Shown piece by piece: positions 1-64,000 of a stretch of 64,000 nucleotides of DNA (its first letter is position 1; each line of letters opens with the position of its first letter). The stretch comes from Macrostomum lignano. Taxonomy: Eukaryota. The position numbers were made by a program, and so were the translations under genes. Location of the stretch: the NCBI GenBank assembly GCA_002269645.1, contig NIVC01001066.1, positions 1 through 64,000 on the forward strand, read 5' to 3'. The notes beneath the pieces were generated by a model, which worked only from the letters and a program-made list of their open reading frames with translations, did not search any database and was not told the DNA's origin.

Positions 1-133
1 CAGAGTGCGGTGGTTTTCTAAGCCAACGGTCAAGCATTTTTGAAAGTATATTTCCAGCGTGGGAGGAGCGCCGGAACGGCACCAGAGTGCGGTGGTTTTC
101 TAAGCAACGGTCAAGCATTTTTGAAAGTATATT
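1..133. repeat. Two direct copies of a ~52-bp segment (1-52 and 83-133)
   Basis: CAGAGTGCGGTGGTTTTCTAAGC(C)AACGGTCAAGCATTTTTGAAAGTATATT occurs twice. Confidence 0.85.
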
Positions 134-1658
134 CTTGCGGTTTCAGAACCAGCAAGTTGAAAAGTATCTTTCTCTATTAGGAAATACACGACTGAAACTG
201 GGCAATGAGTCTTCCGAATAAGCAGAAACTTACTTGCAACAGGTACTGTAGTCCGCCATTATCCTTCAACGAATCGTGGTTCCAATCCATCCAGGAACCA
301 AGGGACAGGGAATCAAGGGGATAAAACAGAGTCATGCTTTGGGATTAGCGCTGTGAGATAAGGACAACAGGAAAGACGGGCTCCGTTAGCAAGAAGATTC
401 CCTATTTGGGAGGAGCTTGTTAGAGCAGAAACGGCTAATGGGGAGAAAATAAAAATGTGGAGTATTATAAGAATGAGGCGGGCTAGAGCAGAGAAGACAG
501 CTTTTAATACTGGCCTGAGGCGGAGGCGGCCGTGGCGCCCATGCGGTCTCCTCCGTTCCGTCTCTGCTTTCGCCTCAAAGCAGCCAACCTCAACTGGAGC
601 CTGCGACTGTGTGCGCCTGGTCCCCCCCCCCCAGGAACACTGCAGGGCATGATTGGGCGTCCCACTCTTCCCTCTTTCTCTCTCTCTCTCATGCTCGCTA
701 AGGCAAATATTTTGTTTGAATTACATTTCTGTCTCTCTTCTTAACTCGGTCTCGCTCGCTGGCTCGCCTAAATGCAAGGCTGGCCAAAATGCTCTTAGTT
801 GAATGCATACATGCATTCAGTCACTCATTGGTGGGCGCCGCGTTCGCACGCACACACACTGACACGCGCGCGGTCCTGGGGCCTCAATAAAAGCCGGCAA
901 ATATAAAATAATAAAGCCGGACTGGGGCCACACCCGGCCTGGACTGGCACAATGCCGCTGCACAAACAGGGAAAGCCAGGAGGGATAACAAGGCTAGAAG
1001 AGATGAGGTGAGAGAGAGAGCTAGTGAAAGCAGAGAGCAGAGCCAGAGTGGGGTCAGATTTCTAGGCCATAAATTTGCATTTAGGCTTCGATGTTGCCAA
1101 CTCTATAACAAGCACAAGAAGAAAAATAGAATCTGAAAGTTGAAGTAACCAAAAGCAGCAAATGCTAACCTCCCAGTTTCCTAAACTGGCAAGTGAACTA
1201 AAAAGTTTGGCTTCACAGGCGGTGTGCTAATCGGGAGATTAAACGGGATCTGATGTCCATGTGATCTTTTACTCTTACATTTTTCATATATCCATATTTG
1301 GTTATACGAGCGTGTGTAGAGGAGCGATAGTTTATGACCAGGTTGCGAGAGTGAGTAAGGCGTGGAGGCAATGAATAAATAAATATGAAAATGCGCGAAC
1401 AAGCTTATTGCGCACAATGCCTGGCATTAAAATTATTCGATTTTCTACTATTCCAAGCCGTGTTGGCGCCAAGCTAAAGGCTTTGCCAGGATTGCTAACT
1501 AGGTGCAGGAGATCTTATTACCTTTGCTGTTTTATTGCGTCCTAATATAATACTCTGTTCGAATTCATTTTCTAAATTTACTTTTATGAGCATTAAGAAA
1601 CAAACTACTCGTTTTAAAGTAGTGAATAGAAGTTGTGAAAGATAGAAAATAAAAAATA

Positions 1659-1970
1659 TCTTTAGCGCGGTTCAGGGGGCGATTCTTTAGCGCGGTTCAG
1701 GGGGCGATTCTTTAGCGCGGTTCAGGGGGCGATTCTTTAGCGCGGTTCAGGGGCGTTCTTTAGCGCGGTTCAGGGGCGATTCTTTAGCGCGGTTCAGGGG
1801 CGATTCTTTAGCGCGGTTCAGGGGGCGATTCTTTAGCGCGGTTCAGGGGCGATTCTTTAGCGCGGTTCAGGGGCGGTTCTTTAGCGCGGTTCAGGGGCGA
1901 TTCTTTAGCGCGTTCAGGGGCGATTCTTTAGCGCGGTTCAGAGACGATTCTTTGAAGCAGTTCAGGGGTG
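1659..1970. repeat. 24-25-bp minisatellite (TTTAGCGCGGTTCAGGGGGCGATTC), about 12 copies
   Basis: Direct reading. Confidence 0.95.
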
Positions 1971-4900
1971 ATTATTCAATAATTTATCGATAGCTAGGAG
2001 ACAATACTCACTACGGTTAATCGAAATCTAAAAGCCAATGAAATACTCGCTGATGGCTAGATTATTATTATTAAAAGCCGATCCCGCCCTCGCTCGCTCG
2101 CTAGTCGCAGCAAGAGTCACGCTAACTTAAACACCAAGAGCTTACCCTTCTCCATTCCGCACTGACGGACTTGGCCCTGTCTGGCCCCGCATTGCCACTT
2201 CAAATGCAGAGCAATCAATCTTTACCCGGGCCGGCGGGGCGCTGGAGAGAGAGAGAGAGAGAGCTCTCCACTGAGTCCAACTGCCGTGTGCTCGCAGACG
2301 GGAAGGCGGAGAGCGGCAAGCGGAGCAGCGGCGAGGAGGTAGGGAAATCAAATACTCAAGGAAGGAAAAGGGGCCAGAAAAAGGAAACTATGCAGGATGA
2401 ATAGGGGGGGGGGTAGAGTGGGTGGGGGGCAAGGGGGACAAGGGCAAAGAATGAGAACGATAGCTGAAGCGAAGGATGAGGAGGGGTTGGGAGTGGGAGA
2501 ATGGAGAACAGTGCTTTACGACGGCACACTCGATTGTGTGTGTAGGCAAGGAGAGGAACAGGGGAAAAGTTGAGCGGGTTGCGGCCGCTCTGCTTCTTTC
2601 TCCACTTCCTCCACCCTCCGGTCTTAAGCTTAATTCTCATATTTCTCTAGTCAGTCGTGCTCCGCTGCTGTCCACCCCAATGTTAGGCAAACCCTTTCTT
2701 TCTTGCTTGTGAAAGGAACTGGAGAGTGGGAACGACAAACTCTCATTCATATAGGCTATCGGCTCTATCGCATTGGACGCAGAAGATGAACGGTGAAAAA
2801 TTAAGTGTAGAGTTTTTACATAAGAGGGTTAGCAACCAGAAATAATTCCTCTCTAGGCGGATTTTGTGGACAATAGAGAAGGGCAGACAGGAGGGTGGGG
2901 TGCAAGTGTTTGTGCGCACAATGACGGATCGGAGAAAGTTCTACACCCCCTCCCATCCAGCGTCCCATTCTCCCGCCGGCGGCGCTCCCATACTGGTGGG
3001 CATAAAATCGGCTAATTATGCCGAGCTATTTTAGCCTAGTAAAATATAAATCATTGCAAGCGACCGTGGCATTTTTGTAGGCTGCAAAAGCATCGAATGG
3101 AGACCTATGGCAGCCGGCAAAGAACACTTTTCCGTCTTAGTTCGGCCCGCCTTACCCACCTGGCAGCGGTTAGCATCGGTGCCGCATCTGCCAGGCCGTG
3201 GCGGCGGCAGCAACCGGTGAATCAATAAACCCAGAGGACCAAGGATGGGAAGTAGTCAAGATAGGCCCCGGTCCCCAGAGCAATTTTTCGAGGCCTTTGG
3301 TAAAGCAGGAAATTGGGCAGGTAGGGTGGAGGTAAAAAATAGGGGATTAGCTTTTTGGTCGTACGTTGTTTAGACGGAAAAATGGGAGGGAGGCTGGAGG
3401 AATCGCAATCGCAATGCCAGAATTTAACCAAACGCTATCGCGGACGGTGGCACGATTGCGCAGCATAGTATATTTATCCCGGCACCAGCCAGATAGAGCT
3501 GGGAGAGAGGGAGACCGCAAGCAATTACTGCCTGTCATTGCAAAGGGTGCCGCATACATGCACATATATACGAGATACTATATATACATATGAAGCATCG
3601 GATAGATGTTATGGAAAAAGCAGATATAAGTTGGCGGCCTCGGAGCTGAGGAGCGACGGTTCTGGGCCGGGGGAATTGGGAAAGAATTATCGATCACCGG
3701 TTGACACGATACGCCAGGGATGGGACCAAAGAGACAGACTAGACTAGCGAGAGAAAGAGGACTGGATTTGGTTTCGTTCAACTGCGGCCGGTCGGCCTGG
3801 GTGTAATTATTATAATCAGACCCGATGCGGTGGTGAGACTGGCTGAACTCCGCGCGCAGCTCTTGCGAAAGCGGAAGCCCAGAGCTACTGATCAAAACTG
3901 CGCGGCACCCACGAGGGTAGGGAGGCGAGAAGGGGAGACAAAGCAGGAGATGAGCGGAGGACAACGAGGCAACGGAGAGCTGATCCCAGCGCATTTTCCA
4001 CTCAGATGGGCATTCAATTTTAAACCTATGCGCTGGACAGGAAGAAGCGAAGGGAGAGAAAAATGAGAGAGAAGATTGTGTTACAATTTTTCTTGGCGTA
4101 ATTGCCACCCTGCCTTCTCCACAAGCCGTTGCGCTGCATGGCGTGCCTAAAGCCGCTTTAATTTGCGCATGCAGCCCCCGTCAATATGGACACACGGAGC
4201 TTCAGGGACAGACAGTCGAAGCGCAACCACGGTGGGGTGCAAAGGGCTAACTTGGCAACCGAATAATGCTCCCTTCCCTAGTAGATAAAAGGAGAAAGTC
4301 CCGTCTCAGGCCAAGCAGAAAAACTGGGCCTGCGTGATGAAAACAGCAAGTTAAAGCCGAACAAGGAAAGCCAAGGCTGTCGAGCAGCGAAGCGTTCATT
4401 CCTGGGCTCCTTCTATGCTCAATGTTTTATTATTCAAAGTCATGCAGCGTGCTGCCTGAGTAGGAAGGAGTCAAGCCACCTTGACCCCACAGTGGACCTC
4501 CCTGATGTGCCTCCGGATGCATGAATAAAAATGGCTGTGTCGAAAACAGAAGCAAGAGACTGTGGAGAGCTAGCCCCGGCACGAGGACAACGCTGTTCAG
4601 CAAGGCAGAAGACAATAAAATGAATAAAGAAAACTGCTGGTCACCAGACTGGAAACTCTGCGAGGAAAATCCAAAGGGTGGACAGAAAGCCGCGGGGAAC
4701 AATTCGATCCGACATGTCGCTGGGAGGCGCAAGAGAGAGAATGAGAATGCAGAAAGGGAATGATGGAGAGAGAAATGGAGATAAATATAGGGAGACTGGG
4801 GAGTCTGGCCAAAGCTGGGAAGGATTGAATTAAGCGAAATGAGATAATGGGGAAGAGGTCCAGCGGGAGAGACGAGGCAGTGCGCCATATAGTCGCCTGA

Positions 4901-7900
4901 ACGGCGGCATATCAAGCTGCGACACGCTGGGCACCCTTGCTCTCTCGCTCGCTGCTGCCAGAGCCTCTTGTCCAACCGATTTGAATTTCAAATGGACTCT
5001 GATGGAGGAGAAAATTGTCAAGCCAAAAGCCGAAGCTTAGCCGCCGATGCCTACGCCGACTCTCAAGGCCCCTTTGAGCGCCTCACTGGTCCCTTCAGTA
5101 ATCCACTTAAAAAATGCCAACGTTTGGCCGACGACCCTCAAAGCCGGACCAGCCGCCATAAATTTAATAGACAGGGGCAGCGCACCGACACTCAGACAAA
5201 TTGATTTTACTGACCGGCCGTTCGCTTCCATTTCCCTTTCCGCAGCCGCCAAACGCAAACCTTAAAACCGATCCCAGGTTTGCATGGGGGGTCTCACTGG
5301 GAGCTGGCTGCGGATGGAAGATAGGACAGCTAAATGCAAAACGGGAGGCTCCGCTGGGAGCAACTGACACGGGACAGCTGGATAGAGCGGATATCCGTCA
5401 AAGCCAGATAAAGCAAGCGACAGAAACAGGAAATTATAACTAAACTAATGACCCGAAAGTTGACGCGAAGCTTTACATTCATCCGTGCATGATTCAGATT
5501 TATTCACTTACCATGGCCATTAAGGGCAATCGAAATCGCAAGTCCGTGATTGGTAGCGCAAAAGCCGGACAGATTTCTTGATGACGACGCTTCATAACCA
5601 TAACAGGCGGACAATTGGAGCAGAGGCAACTACTGATAACATTCAGCGCAGCGGAAAATTCGATTTTCACCCCCTTACTTTATTTTCTTTACGGTTGCTT
5701 TCTGTTTTTTTTAGCGTCGTCTCGTTGTGCTTTGAGTACAAGGGAGCCTTTCAACACAGCGAGCGGGTCGGCTTGAGCAGATTTAGGACTAAGGCGTAGC
5801 ACACCTAGACGATATATTGACACAAGTGGCGCGTGCAGAAGGAGATTTTTTGAGACCACTGGCTGTTGCCTCGTCACGGATTCGTTCAGCAGATTGGATT
5901 AACTAGGTAGGCAGCGCTGGGAAAGCAACTTCCGCGGCAGTGGATCGGAGAGAGAGGGGAGCTTTCACCCAGTTGCAGAAATCTAGCCTGAATGAATACC
6001 CAAGGACGACGCGCAGCAGATTGCAGGGTAAGCGAATGGTAGCAGCGCGCGGAGCTCTTGGATTTTTCGTTTCAGACTGGGACTGTTGCGCGATCTTTTG
6101 CTGCAATCGCCTCTGAGATTGAATAGCACGGAGCACAAGTTGAAAGTAGAGTGTGCGGCTGCTTCACGCCCGCGCCTCGGAATTTAATAGCAACAGTAAG
6201 ATTCGTTTTTTATGCGAAACTTTCTTATAAAACGATGCTCAGCCTAGCTGCTCGTTTAAATCAGGCGAAATTTAGAAGGTTGCCGTGAAAAACTGACGAA
6301 GTAAAATTCAATTAGCAAGTCTATAGGCCGGCAGTGCAGAACCGTTCCAGGGAGGGGGCAAGGTGCCTTCTATATGTTTAAAAAATAATTGCGCTGATTT
6401 CCAAGCAAGCAAGGGCCGGGCCCAAAAAAGGTATGAACAATGACGAATGGTCTTTCTGCTTTTCGTTGTCTTTGCACGAAAAAATTAGTTGATAATGTTT
6501 GCGCCAGCTAATGTAGGTATATGCGCTTATATTTATACTGCGCAGCGGCTATGTCCAATAGAATTGCTTTCTCTTTCCCTGCAAATCGACGCAGGAGAGA
6601 TTCAAGCTGGCTGTAAAACCGCTGTTGGCGGTCTCTGGACTGCTGGACCAGTGAAAGAGCGGCTCGTTAAGTCAAAGTCGAATTGTAGCCAAGCGATTGT
6701 TGAGAAGCTGCTGACTGGTGCACACAATTGGCGAGGGAAACTAAAGATATAAAACTGAAGGGGAAAATTCTCCTATGTCAGGGACCAAGGCTTCCTCTCC
6801 TCGCCAGCCCGAGGATACGGCAAATATACTCCCCATCTCTTCCCAACTCGTCCTCATCCCAAAGCACAGTCCCGAGGGGGACCAGACCCTATGCCCCCCT
6901 CCCCCATGCCCGACCCAGGAACTGACCAATGATGCGATGCCGTTCAATGAATCGCCCCTCTCGTACTTCCAAAAAAAGATTTCAAACGCGCGCAGAACAG
7001 AGAGCGCCCCCCTCTCTATGTCTCCCCTCTGCCTGCATTGCCACCATCGTGTAGAACCCTCTTGAGGCTAGCCAGCAATGATGGCGCGCTCTGGAGGAGG
7101 GGATGGAGGCAGTGAGTCTTGGGTGGAGACAGGCACCAAGGCTTCGCTGTATTATCTGCGGCCCCCAGCAGCCTCCAAATCCAACAAAGCAAACTTGAAG
7201 CTTGAGTCTGCAGTGGATGGCATGCACATTGTTGTTATTATTCGCCAAGAGAAACGCCCGACCATTGTATGATGATGTTCATTTTAAGCCTATTCACAAA
7301 CAAGCGCAGCATCCCGTCTCCATTACAGAATACAGAGATAATACAGCAAAGCCGAATTCACAGGAGACAAGCGAGTAAATAATAGAGGGGAATATGAATA
7401 TGGAAAATACATACACAGATGCGTCCCTGTTGTTTCAAATAGCTATACTGAAACTGGATACACTCCGGTGCAGGATAGTTAAGGGGCCAACCTCCGGGAG
7501 TTTAGACAGGACCAAGGGCCCACGAGAAATACTAGAAGATGCCAGCTGGCTGAGATAGCGCGGATTAAGAGGCAGAACCGGCCTGCCAGCCCCCATTCCA
7601 TCTGTCGTAATCAGCAGCTCCATTTGACAGTCTAGGGATAGCAGTTAAGTCTTTTTTCTCTCGTCTCAACCATTTCTGGCGCAAAGCTCGGCAATTAGTC
7701 ACAAGCCCTTCTCTGCCTGCCGTCTCTTATCCCCAAAAACTACATGAGCGTCGGTTTCTACTCGGATCCGACCGAATCTATATAACTTATTCGTCTCCCC
7801 CCCCCGCCCGCCAGCCCCGGACAGGCGGCCGCTTATGGCCGCGGGGATTGGCAAAGAAAATTGAGAGACAAGACAAGAATAAGCGCGCCTGAGCATATCC

Positions 7901-8627
7901 CCCGAGCATCCGAAGCTGACTTAGAGCTGGTATTCTCCTTTCCTTCCTTCCAGCCCGAATGCAAATCAGACAGTGATTTAATTCCGCTAAGGCTTTACCC
8001 AGGGCTTATTTGGTCCGGCTTCTTGACTTACTATACTCGTGGGCCGGCCCTCCCGCATTTTGTTGTACGAGCCTAAAACTGCGCCGCATTCTCCGCCTGC
8101 CTGTGTTAGAAATCGGAATGAATCAGGGATCCGACATAAGCTTTTCTTTTTTTTTGCACAGGAGAAATCGTTAACAGAAACTCCCTGTCGGTCAAGCCAG
8201 TTACTAAGTGTAATGGCATACGCTGGAATAGGCCTGCCTACCCAGCAGCTATGAGCAGACGGGAATTGTCGCTCACATTTCCAGCGGTGCAACCAGCCAG
8301 CCAAAATCCATTTGCACGCGAGCTCGGACTCGGGTAAAATCCTCGAAGTTAGATTGGGTCACTGTGCGTGTGTATGGACCCACTGTGCTGCCCTGAAAAA
8401 CTACACCCGCGGCAGGAAAGCTGCGCACAGAGCCATATACTTATTACTCCGGGAGGCTGAGCAGATTCAGATAGCGCACAGATCTGCGCAAACACGACAG
8501 CACTTAGGCAAATTAGTGTCTCTCAATAATATGCTGTATGGGCCCTTCTCTGCTTTGCATGCGAGTGACTGAGTGCAATATACGCCGAGCTTGTGGTCCA
8601 TCGCAGTTCCTACTTCTCTCTCTCCAT

Positions 8628-8697
<70 letters not shown>

Positions 8698-9528
8698 TTC
8701 CAATGCTCAGCAAACTACTGTTTCTAGTCGGATGGGGGGCTCATATTTGAGCTTGAGTTGACTTAGCTAGCAATCGGCCCCAACTTGGCTCACAAATACC
8801 CTCTTCCCTCCCCTCTCCACCGCCAGCCCCAACCGAGGCAAATTTGGCAGGTTAATAAACACGAGGCCTGGCCCTGCAGCAGCGGCGGACTTAATTAAGC
8901 AGCAGCGGATGGCAAAATCACCGGTTTATTACAATAAAGCCAGCAGGAAGGCTAGGTAACTATAGCATGCGTATAAACTGTCAGAAATGGCTCAAGCTCC
9001 CACTGCACAACATCCAATTCTCCATCTCTCAATTCACAAAAAGCATCAACCAGCTACTCCCCACCCGACTTGCCCAGGTCCAATTTCCAGGGGTGCCGCC
9101 CGCCCCGGCTAACTTATTTATCAAATCAATAGTTTTGGTAACTGGTTAGTCTTTCTGTCCCACAGCCGCACAGCTCTTAGTCAGAAACAGCATGCGGTCC
9201 GTCTAACCGTGCTAAAAACGCCTCTCTCGGAAGCTAAATAGGCACTCAGCGCTATCTAGCACTGTGGTCAATGATGGCAGCCCGGCAATCAGTCCTATTG
9301 TTTGCTTCTAAATTGCCCGCCGGGGTTGCCCGCTGCTCGCAATCGGGTGGATTTAGGATTAGGAATTAGCGGATACTGCAATAGCCAAGTCAAATTCTTA
9401 CGTGTGTCAGAAATGTTGTCAAAAGTTACAGTGTGAATTTGGAAAAATATTCTAGATGCGAAACACTGCCAGAGAGAAAATGACAGCAAAACTGTCGTCA
9501 GACTACTAATATCAGCCATAATCAATGA

Positions 9529-9826
9529 CATACATGCGCAACCTCTGAAATTCGGTCGGCCATGCGACTTAGTTTTAACAAAAATGCGACGTAGTTTTTG
9601 GCCAAAAATGCGACTTACATGTAAAAAAACCCTAAAGCAAAATTAACGCAACTTTGGGTAAACGGCAGGAGTAACTATGACTGTCTTATTAAGCCAAAAT
9701 GCCTCGTCAGCTACTTAGTACTACTACTTGATTATTTTTTCGGGTGGGCATTTTTGCGACTTCCTTGGTTGGCCGCCAAATCGGTCGGCCGGATCGGCCG
9801 ACTCGGCCGACTGTTGCGCATGTATG
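9529..9826 (+). mobile_element. MITE (hAT- or P-like, 8-bp TSD) carrying a 28S rRNA fragment, copy 1
   Basis: TIR CATACATGCGCAAC / GTTGCGCATGTATG. TSD ATCAATGA at 9521-9528 and 9827-9834. Internal ATGCGAC and CGGCCGA repeats; 28S-like segment at 9656-9719. Confidence 0.92.
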
Positions 9827-10349
9827 ATCAATGAGAAACAATTTATAGCAAAATCTACGTAGGAAGAAATAAATTGATTGCAGGATTAACCCCCTACTCC
9901 CTCCCCCCGGAAAAACCTTGCCAGATGAATGGCGGCAGGCTTACATAGCCAGCCAGTCATTGAAACCTGGGCTTAGAAAGCCTTGGCGTCCTGGCCGGAT
10001 GCTCAGAATCCCTCAGCAACCCTTTGCCCCAAATTCGCTGCGAATTTTGGCACGCAACGGATATCCTATTGATTGCTGCCAGCTACAGAGCACAATATAC
10101 GCGAGAAAAAACTTTGGCAGAAAGGGAGGGGGTTATAATCCCAATCTAGAGCTGCTTTCATTCTTCTGAGAGCGTTCGCTCACTCACCCGCTAGCGTGCT
10201 CAACTACTCACACTTTTTGACGGAGGCTAAAAAAGAAAAGTTATTTTTTAGATCAAAGTCATAAGGCCCAATTGCTTTCAAAAGAAAATGGATTAGGGTT
10301 GCCCAAGTATGCTGAATCTAATCAGACTCTTACTCATTACAAGCTCTGA

Positions 10350-10950
10350 GATCTGGGAGACTGGCTTAATCTGGGGATCTGGGAGACTGGCTTAATCTGG
10401 AGATCTGGGAGACTGGCTTAATCTGGGGATCTGGGAGACTGGTTTAATCTGAGGATCTGGGAGACTGGCTTAATCTGGGGATCTAGGAGACTGGCTTAAT
10501 CTGGGGATCTGGGTTTGGGAGAGTGGTTTAACGTGAGGTCTGGGCGAGCGGTTTAACCTCAGGTCTGAGAGAGTGGTTTAACCTGAGGTTTGGGAGAGTG
10601 GTTTAACCTCAGGTCTGGGAGAGTGGTTTAACCTCAGGTCTGGGAGAGTGGTTTAACCTCAGGTCTGGGAGAGTGGTTTAACCTCAGGTCTGGGAGAGTG
10701 GTTTAACCTCAGGTCTGGGAGAGTGGTTTAACCTCAGGTCTGGGAGAGTGGTTTAACCTAAGGTCTGGGAGAGTGGTTTAACCTCAGGTCTGGGAGAGTG
10801 GTTTAACCTCAGGTCTAGGAGAGCGGTTTAACCTCAGGTCTAGGAGAGCGGTTTAACCTGAGGTTTGGGACAGTGGTTTAACCTGAGGTCTGGGAGAGTG
10901 TTTTAACCTGAGGTCTGGGAGAGTGGTTTAACCTCAGGTCTGGGAGAGTG
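10350..10950. repeat. Two-variant minisatellite: 26-bp unit, then 25-bp unit (AGGTCTGGGAGAGTGGTTTAACCTC)
   Basis: Direct reading; variants switch at about 10510. Confidence 0.95.
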
Positions 10951-12614
10951 GTTAAAACAGAAGAGCAGTGAAAGAGATTGCTTTACCCGTACATATATAC
11001 TATGCAATTCGTAATTGTATGAGACGAATACTAAATTCCCATTCTGTAAGAGCAAGCGAGATTCGTGCCTTCTACTTAAAGTAGATAGATGGACATGTGA
11101 AAAAATCAAGTGGCACAGCGCTGGTTAAAGCGGAAATGAAATGCGTTTGCAGTATTTGCTGCCTTTTGGAGACAATTTTACCACAAGCGGATGCTGCCGC
11201 GCCAAATGGTTAGCCAGCGTTTATCTGTCAGAGAATTAGCCGCGCAGTTCGAATGAAAAAGAAATTTATTCGCAATATTTGCCAGCCCTATGCACTGGCC
11301 CAGCCAATTAGGAAACACACGAGTTTAATTGCGCACGATTCAGCATTTTATTTTGACAATTTCCCCTTTCAAAAGAGCCGGTTAGAATTTAAAATGTCGG
11401 GAGGTTTTCTGTGTGTCGAGAATCTCATTCGCTTTGCCGCAATGCGCCCAACAAATAGGAAAAAATGCAATGCACAAGCACAGTTGCACAGGAAGTGCGC
11501 AAGCTATGATTTTTTATACTTTAGCTGAGGCTCTCAAAGAGCTCAAATACGCTCGCATATGGCATGCACTATCAAGTGCAATTCGTTTTTATTTTGAGCA
11601 GTTTTGTGAAAACTCTCTCGTCCCCAAATTCCAACAAAATTTTCTCTCATGTATTATCTCATATCTCATGTTATTCGCTACAATCTGGATTTAGCGCTCG
11701 AAAAAACGCGCTCGAATATTCGAGTCAGAGAGCAAAAATGGGGGGTTGGGGGATGGGGAGCAGCGGCTGCTGATGAAGCTAACGGAAAGAAACTGGATAC
11801 TGCCCAGCCATGAGCAATTGCAATTGCAATATAGATTGCGGCAACGGGAAGGGCTGAGAGGAGTTGGGGCAGCGGCCGGGGAGAGCCTCGGGCTTGAGTA
11901 AACTCGAACTGCTAAACTGTAACGAGTAGTCAGAGCTCAGAGCTACTGCTAGGCCGCACTGTATCTAGAATTTATTCTCTGGGACAGCCGGCAGCTGGGC
12001 GGACGCGGAACCGGAGAGGAGGGGGATAAGGGAGAAATGGGATCGCAGGATCACAGAATTTATAATTGGCCGGGCAGGCGAGCAGGGCACGATCCGTATG
12101 GATGGGATCTGGGATTCGAATATAAGAGATGGGAGAGATGAGGCGGGGGAGCTTCTGCAAAACTCGCGAGTGGTGGGAGATATTGGTTATCGCTGGCAAT
12201 TAACCTCTCCAACGGCTGAGGATATATGGGGGAGGGGGGTGGGTGATGTAGCTAGCTATGCATACTCTGGGCCAGCTGGAAAAAGAAGCTGAGAGAGAGA
12301 AACAGACATAGCCCCGTGAGAGTCCAGAGCAGGCGTGAGCATACTGTGAATACTATATGCTACAGACTAGTTGAGTAGATTTGGAAGAATTAAAAATGCA
12401 AGCCTAGTTTTTTCACACCTATATACGCGAGCGCAAACGGACTGACGCTTCTTGATTAAATATTTAGTTTTCAAAAACTGCACGGCCATAAAACATACAG
12501 GGGTGAATCAGTACTGACCAGGTGCAATACCAGCATTGTCATGGATCTTGAGAAATACAGGCAGCGGATCACTCACAAGCTGCGCTTCGAACATTGCGTG
12601 CAATCAAGAATACA

Positions 12615-13155
12615 TGAATTTGCAACCAAAATATCCAAGCTTGCAACTGGAGATTTCAAGTTTGCAACCAAGATATCCAAAGCTTGCAACTGGAGATTTC
12701 GAGTTTTCAACCAAGATATCCAAAGCTTGCAACTGGAGATTTCGAGTTTTCAACCAAGATTTCCAAAGCTTGCAACTGGGAATTTCGAGCTTGCAACTGG
12801 GAATTTCGAGCTTGCAACTGGGAATTTTGAGCTTGCAACTGGGAATTTCGAGCTTGCAACTGGGAATTTTGAGCTTGCAACTGGGAATTTTGAGCTTGCA
12901 ACTGGGAATTTTGAGCTTGCAACTGGGAATTTTGAGCTTGCAACTGGGAATTTCGAGCTTGCAACTGGGAATTTCGAGCTTGCAACTGGGAATTTCGAGC
13001 TTGCAACTGGGAATTTTGTGCTTGCAACTGGGAATTTTGAGCTTGCAACTGGTAATTTCGAGCTTGCAACTGGGAATTTTGAGCTTGCAACTGGGAATTT
13101 CGAGCTTGCAACTGGGAATTTTGAGCTTGCAACTGGAAATTTTGAGCTTGCAACC
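12615..13155. repeat. 21-bp minisatellite (GAGCTTGCAACTGGGAATTT[C/T]), preceded by longer related units
   Basis: Direct reading; explains the multi-frame ORFs. Confidence 0.95.
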
Positions 13156-13214
13156 AATACAATGGGTGTTTTGCAAGACCAATCAAATCAAGTAATTAAG
13201 CAGAAGCCACTCAC

Positions 13215-13595
13215 GGGATCCACATAGCTGCCATATAGAATAGCCTTTGGCGGCACATTCGGGTGGTACTGGCTGCGCCCAGGCGACGGCCCCATGTGGC
13301 CTCCGCCTCCGCCGCCGCCGTGCGGCCCCAGACCCGGGTGATGGCCGGACCTGCCGTCCCCGGCGCTGCCGCCGCCGCTCTGATCCTGCTGAGGCATGTA
13401 GCTCTGCTGCTGAAGGATTAGCATATCCGATTGGGGATCGCCGGTTGTTGCTGCCGCCGCAGTTGCCGACTGCTGGTTGTGATGATTGGGCCCCGCCCGA
13501 GCCTGATGCTGCTGCTGCTGGAAATAAACACCGCCGCCGGGTTGACCGTTCTGATAGGGCACTGGCACCGGGTAGCCGTAGGCGGAGCCGCTAGA
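13215..13595 (-). CDS. Same gene, Q/G/H/P-rich exon (SSGSAYGY...KAILYGSYVDP)
   Basis: ttgcattgcag| acceptor and CCC|gtgagt donor, 381 nt, phase 0-0. Confidence 0.75.
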
Positions 13596-14081
13596 CTGCA
13601 ATGCAATATGAAAATTAATAATAACAAATGCGAACTAAACAGCTATATAAGCCTACTAGAAGGAAATCAGGCAGGCCACACGCGGCTGAGAGAGAAGACA
13701 AATTGGCCAAACAGGCGGAACACTCGAGCGGGAGGGGGAGTTGCTTAGGAGAGCAGCGCTTATGGGCGGTAGACGGGGGGGGGGAAGAGAGAGAGCAGCA
13801 GCGGCATAAACCACCAGCGCCACCCTCCCCTGTGTACTCAAAGCTATTCGCTCCCCCCACACCATTCTCACTCACCTCCCGCCCCAGCTACTGGCAGCGG
13901 GCTGGGAGTCAGGAGGAGGGGGTGGCCGGCGGCCGGAGGTTAAACCAGCGGATTGGAATAGAAAGGAGAAAAAAGAATTGCGAAATAACAGTTGAGGGAA
14001 TTCCAGTTGGTGGGATTATTTCTTCTATCTATTCTCATCTCTCTATCTCTTGCTTGTATATATGCGCATCAGAAATGAGCT

Positions 14082-14264
<183 letters not shown>

Positions 14265-14440
14265 ATATCCGAGCACAAGCAGAGAGTGGACGAACTCGAA
14301 CTGAAGCTTCAATTTTCCAATTCTTCTTAGTGCATACCAGTACATATAGGGCAGGGGTCGACAAACTCCGACTCGCCAAGCCTATCTATCTGGCCCACGG
14401 GTCCTTTGGAACTTCAAAATAGCAATCCGACCCGACCCGT

Positions 14441-14610
14441 CAGGGGCGTCGCGGGGGCATGCGGGGGGACATGCCCCCCCTCCCAGTAAAGGCTATGAGG
14501 GGGCATGCCAATGCTTTGTCCCCCCACCCGTTTGGAAATCAATAATTTTGCTTCAGGGCAGCAATATATAGCTTCATCCCCGCACCATAAAATCCATGAC
14601 GACGCCACTG
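14441..14610. mobile_element. hAT-type MITE
   Basis: TIR CAGGGGCGTCG / CGACGCCACTG (1 mismatch). The flanks CGACCCGT and CGGTCCGC look like a decayed 8-bp TSD, differing only by transitions. Confidence 0.55.
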
Positions 14611-15389
14611 CGGTCCGCTCAAGTTTAGTGTCGCTTTTCAGCTCTTTTCTGTAATCTCCTTTCCTCTCTCTTTTCCTATCTCTTCTCTTTTCTATTCCAT
14701 CTCCTCTCTCCCCTCCTCTGGTCCGCAGTCATGCGCTAGATTCTCCACCTGCCCTGGAGATAAAGATTTTACCAACCCCTGATACAGGGCCAAAGGGCCT
14801 GTAATTCTAACCTTTGGCACCAATTTCTCTTTTGCGTAATTATATATAGCTCTATAATCCTTCGACAGCAAGGGAGATTTCCGTTTAACAAAGACTACTA
14901 GGATGACAGAGAGAGATCTGCGAATTTCTAATTCTATTCCAGACAAAAATCTAAGGAGAAATAATCCTACAGACAAGCACGCGCACGCAAAAGACAATTG
15001 TGTGGGCCAAGCGGGTTGGCAGCAATGAAACAATGAAAATATACTACTATAGAAATAGGGGGGATTATAACTATGACCTGATCCTGTTGTGCTACTACAA
15101 TAGTAGACCAGGAAAGCGACAAGCAACCGGAAATAACATTGGAAAAAGCTAATATCTATACATATACGCAGACTGACTGACTACTAGTAAGGCTTAGATT
15201 AGATTTCCCAGCTGTGCAAGAATTGCTCAAGCAATAACAGAATGCAAGCCAGTAAGACAACAGATCCCCCTCTTCAGCTCAAATCCGCCAATTTTGGTGT
15301 CTAACAGAAACAGAAAAACGGCGACTTAAGGCTGAACTCCTCTAGTATGATTAAAACCCAAAATCTTACTAGGGAAATCCGGTAATAGC

Positions 15390-16495
15390 CTACAGAAACG
15401 CATTTATTTCCCCTGGCCATAAACTACAGAAACGTATTTATTTCCCCTCGCCATAAACTACAGAAACGTATTTGTTTCCCCTCGCCATAAACTACAGAAA
15501 CGTATTTGTTTCCCCTGGCCATAAACTACAGAAACGTATTTGTTTCCCCTGGCCATAAACTACAGAAACGTATTTGTTTCCCCTGGCCATAAACTACAGA
15601 AACGCATTTGTTTGACCTGGCCATAGACTACAGAAATGTATTTGTTTGACCTGGCCATAGACTACAGAAACGCATTTGTTTGACCTGACCATAGACTACA
15701 GAAATGTATTTGTTTGACCTGGCCATAGACTACAGAAACGTATTTGTTTCCCCTGGCCATAAACTACAGAAACGCATTTGTTTGACCTGGCCATAGACTA
15801 CAGAAATGTATTTGTTTGACCTGGCCATAGACTACAGAAACGCATTTGTTTGACCTGACCATAGACTACAGAAATGTATTTGTTTGACCTGGCCATAGAC
15901 TACAGAAACGCATTTGTTTGACCTGACCATAGACTACAGAAGCGCATTTGTTTGACCTGGCCATAAACTACAGAAACGCATTTGTTTGACCTGGCTAAAG
16001 ACTACAGAAATGCATTTGTTTGACCTGGCCATAGACTACAGAAATGTATTTGTTTGACCTGGCCATAGACTACAGAAACGCATTTGTTTGACCTGGCTAT
16101 AGACTACAGAAACGCATTTGTTTGACCTGGTTATAGACTACAGAAGCGCATTTGTTTGACCTGGCCATAAACTACAGAAACGCATTTGTTTGACCTGGCT
16201 AAAGACTACAGAAATGCATTTGTTTGACCTGGCCATAGACTACAGAAATGTATTTGTTTGACCTGGCCATAGACTACAGAAACGCATTTGTTTGACCTGG
16301 CTATAGACTACAGAAACGCATTTGTTTGACCTGGTTATAGACTACAGAAGCGCATTTGTTTGACCTGGCCATAAACTACAGAAATGTATTTGTTTGACCT
16401 GGCCATAGACTACAGAAATGCATTTGTTTGACCTGGCCATAGACTACAGAAACGCATTTGTTTGACCTGACCATAGACTACAGAAACGCATTTGT
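15390..16495. repeat. 34-bp minisatellite (CTACAGAAACGCATTTGTTTGACCTGGCCATAGA), about 32 copies
   Basis: Direct reading. Confidence 0.95.
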
Positions 16496-17871
16496 AAGAC
16501 CCCCCAATGCGAAGGTGCGTTTTTTGGAGATTTCAGCCTCACTCCCACTCGGCCAACAGCTGCCGACGGAAACTGGCTGGCAGCCACCAGGAAAGCCTCA
16601 GTTCCCAGCCGTGTGGGCTCTCGAAATCTCCAACAAAAAACTGCAGCAGCAGCTCTCTCCCTCTCTTTTTCTCTCGTTCCCAAATCCCCAACTACCCAGC
16701 TTCTCTCTTGCGTTTACCCAACCTGCGCGCGCCCAGAAGCACAGTTGTTGGGAGAGGGGGAGAGGCGAATTAATCATGTATGAAATGTGATAGGGCCATT
16801 GATTTTTCCACCTCCTCTCCTCACTCGCGCACACCAGGTTGCGGACGCACGTGCCCAACTTTTATAGTTTCCCACTATATACACACAAGCCTACTGTTAA
16901 CACCTTAGCTTCAGTGGGTAATACTCGAGAACTTAAGCCACCATTAGCAAATAAGTGGCTGCATATTATGCACCGACTCACACTACCTTGGTAGAGGAGG
17001 ACAGTAAAGTACACTGCCGATCATGAAGTTGGGGGGAGAACCCGAACCCTAGACATACCAAATAAATGATTCGAACTTGGCGGAATAATCCGGGGCAAGA
17101 CTGCGATGTAACTGGGCGTGGTCAGCTGCTTCTCTTCCTACTCCTCTTCTTTTTCTATACCTGTTGATTAAGCAAGTCTATCGGGAAGAGTTTTCCACTC
17201 CCCTAACTAGACTGCTATATTCGCGCATATAATAATCTATAACCATAAATCAGTTAGACTTTAATATACGGGGTACGCTGGCACTTCTCCGGGACAGTTT
17301 AGCTAGCTTTTAGCTATTTTGCAGTTGGCACAGCTGTGCGAAATATTGCCTCTCCCCCACTGTACTGTAGCACTAGCAGTAGCTACCAATGTAGGAGCAG
17401 ACAGTGGAGCAATGAGGCAAGGCAAGGTACCCATGCCCACTATTTACTCTTTACTAATACATATATACATATCCTTTTTAAAAGTACTTTTCACTAAAAT
17501 CTATGCGCTCTGCAAGGGAAATACAATGTAAAATGATATTATTAACCAGTACGGATCATTTGGATACGACGTTGCATGCAGCGCACAGTTCCACTAGCAG
17601 TAGCAAGACTAAACAAATCGTTTCTTGGAAAAGTTTTAAAAGCTAAAATTTCTATTCCAAAGCATAAGTAGCTGAAATGAGATGTGCAGTAGTTGTCGAA
17701 TTCAGTAGTATGGATTTTTGCAGAATTTTATCTGTGAAAAAATAATCTTACTTTGCAGTTGACTTTAGGCAATCTAAGACCCTACTATCTTAATAGTCGA
17801 AACAATATTACAGTCGCGTACGTAGAACTCTTAATTGGAGGGGCCGACATTCAGTCAGCGTTTATATACTG

Positions 17872-19060
17872 TCTTGGTTGGCGCCCACGTCTCTTGTTGG
17901 CGCTCGTGTCTATTGGCTGGCGCTAGTGTCTTTTGGTTGGCGCCAGTCTCTTGGTGGGCGCCCCTATCTCTTGGTTGGCGCCCCTGTCTCTTGGTTGGCG
18001 CCCCTGTATCTTGGTTGGCGCCCCTGTCTCTTGGTTGGCGCCCCTTTCTCTTGGTTGGCGCCCCTTTCTCTTAGTTGGCGCCCCTGTCTCTTAGTTGGCG
18101 CCCCTGTCTCTTGGTTGGCGCCATTGTCTCTTGGTGGGCGCCCCTTTCTCTTGGTTGGCGCCCCTTTCTCTTAGTTGGCGCCCCTGTCTCTTAGTTGGCG
18201 CCCCTGTCTTTTGGTTGGCGCCAGTCTCTTGGTGGGCGCCCCTATCTCTTGGTTGGCGCCCCTGTCTCTTGGTTGGCGCCCCTGTCTCTTGGTTGGCGCC
18301 CCTTTCTCTTGGTTGGCGCCCCTTTCTCTTAGTTGGCGCCCCTGTCTCTTAGTTGGCGCCCCTGTCTCTTGGTTGGCGCCATTGTCTCTTGGTTGGCGCC
18401 CCTTTCTCTTGGTTGGCGCCCCTGTCTCTTAGTTGGCGCCCCTGTCTCTTAGTTGGCGCCCCTGTCTTTTGGTTGGCGCCAGTCTCTTGGTGGGCGCCCC
18501 TATCTCTTGGTTGGCGCCCCTGTCTCTTGGTTGGCGCCCCTTTCTCTTAGTTGGCGCCCCTGTCTCTTAGTTGGCGCCCCTGTCTCTTGGTTGGCGCCAT
18601 TGTCTCTTGGTGGGCGCCCCTTTCTCTTGGTTGGCGCCCCTTTCTCTTAGTTGGCGCCCCTGTCTCTTAGTTGGCGCCCCTGTCTTTTGGTTGGCGCCAG
18701 TCTCTTGGTGGGCGCCCCTATCTCTTGGTTGGCGCCCCTGTCTCTTGGTTGGCGCCCCTGTCTCTTGGTTGGCGCCATTGTCTCTTGGTTGGCGCCCCTT
18801 TCTCTTAGTTGGCGCCCCTGTCTCTTAGTTGGCGCCCCTGTCTCTTGGTTGGCGCCATTGTCTCTTGGTTGGCGCCCCTTTCTCTTGGTTGGCGCCCCTT
18901 TCTCTTAGTTGGCGCCCCTGTCTCTTAGTTGGCGCCCCTGTCTCTTAGTTGGCGCCCCTGTTTCTTGGTTGGCGCCATTGTCTCTTGGTTGGCGCCCCTG
19001 TCTCTTAGTTAGCGCCCCTGTCTCGTAGTTGGCGCCAATGTCTGTTAGTTGGCGCCTCTA
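17872..19060. repeat. 20-bp minisatellite (TTGGTTGGCGCCCCTGTCTC) with irregular higher-order blocks
   Basis: The marker unit GCCAGTCTCTTGGTGGGCGCCCCTATC recurs near 17942, 18220, 18478 and 18696. Confidence 0.95.
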
Positions 19061-20269
19061 CCCCTCTCCCCTAGGCCGGAAGATGCCACGTCCAAGGGCT
19101 GGCAAAAATTGAGCTTCAGTCATTCGTCGAGCTTGATTGCCTCTTTTTCATTTAGTCTTTGCAGGAGGCGCAATTGTCATGGTTGGGCGATTATTTTCGT
19201 GGGGGCGATTGGGGGATCTCGGTAACCCTGGCCTTCCCCCTCTGCGTACCGTACGCCACTGTCAAACATTTTCCACGATACATTACGCGATTATTAACCA
19301 GTCTGCTGTCTAGCGGGCTCTGGGTGAAACAAGAGAAAATATGGATGACTTGGCACAGATACAGATATCGATCAATCAAAACTTTGCGCATAAAAAATGG
19401 ATAAATGGCGCACAGATTAAGTCTCGGACACAGACAGCGGTGTACACGACAGAAAGAAAATTTTCTAGGTCAACTCGCCGCTCTCGGTGCTTGGTGAGGT
19501 TTGGGCCGTGGGACAGCGGACACAAATCCATAAATATGTTTGCATTGCGACATGCCATCGTAGCAATACAATTCTAATACAACAGATCAGCTCTATATTG
19601 GGCCAGCCAGCGATCTAGATAGAAGATTGCAATTTTATATAGAAACAGACTGAACACAGGGGCGCGCGCTCACCTGGCAATACTGTAATCAGGGTTTAGT
19701 ATCGGAATTGGTTGGCAAACTCCACAGTCAGCTATAGCTGGCATTGAACCAGCCAGTCCATAACAGCATAGATAGCAACGGACAGGGGGATGTATATATA
19801 CAACTAAAATAGAAATTTCTAGAGTCGCTGGAAATAATTGGTTACACCGAAAATGCCTATAATATAAATAATAAACAGCTAGTATTAACAAAATGCGGCG
19901 CGGAAATGCCTTAGATAAAGGCAGCAAGAAATCGGCATGCCGGCTAGCTGGGATGGCGTGGGTTAGCAAAGCTTCACCTTTAACATTAGAGGAGGCCTTC
20001 AAAAATTTTTGTTTACGATTGAAAGACCCGGCAACGACTGCAGGCTCGCTGATATTCATTCAAACGCCTTAGACTGGGAATGCAAACAGGTGCGGCTGCA
20101 CAGGACAGCCGGGGCGCGCGCGCTTCTTGTTAGGCCGAGAAAGTCAATCGGTTTCCTTTTCTTACGCGAAGACAGAATATGGGACGGCACTGCCACGGAG
20201 AATTAGGGACAGGGGAATGGAAGAGCATAAATCAGAGAAAGGTCTGAGAATACAGGGGCGGTGGGCGAG

Positions 20270-20610
20270 AGAAAAAGGGGACAGGGAAGGGGGGAAGAGG
20301 AGAGTAGAGGGTGAGACAGGTGAGAGGAGAGATGGAAGACAAAACAGGGAGGGGAGAGGAGAGGGAGAGGAGAGGGAGAGGAGAGAGAGAAGAGGAGAGG
20401 GAGAGGAGAGGGAGAGGAGAGGGAGAAGAGGAGAGGGAGAGGAGAGGGAGATGAGAGGGAGAGGAGAGGGAGAAGAGGATAGAGAGGGGAAAGAGAGGAG
20501 AGAGAGAAAAGGAGAGGAAGAGGAGAGGGAGAAGAGGAAAGGGATAGAAGAGGGAGAAGAGGGAGAAGAGGAAAGGGAGAGGAGAGGGAGAAGAGGAAAG
20601 GGAGAGGAGG
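20270..20610. repeat. Polypurine (GGAGA-like) tract; similar tracts at about 25480-25640 and 32290-32450
   Basis: Direct reading. Confidence 0.85.
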
Positions 20611-21460
20611 ATAGGCAGCTCTTCCTACAGATTAGGTTTTCTGGGCTCCGAGCCAATAAAAGTTCAATTACAAAAGCCATCAATAGGACTACAGTTGCTT
20701 TTGCTCCACCCTAAAAATCAAGACTATCGAATTCTTTCCCTCCCTCTTTCCCAGCGGCCTGCATAGTTACCATCGGTTACTATGGTAGCATCAATAATGA
20801 TTAAGGAATTAACTCCATTCATGACAACAGACGTTATGGTCACCCTCTTTTTTTTCAAAAAATGAATTATTTCTTCTACTCCCCTATTTTTATTCTGAGT
20901 TGCATTAAAATTAGCATTAATATAAAGCCTAGGCTTTTAGATAAAGCAAATGGTTGCATACTAAAACACACGACAACGGGAAGCTACTCCTGCTTTACTA
21001 GCTGGCACCTATACTTGTAGCTGATCAGATAAACAAGGTATAAACACAGCAACACACTTGGCAGGTAGGTAAGCAGGGTTAGTTAGCTATTGACTAGTGA
21101 AAGGTGGGCGTTAACACAGCCAGTTGACTGCAGCACCGTCTGCACCGACCAAGAGCAATGGCTGGGGGGGGGGGCAGTTTTGTGCGCGCGCGCGCGGTTG
21201 GTTTTTACACTCAATTAACCTGCAGTGCCACGGGCAAGCTAAAGCTGCCAGCAGCAGCCAAGCAGGAGTTCTCTTTTGTTAAAAATTTGTATGACTAGAG
21301 AAAATTTTGAAACAAAAGAGAGACAAATTCACCAAAACCTTGGAGCAGCTTGCATAGTTGAGTGCTAATTACTGGCTAAACTGTTCCAATATCGTATTCA
21401 GCAGTGAGACATGGGCACATTTTTAAGTAATAGAGGACCTATTAGTAAGTAGTTAGTTTG

Positions 21461-21620
21461 CAGGGGGTTTACAGTGGTCCTTGATTTTCCAATCTTCAGG
21501 CATGTACACTCACTGTGGCCTTGGGGAATTGGCCCTCATGAGTGTGAAATGAGCGTGAAGACAACCAACCACCTGGTCAGTTTTCGTGCCCACAAGGCCA
21601 AATGCAAAAAGAACTCGGGC
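21461..21620 (-). mobile_element. SINE family A fragment
   Basis: The reverse complement reads TGAGGGCCAATTCCCCAAGGCCACAGTGAGTGTACATGCCTGAAGATT. Confidence 0.55.
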
Positions 21621-23260
21621 TACTTTGGCGCGAGTCGGAAGAGCTGGTCCGACATTCTAGAATCCAGAATCTAGAGGAGATGGAGATGCTCAACGCTTCA
21701 CTAATAAGTTTCCACTCTCTCCTCACCAGCCTTGTGACGCAAATTGCATCGCCCACAGTACTTTAACATGCTGTCGAGTGTACGAGTGCAATGTACTCAT
21801 TGGCTCATGCAGACAGAAATAAGCTAATTGCAATAGCTTATCTATATAGCTCGTACACCGATCGCAATTTAGCTGTTAGCAATTCAGACTCATAAGTCAT
21901 AGGAGGATTTAGTATAACAGATTGGCCTTCATCAGCCTCATCCAGCATCCATTAGCGCCTAACAACTAAATAGAATGCGTCGGGGTGCTAAAAATAAACA
22001 ACTATACACAGCCTCTTTGATGATGAAAAGTCAGATTTATTATTATAAGTAGGACCAGCCAGCTAGATTTCTCAACTTCTTAGAGAGCTTTCATTCAGTT
22101 GCAGAATAATGCATGCATTTTACAACTAAGCAAGTAAGTGAGGCTTACAATAGTGACTAAGAGACCACTCCTTACCTAAAAGAGTGAATGAGGCTCTAGC
22201 GCCAATTAACTTGCAACCGTGTGTGTATAATGCACAATACAATAAAGGGTCTTGAAATTGGCAACAAGAGAGCAGAAACGGGGTGGAGAAAGCCTGCTGT
22301 TATTCACCAGTCGTGCGTGCCTACAAGCGTGGGAAAGATTCTGCTGCCAAGCGGAATCTACTGCAATACAGCAGTGCTATAAGGTAAAAAAACAGCGCCC
22401 GGCTCAGGGATCTTACCAATAAATAAGATGATGACTTCTACAAGTCAAAACTTGCAATAGAAATTTCTTCAGGTAATTAGTCGAAATTTTCTTATTTTAA
22501 TAATAAATATAATTTTGTGTCGCAGTGTCGGTTGCGCCAAGCACTAATAAAAGAGAAGGGGTGTAAGAGACAGAAAAAAGAAAAGATGAAACTGGCTGGG
22601 GTAAGAAAGAGGGAAGGCCAAGGTCCAGTCAGGGGAGGAGAGCAAAATTTATAATAGCTAAGTCGGTTGGAGCCGTAGCCCGCGGGGAAGAGTCTTCTTC
22701 TTAGCTAGCCTTTAGGACTGGGGAGGAAGGGAGAATCAAAAGGGAAAGGGATCACCGGGTTGGAAGGCAAGGGAAGGAGGGTAAACACCAAGCGACGATT
22801 GGAGAGAGAGACTGGGCGCCTCGTCTTTCAGGGCTGCCAGCCTAGCCTCCTTCGGAAAAGTCGGAAAATGATGCTGGAGGCTGGGGAGGCTGGAGGGCAT
22901 CTTCGGTTCGCCCCATCATCTCTTTCCCTAGCAAGCAAAGCGAGGTTGCCTATTGCCACTTCACACACTTGCTGGAGCCTCCACCGTTGGGGGCAGAAGA
23001 CAGACGCAGTTGGGCTATTAAAATTATGGTAATAAATTACCAGGCATTTTATTATTATTGAGATTGATTAGTTTCCTTCTTGCATTATTGAAAGGTAAGA
23101 ATAAGAAACGCCCAGACAAAAATTATTACTTAAAAGTGCAGCCTTCACGAGCTGCACTAATTATAGCATTTTCCACAAACTAACTGAGCCTACGTCCGTC
23201 TACGAGCAGATATTTCAATCCCTAGATTGAAAACTCCTGCGGACCGGCTGCAGCGTGAAA

Positions 23261-23393
23261 ATCCCGGGGTTAAGACCATAGACTATAGCTTCTGCTGCTC
23301 TCAAGTATTAGCAGCAAGGAGTTCTATATTAGCTAATTTTAGAATTCCTTGATTAGCAGCAGCAGCCAGTGTCTATAGCCCTAACCCCGGGAT
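23261..23393. mobile_element. Small foldback/MITE-like element
   Basis: 23-bp imperfect inverted ends (ATCCCGGGGTTAAGACCATAGAC / GTCTATAGCCCTAACCCCGGGAT, 20/23). No clear TSD. Confidence 0.35.
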
Positions 23394-23792
23394 CTTTGGA
23401 GCCTCGGAGACGGCGCCGCTAAATACATTCTCCAAATTGGCTGCCCACAGACTCCCGGTTGAGCCATAGACAATATGAACAATTTTTCAATAGCCTGGTT
23501 CCTTCGCTAAGGATTAGAATGCTTGCTTCCATGTTCGAAAATGCTAAAGTAGGTACGTAAGGTCGTATGAATATAATGAGAATTATGAGGAACATAATTA
23601 TTATAATTGAGAAGTCTGTCATAAACAAACAGATCTATTTTACATACGCATGCAACTATTAAAGTAAATTAAATTAAGTTGAAAAAGCCCCATCTGATTA
23701 TTCAAATAACGACCTTCTCAAAGTTTTAAAGTTATTAATATTCATACGGCCATTGTTGCATTAAAACACAATTATTTAACAGAAATTCTTAC

Positions 23793-23900
23793 CAACGGAT
23801 GGTTGCGACCGTTACTACTATTATTATTATTCTTATTATTATAGCTAATGTACGATCCGGGCAGAGTTGGCGGCACAAGAATTGGCTGGGCTACTGACGG
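23793..23900 (-). CDS. Same gene, exon (PSVAQPILVPP...NNKNNNNSSNGRNHPL)
   Basis: ccgcag| acceptor and TTG|gtaaga donor, 108 nt, phase 0-0, open frame. Too short for the ORF track. Confidence 0.55.
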
Positions 23901-24727
23901 CTGCGGCAGATGGCAAATCTCAGTGGCCATATATGTATATATAAGGTAAGGTATTAAGATACGCCTAGAACGGTTTGTGGTGCTCCGGATTGGATTTGTC
24001 CAATAAATTAAGGCCTTGCTTGCCTCTGCGCCAGTTAAACTAGAGTCAGATAGCTTATCCTTAGCTTAGTGGTTGGCTGCGCGGGGAAGCTGCTCCTGAG
24101 CTATAATAATAACAATAATATCAATATATTAAGCTTACTATTTTAGGGGACTTGTGCGCTGAACTTGGCTCCGACTTGAACGCGAACTTGCCGAATAGTA
24201 AGTATTATTTATATGTATCTTATATCGCAATTGAGGTTTATATTTGAGGCCTCCAGTCAGTCTTTGAAACCGAATATAGTATCATATACAAGTCTTGGCG
24301 CTGTACGCGGGGCCAGGGAATTCCGCAGCCAGCCCCCCTCCTACCCAGTTTACGACACGGGATGACGAAGCGACAAACAAGCGATGACTGTACAGGGGGG
24401 GATAGAGCAGCGTGTGAGTCACGTTGAGGGCCAAGCAAAGTTTAGGGGGGACTGAATCACCCCACAGCAACGCACAGCCGCTCTCTCCGTCTCTGCCGCT
24501 CTCTCATTGGCTGGCAAAATAGGGTATTTTTAAACATGAAAAGCCATTTATTTTTTCGAATTGTTCGGATTGGCAAAAACTGTGTATGCCGCCGGCTTGC
24601 AAATGCAAAAAACACTGATAATAACACGGTCTATACCGGCATAGCGGTAATGAACTTTTTTAACTGATAGATTGATTGCATTATCGGGTTTCGAGATTAT
24701 ATGTGGTCAGTTTATGGCGTCTGCACT

Positions 24728-24905
24728 TGGCCAAGTGTGACACAAGACTAATAGCTCTGATGTGCCAGCGGCCCAGGCTCGATTCCAAGTGCAGTCACAT
24801 TATTTTTGGGACTAAATTGGAATCACAGCTTGGCTCTGCTCGTGCAATTAACGCCCTTGAGGGCCAACCCCCAAGGCACAGTGAAGTGTACATGCTCAGA
24901 AATGT
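24728..24905 (+). mobile_element. SINE family A copy
   Basis: A-box TGGCCAAGTG and B-box GGCTCGATTCC. The body GGCTCTGCTCGTGCAATTAACGCCCTT..GGGCCAACCC is shared with 29745. Confidence 0.65.
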
Positions 24906-26359
24906 AAAGGGTAGGATAGAGATGTCGATTATTTTATTTTGCTTTTTTGACTGATGCCAGCTAGCATCCTGAATTTCCAGCCAGAATGTCAACTGTGATC
25001 GCAACTGCGATTCTGAGGCTTAAACAAAATCGAGATGTCATTTTGTGCAACACAAGCAAGCTCTACGCTCGTATGTCTAAACTAAAATGTCAACTCGGCA
25101 AAGTCTAAAATAGTCTAGAATCGGTGAAGGAATGAAAATCTTCCTAGTGTGGCAACAAATTTTGAAACTCCTGTTTGAAGCTATAGTTAAAGTCGTTGTC
25201 TGAAAATGCTGGATGGAGGTTATTGGGAGGGAGCTAGATGAACACAAAGGAAACTTGCTAGGAACAAAGACCCACAAAATCAAGACTGACTGTTGAATAG
25301 GAAGATGTGGCTCGAGATGATGGTTGGGGAATTGGAAATATCCCCAATAGCCAGGTAAGCTTCTTTGTTCTCTTCGCTCACCGGGAAACGGCACTGGCTT
25401 GACCTGCCCACCAGCCCAAAGCGAAATACAGCCCTCAGTGCGATAGCACATGAATTCCAACAGAATATGATTCGTGTCTCTTCTCTTCTGTTCTCTCCCC
25501 TCTGCTCTCCTCTCTCCCTTCTTCTCTTCTCTCCCCTCGTGACTCCTCTCTTCTCTCTTCTTTCCTCTCTTCTTCCGCTCTTCTCTTCTCTACCCTCTTG
25601 GCTCTTCTACTCTCTCATCTCCACTCATCTCTCCTTTCACCTATCCTCATCTCTTCTATCATACCAATATCTAATTTAATTTTATCACTTCTCTCCTCTC
25701 TTCCAAGTTCGCACCTCCCTCCCCTCTATTCCATCTTCTTTCCTCTTCTCATATGTCCTGCAGGCATGAGCTAGATTCTTTATCTGAACTATGGGATAGA
25801 AATATTTGCCGACCCCTGTTATAGACAGAGGCAGGGACTTCTCTATATAGCATCTATATAGTTAGCTAGAGGTAACTAACGAGAGCATGTGGTGCTCCGA
25901 AGGGGAGCAGATGGAACATCTTTCAACCCCATACCAAAGCAACTTTTTCTGGGATAAAAAAGCTGGAATTAGAAACTTCAGACAGAGCGGGGGAGGGAAT
26001 TCGAAGACGCGAACACGAACGAAGCCAGAAGGCCAGAAGGCCAAAGGTAGGACACTTAGATTAAACAGATATGACGAGAGCTAGCAGACAGACAGCTCAG
26101 GTGACCTTCTGTTAATCAACACTACCTGGGTTGGCATAGGTTGGCATAAGCTTATGATAAAGCAGGTGCGACCACAGTAAAAAGTAAAAATCGATATTGA
26201 CTGACTGCCGCACAGGTGTCGGCCCGAATCCCGAAGCACGACTAAAACATTTTTTACTGCTAAGTCTTTGCTAAATGCCAGATGCCCAGATAAGGCAACC
26301 AAAAATAAGTCATAGCTGGTATGTACTGTATATAAAGCTATGGGAGTTGTTATAGTTGA

Positions 26360-26790
26360 GATTGCTAGTCTAGCCTAATGAATATAATAGATTGCTAGTC
26401 TAGCCTAATGAATATAATGGATTGCTAGTCTAGCCTAATGAATATAATGGATTGCTAGTCTAGCCTAATGAATATAATAGATTGCTAGTCTAGCCTAATG
26501 AATATAATGGATTGCTAGTCTAGCCTAATGAATATAATGGATTGCTAGTCTAGCCTAATGAATATAATGGATTGCTAGTCTAACCTAATGAATATAATGG
26601 ATTGCTAGTCTAGCCTAATGAATATAATGGATTGCTAGTCTAGCCTAATGAATATAATGGATTGCTAGTCTAGCCTAATGAATATAATGGATTGCTAGTC
26701 TAGCCTAATGAATATAATGGATTGCTAGTCTAGCCTAATGAATATAATGGATTGCTAGTCTAACCTAATGAATATAATGGATTGCTAGAC
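26360..26790. repeat. 30-bp minisatellite (GATTGCTAGTCTAGCCTAATGAATATAATG), about 14 copies
   Basis: Direct reading. Confidence 0.95.
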
Positions 26791-27723
26791 TAGTCCAAAA
26801 CTATGGTACAAGTACAACTATACCTAAACATAGTATAGCCTAGTCTGTTGCTTGGTACCGCAAGCGTTGAAGCCAAGAGAGAGCGGGAGAGACAGGGGAA
26901 CTTATACATAGGGTAGAAGAGATGAAGCATCTAGAGCAAGCAACGGGAAAATTTGCAGCAATAAGAGAGAAGAGGAACTATAAGGGAAGGCTACATTTGG
27001 CTGTCTTCCTGAACTCGCCCACTCCCTCTCTCGTCTTCCCTCAACTTGGGATGCCAATTTCCCCCCAAATCTCTCGGCCCACTCAAGGAAGCCTAAGGAC
27101 GAAGGACTTAAAAGGCAAATGAAAAGACTCTGCTTCAGCAGCCTTTGGGGGGGAGACGAGAGCAATATAGGAAAAGGAGTGGGATAAGTCAATACAAAAC
27201 CGCCGTTGCTTCGCCTCCCCATATCCCAATCTTCGCCTATTCATTTCTCCACAGAAAGCACTGAGGCGCACTTTCTATATAATAATATAAAAAAGGATTT
27301 TTCATTTCCCTAACCCCCTGTCCGACTAGGTGTAGCAGACCGTTAATTGTATTACTAACTGCGAAATTGTTGGCCTACTGCCAGTCAGACGGTCGGCACA
27401 AAAACGATTACTGTACCAGCTGTACCAGCCTGTGTCTTCACCTACGCGACCTCTCTCTCCTTTTCCTATTCTCTTTTTCGTCTCCAAATGTCAGTGTTTT
27501 TTTTACGTAGCTGCGCGTGTCGCATCTTTTTTCTAATTTTCTAATGTAAATAAACGATATGCTCTACTAATAAGTAGAATGTAAAATGCCGGCTCCACCT
27601 ACCTCGGCCCAAACCCGGATCTTTCTCTCTGACGTTTTCAGGCCTGAGAATTTGCGTGAATCATGCGAGATACAGACATACAGACAAGCAGACACAGACA
27701 GACAGACGCAAAGAGACCCTGAC

Positions 27724-27942
27724 CTGCTGGTTAGGCCTATTGAACCGGCCACTGCCGCCATAGCCGTTAGGAACGAACTGCCTGCCGTACTGCTGCTGCT
27801 GCTGCTGCTTGCCGTAGAAGCCGCCATCGCCGCCGCCGCCGCCGCCATAGTTGTTGCTGTCGCGCCAGTTGCCGCCGCCGCCGCCGCGTGGCATTTGCTG
27901 CTGACCGCCCGGGTGGTAACCGGCGAATGGACCAAATCGCTT
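27724..27942 (-). CDS. Same gene, G/Y/Q/N-rich prion-like exon (KRFGPFAGY...RFNRPNQQ)
   Basis: 219 nt, phase 0-0, strongly biased GGC/CAG/AAC/TAC codons, donor CAG|gtcagg. The acceptor is AAG after a pyrimidine tract. Confidence 0.7.
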
Positions 27943-28204
27943 CTTTGATGGTGAGAGACAGAAATTGGAGAAAATCATCTTTGGAGTTTCGTTATTTACG
28001 AGCAAAGAACAAAAATGATTCTGCATCGCTTTAGAGTTGAGTTTTTTAAACAAGGGCAATACAAATCAACAGATAGCAAACTACATGTATTTGTAGCCTT
28101 TATTCAAAACAGAAATGATAAAATAACACAAAACAGTCCGATTTTCTGTGTGCGAGCGATGGCAGATAGTCAGGCAGACGGACAGACGGACCTCCCTGGC
28201 GCGA

Positions 28205-28445
28205 CGCCTTTGGCGACATCGTCCACAACAGCAGCGCTGAGGCAATTCTGCCCATTCAAGCGCGCCAATACTGTACTCAGGCAAACACTCACACACAAGC
28301 TCATACAGGGTGCACAGCGGCCCCGACTTTCTAATCGTCAGGCATGTGCACTCTGATCAAACGACGACCACCCTAGAAACTGTTTCGTGCACAAACCCCA
28401 AATAAATGTGGTTTCACACGGAATCGAACCAGAGGGTCGGTGGCG
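28205..28445 (-). mobile_element. SINE family A copy; head abuts a (GACA)n array
   Basis: B-box GGTTCGATTCC at 28420-28430 (minus). The body GAGTG.ACATGCCTGACGATTAGA..GTC is shared with 53915. Confidence 0.65.
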
Positions 28446-28446
28446 C

Positions 28447-28568
28447 ACAGACAGACAGACAGACAGACAAGCAGGCAGGTAGACAGACAGACAGACAGAC
28501 AGAGACAGACAGACAGACAAGCAGGCAGGTAGAAAGACAGACAGACAGACAGACAGAGACAGACAGAA

Positions 28569-28637
<69 letters not shown>

Positions 28638-28638
28638 C

Positions 28639-28679
<41 letters not shown>

Positions 28680-28744
28680 GACAGACAGACAGACAAGCAG
28701 GCAGGTAGAAAGACAGACAGACAGACAGACAGAGACAGACAGAA

Positions 28745-28813
<69 letters not shown>

Positions 28814-28814
28814 C

Positions 28815-28899
<85 letters not shown>

Positions 28900-28900
28900 A

Positions 28901-28939
<39 letters not shown>

Positions 28940-28990
28940 AAGACAGACAGACAGGCAGACAGAGACAGACAGACAGACAGACAGACCGAC
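28447..28990. repeat. (GACA)n microsatellite with duplicated variant blocks
   Basis: Direct reading. Confidence 0.95.
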
Positions 28991-29109
28991 AAAGAGATGG
29001 CAGACACATTTGCAACAGGCAGACGGACAGGAACTATAAATTTAAAATGCAAAAGCATTCTCTTTAACTTGAAACAAAAACTGGCAACAAAAAATGGCGT
29101 CATGCTTAC

Positions 29110-29182
29110 GCCAGCAATTGAGTGTGGCCTGTCACCTGACCAATGAATGGGACAGAACGTCGCGATGAGTGGAGTAGGGAGT
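29110..29182 (-). CDS. Same gene, 73-nt exon (LPTPLIATFCPIHWSGDRPHSIAG)
   Basis: gccag| acceptor and |gtaagc donor. The phase 2-to-0 pattern exactly bridges the flanking exons. Confidence 0.5.
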
Positions 29183-29679
29183 CTGGCAGCGGACAGAATT
29201 GCGTGCCCAGCCTTGGACCGCACACAGCTCACTTGCCTCCCCCCCCCAAATCAATCAATCAGCAAACAGTACCATTCCCATTGGCGTGAATTGGGCCAGT
29301 TTGTGATAAGCAGTGAGCAAAATGTATAAAAATGAAATGGAAGGAAGCTATTGAGCCAGACTCCAGCTATTCCCCAACTAGCTAATAATACTAATTGACT
29401 GCTGTCTACACTTGCTGGATAATGAGCGGGCCATTTACTAATGAATCAATTCTGCGAGTATATAGTTCAGGCTAAAATCCTTCACTACCTGACGGGACGA
29501 TTGACACTCACTGCAAGAATAAAAGTCCATTAACATTATTTTTACTTATAATCTGTTAAAAGTCAGACAATACCGTAGTAACTGCTAAACAGAGCAAAGT
29601 AATGTATAGATGTTCACATTCGTACCAACTTTTTGCATGTGCTTTTTGCCATTCCGGATTAGGGGGCATAGTTGCATTT

Positions 29680-29950
29680 AGGCATAGTTGTCTAGAACGG
29701 CGCCAGCGCTTATGGTGCCAGCGGCCAAGGCTCGATTTCTCGGCTTGGCTCTGCTCGTGCAATTAACGCCCTTAAGGGCCAACCCTTAAGGATAAAAAAA
29801 GTTAGAGCCGCTGTACACTCCTGTGTGAGTGTGTACCTGTGCGTATGACTGCGTACGTATCCGCGCGCTTGAGTGCCTGCTCAGGGGGGTCCGCGGAATG
29901 GGCAGCAATGCCTCTCCCCGGTTGTGTGCCAATGTCGCTTAAAGTGCGCC
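29680..29950 (+). mobile_element. SINE family A copy
   Basis: Shares the body with 24830-24880 and the GCCGCTGTACAC..CTGTG block. Confidence 0.6.
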
Positions 29951-30226
29951 AATGAGCTTTTTGGATTCAAAAGTGCCATTTTTGGATCCAATGGTGCCAT
30001 ATTGAATCGAACGGTGCCCCTTTTTAGATATGAAATTTTTAGAATATAGGATGGCACTGTTGTGCTATTTTCGATGCTGAAGGGCCATTTGGAATTTTGA
30101 AGTTACCATCCGAGCATAAATTTGAAGTATTGTACATTAGTGATACATTTATTTAATGCATTCAGTTAAACTACTGGTTACTGCTACCTGTACATGAGCA
30201 CTTGCTAATCATGCGATTGCTCCTAC

Positions 30227-30375
30227 CCGATCAAATTTGCCGCCTCCAGTTCGAACGCCCCGAAGCCGCTGCCGCCGCCTCCGCCCACGCTACCGTTCGC
30301 GGCGTCGGAGTTTCCGGCTGCCGCTGTGTCCGGCAAATCGTCCAGATCTTCAGCTGACGGCTGCTGCTGCGCGTC
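30227..30375 (-). CDS. Same gene, exon (DAQQQPSAED...FELEAANLIG)
   Basis: Acceptor cag|GAC (phase 0) and donor GG|gtagga (phase 2), 149 nt, GCx/GGC-rich codons. Confidence 0.65.
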
Positions 30376-30449
30376 CTGGCCATTGGTAAGTGAAGAAAGG
30401 TTTTGATAAATTTCAAAACTGATGCAGCGCAAGAATGAAAGCTGCTGGA

Positions 30450-31150
30450 TCTCAGACCTCGTATCTATTGGATCTCAAATCTACCGAAACTCATATCTAT
30501 TGGATCTCAAATCTACCGAACCTCAAATCTATTGGATCTCAAATCTACCGAACCTCATATCTATTGGATCTCAAATCTACCGAACCTCATATCTATTGGA
30601 TCTCAAATCTACCGAAACTCATATATATTGGATCACAAATCTACCGAAACTCATATCTATTGGATCTCAAATCTACGGAACCTCATATCTATTGGATCTC
30701 AAATCTACCGAACCTCAAATCTATTGGATCTCAAATCTACCGAACCTCATATCTATTGGATCTCAAATCTACCGAACCTCATATATATTGGATCTCAAAT
30801 CTACCGAACCTCATATCTATTGGATCTCAAATTTACCGAACCTCATATCTATTGGATCTCAAATCTACCGAACCTCATATATATTGGATCTCAAATCTAC
30901 CGAACCTCATATCTATTGGATCTCAAATTTACCGAACCTCATATCTATTGGATTTCAAATCTACCGAACCTCATATCTATTGGATCTCAAATCTACCGAA
31001 CCTCATATCTATTGGATCTCAAATCTACCGAACCTCATATCTAGTGGATCTCAAATCTACCGAACCTCAAATCTATTGGATCTCAAAACTACCGAACCTC
31101 AAATCTATTGGATCTCAAATCTACCGAACCTCATATCTATTGGATCTCAA
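30450..31150. repeat. 32-bp minisatellite (CTATTGGATCTCAAATCTACCGAACCTCATAT), about 22 copies
   Basis: Direct reading. Confidence 0.95.
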
Positions 31151-31833
31151 CGCAACCGAAGCACGGAATTCCTAGCTAGCCCAAGACGAATCCGTAAAAA
31201 AGTACAGAGAATCAGAGATAGCAAATTAAGCTGAAAAAATGCGCATACGAAGAGGCAAGGATAAGAGGGCGGTAGCGCGAGTGCACAAAGTAACAAGTAA
31301 TGCCAATTATGGCCAGATCTTTGTGGTCGGGGTCACAGCAAATAAAGTGGAGTGCACACAGACTGACTAGCACTAAAAACTGTCTTCGTTGAAGCCTAAA
31401 AATAAAACCGAAAGAGAGAAAACACACAGATAGAGAAGATAGAAAATGAGGCAGGAGGCGGAGGTGGAGAATAGCACAGGCAGTCATAACCCCCCCCCCC
31501 CCATGGGAAAGTAATAACAAGAATGGACCAGATATTTCAACTCTTGTTAAAGCGAGGCTTCGAAAGGCACCGGCGTGAGACAGGGGTGAGCTAGCTAGTG
31601 AAACTAGTGCGAAATAACCATAATACACAAGCGCACACGCACACAAATGGCCCCCCGTTGCTACCGGCTTGCCGCATAGCGCATTAAGCATCTAAGACTC
31701 AAGCATAAGCCGCCGCTTAGTATAGAAAGAAAACATTTCACTCGGCTGAACTAGAGCAGGGGTTGGCAACACATTTTTACCCCGAGGGCCAGATGCAGAA
31801 TCCAGCGCATGACTGCGGGCCGGACAAGAGAGA

Positions 31834-32255
31834 AAGACAAAACTCAATATTATTTGCGACGCGTTTCGGCTAAAACTAGCCATCTTCAGGCACTATCGAA
31901 CAGAATTTATTTCAACCTATTAAATACAATAACAAATTATCTACGATTATATTAAATACAAATTAAATATTTATTTAAAACAGCTATTGGTGTTTTAAGC
32001 TAGAGTACATTTGGGGCGCATACGCCTCATTCTCTCTCTCTCTCTCTCTCTTTTTTCTCTGTCCTGTCATTCCACAAAAAATATTATGAACATTGCTATA
32101 CTGTACATTGATCCTTTAGTCCTTTTATATCTTTTCAATACGTGATTTTGTCGTCTACACAGTATTTAATAGGTTGAAATAAATTCTGTTCGATAGTGCC
32201 TGAAGATGGCTAGTTTTAGCCGAAACGCGTCGCAAATAATATTGAGTTTTGTCTT
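31834..32255. ncRNA. Penelope-type minimal hammerhead ribozyme motif in a perfect 94-bp inverted repeat (31834-31927 / 32162-32255)
   Basis: CTGAAGA-T-GGCTA-GTTT-TAGCC-GAAA-CGCGTC: conserved core, 5-bp stem II, palindromic ACGCGT stem III, and only 3 bp of stem I (TGC/GCA). Confidence 0.7.
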
Positions 32256-33824
32256 ACTATTATCTGTTAAGAGTGCTTCTCTACCGCAAGAGAGAAAGAA
32301 GAGAGAGGAAAGCACGAGAAGAGAAAATAGAGGAGAGAAGACAGAGGAGGGAAGAGAGAATAGAAAAAGGGAGAGGAGAGGAGAGAAGAGGGAGATGAGG
32401 ACAGAAGAGAGAGTAGAGAAGAGAGGAGAGGAGAGGGGAGAGGGAAGAGTCCTCAAAGCCCAAACCCCAAAGCACTGAAACGGTAACGCAGATGTCAAAG
32501 CAAAGTGCCGATATTGTATATCTTTCTCAAAACTATTACTCCTCAGGGGAGTGAGAGTGATTAAAGAAGAAAGAATAGGAGAGAGAGACGAGAGACGAGA
32601 GGAGACAGGAGAGAAGATTGGAGACAAGGGAGCAGTTGAGAAGAGACACAAACGGATTGCTATTGTGAAGTTTTACGGGGGACCCCGACGGCCGGACATG
32701 AGGCTTCGCGGGCCGCAGTTTGCCGACCCCTGAACTAGAGATAGAAAAGTGAGTAGAGGTGCGGGGAGAAAAACAAAACGGACCCAAGCACGAAGCACAG
32801 AGAGAAGTGTTTGGTGTCTTCGTAATAAATAAACTTTTACCGCAGAGCAGACAGGCCCCCCAAATTGAACTAATTCTAAATCACTTGTGGTATATCAAAC
32901 ACACGCGTCCATGACACTTGTTCAAGGATAAAATAGCACAACATTTCTGATATTGAATAGCCAGCCAAACTTAACAGAAGTGACTGGCCCCTAGTATAAG
33001 ATTGCACAGACTTAGCGCACTGACATATAAGCTAAAATGGCGCAGGTGGGAAAGGCAAGACAAGGGTATGCACAACCTATCTCTCTCCCTCTCTTTCTCC
33101 ACCTCTCAACCGCCCGCGCTTGCACTTTACGCAGACCGAACAGATTCGGAATTCAGCCACTCAACCCCCTTCCAGAGCGCGGGCTAGACCAAGGAGTCCT
33201 TAGAGCTAGAACCTGAAGCAATAGTCCCCTCACCTTTAGACAACTCTAGGCTGACTGCAGTTTATTACATAAACTAATCATAACTTCGGTTTGGTGTTAA
33301 ACTGATTCCTTACAACAAATTTTGCCTACAGTTATCTGAAAATGGTGGGTAGAGCGGTCTACTACTACTCCAGGATTCTGGTGCCAGAATTCTTTGGCTG
33401 GATAAAAACAACATTTCGGAATAGACAGAAATTTTCAAGCCCAGCAGCTGCACAGCAGTGAGTGGGACGTGGAGACCCTCGTGCAGACTGACTGCACTCG
33501 GTGTACTGGGCTGGCTTGGCTTGTGGCGGCTTGGTTGCTGCACTTTTTAACTACTAATATAAAAGTATTTGCTATTTTATCTATAGGTGTGTGTTGCCGC
33601 AATCAGTGACTAATGCAGAGGTTGGCAAATTTTTCTTACCTCAATGGCCGGATAAATAATAAAAGGACTAGAGGAAAGCTGAGAAAAGACACAAATCTCT
33701 TCTCTTCCAAAAAGCCGGATAGAGAGGCTTCATGGGCCGGAGTTTTCCGGGGGTAGGGTTTCATATCTCCGAAAGCAGCTTCTTTCACAACTCTGACACT
33801 CCACACTCCGTATCTGCGACAATT

Positions 33825-34460
33825 CATATCTCCTAAATTTCATCTCGCCGACACTTCATATCTCCGACATTTCATATCTCCGACACTTCATATCTCCTAA
33901 ATTTAATCTCGCCGACACTTCATATCTCCGACACTTCATATCTCCGACACTTCATATCTTCGAAATTTCATATCTCCGACACTTCATATCTCCTAAATTT
34001 AATCTCGCCGACACTTCATACCTCCGACACTTCATATCTCCGACATTTCATATCTCCGACACTTCATATCTCGGACACTTCATATCTCCTAAATTTAATC
34101 TCGCCGACACTTCATATCTTCGACACTTCATATCTTCGACATTTCATATCTCCGACACTTCATATCTTCGACATTTCATATCTCCGACACTTCATACCTC
34201 CGACACTTCATATCTCCGACATTTCATATCTCCGACACTTCATATCTCGGACACTTCATATCTCCTAAATTTAATCTCGCCGACACTTCATATCTCCGAC
34301 ACTTCATATCTTCGAAATTTCATATCTCCTAAATTTAATCTTTCTGACACTTAATCTCTCCGAAATTCATATCTCCGAAACTTAACCTCAACGAATTTCA
34401 TATCTCCGACATTTTATATATTCGACACTTCGTATTTCTGAAAGTTCATATCTCCGACAA
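33825..34460. repeat. About 16-bp minisatellite (CCGACACTTCATATCT)
   Basis: Direct reading. Confidence 0.9.
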
Positions 34461-35504
34461 GAGTTTAGCAAGCCTCTTTCACAACTTCGAAGCTTCATAA
34501 ATCGAAGTATGCAAACTTCTTTTGCAAAGATCCTTTTGCCCCCCCCCCCAACCTTAAGATTTATTGAATCTGTATGGCCAGGTAAAATAGAGTGTTAATA
34601 TTGAGACCCCATCAACAAGAAAGTACAGGAAGAACTTCAATTTCTAAAATACTTAACTTTGATTCATCTAGTCATCGACCACTGCCGAAAGTGAAGGCAC
34701 TTCCGCTGTGCTGAGCCAAATGGTGGGTTTTATCAATAGCATGGAGTCTAACTGTGTTAAGCTAAGCTCAATTCTTCAAATCACAATTTTCAGTTTAAAC
34801 GAATTTCATATCAGTTAAAGCACGGATTAAAATGCTTGCAGCGAAAGCTTCAAATCTGACCAGAACGGAAATCGCTCACAAAGGCGTGACTACCAGGGAC
34901 TTTATTATCACTAGCTTCTTTAGTACCAGAAGTTCCCTAAATACACTTTGATTACCGCATTGTAATTCGCCTAAACAGATTTTCATTACCCTTTATAAAT
35001 CCTTTAAATAGCTTCTCAGTGCCCTAGATAACTCCCCTAAACAGCTTCTCGTTATCTAAAGAAATCTTCCTAAAGTTAGAGTATACGCTAATGATAGTCA
35101 TACTCGTACAGATAGTGGGAATCAACTTCCTTTCCTTTGATGGTGCGAAAACAATATCAGTGATGTTCATTTCGCTTTTACACTTCATGGATAATACTCT
35201 TAATGTGGCGTTGTAATACAGGTATCAACTAATTATAGGAGAAAGTCTAGTCTGAGGGGTTTATCTTACCGGAACTGTTGCCATTAGCAGCGGGTGCGAG
35301 GCAGTCGTCTCTGACTGCACTGCTACAGCAGAAACTTGAAACATTGCGCTAACAATCTGCGTCCCTAATTAGGATATTCTTCGAAAAAATCCCTTATAGC
35401 TAAGTTTGCTGTGCTGAAATGCTTTGCTAAAGACTTTAGACAGGATTAAACTAAGACACCTCCGTTCTCTAAGCACTGCTTCCATTATGGTCAATGGTCA
35501 TGGA

Positions 35505-36115
35505 GGACAGGGGAAACAGGCTACTCAAGGACAGGGAAACAGGCTACTCAAGGACAGGGGAACAGGCTATTTGAAGACAGGGAGACAGGCTACTCGAGGA
35601 CAGGGGAAACAGGCTACTTGAAGATAGGGGAAACAGGCTACTTGAAGACAGGGGAAACAGGCTACTTGAAGACAGGGGAAACAGGCTACTTGAAGACAGG
35701 GGAAACAGGCTACTTGAAGACAGGGGAACCAGGCTACTCGAGGAGAAGAGAAACAGGCTACTTGAAGACAGGGGGAACAGGCTACTTGAAGACAGGGGAA
35801 CAGGCTACTTGAAGACAGGGGGAACAGGCTACTTGAAGACAGGGGAAACAGGCTACTTGAAGACAGGGGAAAACAGGCTACTTGAAGACAGGGGAATAGG
35901 CTACTTGAAGACAGGGGAACAGGCTACTTGAAGACAGGGGAAACAGGTTATTTTAGGACAGGGGGAAACAGGCTACTTGAAGACAGGGGGAACAGGCTAC
36001 TTGAAGACAGGGGAACAGGCTACTTGAAGACAGTGGGAAACAGGCTACTTAAAGACAGAGGAAACAGGCTTTAGAGTATTGATTTAAGTACATGGGAAAC
36101 AGGCTACTGAAGGAC
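35505..36115. repeat. About 24-bp minisatellite (GAAGACAGGGGAAACAGGCTACTT)
   Basis: Direct reading. Confidence 0.9.
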
Positions 36116-36380
36116 AGGGGAATAAGCTAGTTAAAATCTGAACTAAAAATGGTTTGCCTGTAGTAGGTATCTATGTCTGTCGGTATGTGATCGTTTTCAG
36201 AAAAACCGCCTCAACCAATTTTCTTCAAACTTGCACCATAGACAACTGAAATTCAGAGGCCTAGATTAACAGGCTAATCAAGAACTGAAGCCTGGATCAA
36301 CAAGCTAATCAAGGACTGGGGATTTCGTACAACAGTCTACAAAAGTACAATCAACAATACAGAGCAAGGCACCAACGCAC

Positions 36381-36590
36381 CTCAGGCGATTCCGCAGTAC
36401 AGTAATCGTCGGTCTGCTCAGCAGGAGCAGCTGCTGCATCAGGTTCCTCCGCTTTCCCAGACACCTTTGCTGCCTTATCGTCTGAGCCAAGTGTTTCAGT
36501 CGGTATCTTTTGCTCCTGCTCTTGATCATCAGACTTTGGCACCTCAGCCTCTGGTGTCTGCTGCACATCATTGTTGCTAGTTTCAGTCAT
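36381..36590 (-). CDS. Unidentified low-complexity gene, first coding exon (MTETSNN...AESPE, acidic)
   Basis: Acceptor tttttatcag| at 36598, ATG at 36590, donor GAG|gtgcgt (phase 0); 70 codons. Confidence 0.7.
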
Positions 36591-36959
36591 AATTACCACT
36601 GATAAAAACTGTTCACTCTTCTTCTTTGCTGCTAAAAACTTTTCCTTCCGATTTTGTTAATAATAAAAATGATAAAGTTAAATCAATATATCAAGGCTTT
36701 GAATGATTTCTTGCCGCAGTAAATGACAATCAAATTGACTAATTATGAGATGCAGCTAAAAAATAAAAAAAAATTGTCAACTAAAAATGTAAGTACCTGA
36801 GAATAAAAGAATATATATTTCGAATTTGTCTTTAGTCTGTTTATTAATTTAATAAAAATTCTTTGTAAACTGCCGCTGTTGAGTTGGATGACTGGGTCAA
36901 GTTGACGGGCGGCTCTGCTGCATGCATTCGATAAATGGACAACTTTTGAGCAATTGGTG

Positions 36960-37720
36960 GATAAGCTTTGAGCTGCGAGTGGGTAGATTTTAAGCAATTG
37001 GTGGATAAGCTTTGAGCTGCGAGTGAGTAGATTTTGAGCAACTGGCGGATAACCTTTGAGCTGCGAGTGAGTAGATTTTGAGCAACTGGCGGATTACCTT
37101 TGAGCTGCGAGTGAGTAGATTTTGAGCAACTGGCGGATAACCTTTGAGATGCGAGTGAGTAGATTTTGAGCAACTGGCGGATAACCTTTGAGCTGCGAGT
37201 GAGTAGATTTTGAGCAACTGGCGGATAACCTTTGAGCTGCGAGTGAGTAGATTTTGAGCAACTGGCGGATAACCTTTGAGCTGCGAGTGAGTAGATTTTG
37301 AGCAACTGGCGGATAACCTTTGAGCTGCGAGTGAGTAGATTTTGAGCAACTGGCGGATAACCTTTGAGATGCGAGTGAGTAGATTTTGAGCAACTGGCGG
37401 ATAACCTTTGAGCTGCGAGTGAGTAGATTTTGAGCAACTGGTAGACAAGATTTGAGCGTGAATGAGTAGATTTTGAGCAACTGGTAGACAAGATTTGAGC
37501 GTGAATGAGTAGATTTTGAGCAACTGGTAGACAAGATTTGAGCGTGAATGAGTAGATTTTGAGCAACTGGTAGACAAGATTTGAGCGTGAATGAGTAGAT
37601 TTTGAGCAACTGGTAGACAAGATTTGAGCGTGAATGAGTAGATTTTGAGCAACTGGTAGACAAGATTTGAGCGTGAATGAGTACATTTTGAGCAACTGGT
37701 GGAGAGTGAGTAGATTTTGA
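36960..37720. repeat. Two-variant minisatellite: 44-bp unit, then 43-bp unit
   Basis: Direct reading; variants switch at about 37440. Confidence 0.95.
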
Positions 37721-38054
37721 TTAGAGCGGTAACAAGCATCATTGCTGCATTAGCCAGTAGGCAGTCTATACCAAGAACATCTAGCCACAGTCGCACCCCG
37801 ACTGCCTGATCTCTGTAATCGAATTCGTACACACACAGTCTGAGGCTGGCTAAACATGGCTAATTATAACTAATTTTAACAAGCTAAACTACTGATTTCG
37901 GAGTCTGAGACAGAAGCGGCGCAATAACTAAGAGGGCTAGAAAAAATAAAAGAAGCGCAGAGAAAATAGACACAAGTTTTTCTCTCGCGCACGTAGGCGT
38001 AAAAAGAACACCGCAGCGCGCCCAACAGCAAGAAGGTCACAAGCGTTGTAAAGA

Positions 38055-38118
<64 letters not shown>

Positions 38119-39079
38119 AAAAGGAATTTCTGAATAAAAAAGGCAAAATGGCTTGTTGGACACGCGCGAGCATATGGCCAGCAATGACGGCGGCAAACCT
38201 AGGTTATGCATACACACCATACCGAGACTGCCCAGAGGGGGGGCTTTCTAATTCTTCAGTCGCCAGCCACTGTCGAATTTCGCACTCGCTTAACTAACTA
38301 TAAGGATAGAGGCGGGAAAATCTAAAAATAGCATCAACACAAGGATTTAGATTCGGAGATAGAGGGAGAGAGAGAGTGGGCCCGCTTTACACGCTGTAGC
38401 TTAGGCTTAGCTGGACCCTAATGCATCGCGCCCCGCCTATGCATACAAATATGACTTCCTCTACTCCTATGCTCGAGCGTGACATCAGTGACAGCATCGG
38501 AATGGGGGCAGAAGGGAAATGAGACAGAGCTTTGGGGGGAAGCTTAAAACAGCACGGCATGGATGAGAATGAGGAGAGTGTGGAGAATACGAAATGGATG
38601 CTGCATACAGACAAAAACGACAGGATTTATGCTGATGTGCTCAAGTGCTGATATTTGATACTTATTTGTGCAAACAGATATAGTAATATTAGACAGAAAG
38701 TATGCCAAGAAATGGATCACTCAGTAATTGAATTAAATTAAATAATTGGAAATATTATGCAGAGCAATAGATCAGCAAATTCAATGCATATTACTTGCAT
38801 CACAATTAAATTCTTACCTATAATGTATACCATACATTATAGTCAATTATATATCTTGCATTTTATAAAATTCTAAGAGTAATAAATATGCATCAGTATA
38901 ATAATTAAAAAGCTTGATTATAAGCTTAAAAAATAGAGCAATAAAGGCTTATTTGTAAACAAATTAATCTATACCATTGAAATGGTTGATAACTAATATA
39001 AGCATACTAACAATTAGTGTCCCCATTGAAGAAGCAAAAAAGAATGCAATAAGATTTTTTTGACCTTTTAGCAATTCCC

Positions 39080-39390
39080 TCTATCAGCCCTGACAGCTTA
39101 GCATTTCCCCCATAAGCTTTGATATCTCAGCAATTCCCCCATTAGCTTTGACATCTCAGAAATTCCTTTACTCAGCCTTGAAATCTTAGCAATTCCCCCA
39201 ATAAGACTTATCTTAACAATTCCCCCAATAAGACTTATCTTAGCAATTCCCCCAATAAGACTTATCTTAGCAATTCCCCCAATAAGCCTTATCGTAGCAA
39301 TTCCCCCAATAAGCCTTGATATCTTAGCAATTCTCCCTGTAAGCCTTGATATCTCAGCAATTCCTCTTGTAAGACCTGATATCTCAGCCA
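39080..39390. repeat. Degenerate ~27-30-bp minisatellite in the CpG-depleted island
   Basis: TAGCAATTCCCCCAATAAGACTTATCT units. Confidence 0.8.
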
Positions 39391-39759
39391 TCTTGACATG
39401 ATGCTTCTTTTATTCTAACATGATACTTATTTGATATTTTATATGATTAAAGAATATTTTTTAATATTTAATCACTTAACTATTGAGCAATTTCTTAGCC
39501 ACAATATATATTATCATAGGAAATTTTCTGATCAAATGATGTTGGCTTTATGAAAAAAAATGGTTGAACCATTCTTTTCTGAAATTATTTATATATGTAT
39601 CTATCTACCTAGAAACAAATCATTTTTAGTATTGAAAAAGACAACATTTAAGCAATATTATACTTCTAATCTATTACAAATCAAAATAAAAAATATAGAC
39701 GTTTATATAGTCAGTCAATTTTATTTTACTTTTTAGCAAGTCAAGATTGACCTTAAAAC

Positions 39760-40450
39760 TTGCATAGTGGCCCTCTTTGATCTACTGCCTCTCAGTTTCT
39801 TTGTCAAAGGTAAGGTGGCTTGAATGACATAGCATCTACTAAATGCCAGCATCAAAATCCTCTATATAAAAGCACCTACTAAATGGAAGCTTGTTTCATA
39901 TGGAAAACTGTGCCTCAACATTTTCAATTTGTGCTAGGCTAATAGTATCATCATCAATGGCATTGTCTCAATGCTCAATCTGAGACAATGCTACTCTATA
40001 GCTATTGACCCTTGTGATACCATCAATGACCATTGGAACTCTAGCGAGTACTGAATTGGAAGGTCACTGCAACCTACACTCAGTATACTAGGGTCAACTC
40101 AAAGCATTTCTTGCAATGCAAAGCTTTTTACCACTGGCAAAACTGATAAAAACATCATTTTTCATTCAGATAGCCCACTGCCTTGCATGCCATTAGTGGC
40201 TACAGTATCAATTGTGCTACAGTCCTTGACAATATTAAACTCTTTAACATGTTGGTTCTATCAACAAAATTACCCTTAAATAGATTTCCAGGGCATGTGG
40301 GGATCTAAGAGAATAAGCTGGCTAATACCCTTGCAAAAGTTGGCACCTCTAGCACTTTTCTTGGGCCCAAATATATTGTCTCAATTCCTAGCTATATTAT
40401 TTGCTCACATATCAAAATGTGGATTAGGACCAGTGTTGCCACTCACACAT
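39760..40450 (+). pseudogene. Decayed non-LTR retrotransposon (R1/LOA-like) RT C-terminus and RNase H
   Basis: With frameshifts it reads ALFDLLPL..., SVY*GQLKAF (SVFQAELxAI), IIFHSDS, ALHAISGYSIN, ITLK*IPGHVGI*ENKLANTLAKVG and FLGPK (F.GPEP). Confidence 0.75.
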
Positions 40451-40599
40451 TAGAGAAAAAATTTGTAGGCCTATAAAAAATTGCCAAATCCTTAGATTTC
40501 ATAGCACCCATAGTTCCAGCAGAGTTAGTGGACCTCATAGTGAATAGGCATACCTCCATTGTCAGCTGGTCCAGCTTAGCCAGTGGAATCACATTAGGA

Positions 40600-41330
40600 A
40601 GGTTCTTTGCTACAAACTAGACCTTCTTTGCTCTAATACAAGTAAAAGATGATATGTCCAGAAATATCAGGCTATGGAGCATTCTAGATTGAAATGGCAG
40701 GTTCTTCTATAGGTAGGTTGCAAGACCTTGAAGACAAAAAGCTAAGGCTTGGCACTTGGACCCTCACCCAGCAACTCTTTGGTGTTAAACTGATACCAAT
40801 TTTCTTCAATGGAAAGTGGAAAATAGCACTCTAGAAGTTGATTTGGTGCATATGATTCTTAGCCAGCATAGACTGCTGCACAAATTATATAGCAATGGAC
40901 TTAACAGTTGAATGTTCTGCTTGTGGATTTCATGAATGAGCAGTGTTGCCCTGCTATAGAAGGCGTAGGGCATAGATGGCAAAACTAATTGCCAATCAAG
41001 TCATAGTGTTCTGTAGAGCTTTTCCAATATGCTGTATTTGAGCATTGGATGCAGCCAGAGCATTGCAAGTATCTCAGCCAAGCTGTTTTACAAAATATGT
41101 CCCCAGCACACTCCATTGCTGCTGGAGTTGCTTGAGGCAGGGCAGCAGCACCAATCAGCACATTGGCACATTATGGAGGAATTTAAGTGTGACCATATTC
41201 ACTACCTCTTGAAGGGCTTTGAACTCCTTTGTCCTCTTTGGGCCCTTGGAAAATGCTTCTATGCTTCTATAAGTCACTGCCATTTAGTTTATATTTAAAT
41301 GAAAGTTATATAGCACAGGAGTAAAAATCA
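40600..41330 (-). pseudogene. Decayed hAT transposase fragment
   Basis: FSKGPKRTKEFKALQEVVNMVTLKFLHNVPMC*LVLLPCLKQLQQQWSVLGTYF resembles the hAT ...KxLxxxxTRWLS...RxLxQWxxLxxYF block. Downstream TLLIHEIH resembles PLIH. Confidence 0.65.
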
Positions 41331-41929
41331 ATCTCAACAAATAAAATTTGCAAGAGTGGCAACACTGATCACCACCTAGCATTGCTCAACTTTGGCACTT
41401 GGCACTATCCTTCAGCTTAGCCCTTTTATTAGCTTTAGAAGCTTCTCTGGCACCTCTTATAAAGAAACACCCAGGCTGCCACTGTATCTTAGGTTCTATG
41501 AACTTCCTAGGTGGTACCAACCTTTCATCTATAGCAATGCTTTGGCTATTCAAAAATTACCAAAATGGGCATCTATGCATTCCCAATATGCCTCTCAGAG
41601 ACAGCCTTGGAGCTTAAAGTTAACACCTTAAAATTTGATTAAATACATTCTAAGATAAGTATTTAAGGCCTAAATAGTAACAAACTAGCAATCTAGTGCC
41701 CCCCTTTGGGTCACCCAATAAGCAAAGAGCAAAAATTTTTCATGAAAATTAAAAAAATTTTTTTGTAAGAACCAATTCTTTCTTAAGTTTTAAAAATCAC
41801 CTTATTCAAGTAAAATTGTCATGGGCAGAGGTTTGCTATGAATCTTTTTTTTTCTAAAATTAACAAAGACAACAAAATAAAGCTTTCACAAAGATAACAG
41901 ACATTCCCCCTAAATAGAAAACATAACTA

Positions 41930-42380
41930 AGAAAGCAAGCATCCCCCCAGATAGCAAGCATCCCCCAGATAGCAAGAACCCCCCCCCCCTTCCAAGAGTG
42001 AGCAACTGCAGATAGCAAGCATCCCCTGATAGCAAGAACCCCCCCCCCTTCCAAGAGTGAGCAACTGCAGATAGCAAGCATCCCCTAATAGCAAGCATCT
42101 ACCCAGATAGCAAGCATCTACCCAGATAGCAAGCATCCCCTGATAGCAAGCATCTACCCAGATAGCAAGCATCCTACAGATAGCAAGCATCTTCCTAAAT
42201 ACTAAGCATCCCTGAATAGAAAGAATCCTTTACCTATAGATGCACATAGCTAGTACCCCTCTCTCTCAAATAGCAAGTATGCCCCCCTCAAGAGCAAGCA
42301 TCCCCCAATAGTAAGCATACTCCCCCCCAAATACAATAGCAAGCATTTTCCAAATAGCAAGCATTCACCAGACAGCAAGT
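41930..42380. repeat. Degenerate GATAGCAAGCATCCCC repeats
   Basis: Direct reading. Confidence 0.8.
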
Positions 42381-42544
42381 AGCTAGTGCAAATATTTCCT
42401 CTACTAAATTCAATAATCACTTTCTCAGGTAGTGCAATAATCCATGTCTTAGCCAGCGCAATAATCCTCTTCTTATCTAGTGCAATAACCTTTACTCATC
42501 AAGTGCAAAAATCAATTTCTCAGTAAGTGCAATAGTCCTTTTGT

Positions 42545-42820
42545 AAGCTAGTGTGATAATCCTTGGCTTATCAAGTGCAATAATCCTTGGCTTATCAAGT
42601 ACAATAATCATTGGCTTATCAAATGCAATAATCCTTGGCTTATCAAGTGCAATAGTCCTTGGTTTTTTCAAGTACAATAGTCCTTTGCTTATCAAGTGCA
42701 ATAATCCTTGGCTTATCAAGTGCAATAATCCTTGATTTATCAAGTGCAGTAATCTTTGGCTTATCAAATGCAAAAATCCTTGGCTTATCAAGTACAGTAA
42801 TCCTTCGCTTATCAAGTGAT
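42545..42820. repeat. 24-bp minisatellite (TTATCAAGTGCAATAATCCTTGGC), essentially CpG-free
   Basis: Direct reading. Confidence 0.85.
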
Positions 42821-45800
42821 AAATAGTAACATATTATATGAAATAATAATAGATCTATTAAGATAATATATTATATTTTTAGATATAATAACTAAAAAAT
42901 TAAAGATTCAATAAAAAAGCCATAAAAATTGCAAGTAAAAAGTTATATCTATATTTTTGAGAAAGATAAAAACAAAATCAAATAAAACACTTCAAGTAGA
43001 AAATACTATATAAATTATAAAATAGAAAGCCTAGAAGATATAAACAGGTTTATTTAAGTATATCCTATTATGCCTCTAATACTTTGGCACTAGATATTGG
43101 CATTCTTTCATCTATAATACCTGCATTTTATGTCAAAAAATTTATGACACCTTATAAAAAATAGTAAGAAATGGAAGTCTGGCAAATAAAAACTAGAGGT
43201 TATATCATGGTAGTTAAGACAAAAGTTTGTAGAATAAGATCCTTATATTTACTTTTGTTTTATAATGCCTATAATTATAGATGATCATTTAGAGTATTAT
43301 AATTGTGATTATAAAAGTGAGGATAGAAATGTTAAGTCTAATAAGTTGAGCAAAACTCTTTAAGTTTCTTATTGGACACTGTCTCAATCAATGTCAAAAA
43401 GACAGTTATTGGAATGAACAAGCAAAGTTATTAGAAGGTACTATAGCTATAGTTTCTAAAAGAAAACAATAAAGACATTAGTGCAAAATTTAATAGTAAA
43501 TGAACTACACATTAGGCCTAGCATATGAAACCCTAAGTTGGCATTCCTCTCATTTTTATTTTATGATATATTACTAACAAACTATTTATTTAGATAATAC
43601 ATAATAAAAATGAATATAAAGATTAAAGACTATTCTAGTAAGCTATAGTTCTACAAATAGGAGTTTTGCAATTGGCTACATCTGTTTTATTTTCTTAATA
43701 TTTTCCATTAGGTATTATATAACAAAATTGATACAAGTAATCAATTGGACTATGGTAGATATTGTAAAACTAAAATAGTTGTAAAGAAAATTGTTTATTT
43801 TCTTTTCTTTTCTTTTTATACTTGTTAAATATATCTTTTTATTATAATATCATATATAATATGTTTATATCTAATTCTAGGGCTATGCCTATTAGTATTA
43901 TATCTAATATCTAAATATACTAAATCTCTAAGGTTTATTTGTTTGAATGAATGTCCATAATGCTCTAGAGATTGCAATTCTTGACCAATTTTAATTGCAT
44001 TTTCGCCAAAAGATGCAAAATTGTCTGGAATCATATACTATATTTAGCTTTTTCTCTTATTTATTGATGAAAAATGTCTAATAGGGCCTATAGACAAATA
44101 AGCGAATTTAACCCTTGCAACATACCTTAAATGTCTGCCCTAAGCTTAAACTACATGAAAGACAAGAGATTCAAACTTGTCATTTTTAGCAAATATAATC
44201 AGTGTCATTAATTTTCTTTCTCCTCGGCTCTAGTAGTAAACATATGATTTATCAAAATTTACTACTTTACATATAACATTAACATACATAGTATAGACTA
44301 GGCATAGCAATAAGCCAAATGAAAGTTACATTTTGATTTATCTTCTGATTTTTCGACTTGTCTTAAAAAAGACTTAAGACAACGAAAAAATCAGATTTAG
44401 GATTAAGCATATCTAACTCATATTCATGATTCAGAATCATAGCACTTGTACTTTAATTAGCTTTACTACTGTATTCAATATTTCTTAATAAAAATCCAGC
44501 TCGCATTATAAAAATACTTTTTTAATGTAATTACCTATAAAACGAATTTATTATATAATAGTATATAAATATAATATATAATATAATATTAATTATAATA
44601 GATTATAATATTAAATCATCCTCCCAATCCGACGTTATAGTAATTTGCCCAAAATTTTAAACTTTTTTCAAACACGACCTTTTGGGTAAAAGTAATACAA
44701 ACAGTGTAATACTGTTACTCATAGTAAAGGTTAAAAATTTTATATCCTAACATGTCTTCACGTAGTATTACTTAACTTAGGCCTAATTTAGGTTTTAAGC
44801 ATAATGTTTGTTTCAATGTGACAATTTATTTAAACGTAGAACTTTAGGTGATTTCGTCCGATCGAGCTAGGTGCCACATGCTCATCTGGTATTGATTGAC
44901 TGGTTAATCAGAAACCTACTGTACTGACTGACGAGATAGTATTAATGAATAAAAAGGAAAAGGCTTTTCAAATAAGTCTAGGCAATCTGCTAGTCCTAGT
45001 TTACTGCATTAAATTATTAAGGTCATTATAAAGTGGTATTCTTTCGGAGGACGTCATTACTTAGGCCCCTAACTTACCATTTTCAATAGACGATCACAAT
45101 TGAAATTTGTCCCTGTTCTCTGTTTTTACTGTGTGGTGCACTGTACTAGATTCTTTTGTGCGCAGAGTGTGCGCATGCACCCTAAAATTTGAAATCGCAC
45201 CCTGAAATTGAAAAAGTTGGTGCAGTTTAGGTGCAGTCTCATGTCATAACCTATTTTCTTTTTAAGCCTTAGGGCCTTTTTGCACTGCCTTGAAATAAGA
45301 AAAAAGAGGAATTGGGCATAGATTGCGATTTTGCGCCTTGTTTTAGTCAAAAAATATAACCCAGATGCACATGAGAAGAAAATTTCAATTCAAAAAGGAA
45401 TATTTATCCTTTTTATATCAAGGATATCATCTGGATATTTATCCTATACAGGAATTTCTGGCTGTATAGGAATGATCATTATGCATATAGGGCCTAACCC
45501 ATATACATTGAAAATGGTTGTCTAACTAACTTGTCTTCCAAAATTGAGAGAGAGAGAGGGTAGGCCTATACACTGTGTTCCACTTTGTAAGGCATAGATA
45601 GTTCTCACTTCTTTATGCTATATAGTAATAGAATTGGTACTGAGGCCTCCATGCAATGGGGCTATTTTATTCAAGATATCATGTGTGACATGCAAGTAGT
45701 TTAAGGCTTCGAAAAGAAAGACAAGAGGTATACTTTTCAAACTTAATCATTTTAAAGAAAATTTCATATTAATATATAATATATAATATTATATATTATA

Positions 45801-46112
45801 TATATAATAATATATAAATAATAATATATAATATATAATAATAAATAATATATAATATATAATATATAATATATAAATGATTGTCATAAAAACTAATAGG
45901 GGCCTACAGTGATATAATAGGGCCTATTTTACTATTTAAAGTCGTAATTTATAAATTACTAGAATCATTCTTTCTATAAATGCTTAAAAAATAGTTAATC
46001 TCTAAATTTTTTTAAAATTTTAAATGATTTGATTATGAAGTTTTATGAGCATACATCTGAGGTGGGGGTGGAAAAGAATTTTTTTGGTTGGCTCTCGGTT
46101 TTGAATAATTTG

Positions 46113-46653
46113 CTGACACCAGTGAGGTGGGCGGATTCCTTGTTTGAATTGCCGCCGGCATTGTTAAAGCACAAATAAAGCCGGAACACTAGCACAGATA
46201 AATCTCAATGAATTTCTTCTCTTTTACTCCGACTGCTGGGTTCTCAAGTCCAGGGGGAGGGTAGTTGTAATCGTAGCAGAGCGGTCATAGAGTGGCACAG
46301 TCGTTCAGTTGTAGGAACTCCGGAGATTCTGTCTCCGTAAATTGATGCGTCGATGTGTTGAACTCATTTCTGTCAGTAGGGTAGTTGCTGCTATCACTGT
46401 AATTTATATATTACGGAATGAATAGAGTCTCAGAGCTTTCTTTGAGTTGAGATTGATTGGTTATTTTACGCCCCACGGGCAAATGACTCAAGATAAGCTA
46501 TGGCAATGTCAACTGACAAATAGTAGTTATTGATTAACTTGTCGACGTTATTTATTGGTTATATTATAGGTGTTGTTAGATTATTTATATTATCAGCAGG
46601 CGTTGAGTTATTACTTGCGCACAAGGATTCTTTCAGGTGGCGCCGTATAGACA
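46113..46653 (-). mobile_element. Possible Gypsy-type LTR plus PBS (truncated)
   Basis: TGT...CA (46653-46123), one spacer base, then TGGTGTCAG (Gypsy-like PBS). Contains an AATAAA and retains CpGs. No second LTR was seen. Confidence 0.3.
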
Positions 46654-47695
46654 ATTGACCAAGCAACAAGACAAAACAAACAGCAAGTTATGGAAGGCAA
46701 GACAAGATTAACACCAAATAAACAACTTAAACAGGAAGGGTAAAACAAAAGAGAGAGTGTGAGAGAGGGAGGTTTTTTTAAAGTCATCGCGGCAGAACTG
46801 CAGTTTATATAAGAAAAAATATTAAACTCAATTCAGGGACGGGGGTTAGGACAGATAGCTGGGCTACAGGGTGGGCAAACATGTGGGCAGCCAGATGGAC
46901 AAATTAAACACAGCATTGGATAGCAAAATGGCATAGATCAACAAAAGGAAAAATCGCTTCAATGGCAAGGCAACCCAAAAGGACAACAATGGGAAAGTAT
47001 AATGCGGCACAACCATTGAAAAATTAAATAAAAAATTCCGGGAATTGGGCATCAATTTAAATAGAAAATTATTATTATTAACGTTTAAAGTATTAAAGTT
47101 TTGTGGCAACCCGCCTGCCACACATCCATAAAATTTATTTTTTTATTTTTATACAAAATGCAAATTATTTGTTTTGAGATGCAATCTACCTTGGCCATAA
47201 ATAGTGTTTTGCAAAATGCTTTTGTGGCACCTAATGTATATTAGCTTGATTGCTTCTTTTCTTTTCTTTTTTCTCTTTTCTTTTCTGTCCTCTCTTCTTT
47301 CTTTTTCTCTTTTTCTTTTCTTTTTCTGTTCTTTTTCTTTTTTCTTTTTCTTTTTCTCCTTTTCTCTTCCCTTACTCCTAAAATATCTCCTCTTATAATA
47401 TTTAAGTAGGCCCTAAGCCTAACTAAAGCAACAAAATCTTCAATTCTTACTAAAAACTTCTGTGACTTTAGTGGTCTACTTATCAAATGGTTTCTAAAAA
47501 GCCTTATTTGTAATGCCTTTTTTGATAATAGCAAATGCTAGATAGCTTCTTTATTGGCTTTATATCTTAATTTAAGCCTTTTTCATCCCAATTAAAACGT
47601 GTATGTCATATCAAAAAATGTTTGTATCTTTGACCCCAAAGACTTAAGAGCTCCTTTTGTATTGAAAGGGGATTTATTGTATCTATTATAACTTT

Positions 47696-48480
47696 GGCTC
47701 ATTCCATATAAGATGGACATATTTGGAAAATAGAAAAAAGTCAATATTTTTGCTTGCCATTGCCTTATTAGTCTATTTTTTTACCAAATGTTTGTATGTG
47801 CAATATATACAATCTAAGAATAAAGGAATGGTAAAATGTTGGATTAGTATGTTATCAATTGGCAAAAAGTCATTTTTATAAAAATTTGGACATTTTTTGA
47901 AGCAAAAGACATCATTAAGATTTTGTACCTTTTAAAAACAAATAGAAAGCTTTTGAAGGTTGAAACAAACTATAGATAAAAGTATAGTACTTGCATCATC
48001 AGATAAAAGCATTGGTGACCAAATAATCTATTATATTTTTAATGTATTAGTACCTCAAAGTTACTGAATTGACAGAAAAAAATATGTTATGACCATAATG
48101 TTACGACCATAAGGCTGCCTTTTCTTTTGTATCTTTGTTGCCTTTTGAGTTTATATATTCTAATAAAAGAGTATGATTTCTAAAGATGTTCTTAGTCAAA
48201 TTTTAAAAATGTATTGCAAAATATCAAAAATGAAAAATGTTATAAGACTTTTACCTTTTAGTTTCTATATGTCAAAAATCCTGTTGTTACGACCATAAGT
48301 GTCATTTAAGGTTTAATAGCATCTATACTAATGATGATATCTATATGAAACTCTATAAATATATTCTAGACAAAATAATCTTTCATTTAAAATATTGGTT
48401 TAGTATATTCTATTATTAGATTTCATTTTATAAGTAAAAATAGCCTGTCATGTTACGACCGTGCTTATATGGAATGAGCC
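47696..48480. mobile_element. Non-autonomous DNA transposon with 17-bp TIR (PIF/Harbinger-like?)
   Basis: GGCTCATTCCATATAAG at 47696-47712 and its reverse complement at 48464-48480, with repeated internal GTTACGACC. TSD unclear (ttt/ctt). Confidence 0.6.
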
Positions 48481-49442
48481 CTTTAACTTTCTCTCTTGAT
48501 TCTACCCCAATTGGCAATATACATATAGATAATTAGATAAATAGCATCAAACATTTTTCTTTGTTGCTTAAGTCTCCAATTCTAGAGACTTCAAAGCTTC
48601 CTTTATATTGAAAATGAAAATTTTAAATTTAGCCCTACCATCTTAACCACAATATGCATATGGCAACAAAATTCTGTTGTTCAAATCTGACCCCATGGAC
48701 TTAAAGCTCCCTCTGCATTGAAAATAAAATATTCTTTTTTATATTAGCCCTTACCACCTAACCACAATGTACATGTGGCTTATATTAAAACTCTTGCTTT
48801 TGTCTCCAGATCCATATAAGTCCTTAATAGTTCTCCTTTGAAAGTAGAAACATTTATCTTAACTTTAGCCCTTTCTATCCAATAACAATAAGACATAGCA
48901 TTGATAATCACTATTACTGATGTCCTAAATTCTAAGGACTTAAGAGTTCTTCTCACTTTAAAACTGGCAACAGTTGTTCATCCCTACCCTTATCAAATCA
49001 ATAGCTCCAATGGTCTTTAAGTCTTTTTTGAGTGGTATTACTAGGTAAAGGAACTAGATATAAGAAATATGTTCTTATAACCATATTTGTATCCATATGC
49101 CTTGTCTAAAAACCTGCTATATCTGTAAATACCTATAGCCATGTCTATAGCTATAACAAAACTCAAATTTATAATGTGTAAAAAATATAAAAAGATTGCA
49201 AATCTCTAAAATTTTAGGCTTCATTACTTAAGGGAACTCTTTGCTTGAAACCACAATGGTTATCACCAAAAAGTTTTTTCTTATTACTATAATGAATTGC
49301 TTATTACCAAAATCACTAAAATATCTTGTGATTGTCATTTAACCAATTACAGTCTATATATAACATAGTAGATAATATGTAAATATGCAAAGCAAAGCAT
49401 AATACCTAAGAGTTGATTGAATTATATATAGTCATATGTATA

Positions 49443-49739
49443 CATACATGCGCAACAGTCGGCCGAGTCGGCCGATCCGGCCGACCGATTTGGCGGCCAA
49501 CCAAGGAAGTCGCAAAAATGCCTACCCGAAAAAATAACAAAGTAGTAGTACTAAGTAGCTGACGAGGCATTTTGGCGTTATAAGACAGTCATAGTTACTC
49601 CTGCCGTTTACCCAAAGTTGCGTTAATTTTGTTTTAGGTTTTTTTGCATGTAAGTCGCATTTTTGGCCAAAAACTATGTCGCATTTTTGTTAAAACTAAG
49701 TCGCATGGCCGACCGAATTTCGGAGGTTGCGCATGTATG
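49443..49739 (-). mobile_element. Same 28S-carrying MITE, copy 2 (inverted)
   Basis: Same TIRs. TSD TATGTATA at 49435-49442 and 49740-49747. Near-identical reverse complement of copy 1; 28S-like segment at 49550-49613. Confidence 0.92.
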
Positions 49740-50833
49740 TATGTATATAAAGTTGTATATACTTTATTATATGCACTTTATAGTAGAATATCTAAAAATA
49801 AGTAAACATGTTAGCAAGGCTCTCACTAGCAAGACTAGAAACTCTATTTAGAGGTAAAATAGGGTCTATTACAACTTAAACCATATCTTTTTAGTTATAA
49901 AAATTTTCGTGATGGATAAAATAACCAAATTGGCAGACAAAATGACTATGAAAATAAGTAAACAAAAAAGTTAGCAAATAAAATGGCCACATACCTACTG
50001 TATCAACTTATTTTGGCTTTTTGAATCCTGCTGTCTTTCTAAGCTAAAGGCCATTTAATTAAAGTTTTTTATTTTTAAACTCAATACATTAAGGTGTCTA
50101 TATATAAATATAACATGTACTATTAAGCATATATAGATGCCTAGGCTAGCCTAGGACTTAAGTATAAGGATAAGAAGCTACATTTCTATTCAAGAGGCAA
50201 GTTTACCAAAAATAAAATATAAGAAATAGAAATAGAAGCTATGAGAAATAGATTTTGATAGGAGTCAGAGATAGACCTAATATTTTTCTTTTGATATTAT
50301 TTGCCTTTCTTATATAGCTCTATTGATATAGAGCTTATGTATAAACTTATAGTCTACTTAATAATGAGCCTTCATTAAAGTAGAATAAAATACTTTTATT
50401 ATAGTTGAATATATAGATTATATTTATGGGAAAAGCCTAGCCTAGTCAATATTGTCTCATTTTTATAAATGCTTAGATTATTGTAGAATTATTGCTTTAA
50501 AACTAAGTAGTATTGAAAATAGGAGCATCAAAAACATGCAGTATTTTTTCTTTATATTTCTTTTTCAAATTTGTTTGCCTGTGTTTCATTCTAAGCTAAC
50601 ATATTCAGGGCAATTACTATTGGTTCATATTAGGGTTGCAGATATTTATTGCTCAATAGTGTTCAAAAAAGAATTATAGATATTGTGCTGAAGGTTTGAA
50701 CAAAATCAAAGACAGTTTTAATGCAAATTGTATGTAGTCCATGTACAAGTCAAGTCAGTTTAGCCAGTGTAGAAAAGCAAGTATACCATCAGAGCACTTT
50801 GAGCTTATGCTCTACACCCTTACTCATCAGCTG

Positions 50834-51202
50834 CAGTAGCGAGGTTAGTATATAGGAACTGTATCCATGCTGCAGGCGCAGTCATCAGACTCTGCTTAAT
50901 GAGATTTAAGATGGCATTATTCTATGGCCTGTACTGTCAGTAGCGAGGTTAGTATATAGGAACTGTATCCATGCTGCAGGCGCAGTCATCAGACTCTGCT
51001 TAATGAGATTTAAGATGGCATTATTCTATGGCCTGTACTGTCAGTAGCGAGGTTAGTATATAGGAACTGTATCCATGCTGCAGGCGCAGTCATCAGACTC
51101 TGCTTAATGAGATTTAAGATGGCATTATTCTATGGCCTGTACTGTCAGTAGCGAGGTTAGTATATAGGAACTGTATCCATGCTGCAGGCGCAGTCATCAG
51201 AC
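50834..51202 (+). repeat. 104-bp tandem repeat, about 3.5 copies, running into the ARMT1 5' end
   Basis: Units start at 50834, 50938, 51042 and 51146. Confidence 0.95.
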
Positions 51203-51223
51203 GCCGCTACTCAAGTAGACAAC

Positions 51224-51913
51224 ATGCCCGAGCCTCTATCGGCCAGATTTGTCGATTCATTCGCTTATAAAACTGTGCGCGACCGGCTGCCAGTGATCCT
51301 AGCCAAGGTGGCCGACTCAGTGTGTCGCAGAAAGTCGGAGTTTAATTCCACCGACATGGACCGAGTCAAATCCGTCATCATTGGCGGCGTCTCCCGGTTG
51401 CGCAACGAACTGCAGACAGACAAGCCGCTGCTGCCGCTGTCCGACTCCGCCTCGGACACGACCGCTTGGAATGACTACCTGGCCGAGCTGACTGAAACGC
51501 TTGGCCGAGCGCCGAGTTGGTTTAAAGAGCCCTGGCTGTATGTTGAATGCTACATGTATAGGCGGCTGCTGGAGCTGGTCAATCTAGCCGATCTGACGGT
51601 CGGCATTGATCTGTTCGCGCCCGAGAAACGGCAAAGTTTGCTTGGCTCCGCCGCGCTGGCTGCCGCTGCCGCCGAAGCCGCTCTGGCAGCCGAGGCCGAA
51701 GCAGAGGCTGCCAACGGCGCGCCTCAGCTGCGCCGGCTGCTCCGGCTCTGCCTGTCAGCCAATCTGGCCGACCTGTCGCTGTCAGCTTTGGCCGAGGCGC
51801 ACCAGCTGGCCGCGGATGACGCCAACTCCTCCGGATTGATCATCCTGCTGGACCACACCGATCAGTTTGTCGACTGTTTGCGCCAGCGCGGTCCTGCTGT
51901 CGCTGTTGTGCAT
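51224..51913 (+). CDS. ARMT1: ARMT1 / DUF89 damage-control phosphatase, exon 1 (joined to 52251..52844 gives 427 aa)
   Basis: SFAYKTVRDRLPVIL, SRLRNELQTDKPL and PWLYVECYMYRR match remembered human ARMT1 motifs. The exon ends CAT|gtgagc (donor at 51914, phase 0). An in-frame upstream ATG at 51179 lies in the last unit of a tandem repeat. Confidence 0.93.
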
Positions 51914-52011
51914 GTGAGCTCCGACTGGAAATACTCTGCACACATGGAGTGGAATTTGTCACTAATATATTTACACGGAATTCAAATAGGCATAGCATTC
52001 TGACTCACGCC

Positions 52012-52125
52012 ATCAACCCCTGTGTGAGCGTGTATGAGTGCGTGCCTGTGTACAGTATTGGCGCCCTTGTGTGTAATGTGTTCAGGAGTCAGCGCCGATA
52101 ACTATATCGGCATGTATTACTTCAC
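52012..52125 (+). mobile_element. SINE family A 3' fragment in the ARMT1 intron
   Basis: GTGCCTGTGTACAGTATTGG is shared with about 53966. Confidence 0.5.
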
Positions 52126-52250
52126 TGTCTGTGTTATTATTATGCTCCAGAGTCCCCTCCCCCCAAAATTCCAGGTGTGCGCATTGACGACATTTCTCGT
52201 TCTCTGAGTACGTGTTTGAGCAAGACTGAATGTACAATCATGTCCCGCAG

Positions 52251-52844
52251 ATCGTGCTGGACAACGTCGGCCCGGAGCTGGTGTCGGACCTCTGCCTAGC
52301 CGAATGCCTTCTACGCGGCGGTCACGCTGCAAAAGTCCGGCTGCACACCAAAGCGGCGCCCTGGTTTGTGTCCGACGCTACTGAACTGGACTTGGCTGCC
52401 ACGCTTGACTGGCTAACCTCCGGCTCGGCCGGCCAATCATCCGTCCAGCTGGCCGAGTCGCTCCGGTCTCGCCTGTCTACCGGACAGCTATCGTCCGGTA
52501 GCGACCCGTTTTGGACAACTTGGCTAGCATTTGCCGACATGGAAACTTCGCCGCTGGGCGCTAAGCTTTATAAAAAGCTGAGCCAGGCTGACTGCGTTGT
52601 GCTCAAAGGCGATCTCAACTATCGCAAGGCCGTCAGTGATTTGGCCTGGCCGCCAACCGCACCATTGGCCAAAGCCGTCGGCCGCTTCCGTCCGGCGCCT
52701 CTGCTGTTAGTTCGCACTCTCAAATCGAACGTGGTGGCCGGTTTAGCGCCCGGACAAGCCGAGGCGGCCGCCGCTCAGCATTCCGACTGGATGGTGGCCG
52801 GTAAATGCGGTGTTCTGCAGTTCCTGCCTGCGGAGAATGCTTGA
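52251..52844 (+). CDS. ARMT1: ARMT1 / DUF89, exon 2
   Basis: Acceptor cccgcag| is followed by IVLDNVG, giving VVH|IVLDN like human RVYIVLDN. WFVSD, KGDLNYRK and RTLK motifs are intact. Stop TGA at 52844; AATAAA near 52966. Confidence 0.93.
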   Translation: MVLDNVGPELVSDLCLAECLLRGGHAAKVRLHTKAAPWFVSDATELDLAATLDWLTSGSAGQSSVQLAESLRSRLSTGQLSSGSDPFWTTWLAFADMETSPLGAKLYKKLSQADCVVLKGDLNYRKAVSDLAWPPTAPLAKAVGRFRPAPLLLVRTLKSNVVAGLAPGQAEAAAAQHSDWMVAGKCGVLQFLPAENA

Positions 52845-53004
52845 CTTTTCCCTGGCTGACTGACTGACTGACTGACTGCTTAGTCCAGGCAAACAGATTC
52901 TAAAATGATGTACGGTAGTAGAAGAGATTTAAAAATACACATTGGCGCAGAACTCTACAAGTATAATAAAAATAATAATATTTGATTGCACCTGCCCCAA
53001 TTTG

Positions 53005-53220
53005 GCCAGATGTGCAACCGACGCATCTGAAGGCTGCGTACGGCTGTTCAGTCCAAGGACTGGGGGTCGAAACACACCCTCAATTACCCCAGCTAATGCT
53101 GGCACCCATGCAGAGTTAAGTGTTTTGCTCAATGTCTGACACAAATTGTTCAAGTGGAATCGGGAATCGAACCCCCGACCTTCAAGTCGTGAGTCTAACT
53201 CTAGCCACTAGGCTACACAG
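53005..53220 (-). mobile_element. tRNA-derived SINE, family B
   Basis: A-box TAGCCTAGTGG (53215-53205) and B-box GGTTCGATTCCC (53173-53162). The anticodon and acceptor stems do not pair. Followed by TTGAGCAAAACACTTAAC, a common SINE body motif. Confidence 0.65.
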
Positions 53221-53879
53221 TTAATGAGAAATTAGTCAGTATAAATATTTTTCGTGATTTCTCATTACCAGTAACTGGTTGAATTTTGTAGTTTGAAGAC
53301 AGTTCCTGTATTGGTTCAAAAGTTATAACATCCATCCTTCTAGCTATCTTTACTACTCATGAAAGTAGACGAACGAATTTTTTGCAAGTGATGTAGTAAG
53401 CTATTTTAGAGGAATATGAAGTGTCTGTTTGTAATTGCACAGAATATTTCAAACGGCAGATTTCATGTCAGCGCAAAATGTCAAGTACAGTTAGCAATGT
53501 TACAGGCGTTTGAATCTATGGCGGAAAAATAGTGGCTTTGCTAGTACCATATCTGATGGCATCCTGCGGGATAATTATTGGCATTGCTAATCAGGAAAGT
53601 TATCAGTCTTTTTTAACACTATTTTGTCATTTTCTCTCGTTCATGTTGATGTGTTATTAGTCTTGCTTACAAACTGTTTTGAGCTTCCTATCTGCCTGTA
53701 CTAGTGAATTGCGGCCATTCAGTCAATGCTAAAATGTGATTTAACTGATTTCGTGTTTTTTGCACACTGAAAAAGTAAATGATACTAATACAATGTACGT
53801 CTAGTGTTTCTATTTACTATCACTTTAATTATTTAATTCGTGATTACAACTAAGTGAATTCAGGGTTATTGTGCGATTC

Positions 53880-54095
53880 TCGCCCATGAGGGCCAGCCCC
53901 CGAGGCACAAAGAGTGTACATGCCTGACGATTAGACAGTCAGTCAGTGCCGCTGTACACCCTGTGTGTGCCTGTGTACAGTATTGGGGCACTTGTATGTG
54001 CTCAGGATTCAGCGGAATGTGCGGATTTGCCTCAGTGCTGCTTTATGGCGAGTTGATGTCGCTATTATTATTATTATTATTATCATTATTATCAA
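53880..54095 (+). mobile_element. SINE family A 3' part with (ATT)n tail
   Basis: Body match, with a TATTATTATT tail at about 54063-54090. Confidence 0.6.
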
Positions 54096-54193
54096 ATCTA
54101 TGTCTAACGATTTCTGCCAAACAAAGACTCTAAAAGAACCAAGAGCCGTCTATTAGATTAAATAAAACTCGATAATAAAATAAATTATTAGCG

Positions 54194-54796
54194 ATGCCGC
54201 CAAAAGCAGCAAAAAGTAAAACAACCAAGACTGCTGCTGCTACTGCTTCGGCAAAGAAGACCCAGAAACAGCAAAAGGTGTCTGCTGAAGTGGAAGCCGA
54301 CGACTCGCTACCGGGAAAATCGACTCCAGGTAAGAAGCGCCGGCGCACCCTGCCAATCAGACCGGCCCGGCAAGGCGGCCACTGCGTACTGATTTCGCAC
54401 CTGCCGGACGGCCTGCGCGAGCCGCAGCTTCGCCGATTCCTCAGCCAATTCGGCCGGGTTCACCGTGTCCGAGTGCCCCGCTCGAAGTCCGGAGCCGGCA
54501 ACGCCAAAGGCATCGCTTTTGTTGAAATGGCCGAACCAGCAGCTGCCAAGACGGTGGCCGAAACGCTGGATAATTACCTAATGTTCACCCGGCTGCTCAG
54601 ATGCAAGGTGGTGCCGGATCCAAAACGATTGACGTTCGCGTCGGACGGCCGGCTGAAGAAGCAGCCTAAGGCAAAGGAGCAGCCGACTGCCGTTTCTACA
54701 AAAGACTCCGCGGCGGCTGCGCGCGGTCGTTCGCGCCGATTGCGCGCTAAATTGCAAAGATTGAAGCAGTTGGATCCGGAGTTCGAGTTTGCTTAA
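54194..54796 (+). CDS. NIFK: NIFK/MKI67IP (Nop15-like) nucleolar RRM protein, intronless, 200 aa
   Basis: Lys-rich N-terminus, then the RRM VLISHLP...SQFGRVHRVRVPRSK...GNAKGIAFVEM...AKTVAETLDNYLMFTRLLRC, matching the NIFK/Nop15 signature VAETMNNYL. AATAAA near 54856. Confidence 0.88.
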   Translation: MPPKAAKSKTTKTAAATASAKKTQKQQKVSAEVEADDSLPGKSTPGKKRRRTLPIRPARQGGHCVLISHLPDGLREPQLRRFLSQFGRVHRVRVPRSKSGAGNAKGIAFVEMAEPAAAKTVAETLDNYLMFTRLLRCKVVPDPKRLTFASDGRLKKQPKAKEQPTAVSTKDSAAAARGRSRRLRAKLQRLKQLDPEFEFA

Positions 54797-55071
54797 GCCT
54801 GGTTTCCAAGGCCCAGTTGATCGCCTTGCTTTTGTGACGCCTAGTTGACGTTAAAATAAAATATATGGACGCGCATCGCATATTATTGCATTTTTTAATC
54901 TGCGAAAAACTTACTTCGTTCTTCAGTAATTTTATTTAATCAGTAACAAGGCATTTCTTGGAAGCTAGCTTCAGCATAATCGTATTATTTTTATGCATAT
55001 TGGCTACCTTAACATATTGTCTGTACCAGCACCCATGCTAGAGCGTTTAGTTGTAATATTTAATCTATGCT

Positions 55072-55460
55072 CCAGATCCTCTAGTTCTATCCCAGCTATT
55101 CCCTCCCAGATCATCTAGTTCTATACCAGTGATACCCTCCCAGATCCTCTAGTTCTATCCCAGCTATACCCTCCCAGATCCTCTAGTTCTATCCCAGCTA
55201 TACCCTCCCAGATCCTCTAGTTCTATCCCAGCTATACCCTCCCAGATCCTCTAGTTCTATCCCAGCTATTCCCTCCCAGATCATCTAGTTCTATACCAGT
55301 GATACCCTCCCAGATCCTCTAGTTCTATCCCAGCTATACCCTCCCAGATCCTCTAGTTCTATCCCAGCTATACCCTCCCAGATCCTCTAGTTCTATCCCA
55401 GCTATACCCTCCCAGATCCTCTAGTTCTATCCCAGCTATACCCTCCCAGAACCTCTAGTT
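55072..55460. repeat. 34-bp minisatellite between NIFK and SmG, about 11 copies
   Basis: CCAGATCCTCTAGTTCTATCCCAGCTATACCCTC. Confidence 0.95.
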
Positions 55461-55589
55461 TTATTCGAGCTAACCTCCAAGCCATATTCTGATACAATTT
55501 TTCATAAACCAATGACTTGTGTTCCTCACTTTTTCAAATAAAAGTATTGATAATCTTGACAAATACTTCATGCAACAGCATCGGCAGCC

Positions 55590-55832
55590 ATGAGCAAAGC
55601 CCAAAATCCCGAACTGAAAAAATACCTGGATAAGCGCGTCTCAATCCAGCTCAACGGCAAACGTCGTATTAGCGGCGTATTGCGCGGCTTCGACCCTTTC
55701 ATGAATCTGGTGCTTGACGAGGCTGTCGAGATTCTGCGGCCTGACCAGCAACAGCAGCAGCAGCAGCGCATGGGCATGATTGTGGTGCGCGGCAATTCCG
55801 TTGTCATCCTGGAATGCCTAGACAGGATCTGA
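55590..55832 (+). CDS. SNRPG: Small nuclear ribonucleoprotein Sm G, intronless, 80 aa, 7-Gln insert
   Basis: MSKAQNPELKKYLDK, LRGFDPFMNLVLDE and GMIVVRGNSVVILE closely match SmG. AATAAA near 55873. Confidence 0.95.
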   Translation: MSKAQNPELKKYLDKRVSIQLNGKRRISGVLRGFDPFMNLVLDEAVEILRPDQQQQQQQRMGMIVVRGNSVVILECLDRI

Positions 55833-55987
55833 TCTGAAAAATAGCCTTATTGATCTGCTATTGATTGAATGAAATAAAATTCAACAATTTTTCTATCTCA
55901 ATTGTTCATAGCAAGTCCGTGCTAGTTTCGAATAAAAAAATGTTTTGATATTAACCAGCTTACCCTGTTAGTGCCGAGATGTTAACA

Positions 55988-57445
55988 CCCCTCAAGATCC
56001 TAGAGTTGGTAGCGTCACCACCCCTCAAGATCCTAGAGTTGGTAGCGTCACCACCCCTCAAGATCCTAGAGTTGGTAGCGTCACCACCCCTCTAGATCCT
56101 AGAGTTGGTAGCGTCACCACCCCTCAAGATCCTAGAGTTGGTAGCGTCACCACCACTCTAGATCATAGAGTTGGTAGCGTCACCACCCCTCTAGATCATA
56201 GAGTTGGAAGCGTCACCACCCCTCTAGATCATAGAGTTGGTAGCGTCACCACCCCTCAAGATCCTAGAGTTGGTAGCGTCACCACCCCTCTAGATCCTAG
56301 AGTTGGTAGCGTCACCACCCCTCAAGATCCTAGAGTTGGTAGCGTCACCACCACTCTAGATCCTAGAGTTGGTAGCGTCACCACCCCTCAAGATCCTAGA
56401 GTTGGTAGCGTCACCACCCCTCAAGATCCTAGAGTTGGTAGCGTCACCACCCCTCTAGATCCTAGAGTTGGAAGCGTCACCACCCCTCAAGATCCTAGAG
56501 TTGGAAGCGTCACCACCCCTCAAGATCCTAGAGTTGGAAGCGTCACCACCCCTCAAGATCCTAGAGTTGGAAGCGTCACCACCCCTCTAGATCCTAGAGT
56601 TGGTAGCGTCACCACCCCTCAAGATCCTAGAGTTGGAAGCGTCACCACCCCTCTAGATCCTAGAGTTGGTAGCGTCACCACCCCTCAAGATCCTAGAGTT
56701 GGTAGCGTCACCACCCCTCTAGATCCTAGAGTTGGTAGCGTCACCACCCCTCAAGATCCTAGAGTTGGTAGCGTCACCACCACTCTAGATCCTAGAGTTG
56801 GTAGCGTCACCACCCCTCAAGATCCTAGAGTTGGTAGCGTCACCACCCCTCAAGATCCTAGAGTTGGTAGCGTCACCACCCCTCAAGATCCTAGAGTTGG
56901 TAGCGTCACCACCCCTCAAGATCCTAGAGTTGGTAGCGTCACCACCCCTCTAGATCCTAGAGTTGGAAGCGTCACCACCCTCAAGATCCTAGAGTTGGAA
57001 GCGTCACCACCCCTCAAGATCCTAGAGTTGGAAGCGTCACCACCCCTCAAGATCCTAGAGTTGGAAGCGTCACCACCCCTCTAGATCCTAGAGTTGGTAG
57101 CGTCACCACCCCTCAAGATCCTAGAGTTGGAAGCGTCACCACCCCTCTAGATCCTAGAGTTGGAAGCGTCACCACCCCTCAAGATCCTAGAGTTGGAAGC
57201 GTCACCACCCCTCAAGATCCTAGAGTTGGAAGCGTCACCACCCCTCAAGATCCTAGAGTTGGAAGCGTCACCACCCCTCAAGATCCTAGAGTTGGAAGCG
57301 TCACCACCCCTCAAGATCCTAGAGTTGGAAGCGTCACCACCCCTCAAGATCCTAGAGTTGGAAGCGTCACCACCCCTCAAGATCCTAGAGTTGGAAGCGT
57401 CACCACCCCTCAAGATCCTAGAGTTGGAAGCGTCACCACCCCTCT
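55988..57445. repeat. 33-bp minisatellite (GATCCTAGAGTTGG[T/A]AGCGTCACCACCCCTC[A/T]A), about 44 copies
   Basis: Direct reading. Confidence 0.95.
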
Positions 57446-59315
57446 CCCAGCTCTCTAAACTTAGTAGGCATCTTATTTCCCCGTAAGGCCTGTTTTCTAT
57501 TTGCTAGCAGCCTGTTGTTTCTGTAACTAATCTACGAAAAAATGTTAAATATTTCTTGCAGTAAAGAACTATGCTCCGGTGGCTGACCTGTTATTGGGAA
57601 CTTAATTAATGTAATTTTGCTTGCATTTTCGCTAAATAATGTAACATTGTTTTGCGTAATTTTATGCTTTTTAGGTTCAATAAAGTAAGTGTTGGTGATT
57701 AATCACGGTTGAAATATGTCATTTGAAACCTGACACACTTGAGCGTATGAAAAGTTTTTTATGCTTATGTTCTTCTAGCTCGTATTTCTTGTTTCAACAT
57801 TAGGACATAGGGCTCAGAAGCACAGATATAAAAGGTGATGATATTAACTCCTGTATCACTCTTGTCCGTGTACTACATGTAAATAACTTCATTCCTTCAG
57901 TAGTCGAAATTATAGTAGAGTAGTTATTTTCATTCTGCTCTGGCGTCCGCTTGGGAATTGCTTTGAGCTCAGTCTAGTTATAGCCAGCAACGAAAGCAAT
58001 ATCTGGTCATCTCTTTGTGCCAACAGATCGCGCGGAATCCATCAGCTTGCTGATTGTGTGCCTGCCAGTGCAATCTTTGCATGGAAAATGGAAATATATA
58101 TTGCTCAAGCCAGTTATTCAGTCAGTTTCGGGTGAAGCCGAAGCTTCCACACGATGCAAAAAAATAGCGTGAACTCCTCCATCCATATCGCTAGCAGTTG
58201 TCTATTAGTGAGTTCCCTTCTGTCCCAAACTGCGTTGATTACTTTTCCCAGACTGAATCGCGTTTTTTCGTTGGTTGGAATTCCTGCGTGGTCGTGCGCC
58301 TGTTTTTTCTCTAAGATATTCGTAAGATTGCCCGGCTATTGCATTCATTTCTGCTTTGGTCTTTGCGAAAACCAAGTCAATCCCGATGATATTCCGATGG
58401 TTCTGCCCGGTTTCCAGAAAGTTTATACCGCTTTCCATCGGCTTTTATTGAGAAGTGTTAATATTATGAATAAATAAGAAACCATTGTTGCTTATACCTT
58501 GACGAAGTCTGCCGCGCGATAGTCCTCGAATGTTGGCGTGGTTGGGATAAGTGCCGCTGCGGGGCGTGAAAATCCCACGCTACTTGCCGCCGCTAATACT
58601 CTCTTGTCAAGAGTGATTCTCGTTGCGTAGATCTCAGAGCTGTCGGCTGCAGCTTCTCCCTTTGGACCTTGCATCGTTGCTATCGCGGGATTCGATTCGT
58701 CAATTCCCAGTAAGACCTCACCTTCAAGGGCTCCTTTCTCACCGGTATGGCAATCTAATTAATAATCTGGCTGCGGAAGAGGCTGTAAGTGGTTCCGCTA
58801 GCGCCTACGGATCTGGCTAGCCGGAGCACTGCAGCAGTGCTAGCGATTCTCTTCGATGCTTTAAGCGCCGCTGCAGAGGAAAAAGTAATACCCTCTACAC
58901 TTGCACTTGCTCGGAGATTAGAATTCGATTAATGGCCGCGCCAATAGCAGCAGCAGAGGACGTTTTTTCGCTTCAATCCGAATTTCAAATTCCAATGTAT
59001 CGAAGTTAATGGTTACAAGTTTTTTAAATCAATAAACGCTCGTATCAGAGCTGATTCGCTACTAATGGAGTGAACAATAGTGAAATATATATTTATGAAT
59101 TTGTGCAGAAGAAGGGCTCGTTTCTCTTCTTCAACTAGGACATTGATGTTTAACTTGGTTTATTTCTGTTTTCAACCTGCACGCAATGGTATATATTTAT
59201 CGAACGTTCATGTAAGCTGGTTTATGCAGCTTAACTAGTACACTGATTGAAGCAATATCAGTCTGGGATTTTTTCATTCTGGTTGTCTTTGACATGGCCG
59301 TCTTTGTCTGTTGGC

Positions 59316-59906
59316 TCACCTGCCCCATGGCATGTTTCCGTAGGTTCGTTTGCCCCATGGCATGCTTCCGTAGGCTCGCTTTCCCCATGGCATGCTTCCG
59401 TAGGCTCGCTTGCCCCATGGCATGCTTCCGTAGGCTCGCTTGCCCCATGGCATGCTTCCGTAGGCTCGCTTGCCCCATGGCATGCTTCCGTAGGCTCGCT
59501 TTCCCCATGGCATGCTTCCGTAGGCTCGCTTTCCCCATGGCATGCTTCCGTAGGCTCGCTTTCCCCATGGCATGCTTCCGTAGGCTCGCTTTCCCCATGG
59601 CATGCTTCCGTAGGCTCGCTTTCCCCATGGCATGCTTCCGTAGGCTCGCTTTCCCCATGGCATGCTTCCGTAGGCTCGCTTTCCCCATGGCATGCTTCCG
59701 TAGGCTCGCTTGCCCCATGGCATGCTTCCGTAGGCTCGCTTGCCCCATGGCATGCTTCCGTAGGCTCGCTTCTCAGCATCGAATTCTTGATCTTCCCCGC
59801 CTTCAGAAGCTGAGGCAGCCACGGAAGCGCACGTGATGGCTAGAAATAGCAGCATAATGGCTAGGTGAGCTCGGCCCCACACTGCAGCTGTCGTCCATGG
59901 CTTCAT
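59316..59906 (-). CDS. npp-5: PWamide (NPP-5-like, Wamide/MIP-type) neuropeptide precursor: signal peptide, acidic spacer, 14x AYGSMPW-GKR, then TYGNMPW-GR-stop
   Basis: The true ATG is at 59906 (the listed ORF starts at a TTG), directly after a polypyrimidine acceptor (ttttcttag|gATG). A hydrophobic signal ends about VAASA. KR cleavage sites and Gly amide donors flank each peptide. The Y/W-x4-Wamide register matches flatworm NPP-5 peptides as recalled (AAYMDLPWamide, PNWKDMPWamide). Confidence 0.9.
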   Translation of the reverse strand: MKPWTTAAVWGRAHLAIMLLFLAITCASVAASASEGGEDQEFDAEKRAYGSMPWGKRAYGSMPWGKRAYGSMPWGKRAYGSMPWGKRAYGSMPWGKRAYGSMPWGKRAYGSMPWGKRAYGSMPWGKRAYGSMPWGKRAYGSMPWGKRAYGSMPWGKRAYGSMPWGKRAYGSMPWGKRAYGSMPWGKRTYGNMPWGR

Positions 59907-60914
59907 CCTAAGAAAATAGAGGAGTGAAATATTAAAAAGCAATGATGAATTGACACCGCGTGCGTTTATCTTCGACAGGCCTGTGTAGTCAGTTAATCAG
60001 AGATGGACCACCATCAATCAGCTGGCATACGCTTGCATAGACAAGGCGTTTCACTATATGCGCCGGCGATTAATTTAAATAGTGACAGCGCGATAAATTT
60101 TGCGGATATTAAATTTCCTTGCCAGGTGGTAGGTTCCTATGGTTCCTGAGTCGTAACGTACAAATTTCAGTTCGATTCCGAAGTTTCCCGTGTGTTATCT
60201 AAACGAATGTGGCCTGTGCTATATTGGTCTTCCTAATCTTTCCTAGCGATTCTTCACATCCTTCACAGTCAAGGATGCTGCGATTGATCCTAAGAATAGC
60301 ATCATTTGTCGGTGTGTTCGATCGTCTACAACGCACCTTTTTAGCAGGTGTACCGTCTCTGGTTTGAGCATAGCCAGTTCTTGATTAGGTTCTCAAAAAG
60401 TTCTTGAATTTACTCATGCCAAGCTTCACTCACTTGATTCTCGCACTTACTTTGGACAGCTTGACTCCAAGAGGGTACTCGCTCTCTCTCCTTCGGTGCC
60501 TGCCTGCGTGAAGATTTTTCAGTTCACTGAAACTTTCAGGACCGGCCTGTCTTCTGATCGCTTTCTTACTTGCTGCGAGAAGCGAAACTGCGAAGCTTTC
60601 CCTACTGGAATTTTATTGACTGAGCCGCGATCCCTTGCGCTCATCCCGACATCTCCATCGCAGGTGGCGCCCGCCACCCCATCCCGCCCCCACAGTTCCG
60701 ATAAGCGCGTCTTCTCTGCCTGCCGTAGTTGATTGGGCGAATCGGGAGCGAATCAGTGCGCGGAATGCCAAAGCACTGTGTTTTGGGTCGCCTTAGTGGT
60801 AATTGGGAGAAAACTAAATTAAACAAAATGAATTGCCCCGGATCTGCTATACACTCCCGAAAACTGTAAACGAAGCAAGCGCTTGTAGCATGTCTAGATC
60901 GAGTGATAGTAGCT

Positions 60915-61225
60915 TGTGTCGAGTAGGAGTAGCTTGTCTAGAGTAGGAGCAGCTTGTCTAGAGTAGGAGTAGCTTGTCTAGAGTAGGAGTAGCATGTCTA
61001 GAATAGGAGTAGCATGTCTAGAGTAGGAGTAGCATGTCTAGAGTAGGAGTAGCATGTCTAGAGTAGGAGTAGCTTGTCTAGAGTAAAAGTAGCTTGTCTG
61101 GAGTTGGAGTAGCTTGTCTAGAGTAGGATTAGCATGTCTAGAATAGTAGTAGCTTGTCTGGAGTAGGAGTAGCTTGTCTAGAGTTGGAGTAGCTTGTCTA
61201 GAGTAAAAGTAGCTTGTTTAGAGCT
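60915..61225. repeat. 20-bp minisatellite (GAGTAGGAGTAGC[T/A]TGTCTA)
   Basis: Direct reading. Confidence 0.95.
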
Positions 61226-61539
61226 GAAAAGAACTCGAAAGTCGAGCAGAAGAACAAAATAAGGTCATCGAAGTATAAATATCATCCATCACTTGAGTCA
61301 ATCACAGCATTGAATTTTCAAAATTTCACATAAACCTTAGAGCAACTGACATGGTGACCGCTTGATCCGAAGATTTGTATACGAGCGTAAATCCGGATTC
61401 CAGGGCTAATTGAGTCTCAGATTGATCACTTATCAGAGAATTATTTCGTTGTCAAATTAGATACGAGAATTGGTTTCTACGCTTGTACCGGCAAATTATG
61501 ATTGTTTTTTAACTATAGGGCTTCTCCGGCACGCAGGCT

Positions 61540-61660
61540 GGATTTAAATCCACGTTGTTTCAGAAAAGAGATTTGGGAGCACGGGATCTGAAAGATTGCG
61601 AGGAAGGTAAATGAGAGGGAAGCCGTGAAAGAGCAACAAATCTAGTTGATGAGTTTGAAG
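61540..61660 (+). pseudogene. Possible R4/NeSL-type non-LTR fragment
   Basis: TLFQKRDLGARDLKDCE resembles the RLYLPRxxGGRGL motif. Short match only. Confidence 0.25.
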
Positions 61661-61916
61661 CCGTTAGAACTATATTCAGAAGCTCTTGTACAAGGAACCA
61701 ATTAATTATGTCGTCTTCGGCTTATGACTGAGCAACGGTGAAGCCGCTTAACGCTATCACAAACTTAACTGAGCAATGTGTGCATGTAGATTTGTAGGTC
61801 GAGACTCAAGCCACTATCATGACAGTGATTTGTTTACCTGAACGTTGTAAAGAGTGGCACTCTTTATTTATGCCTGTCAGCTGCAACAAATAGCTCGTAC
61901 TTGCGCTGGGGCACTG

Positions 61917-62225
61917 GGGGTAGCTCAGCGGTAGACGCATGTAATTCTCGTGCCAAATTACATTGGTTTGATTCCATGCGTGACCGCATATTAATTTGGG
62001 GCTTGTGCATGAAAATTTGCCTGGAGTTGGTGGGAATTCTGGCTCATGAAGGCCAATCTCCAAGACACCGTGCGTATATTCCTGAAAATGAGTAAGTCAG
62101 GGCCGCTGTGTACCTTGTACACCCTGCGTGAACATGTGCCCCGTACATATCTGTGTTTGTGCGCTCAGATGTCAGGGCAATGGGCATGGCTGCTTGCCTC
62201 CTTGCGGGCTGCAAGTTGACTGTCG
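61917..62225 (+). mobile_element. tRNA-derived SINE, family A (near full length)
   Basis: A-box TAGCTCAGCGG at 61921 and B-box GGTTTGATTCC at 61965. The body is shared with the other family A copies. Confidence 0.65.
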
Positions 62226-64000
62226 CCTGAGATTTGAGGCAATTACCCGAAGTCCCTGCAAACTAAGTAACGCTAATGATAGTATAAAAGGCTAATATAA
62301 GATTATATGCCGGGATTTATCGGTAGAATTGGGTATCCGTGGCGCTGGCATGTCATAAGGCAGTCGACGAAACGCCGAGTATTACGGGGTCAGTACCGGC
62401 TGTGAAAAGTAGCCTGCTAGCTGGAGTCGCAACAGGTGGTCTAAGACAGGCCAATAGGTTCGCCGGAGTCCTTGTCTCGGGAATTGATGCAACAGCACGG
62501 TCTCGACTACGACCGTCTCGTACCGTCCGAAACAACGACGCTCTCTGGTGGTTAGATAGATAAATAGATCTGTTGTGATGTTAAACATGAATCAATGTAG
62601 ACCCGCTCTCTCTGAGATTCTTCCTTCACTCACTCAATTCACGCGCTCTGGTTACACCAAACGGGAACGGCTTCTTTTGTAAAACCAAGAAAATAAAATG
62701 TAACAAAACTTTAGCAGAAAGTTTTAGGAGAAAAATCAACAGTTCACGATTATGACACAGAAAACCTAATGAAAGGTACGATTGTGACAATTTGGTTTGC
62801 AATGCGAATGCAGTGAAATATCCAAAGCAGAAAAGTGGAGGAAAAAAGCCCGGAGAGGAAAACTTCATGCAGATAAGAGTATACAAAGAATTGTCTCTGT
62901 CGCTGATGTGGAAGGTGAAAAACTGCAACTGACGAGAGCTACCCTGCTGCTCAGTCGGTGCGGTGGGTAGTGAAGTGGTTGAGGAGTGGAAGACAAGGCG
63001 TATGCATAGCTCGTTTACATCGCAAAAGTTGCTTGTTGGCGGCACACGCCAAATTTCGGCCTTGGAGAGCATGTTCGCGGTGCGTGCCCTGGCCTAGCCC
63101 TGGCGGTGGCTTGAGACGACAGAAAATAGCAACTATAGGTCTGATCGCTTCAAGACCCACCAGCTGGTATTCTTGGACTATATTAACGCCGCGCATTGAG
63201 GTGCAAACACAGTGTATTGAGAGCTGATTAACCTGTCAATCAAGATTTATTGGCGAGTTGAGCAGGGCTCGCCAGTCTCGTCATGCGTATCGCTTCTCAG
63301 CCTTAACCTCCGCGTCCTTCTGCTCTGCGCTGACTCCTTGCCTCACCATTCACAATTTCTGGCTAACTCACCTTTTCCCAGCCCGACAACTGGTGTAGGT
63401 CAGCCTAGTGGGATATTCATAAAATGGCAAGGCGTTCCCTCCCTACTTCAAGGTGCTGCCGAGAGTGCTGAATGTTTGGGTACTCTAGTCTTTCAGCCGA
63501 ATACGATTTTCTGTAGCCAATCTTTACTTGTAATTTCTTTTCTGTCTCGTTGATAATAACTCAGGTGTTGGCAGCTCAAGAAACGCTGAGTCCTCAAAGC
63601 AGGATAGAAGGATATATGGTTAAAGAAGGGTGCGGGTTAAGGATGCAGACAAGGATATTAAGGATACGGCTGCACAGGTAAGAAACACAATAGACGCTTG
63701 AGTCTACTCTCGGATCTGTATTTGCACAGCAGCCAAGTGAAAAAAATGATCCTTGCCAACACTCCCAACCCTGCAGTCTGCGCGTGGCGTTACCTTTTCG
63801 GTTTCTTTTCAGCACCTCATTTGCATAAAGTGCACGCCGAATGTCGTGGTGAAGTTCTTGAACGTTCGGAGAGATGGCGCTTAGTTGTTTTTTTCCGAAT
63901 TCGGCTATTTAACAAGGTTAGCAGTCTACAATGTAAGGAAAGGATCTGCGAAGCTAATCAAGCCTTACTTCATCGTGCTAATAATAGCGCACACTAAAAG

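What the first reader, a model, noticed from the sequence alone, without database searches (positions are those of the whole stretch)
9529..9826. A mobile MITE family carries the 28S rRNA H69-H71 segment, the R2/Pokey/I-PpoI target site
Seen: a 298-bp element with 14-bp TIRs and a perfect 8-bp TSD (ATCAATGA). A second, near-identical inverted copy at 49443-49739 has its own TSD (TATGTATA), so it transposed as a unit. Bases 9656-9719 align at about 56/65 positions, by hand, to the remembered eukaryotic LSU sequence GGGTAAACGGCGGGAGTAACTATGACTCTCTTAAGGTAGCCAAATGCCTCGTCATCTAATTAGT. Known: this stretch is the insertion or cleavage site of R2 retrotransposons, Pokey (TTAA) and the homing endonuclease I-PpoI. 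Inference: a DNA transposon captured an rDNA parasite landing pad and disperses it. It might act as a decoy or landing site, as an rRNA-mimic small-RNA source, or be a neutral capture. I know of no described MITE with this cargo, but could not search.
Basis: partly seen in the sequence, partly recalled or inferred. Interest (0 to 1): 0.88.

Follow-up and report, generated by a model that had tools for sequence, protein, structure and literature searches.

The report
Flatworm MITE with 28S rRNA fragment
A 298-bp non-coding DNA transposon in the flatworm Macrostomum lignano carries a decayed 64-nt piece of the 28S ribosomal RNA gene in its middle, and that piece looks like passive cargo rather than a working target site, so this is a curiosity of a known kind, not a new mechanism.

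Summary
The window is Macrostomum lignano contig NIVC01001066.1. It holds two copies of a 298-bp element, at 9529-9826 (+) and 49443-49739 (-). Each has perfect 14-nt terminal inverted repeats and its own perfect 8-bp target-site duplication. The copies are 96.6% identical, sit in unrelated flanks and have no coding capacity. A paralogous contig has the empty site of copy 2, with a single 8-mer, so the element transposed.

Bases 9656-9719 match eukaryotic 28S rRNA helices H69-H71 at 56/65 positions (blastn E about 1e-12; Rfam eukaryotic LSU model, 24.7 bits). These two sites are the only rDNA-like sequence in the window.

The "landing pad" reading is not supported. The I-PpoI/Pokey/R2 core is the most degenerate stretch, at 8/15 of the I-PpoI site, and it differs between the copies. 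Two of six H69 stem pairs are broken, and the five substitutions and indels outside the core are shared by both copies.

The best explanation is a 28S fragment acquired as filler DNA by a non-autonomous 8-bp-TSD transposon and carried passively. rDNA-derived modules in transposons are already known (mPok, SINE28, 5S SINEs).

Copy number, the autonomous partner and the superfamily could not be tested, because the rest of the genome was out of reach.

The parts
9521..9528 (.). Left target-site duplication of copy 1 (ATCAATGA)
   Evidence: Identical 8-mer at 9827-9834 directly outside the TIRs.
9529..9542 (+). 5' terminal inverted repeat of copy 1 (CATACATGCGCAAC)
   Evidence: 14/14 complementary to 9813-9826.
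9549..9561 (+). 5' subterminal AATTCGGTCGGCC motif
   Evidence: Repeated at 9778-9790 (family D7). GTCGGCC recurs in inverted orientation near the 3' end. GGTCGGCCG occurs only inside the two copies in the window.
9562..9629 (+). Three tandem 22-24-nt subterminal repeats beginning ATGCGAC(T/G)TA; presumed transposase-binding sites (inference)
   Evidence: family D1. ATGCGACKTA occurs 5 times in the window, all inside the two copies, against 0.14 expected.
9656..9719 (+). 28S rRNA-derived segment (H69-H71 equivalent), sense orientation relative to the copy-1 + strand. A possible decayed extension back to about 9640 is not significant on its own.
   Evidence: 56/65 identity to 28S, E about 3e-12. 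Rfam LSU_rRNA_eukarya 24.7 bits, model positions 2233-2310. 0 of 1000 shuffles reach the score.
9681..9695 (+). Degenerate equivalent of the I-PpoI / Pokey / R2 core (CTGTCTTATTAAGCC, against 28S CTCTCTTAAGGTAGC)
   Evidence: 8/15 ungapped identity. It holds the only two differences between the copies within the 28S-like part. The I-PpoI site string was confirmed in the literature.
9751..9767 (+). Fourth TGCGACTT motif, in the 3' subterminal region
   Evidence: family D3 (9755-9767, 85% to the reference unit).
9778..9811 (+). 3' subterminal cluster of GTCGGCC / CGGCCGAC motifs
   Evidence: D7, I2, I8, I9. 100% identical between the two copies.
9813..9826 (-). 3' terminal inverted repeat of copy 1
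9827..9834 (.). Right target-site duplication of copy 1 (ATCAATGA)
49435..49442 (.). Target-site duplication of copy 2 (TATGTATA), low-coordinate side
   Evidence: The paralogous contig carries a single TGTGTATA here.
49443..49739 (-). Copy 2 of the element (297 bp, inverted); its 28S-like segment is at 49550-49613
   Evidence: 96.6% identical to copy 1. 28S hit with E about 1e-12. TIRs at 49443-49456 and 49726-49739.
49740..49747 (.). Target-site duplication of copy 2 (TATGTATA), high-coordinate side

Best explanation
This is a miniature, non-autonomous class II (cut-and-paste) DNA transposon of Macrostomum lignano. A transposase encoded elsewhere mobilises it in trans. That enzyme presumably recognises the 14-nt TIRs and the subterminal ATGCGAC and GTCGGCC repeats, and it makes 8-bp staggered target cuts.

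The central 64 nt, possibly up to about 80 nt, are a fragment of the host 28S rRNA gene or of an rDNA pseudogene. It was most likely copied in as filler DNA when gap repair of an internally deleted ancestor switched template to the abundant rDNA. It has since been carried along passively and has decayed.

**Shown:** the element's structure, two independent insertions, one empty site, the 28S origin of the segment, and the decay of its functional core.

**Inferred:** the capture mechanism, trans-mobilisation, the binding role of the subterminal repeats, and the neutrality of the cargo.
For: - **Transposon anatomy and mobility.** Perfect TIRs and two different perfect 8-bp TSDs. The flanks of copy 2 align to paralogous contig NIVC01003721.1 on both sides, abutting at a single TGTGTATA with no footprint. 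The copies are 96.6% identical, while those flanks are only 85-89% identical between paralogues. Copy 2 therefore inserted after the regions diverged.
- **Non-autonomous.** Stops occur in all six frames. The longest open stretch has no protein relatives.
- **Cis motifs.** They are confined to the ends and are unique to the copies within the window. The last 80 nt are identical between copies.
- **28S origin.**. Only element positions about 105-191 match any rDNA.
- **Passenger status.**
  - The segment is central, between end-specific sequences.
  - Both copies share five changes at positions that Rfam shows as highly conserved (9667 G>A, 9683 C>G, an extra A at 9696-9699, 9710 T>G, 9714 A>C).
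  - Two of six H69 pairs are broken without compensation.
  - The endonuclease and retrotransposon target core is the most degenerate stretch and varies between copies.
- **Precedent.** A review attributes rDNA modules in non-autonomous TEs to modular reshuffling and speculates that most bring the TE no benefit (PMC10946416).
Against: - Only two copies were seen, so purifying selection on the cargo cannot be measured.
The comparison uses the pan-eukaryotic sequence, so a few of the 'changes' could in principle be host-specific.
- Three of the five shared changes make the segment more like the element's own subterminal repeat (D2 and D4). That could hint at a cis role and not pure drift.
- The R2-protein contact regions flanking the core are fairly well preserved, with 2 mismatches in 33 nt upstream, and the net spacing is unchanged. 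Binding by an R2 protein is therefore not excluded.
Confidence: 0.8

Rival explanations
1. Functional landing pad or decoy. The dispersed 28S-like segment is recognised by rDNA-specific parasites (R2-type retrotransposons, Pokey-like piggyBac elements, His-Cys box homing endonucleases). It either diverts them from the rDNA or gives them sites outside it.
For: - The segment corresponds exactly to the region these elements target.
- The sequence on either side of the core is 90% or more preserved, and the net spacing is unchanged.
- R2 elements exist in Platyhelminthes (PMC12247875).
Against: - The core is the most degenerate part, at 8/15 of the I-PpoI site.
- The R2 nick-site context AAGGTAGCCAAATG is changed to ATTAAGCCAAAATG.
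- The two copies differ there, and TTAA is lost in copy 2.
- No insertion sits in either copy.
- No R2 has been reported for Macrostomum in the papers I read.
Confidence: 0.03
2. Exapted cis element or RNA source. The 28S piece is kept because it helps the MITE, for example as an extra transposase-binding-like repeat. Alternatively it helps the host or the element as a small-RNA or rRNA-mimic source.
For: - The 3' part of the segment resembles the subterminal repeat unit (D2 at 74%, D4 at 90%).
- Three of the five shared changes move it towards that unit. My post hoc estimate of chance is about 0.01 for the two substitutions at 9710 and 9714.
Against:
- The repeat-like halves are split by 8-10 extra nt.
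- The rRNA secondary structure is not maintained.
- Upstream and downstream of the core, similarity to 28S is no better than in shuffles.
- No expression data are available.
Confidence: 0.07
3. The 28S resemblance is coincidental, or the two copies arise from segmental duplication or an assembly artefact and not from transposition.
For: - Rfam scores the segment below the family's gathering threshold (24.7 against 50 bits, and no hit).
- The assembly is known to be redundant (PMC5730564).
Against: - blastn E about 1e-12, and 0 of 1000 shuffles reach the score.
- The match is collinear with model positions 2233-2310 of the eukaryotic LSU model.
- The copies have different flanks and different TSDs, lie in opposite orientation, and one has an empty site.
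Confidence: 0.01

Closest known systems
mPok / Pokey (Daphnia piggyBac transposon and its MITEs)
   Same: A DNA transposon/MITE family whose internal region contains rDNA-derived sequence (PMC10946416, Table 2). It is connected to the same 28S region.
   Different: - Pokey carries IGS-derived 200-bp repeats, not 28S coding sequence.
- It inserts into the 28S TTAA with TTAA TSDs.
- The element here has 8-bp TSDs at AT-rich, non-rDNA sites and unrelated ends.
SINE28 (mammalian 28S-derived SINE, Longo et al. 2015, as cited in PMC10946416)
   Same: A mobile non-autonomous element that contains 28S rDNA fragments.
   Different: SINE28 is a retrotransposon mobilised through RNA. The element here is a TIR/TSD cut-and-paste element, and the 28S piece makes up only about a fifth of it.
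Transduplicating DNA transposons (Pack-MULEs and other elements with captured host fragments or filler DNA)
   Same: A host gene fragment sits between intact transposon ends and is amplified with the element. The fragment is generally decaying and non-functional.
   Different: - The cargo here is rRNA gene sequence, not protein-coding exons.
- The carrier's superfamily is unresolved: its 8-bp TSD differs from the 9-10 bp of Mutator.
- The capture mechanism is inferred, not shown.
5S-rDNA-derived SINEs (SINE3, etc.) and Cassandra/Ajax TRIMs
   Same: Non-autonomous TEs with an rDNA-derived module.
   Different: In those elements the 5S module supplies a Pol III promoter and is functionally conserved. 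Here the 28S piece has no known promoter role and is decayed.
Dispersed rRNA pseudogene fragments (for example the LSU-rRNA hits of RepeatMasker; Robicheau et al. 2017, as cited in PMC10946416)
   Same: Short decayed 28S fragments outside the rDNA arrays.
   Different: Here the fragment is embedded in, and moved by, a TIR element. It did not arrive by itself.

Membership tests
MITE (non-autonomous class II TIR element) | Terminal inverted repeats | tested here: met
   14/14 nt in both copies.
MITE (non-autonomous class II TIR element) | Target-site duplication of fixed length flanking each copy, and an empty site | tested here: met
   8 bp in 2 of 2 copies. The empty site on L004 has a single 8-mer.
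MITE (non-autonomous class II TIR element) | Small size and no coding capacity | tested here: met
   297-298 bp, with stops in all frames and no protein relatives.
MITE (non-autonomous class II TIR element) | Moderate to high copy number, homogeneous family | tested here: inconclusive
   Two copies in about 81 kb of accessible M. lignano DNA. The rest of the genome could not be searched.
hAT superfamily | 8-bp TSD | tested here: met
hAT superfamily | TIR beginning YARNG and target preference nTnnnnAn (from general knowledge of the superfamily) | tested here: not met
   The TIR begins CATAC. The TSDs ATCAATGA and TATGTATA do not fit nTnnnnAn on either strand. With only two sites, this is weak evidence.
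hAT or P superfamily | Autonomous partner encoding the matching transposase with the same ends | not testable with these tools
   The window has no transposase ORF. TE proteins were excluded from the deposited annotation (PMC5730564; one search found no M. lignano hits).
P superfamily | 8-bp TSD, TIR beginning CA, and subterminal repeats (from general knowledge) | tested here: inconclusive
   The 8-bp TSD, the CATA... terminus and the subterminal repeats are compatible but not diagnostic.
Eukaryotic LSU rRNA gene (Rfam RF02543) | Score at or above the gathering threshold and conserved helices | tested here: not met
   24.7 bits against a threshold of 50, covering only model positions 2233-2310 of 3401. 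Two of six H69 pairs are broken. It is a fragment, not a gene.
I-PpoI recognition site | CTCTCTTAAGGTAGC | tested here: not met
   Copy 1 has CTGTCTTATTAAGCC and copy 2 has CTGTCTTATAACGCC, each 8/15 ungapped.
R2 target site | Intact 28S sequence around the nick site ...TTAAGGTAGC|CAAATGCC... (site position from general knowledge) | tested here: not met
   The site reads ...TTATTAAGCCAAAATGCC... in copy 1 and ...TTATAACGCCAAAATGCC... in copy 2. The flanking contact regions are largely preserved, so protein binding was not tested.
Pokey target (TTAA within the 28S core) | TTAA in the TCTTAAGG context | tested here: inconclusive
   Copy 1 has a TTAA in an altered context. Copy 2 has none.

The most novel reading that the evidence does not exclude
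The family is abundant in M. lignano, and its 28S-like module is not inert. Some copies may serve as extra-rDNA entry sites for R2-type elements. Alternatively, the module may have been remodelled into an additional transposase-binding repeat or a small-RNA source. Either would make this the first DNA transposon known to exploit a piece of the 28S gene.
Probability: 0.05. Interest if true: 0.7.

Novelty: new member of a known kind. Interest (0 to 1): 0.3.

Why it matters
This is a clean, well-delimited case of a cut-and-paste transposon picking up and spreading part of one of the most conserved sequences in eukaryotes. It has three practical consequences:

- Such copies will appear as scattered "LSU-rRNA" hits in repeat annotation, rDNA surveys and rRNA-depletion or FISH probe design for this model flatworm.
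- The element adds a DNA-transposon/28S entry to the catalogue of rDNA-derived TE modules. So far that catalogue lists 5S SINEs, Cassandra, SINE28 and Pokey-IGS.
- The insertion is polymorphic between paralogous regions, so it is a usable marker for dating TE activity relative to the genome duplication in M. lignano.

It does not at present open a new mechanism.

Tried and rejected
1. **More copies through proteins.** A 67-aa stop-free translation of the element found nothing in the 5.8-billion-protein collection.
2. **More copies through DNA.** Exact end and cargo patterns found nothing in JGI metagenomes or IMG/VR.
3. **Sampling more M. lignano DNA.**
   - Look-ups of the window's RRM, LSM and neuropeptide-like genes returned only this contig and one paralogous contig.
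   - A Penelope-type ORF from the paralogue had no M. lignano relatives in the collection. TE genes were removed from the deposited annotation.
   - The RRM protein has no further paralogues.
   - A guessed ORF was not on record.
4. **Extension of the 28S homology.** A local alignment ran upstream over the subterminal repeats, but its score equals the shuffle mean, and downstream also shows nothing. I rejected both. Only about 16 nt immediately upstream (9640-9655) may be homologous.
5. **A third TIR-like site.** The site at 10298-10311 has 2 mismatches and lacks all subterminal motifs, so it is a chance match.
6. **Other Rfam hits.** MicC, sroD and the others over the element have E about 1 and are noise.
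7. **Single-strand fold.** It shows only TIR and GGCCGAC pairing and nothing specific to the cargo.
8. **Genes near copy 1.** A Pfam scan of ORFs in 1-44 kb found no usable gene for fetching the paralogous site of copy 1.

Full report
**Source.** A 200-aa RRM protein encoded at 54194-54796 is found, at the same coordinates, on contig NIVC01001066.1 of assembly GCA_002269645.1. That assembly is the Mlig_3_7 assembly of the free-living flatworm Macrostomum lignano (PMC5730564). The window is the first 64 kb of that contig. The same protein is also encoded on a second contig, NIVC01003721.1, which is a paralogous (duplicated-genome) copy of the region.

**The observation.**
- Copy 1 spans 9529-9826. 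It starts with CATACATGCGCAAC and ends with its exact reverse complement. It is flanked by ATCAATGA on both sides, at 9521-9528 and 9827-9834.
- Copy 2 lies inverted at 49443-49739, with the same termini, and is flanked by TATGTATA on both sides.
- The two copies are 96.6% identical: 9 substitutions and one 1-nt indel, and the last 80 nt are identical. The sequences outside the TSDs are unrelated.
- The exact TIR occurs nowhere else in the window. The one 2-mismatch hit at 10298 lacks every internal motif and is chance.
- All six frames contain stops, and the longest open stretch has no relatives among 5.8 billion proteins.

**Proof of mobility.** The flanks of copy 2 align to the paralogous contig (locus L004). 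Window 49152-49442 matches L004 5409-5714, and window 49742-51000 matches L004 5709-6976. The two alignments therefore abut. At the junction L004 reads AGTCA-TGTGTATA-TAAG, a single 8-mer where the window has the 8-mer, the element, and the 8-mer again. This is an unoccupied site with no excision footprint. The flanks are 85-89% identical between the paralogues, while the two element copies are 96.6% identical. Copy 2 therefore most likely inserted after the two regions diverged (inference).

**Anatomy.** Inside the 5' TIR lies AATTCGGTCGGCC (9549-9561). Three tandem 22-24-nt units follow, each starting ATGCGAC(T/G)TA (9562-9629). A fourth TGCGACTT motif lies at 9755-9767. A cluster of GTCGGCC/CGGCCGAC motifs at 9778-9811 sits against the 3' TIR. 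ATGCGACKTA and GGTCGGCCG occur in the window only inside the two copies, against 0.14-0.15 expected. Subterminal short repeats of this type are where transposases of several TIR superfamilies bind. That role is an inference here.

**The 28S segment.**
- blastn of 881-nt 28S stretches from 67 of those contigs against the window hits only the two copies: 86.2% over 65 columns (9656-9719), E = 3e-12, or 80% over 81 columns from 9640, E = 4e-13.
- Searching all 771 kb of those rDNA contigs against the window again hits only these two places.
- Conversely, only element positions about 105-191 match anything in those contigs.
- The core scores 45 in local alignment, against a shuffle mean of 8.0 (sd 1.6), with 0 of 1000 shuffles reaching it. 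The parts of the element upstream and downstream of the core score no better than shuffles.
- Rfam's LSU_rRNA_eukarya model aligns 9645-9721 to positions 2233-2310 with 24.7 bits and E = 1.1e-4. This covers the H69 hairpin and the H71 hairpin in the structure line. The score is below the gathering threshold, and the window has no rRNA gene.
- The match carries eukaryote-specific bases, so it comes from cytoplasmic 28S and not from organellar or bacterial rRNA. That comparison with 23S is from memory.

**State of the cargo.**
- Against the 28S consensus, both copies share G>A at 9667, C>G at 9683, an extra A in the 9696-9699 run, T>G at 9710 and A>C at 9714. These changes therefore predate the split of the copies.
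- 9667 and 9683 lie on opposite strands of the H69 stem but in different pairs. Two of six pairs are broken without compensation (NC line).
28S CTCTCTTAAGGTAGC, the I-PpoI site (confirmed), reads CTGTCTTATTAAGCC in copy 1 and CTGTCTTATAACGCC in copy 2, each 8/15 ungapped.
- The only two differences between the copies inside the 28S-like part fall in that core, and they remove the TTAA in copy 2.
- The sequence is therefore not held as an rRNA, as an I-PpoI site, as a Pokey TTAA context or as an R2 nick site.
- The flanking 28S stretches that R2 proteins contact are fairly well kept, and the net spacing is unchanged. Binding cannot be excluded from sequence alone.

**Most likely mechanism.** This is a non-autonomous cut-and-paste element mobilised in trans. 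A short rDNA stretch filled its internal region during formation or repair of a deletion derivative, through template switching in gap repair. rDNA is among the most abundant nuclear templates. The cargo has since been amplified and has drifted with the element. The central position of the cargo, between end-specific sequences, fits filler DNA better than read-through from an rDNA insertion site. All of this is inference. A 2024 review comes to the same general view for rDNA modules in non-autonomous TEs ("modular reshuffling") and speculates that most do not benefit the TE (PMC10946416).

**Comparison with known systems.** That review's table of rDNA-derived TE sequences lists Pokey/mPok (IGS repeats, piggyBac), many 5S-derived SINEs, Cassandra/Ajax TRIMs and the 28S-derived SINE28. 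It lists no DNA transposon with 28S coding sequence. The published M. lignano repeat annotation discarded unclassified and short models, so this family is probably undescribed. Dfam and Repbase could not be queried.

The superfamily is unresolved. The 8-bp TSD fits hAT or P. The terminus CATAC and the two target sites do not fit the usual hAT patterns (from general knowledge, two sites only). No transposase is in reach.

**Limits.**
- I could read only about 81 kb of M. lignano DNA: the window, 6 kb beyond it, and 11 kb of the paralogue. It contains exactly the two copies.
- Copy number, the family consensus, the autonomous partner, the host's own 28S sequence, small RNAs and any R2 insertions in copies remain untested.
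- Three of the five shared changes make 9696-9719 more similar to the element's own subterminal repeat (D2 and D4). This is post hoc and may be coincidence, but it is the one hint that the cargo might not be fully inert.

**Verdict.** The feature is real and was correctly described. The capture-and-dispersal reading is supported. The landing-pad, decoy and rRNA-mimic readings are not. It is a new example of a known phenomenon and of modest interest.

Noticed in passing
window 59316-59906 (-): An annotated 196-aa product has a signal-peptide-like start followed by 15 tandem 30-nt units encoding ...KR-AYGSMPWG-KR... It looks like a multi-copy neuropeptide precursor that would yield AYGSMPW-amide. 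It has no Pfam family, and only this contig carries it.
   Followed up: partly
window, e.g. 10512-10953, 12638-13154, 15385-16495, 17872-19056, 30456-31150, 36944-37703, 55986-57444: About 17 separate minisatellite arrays (periods 16-44 nt, up to 60 copies) lie in 64 kb. This fits the reported 15% simple and tandem repeat content of this genome, and it explains most of the long 'ORFs'.
   Followed up: partly
window 50834-51202: A 104-nt unit is repeated 3.5 times at 100% identity. It includes the ATG and first codons of the ARMT1-like gene, whose CDS is called from 51188. This is either a very recent tandem duplication of the gene start or an assembly artefact.
   Followed up: no
L004 (NIVC01003721.1:138792-149677) 6947-8624: The paralogous ARMT1-like gene is split into four ORFs and is not called as a gene there. 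The window copy is intact, with two exons and a single 337-nt intron at 51914-52250 by my reconstruction. The paralogue is a possible pseudogene, or the split reflects indel errors in the assembly.
   Followed up: partly
L004 1637-2350 (+) and 4552-4896 (-): A 237-aa ORF with a GIY-YIG-type motif lies at 1637-2350; its best relatives are 37-46% identical, and one has Pfam PF01541. That is the kind of ORF found in Penelope-like elements. A mariner-type transposase fragment lies at 4552-4896. Both sit in stretches of the paralogous contig that have no counterpart in the window, so they are insertion differences between the paralogues.
   Followed up: partly
window 9696-9719 versus 9562-9629: The 3' part of the 28S-like piece resembles the element's own subterminal repeat unit. 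Three of its five shared departures from 28S increase that resemblance.
   Followed up: partly
window 51188 and 55575: The deposited CDS calls for the ARMT1-like and LSM genes begin at non-ATG codons a few codons away from an in-frame ATG. They are 5'-partial ORF calls in the public annotation.
   Followed up: no
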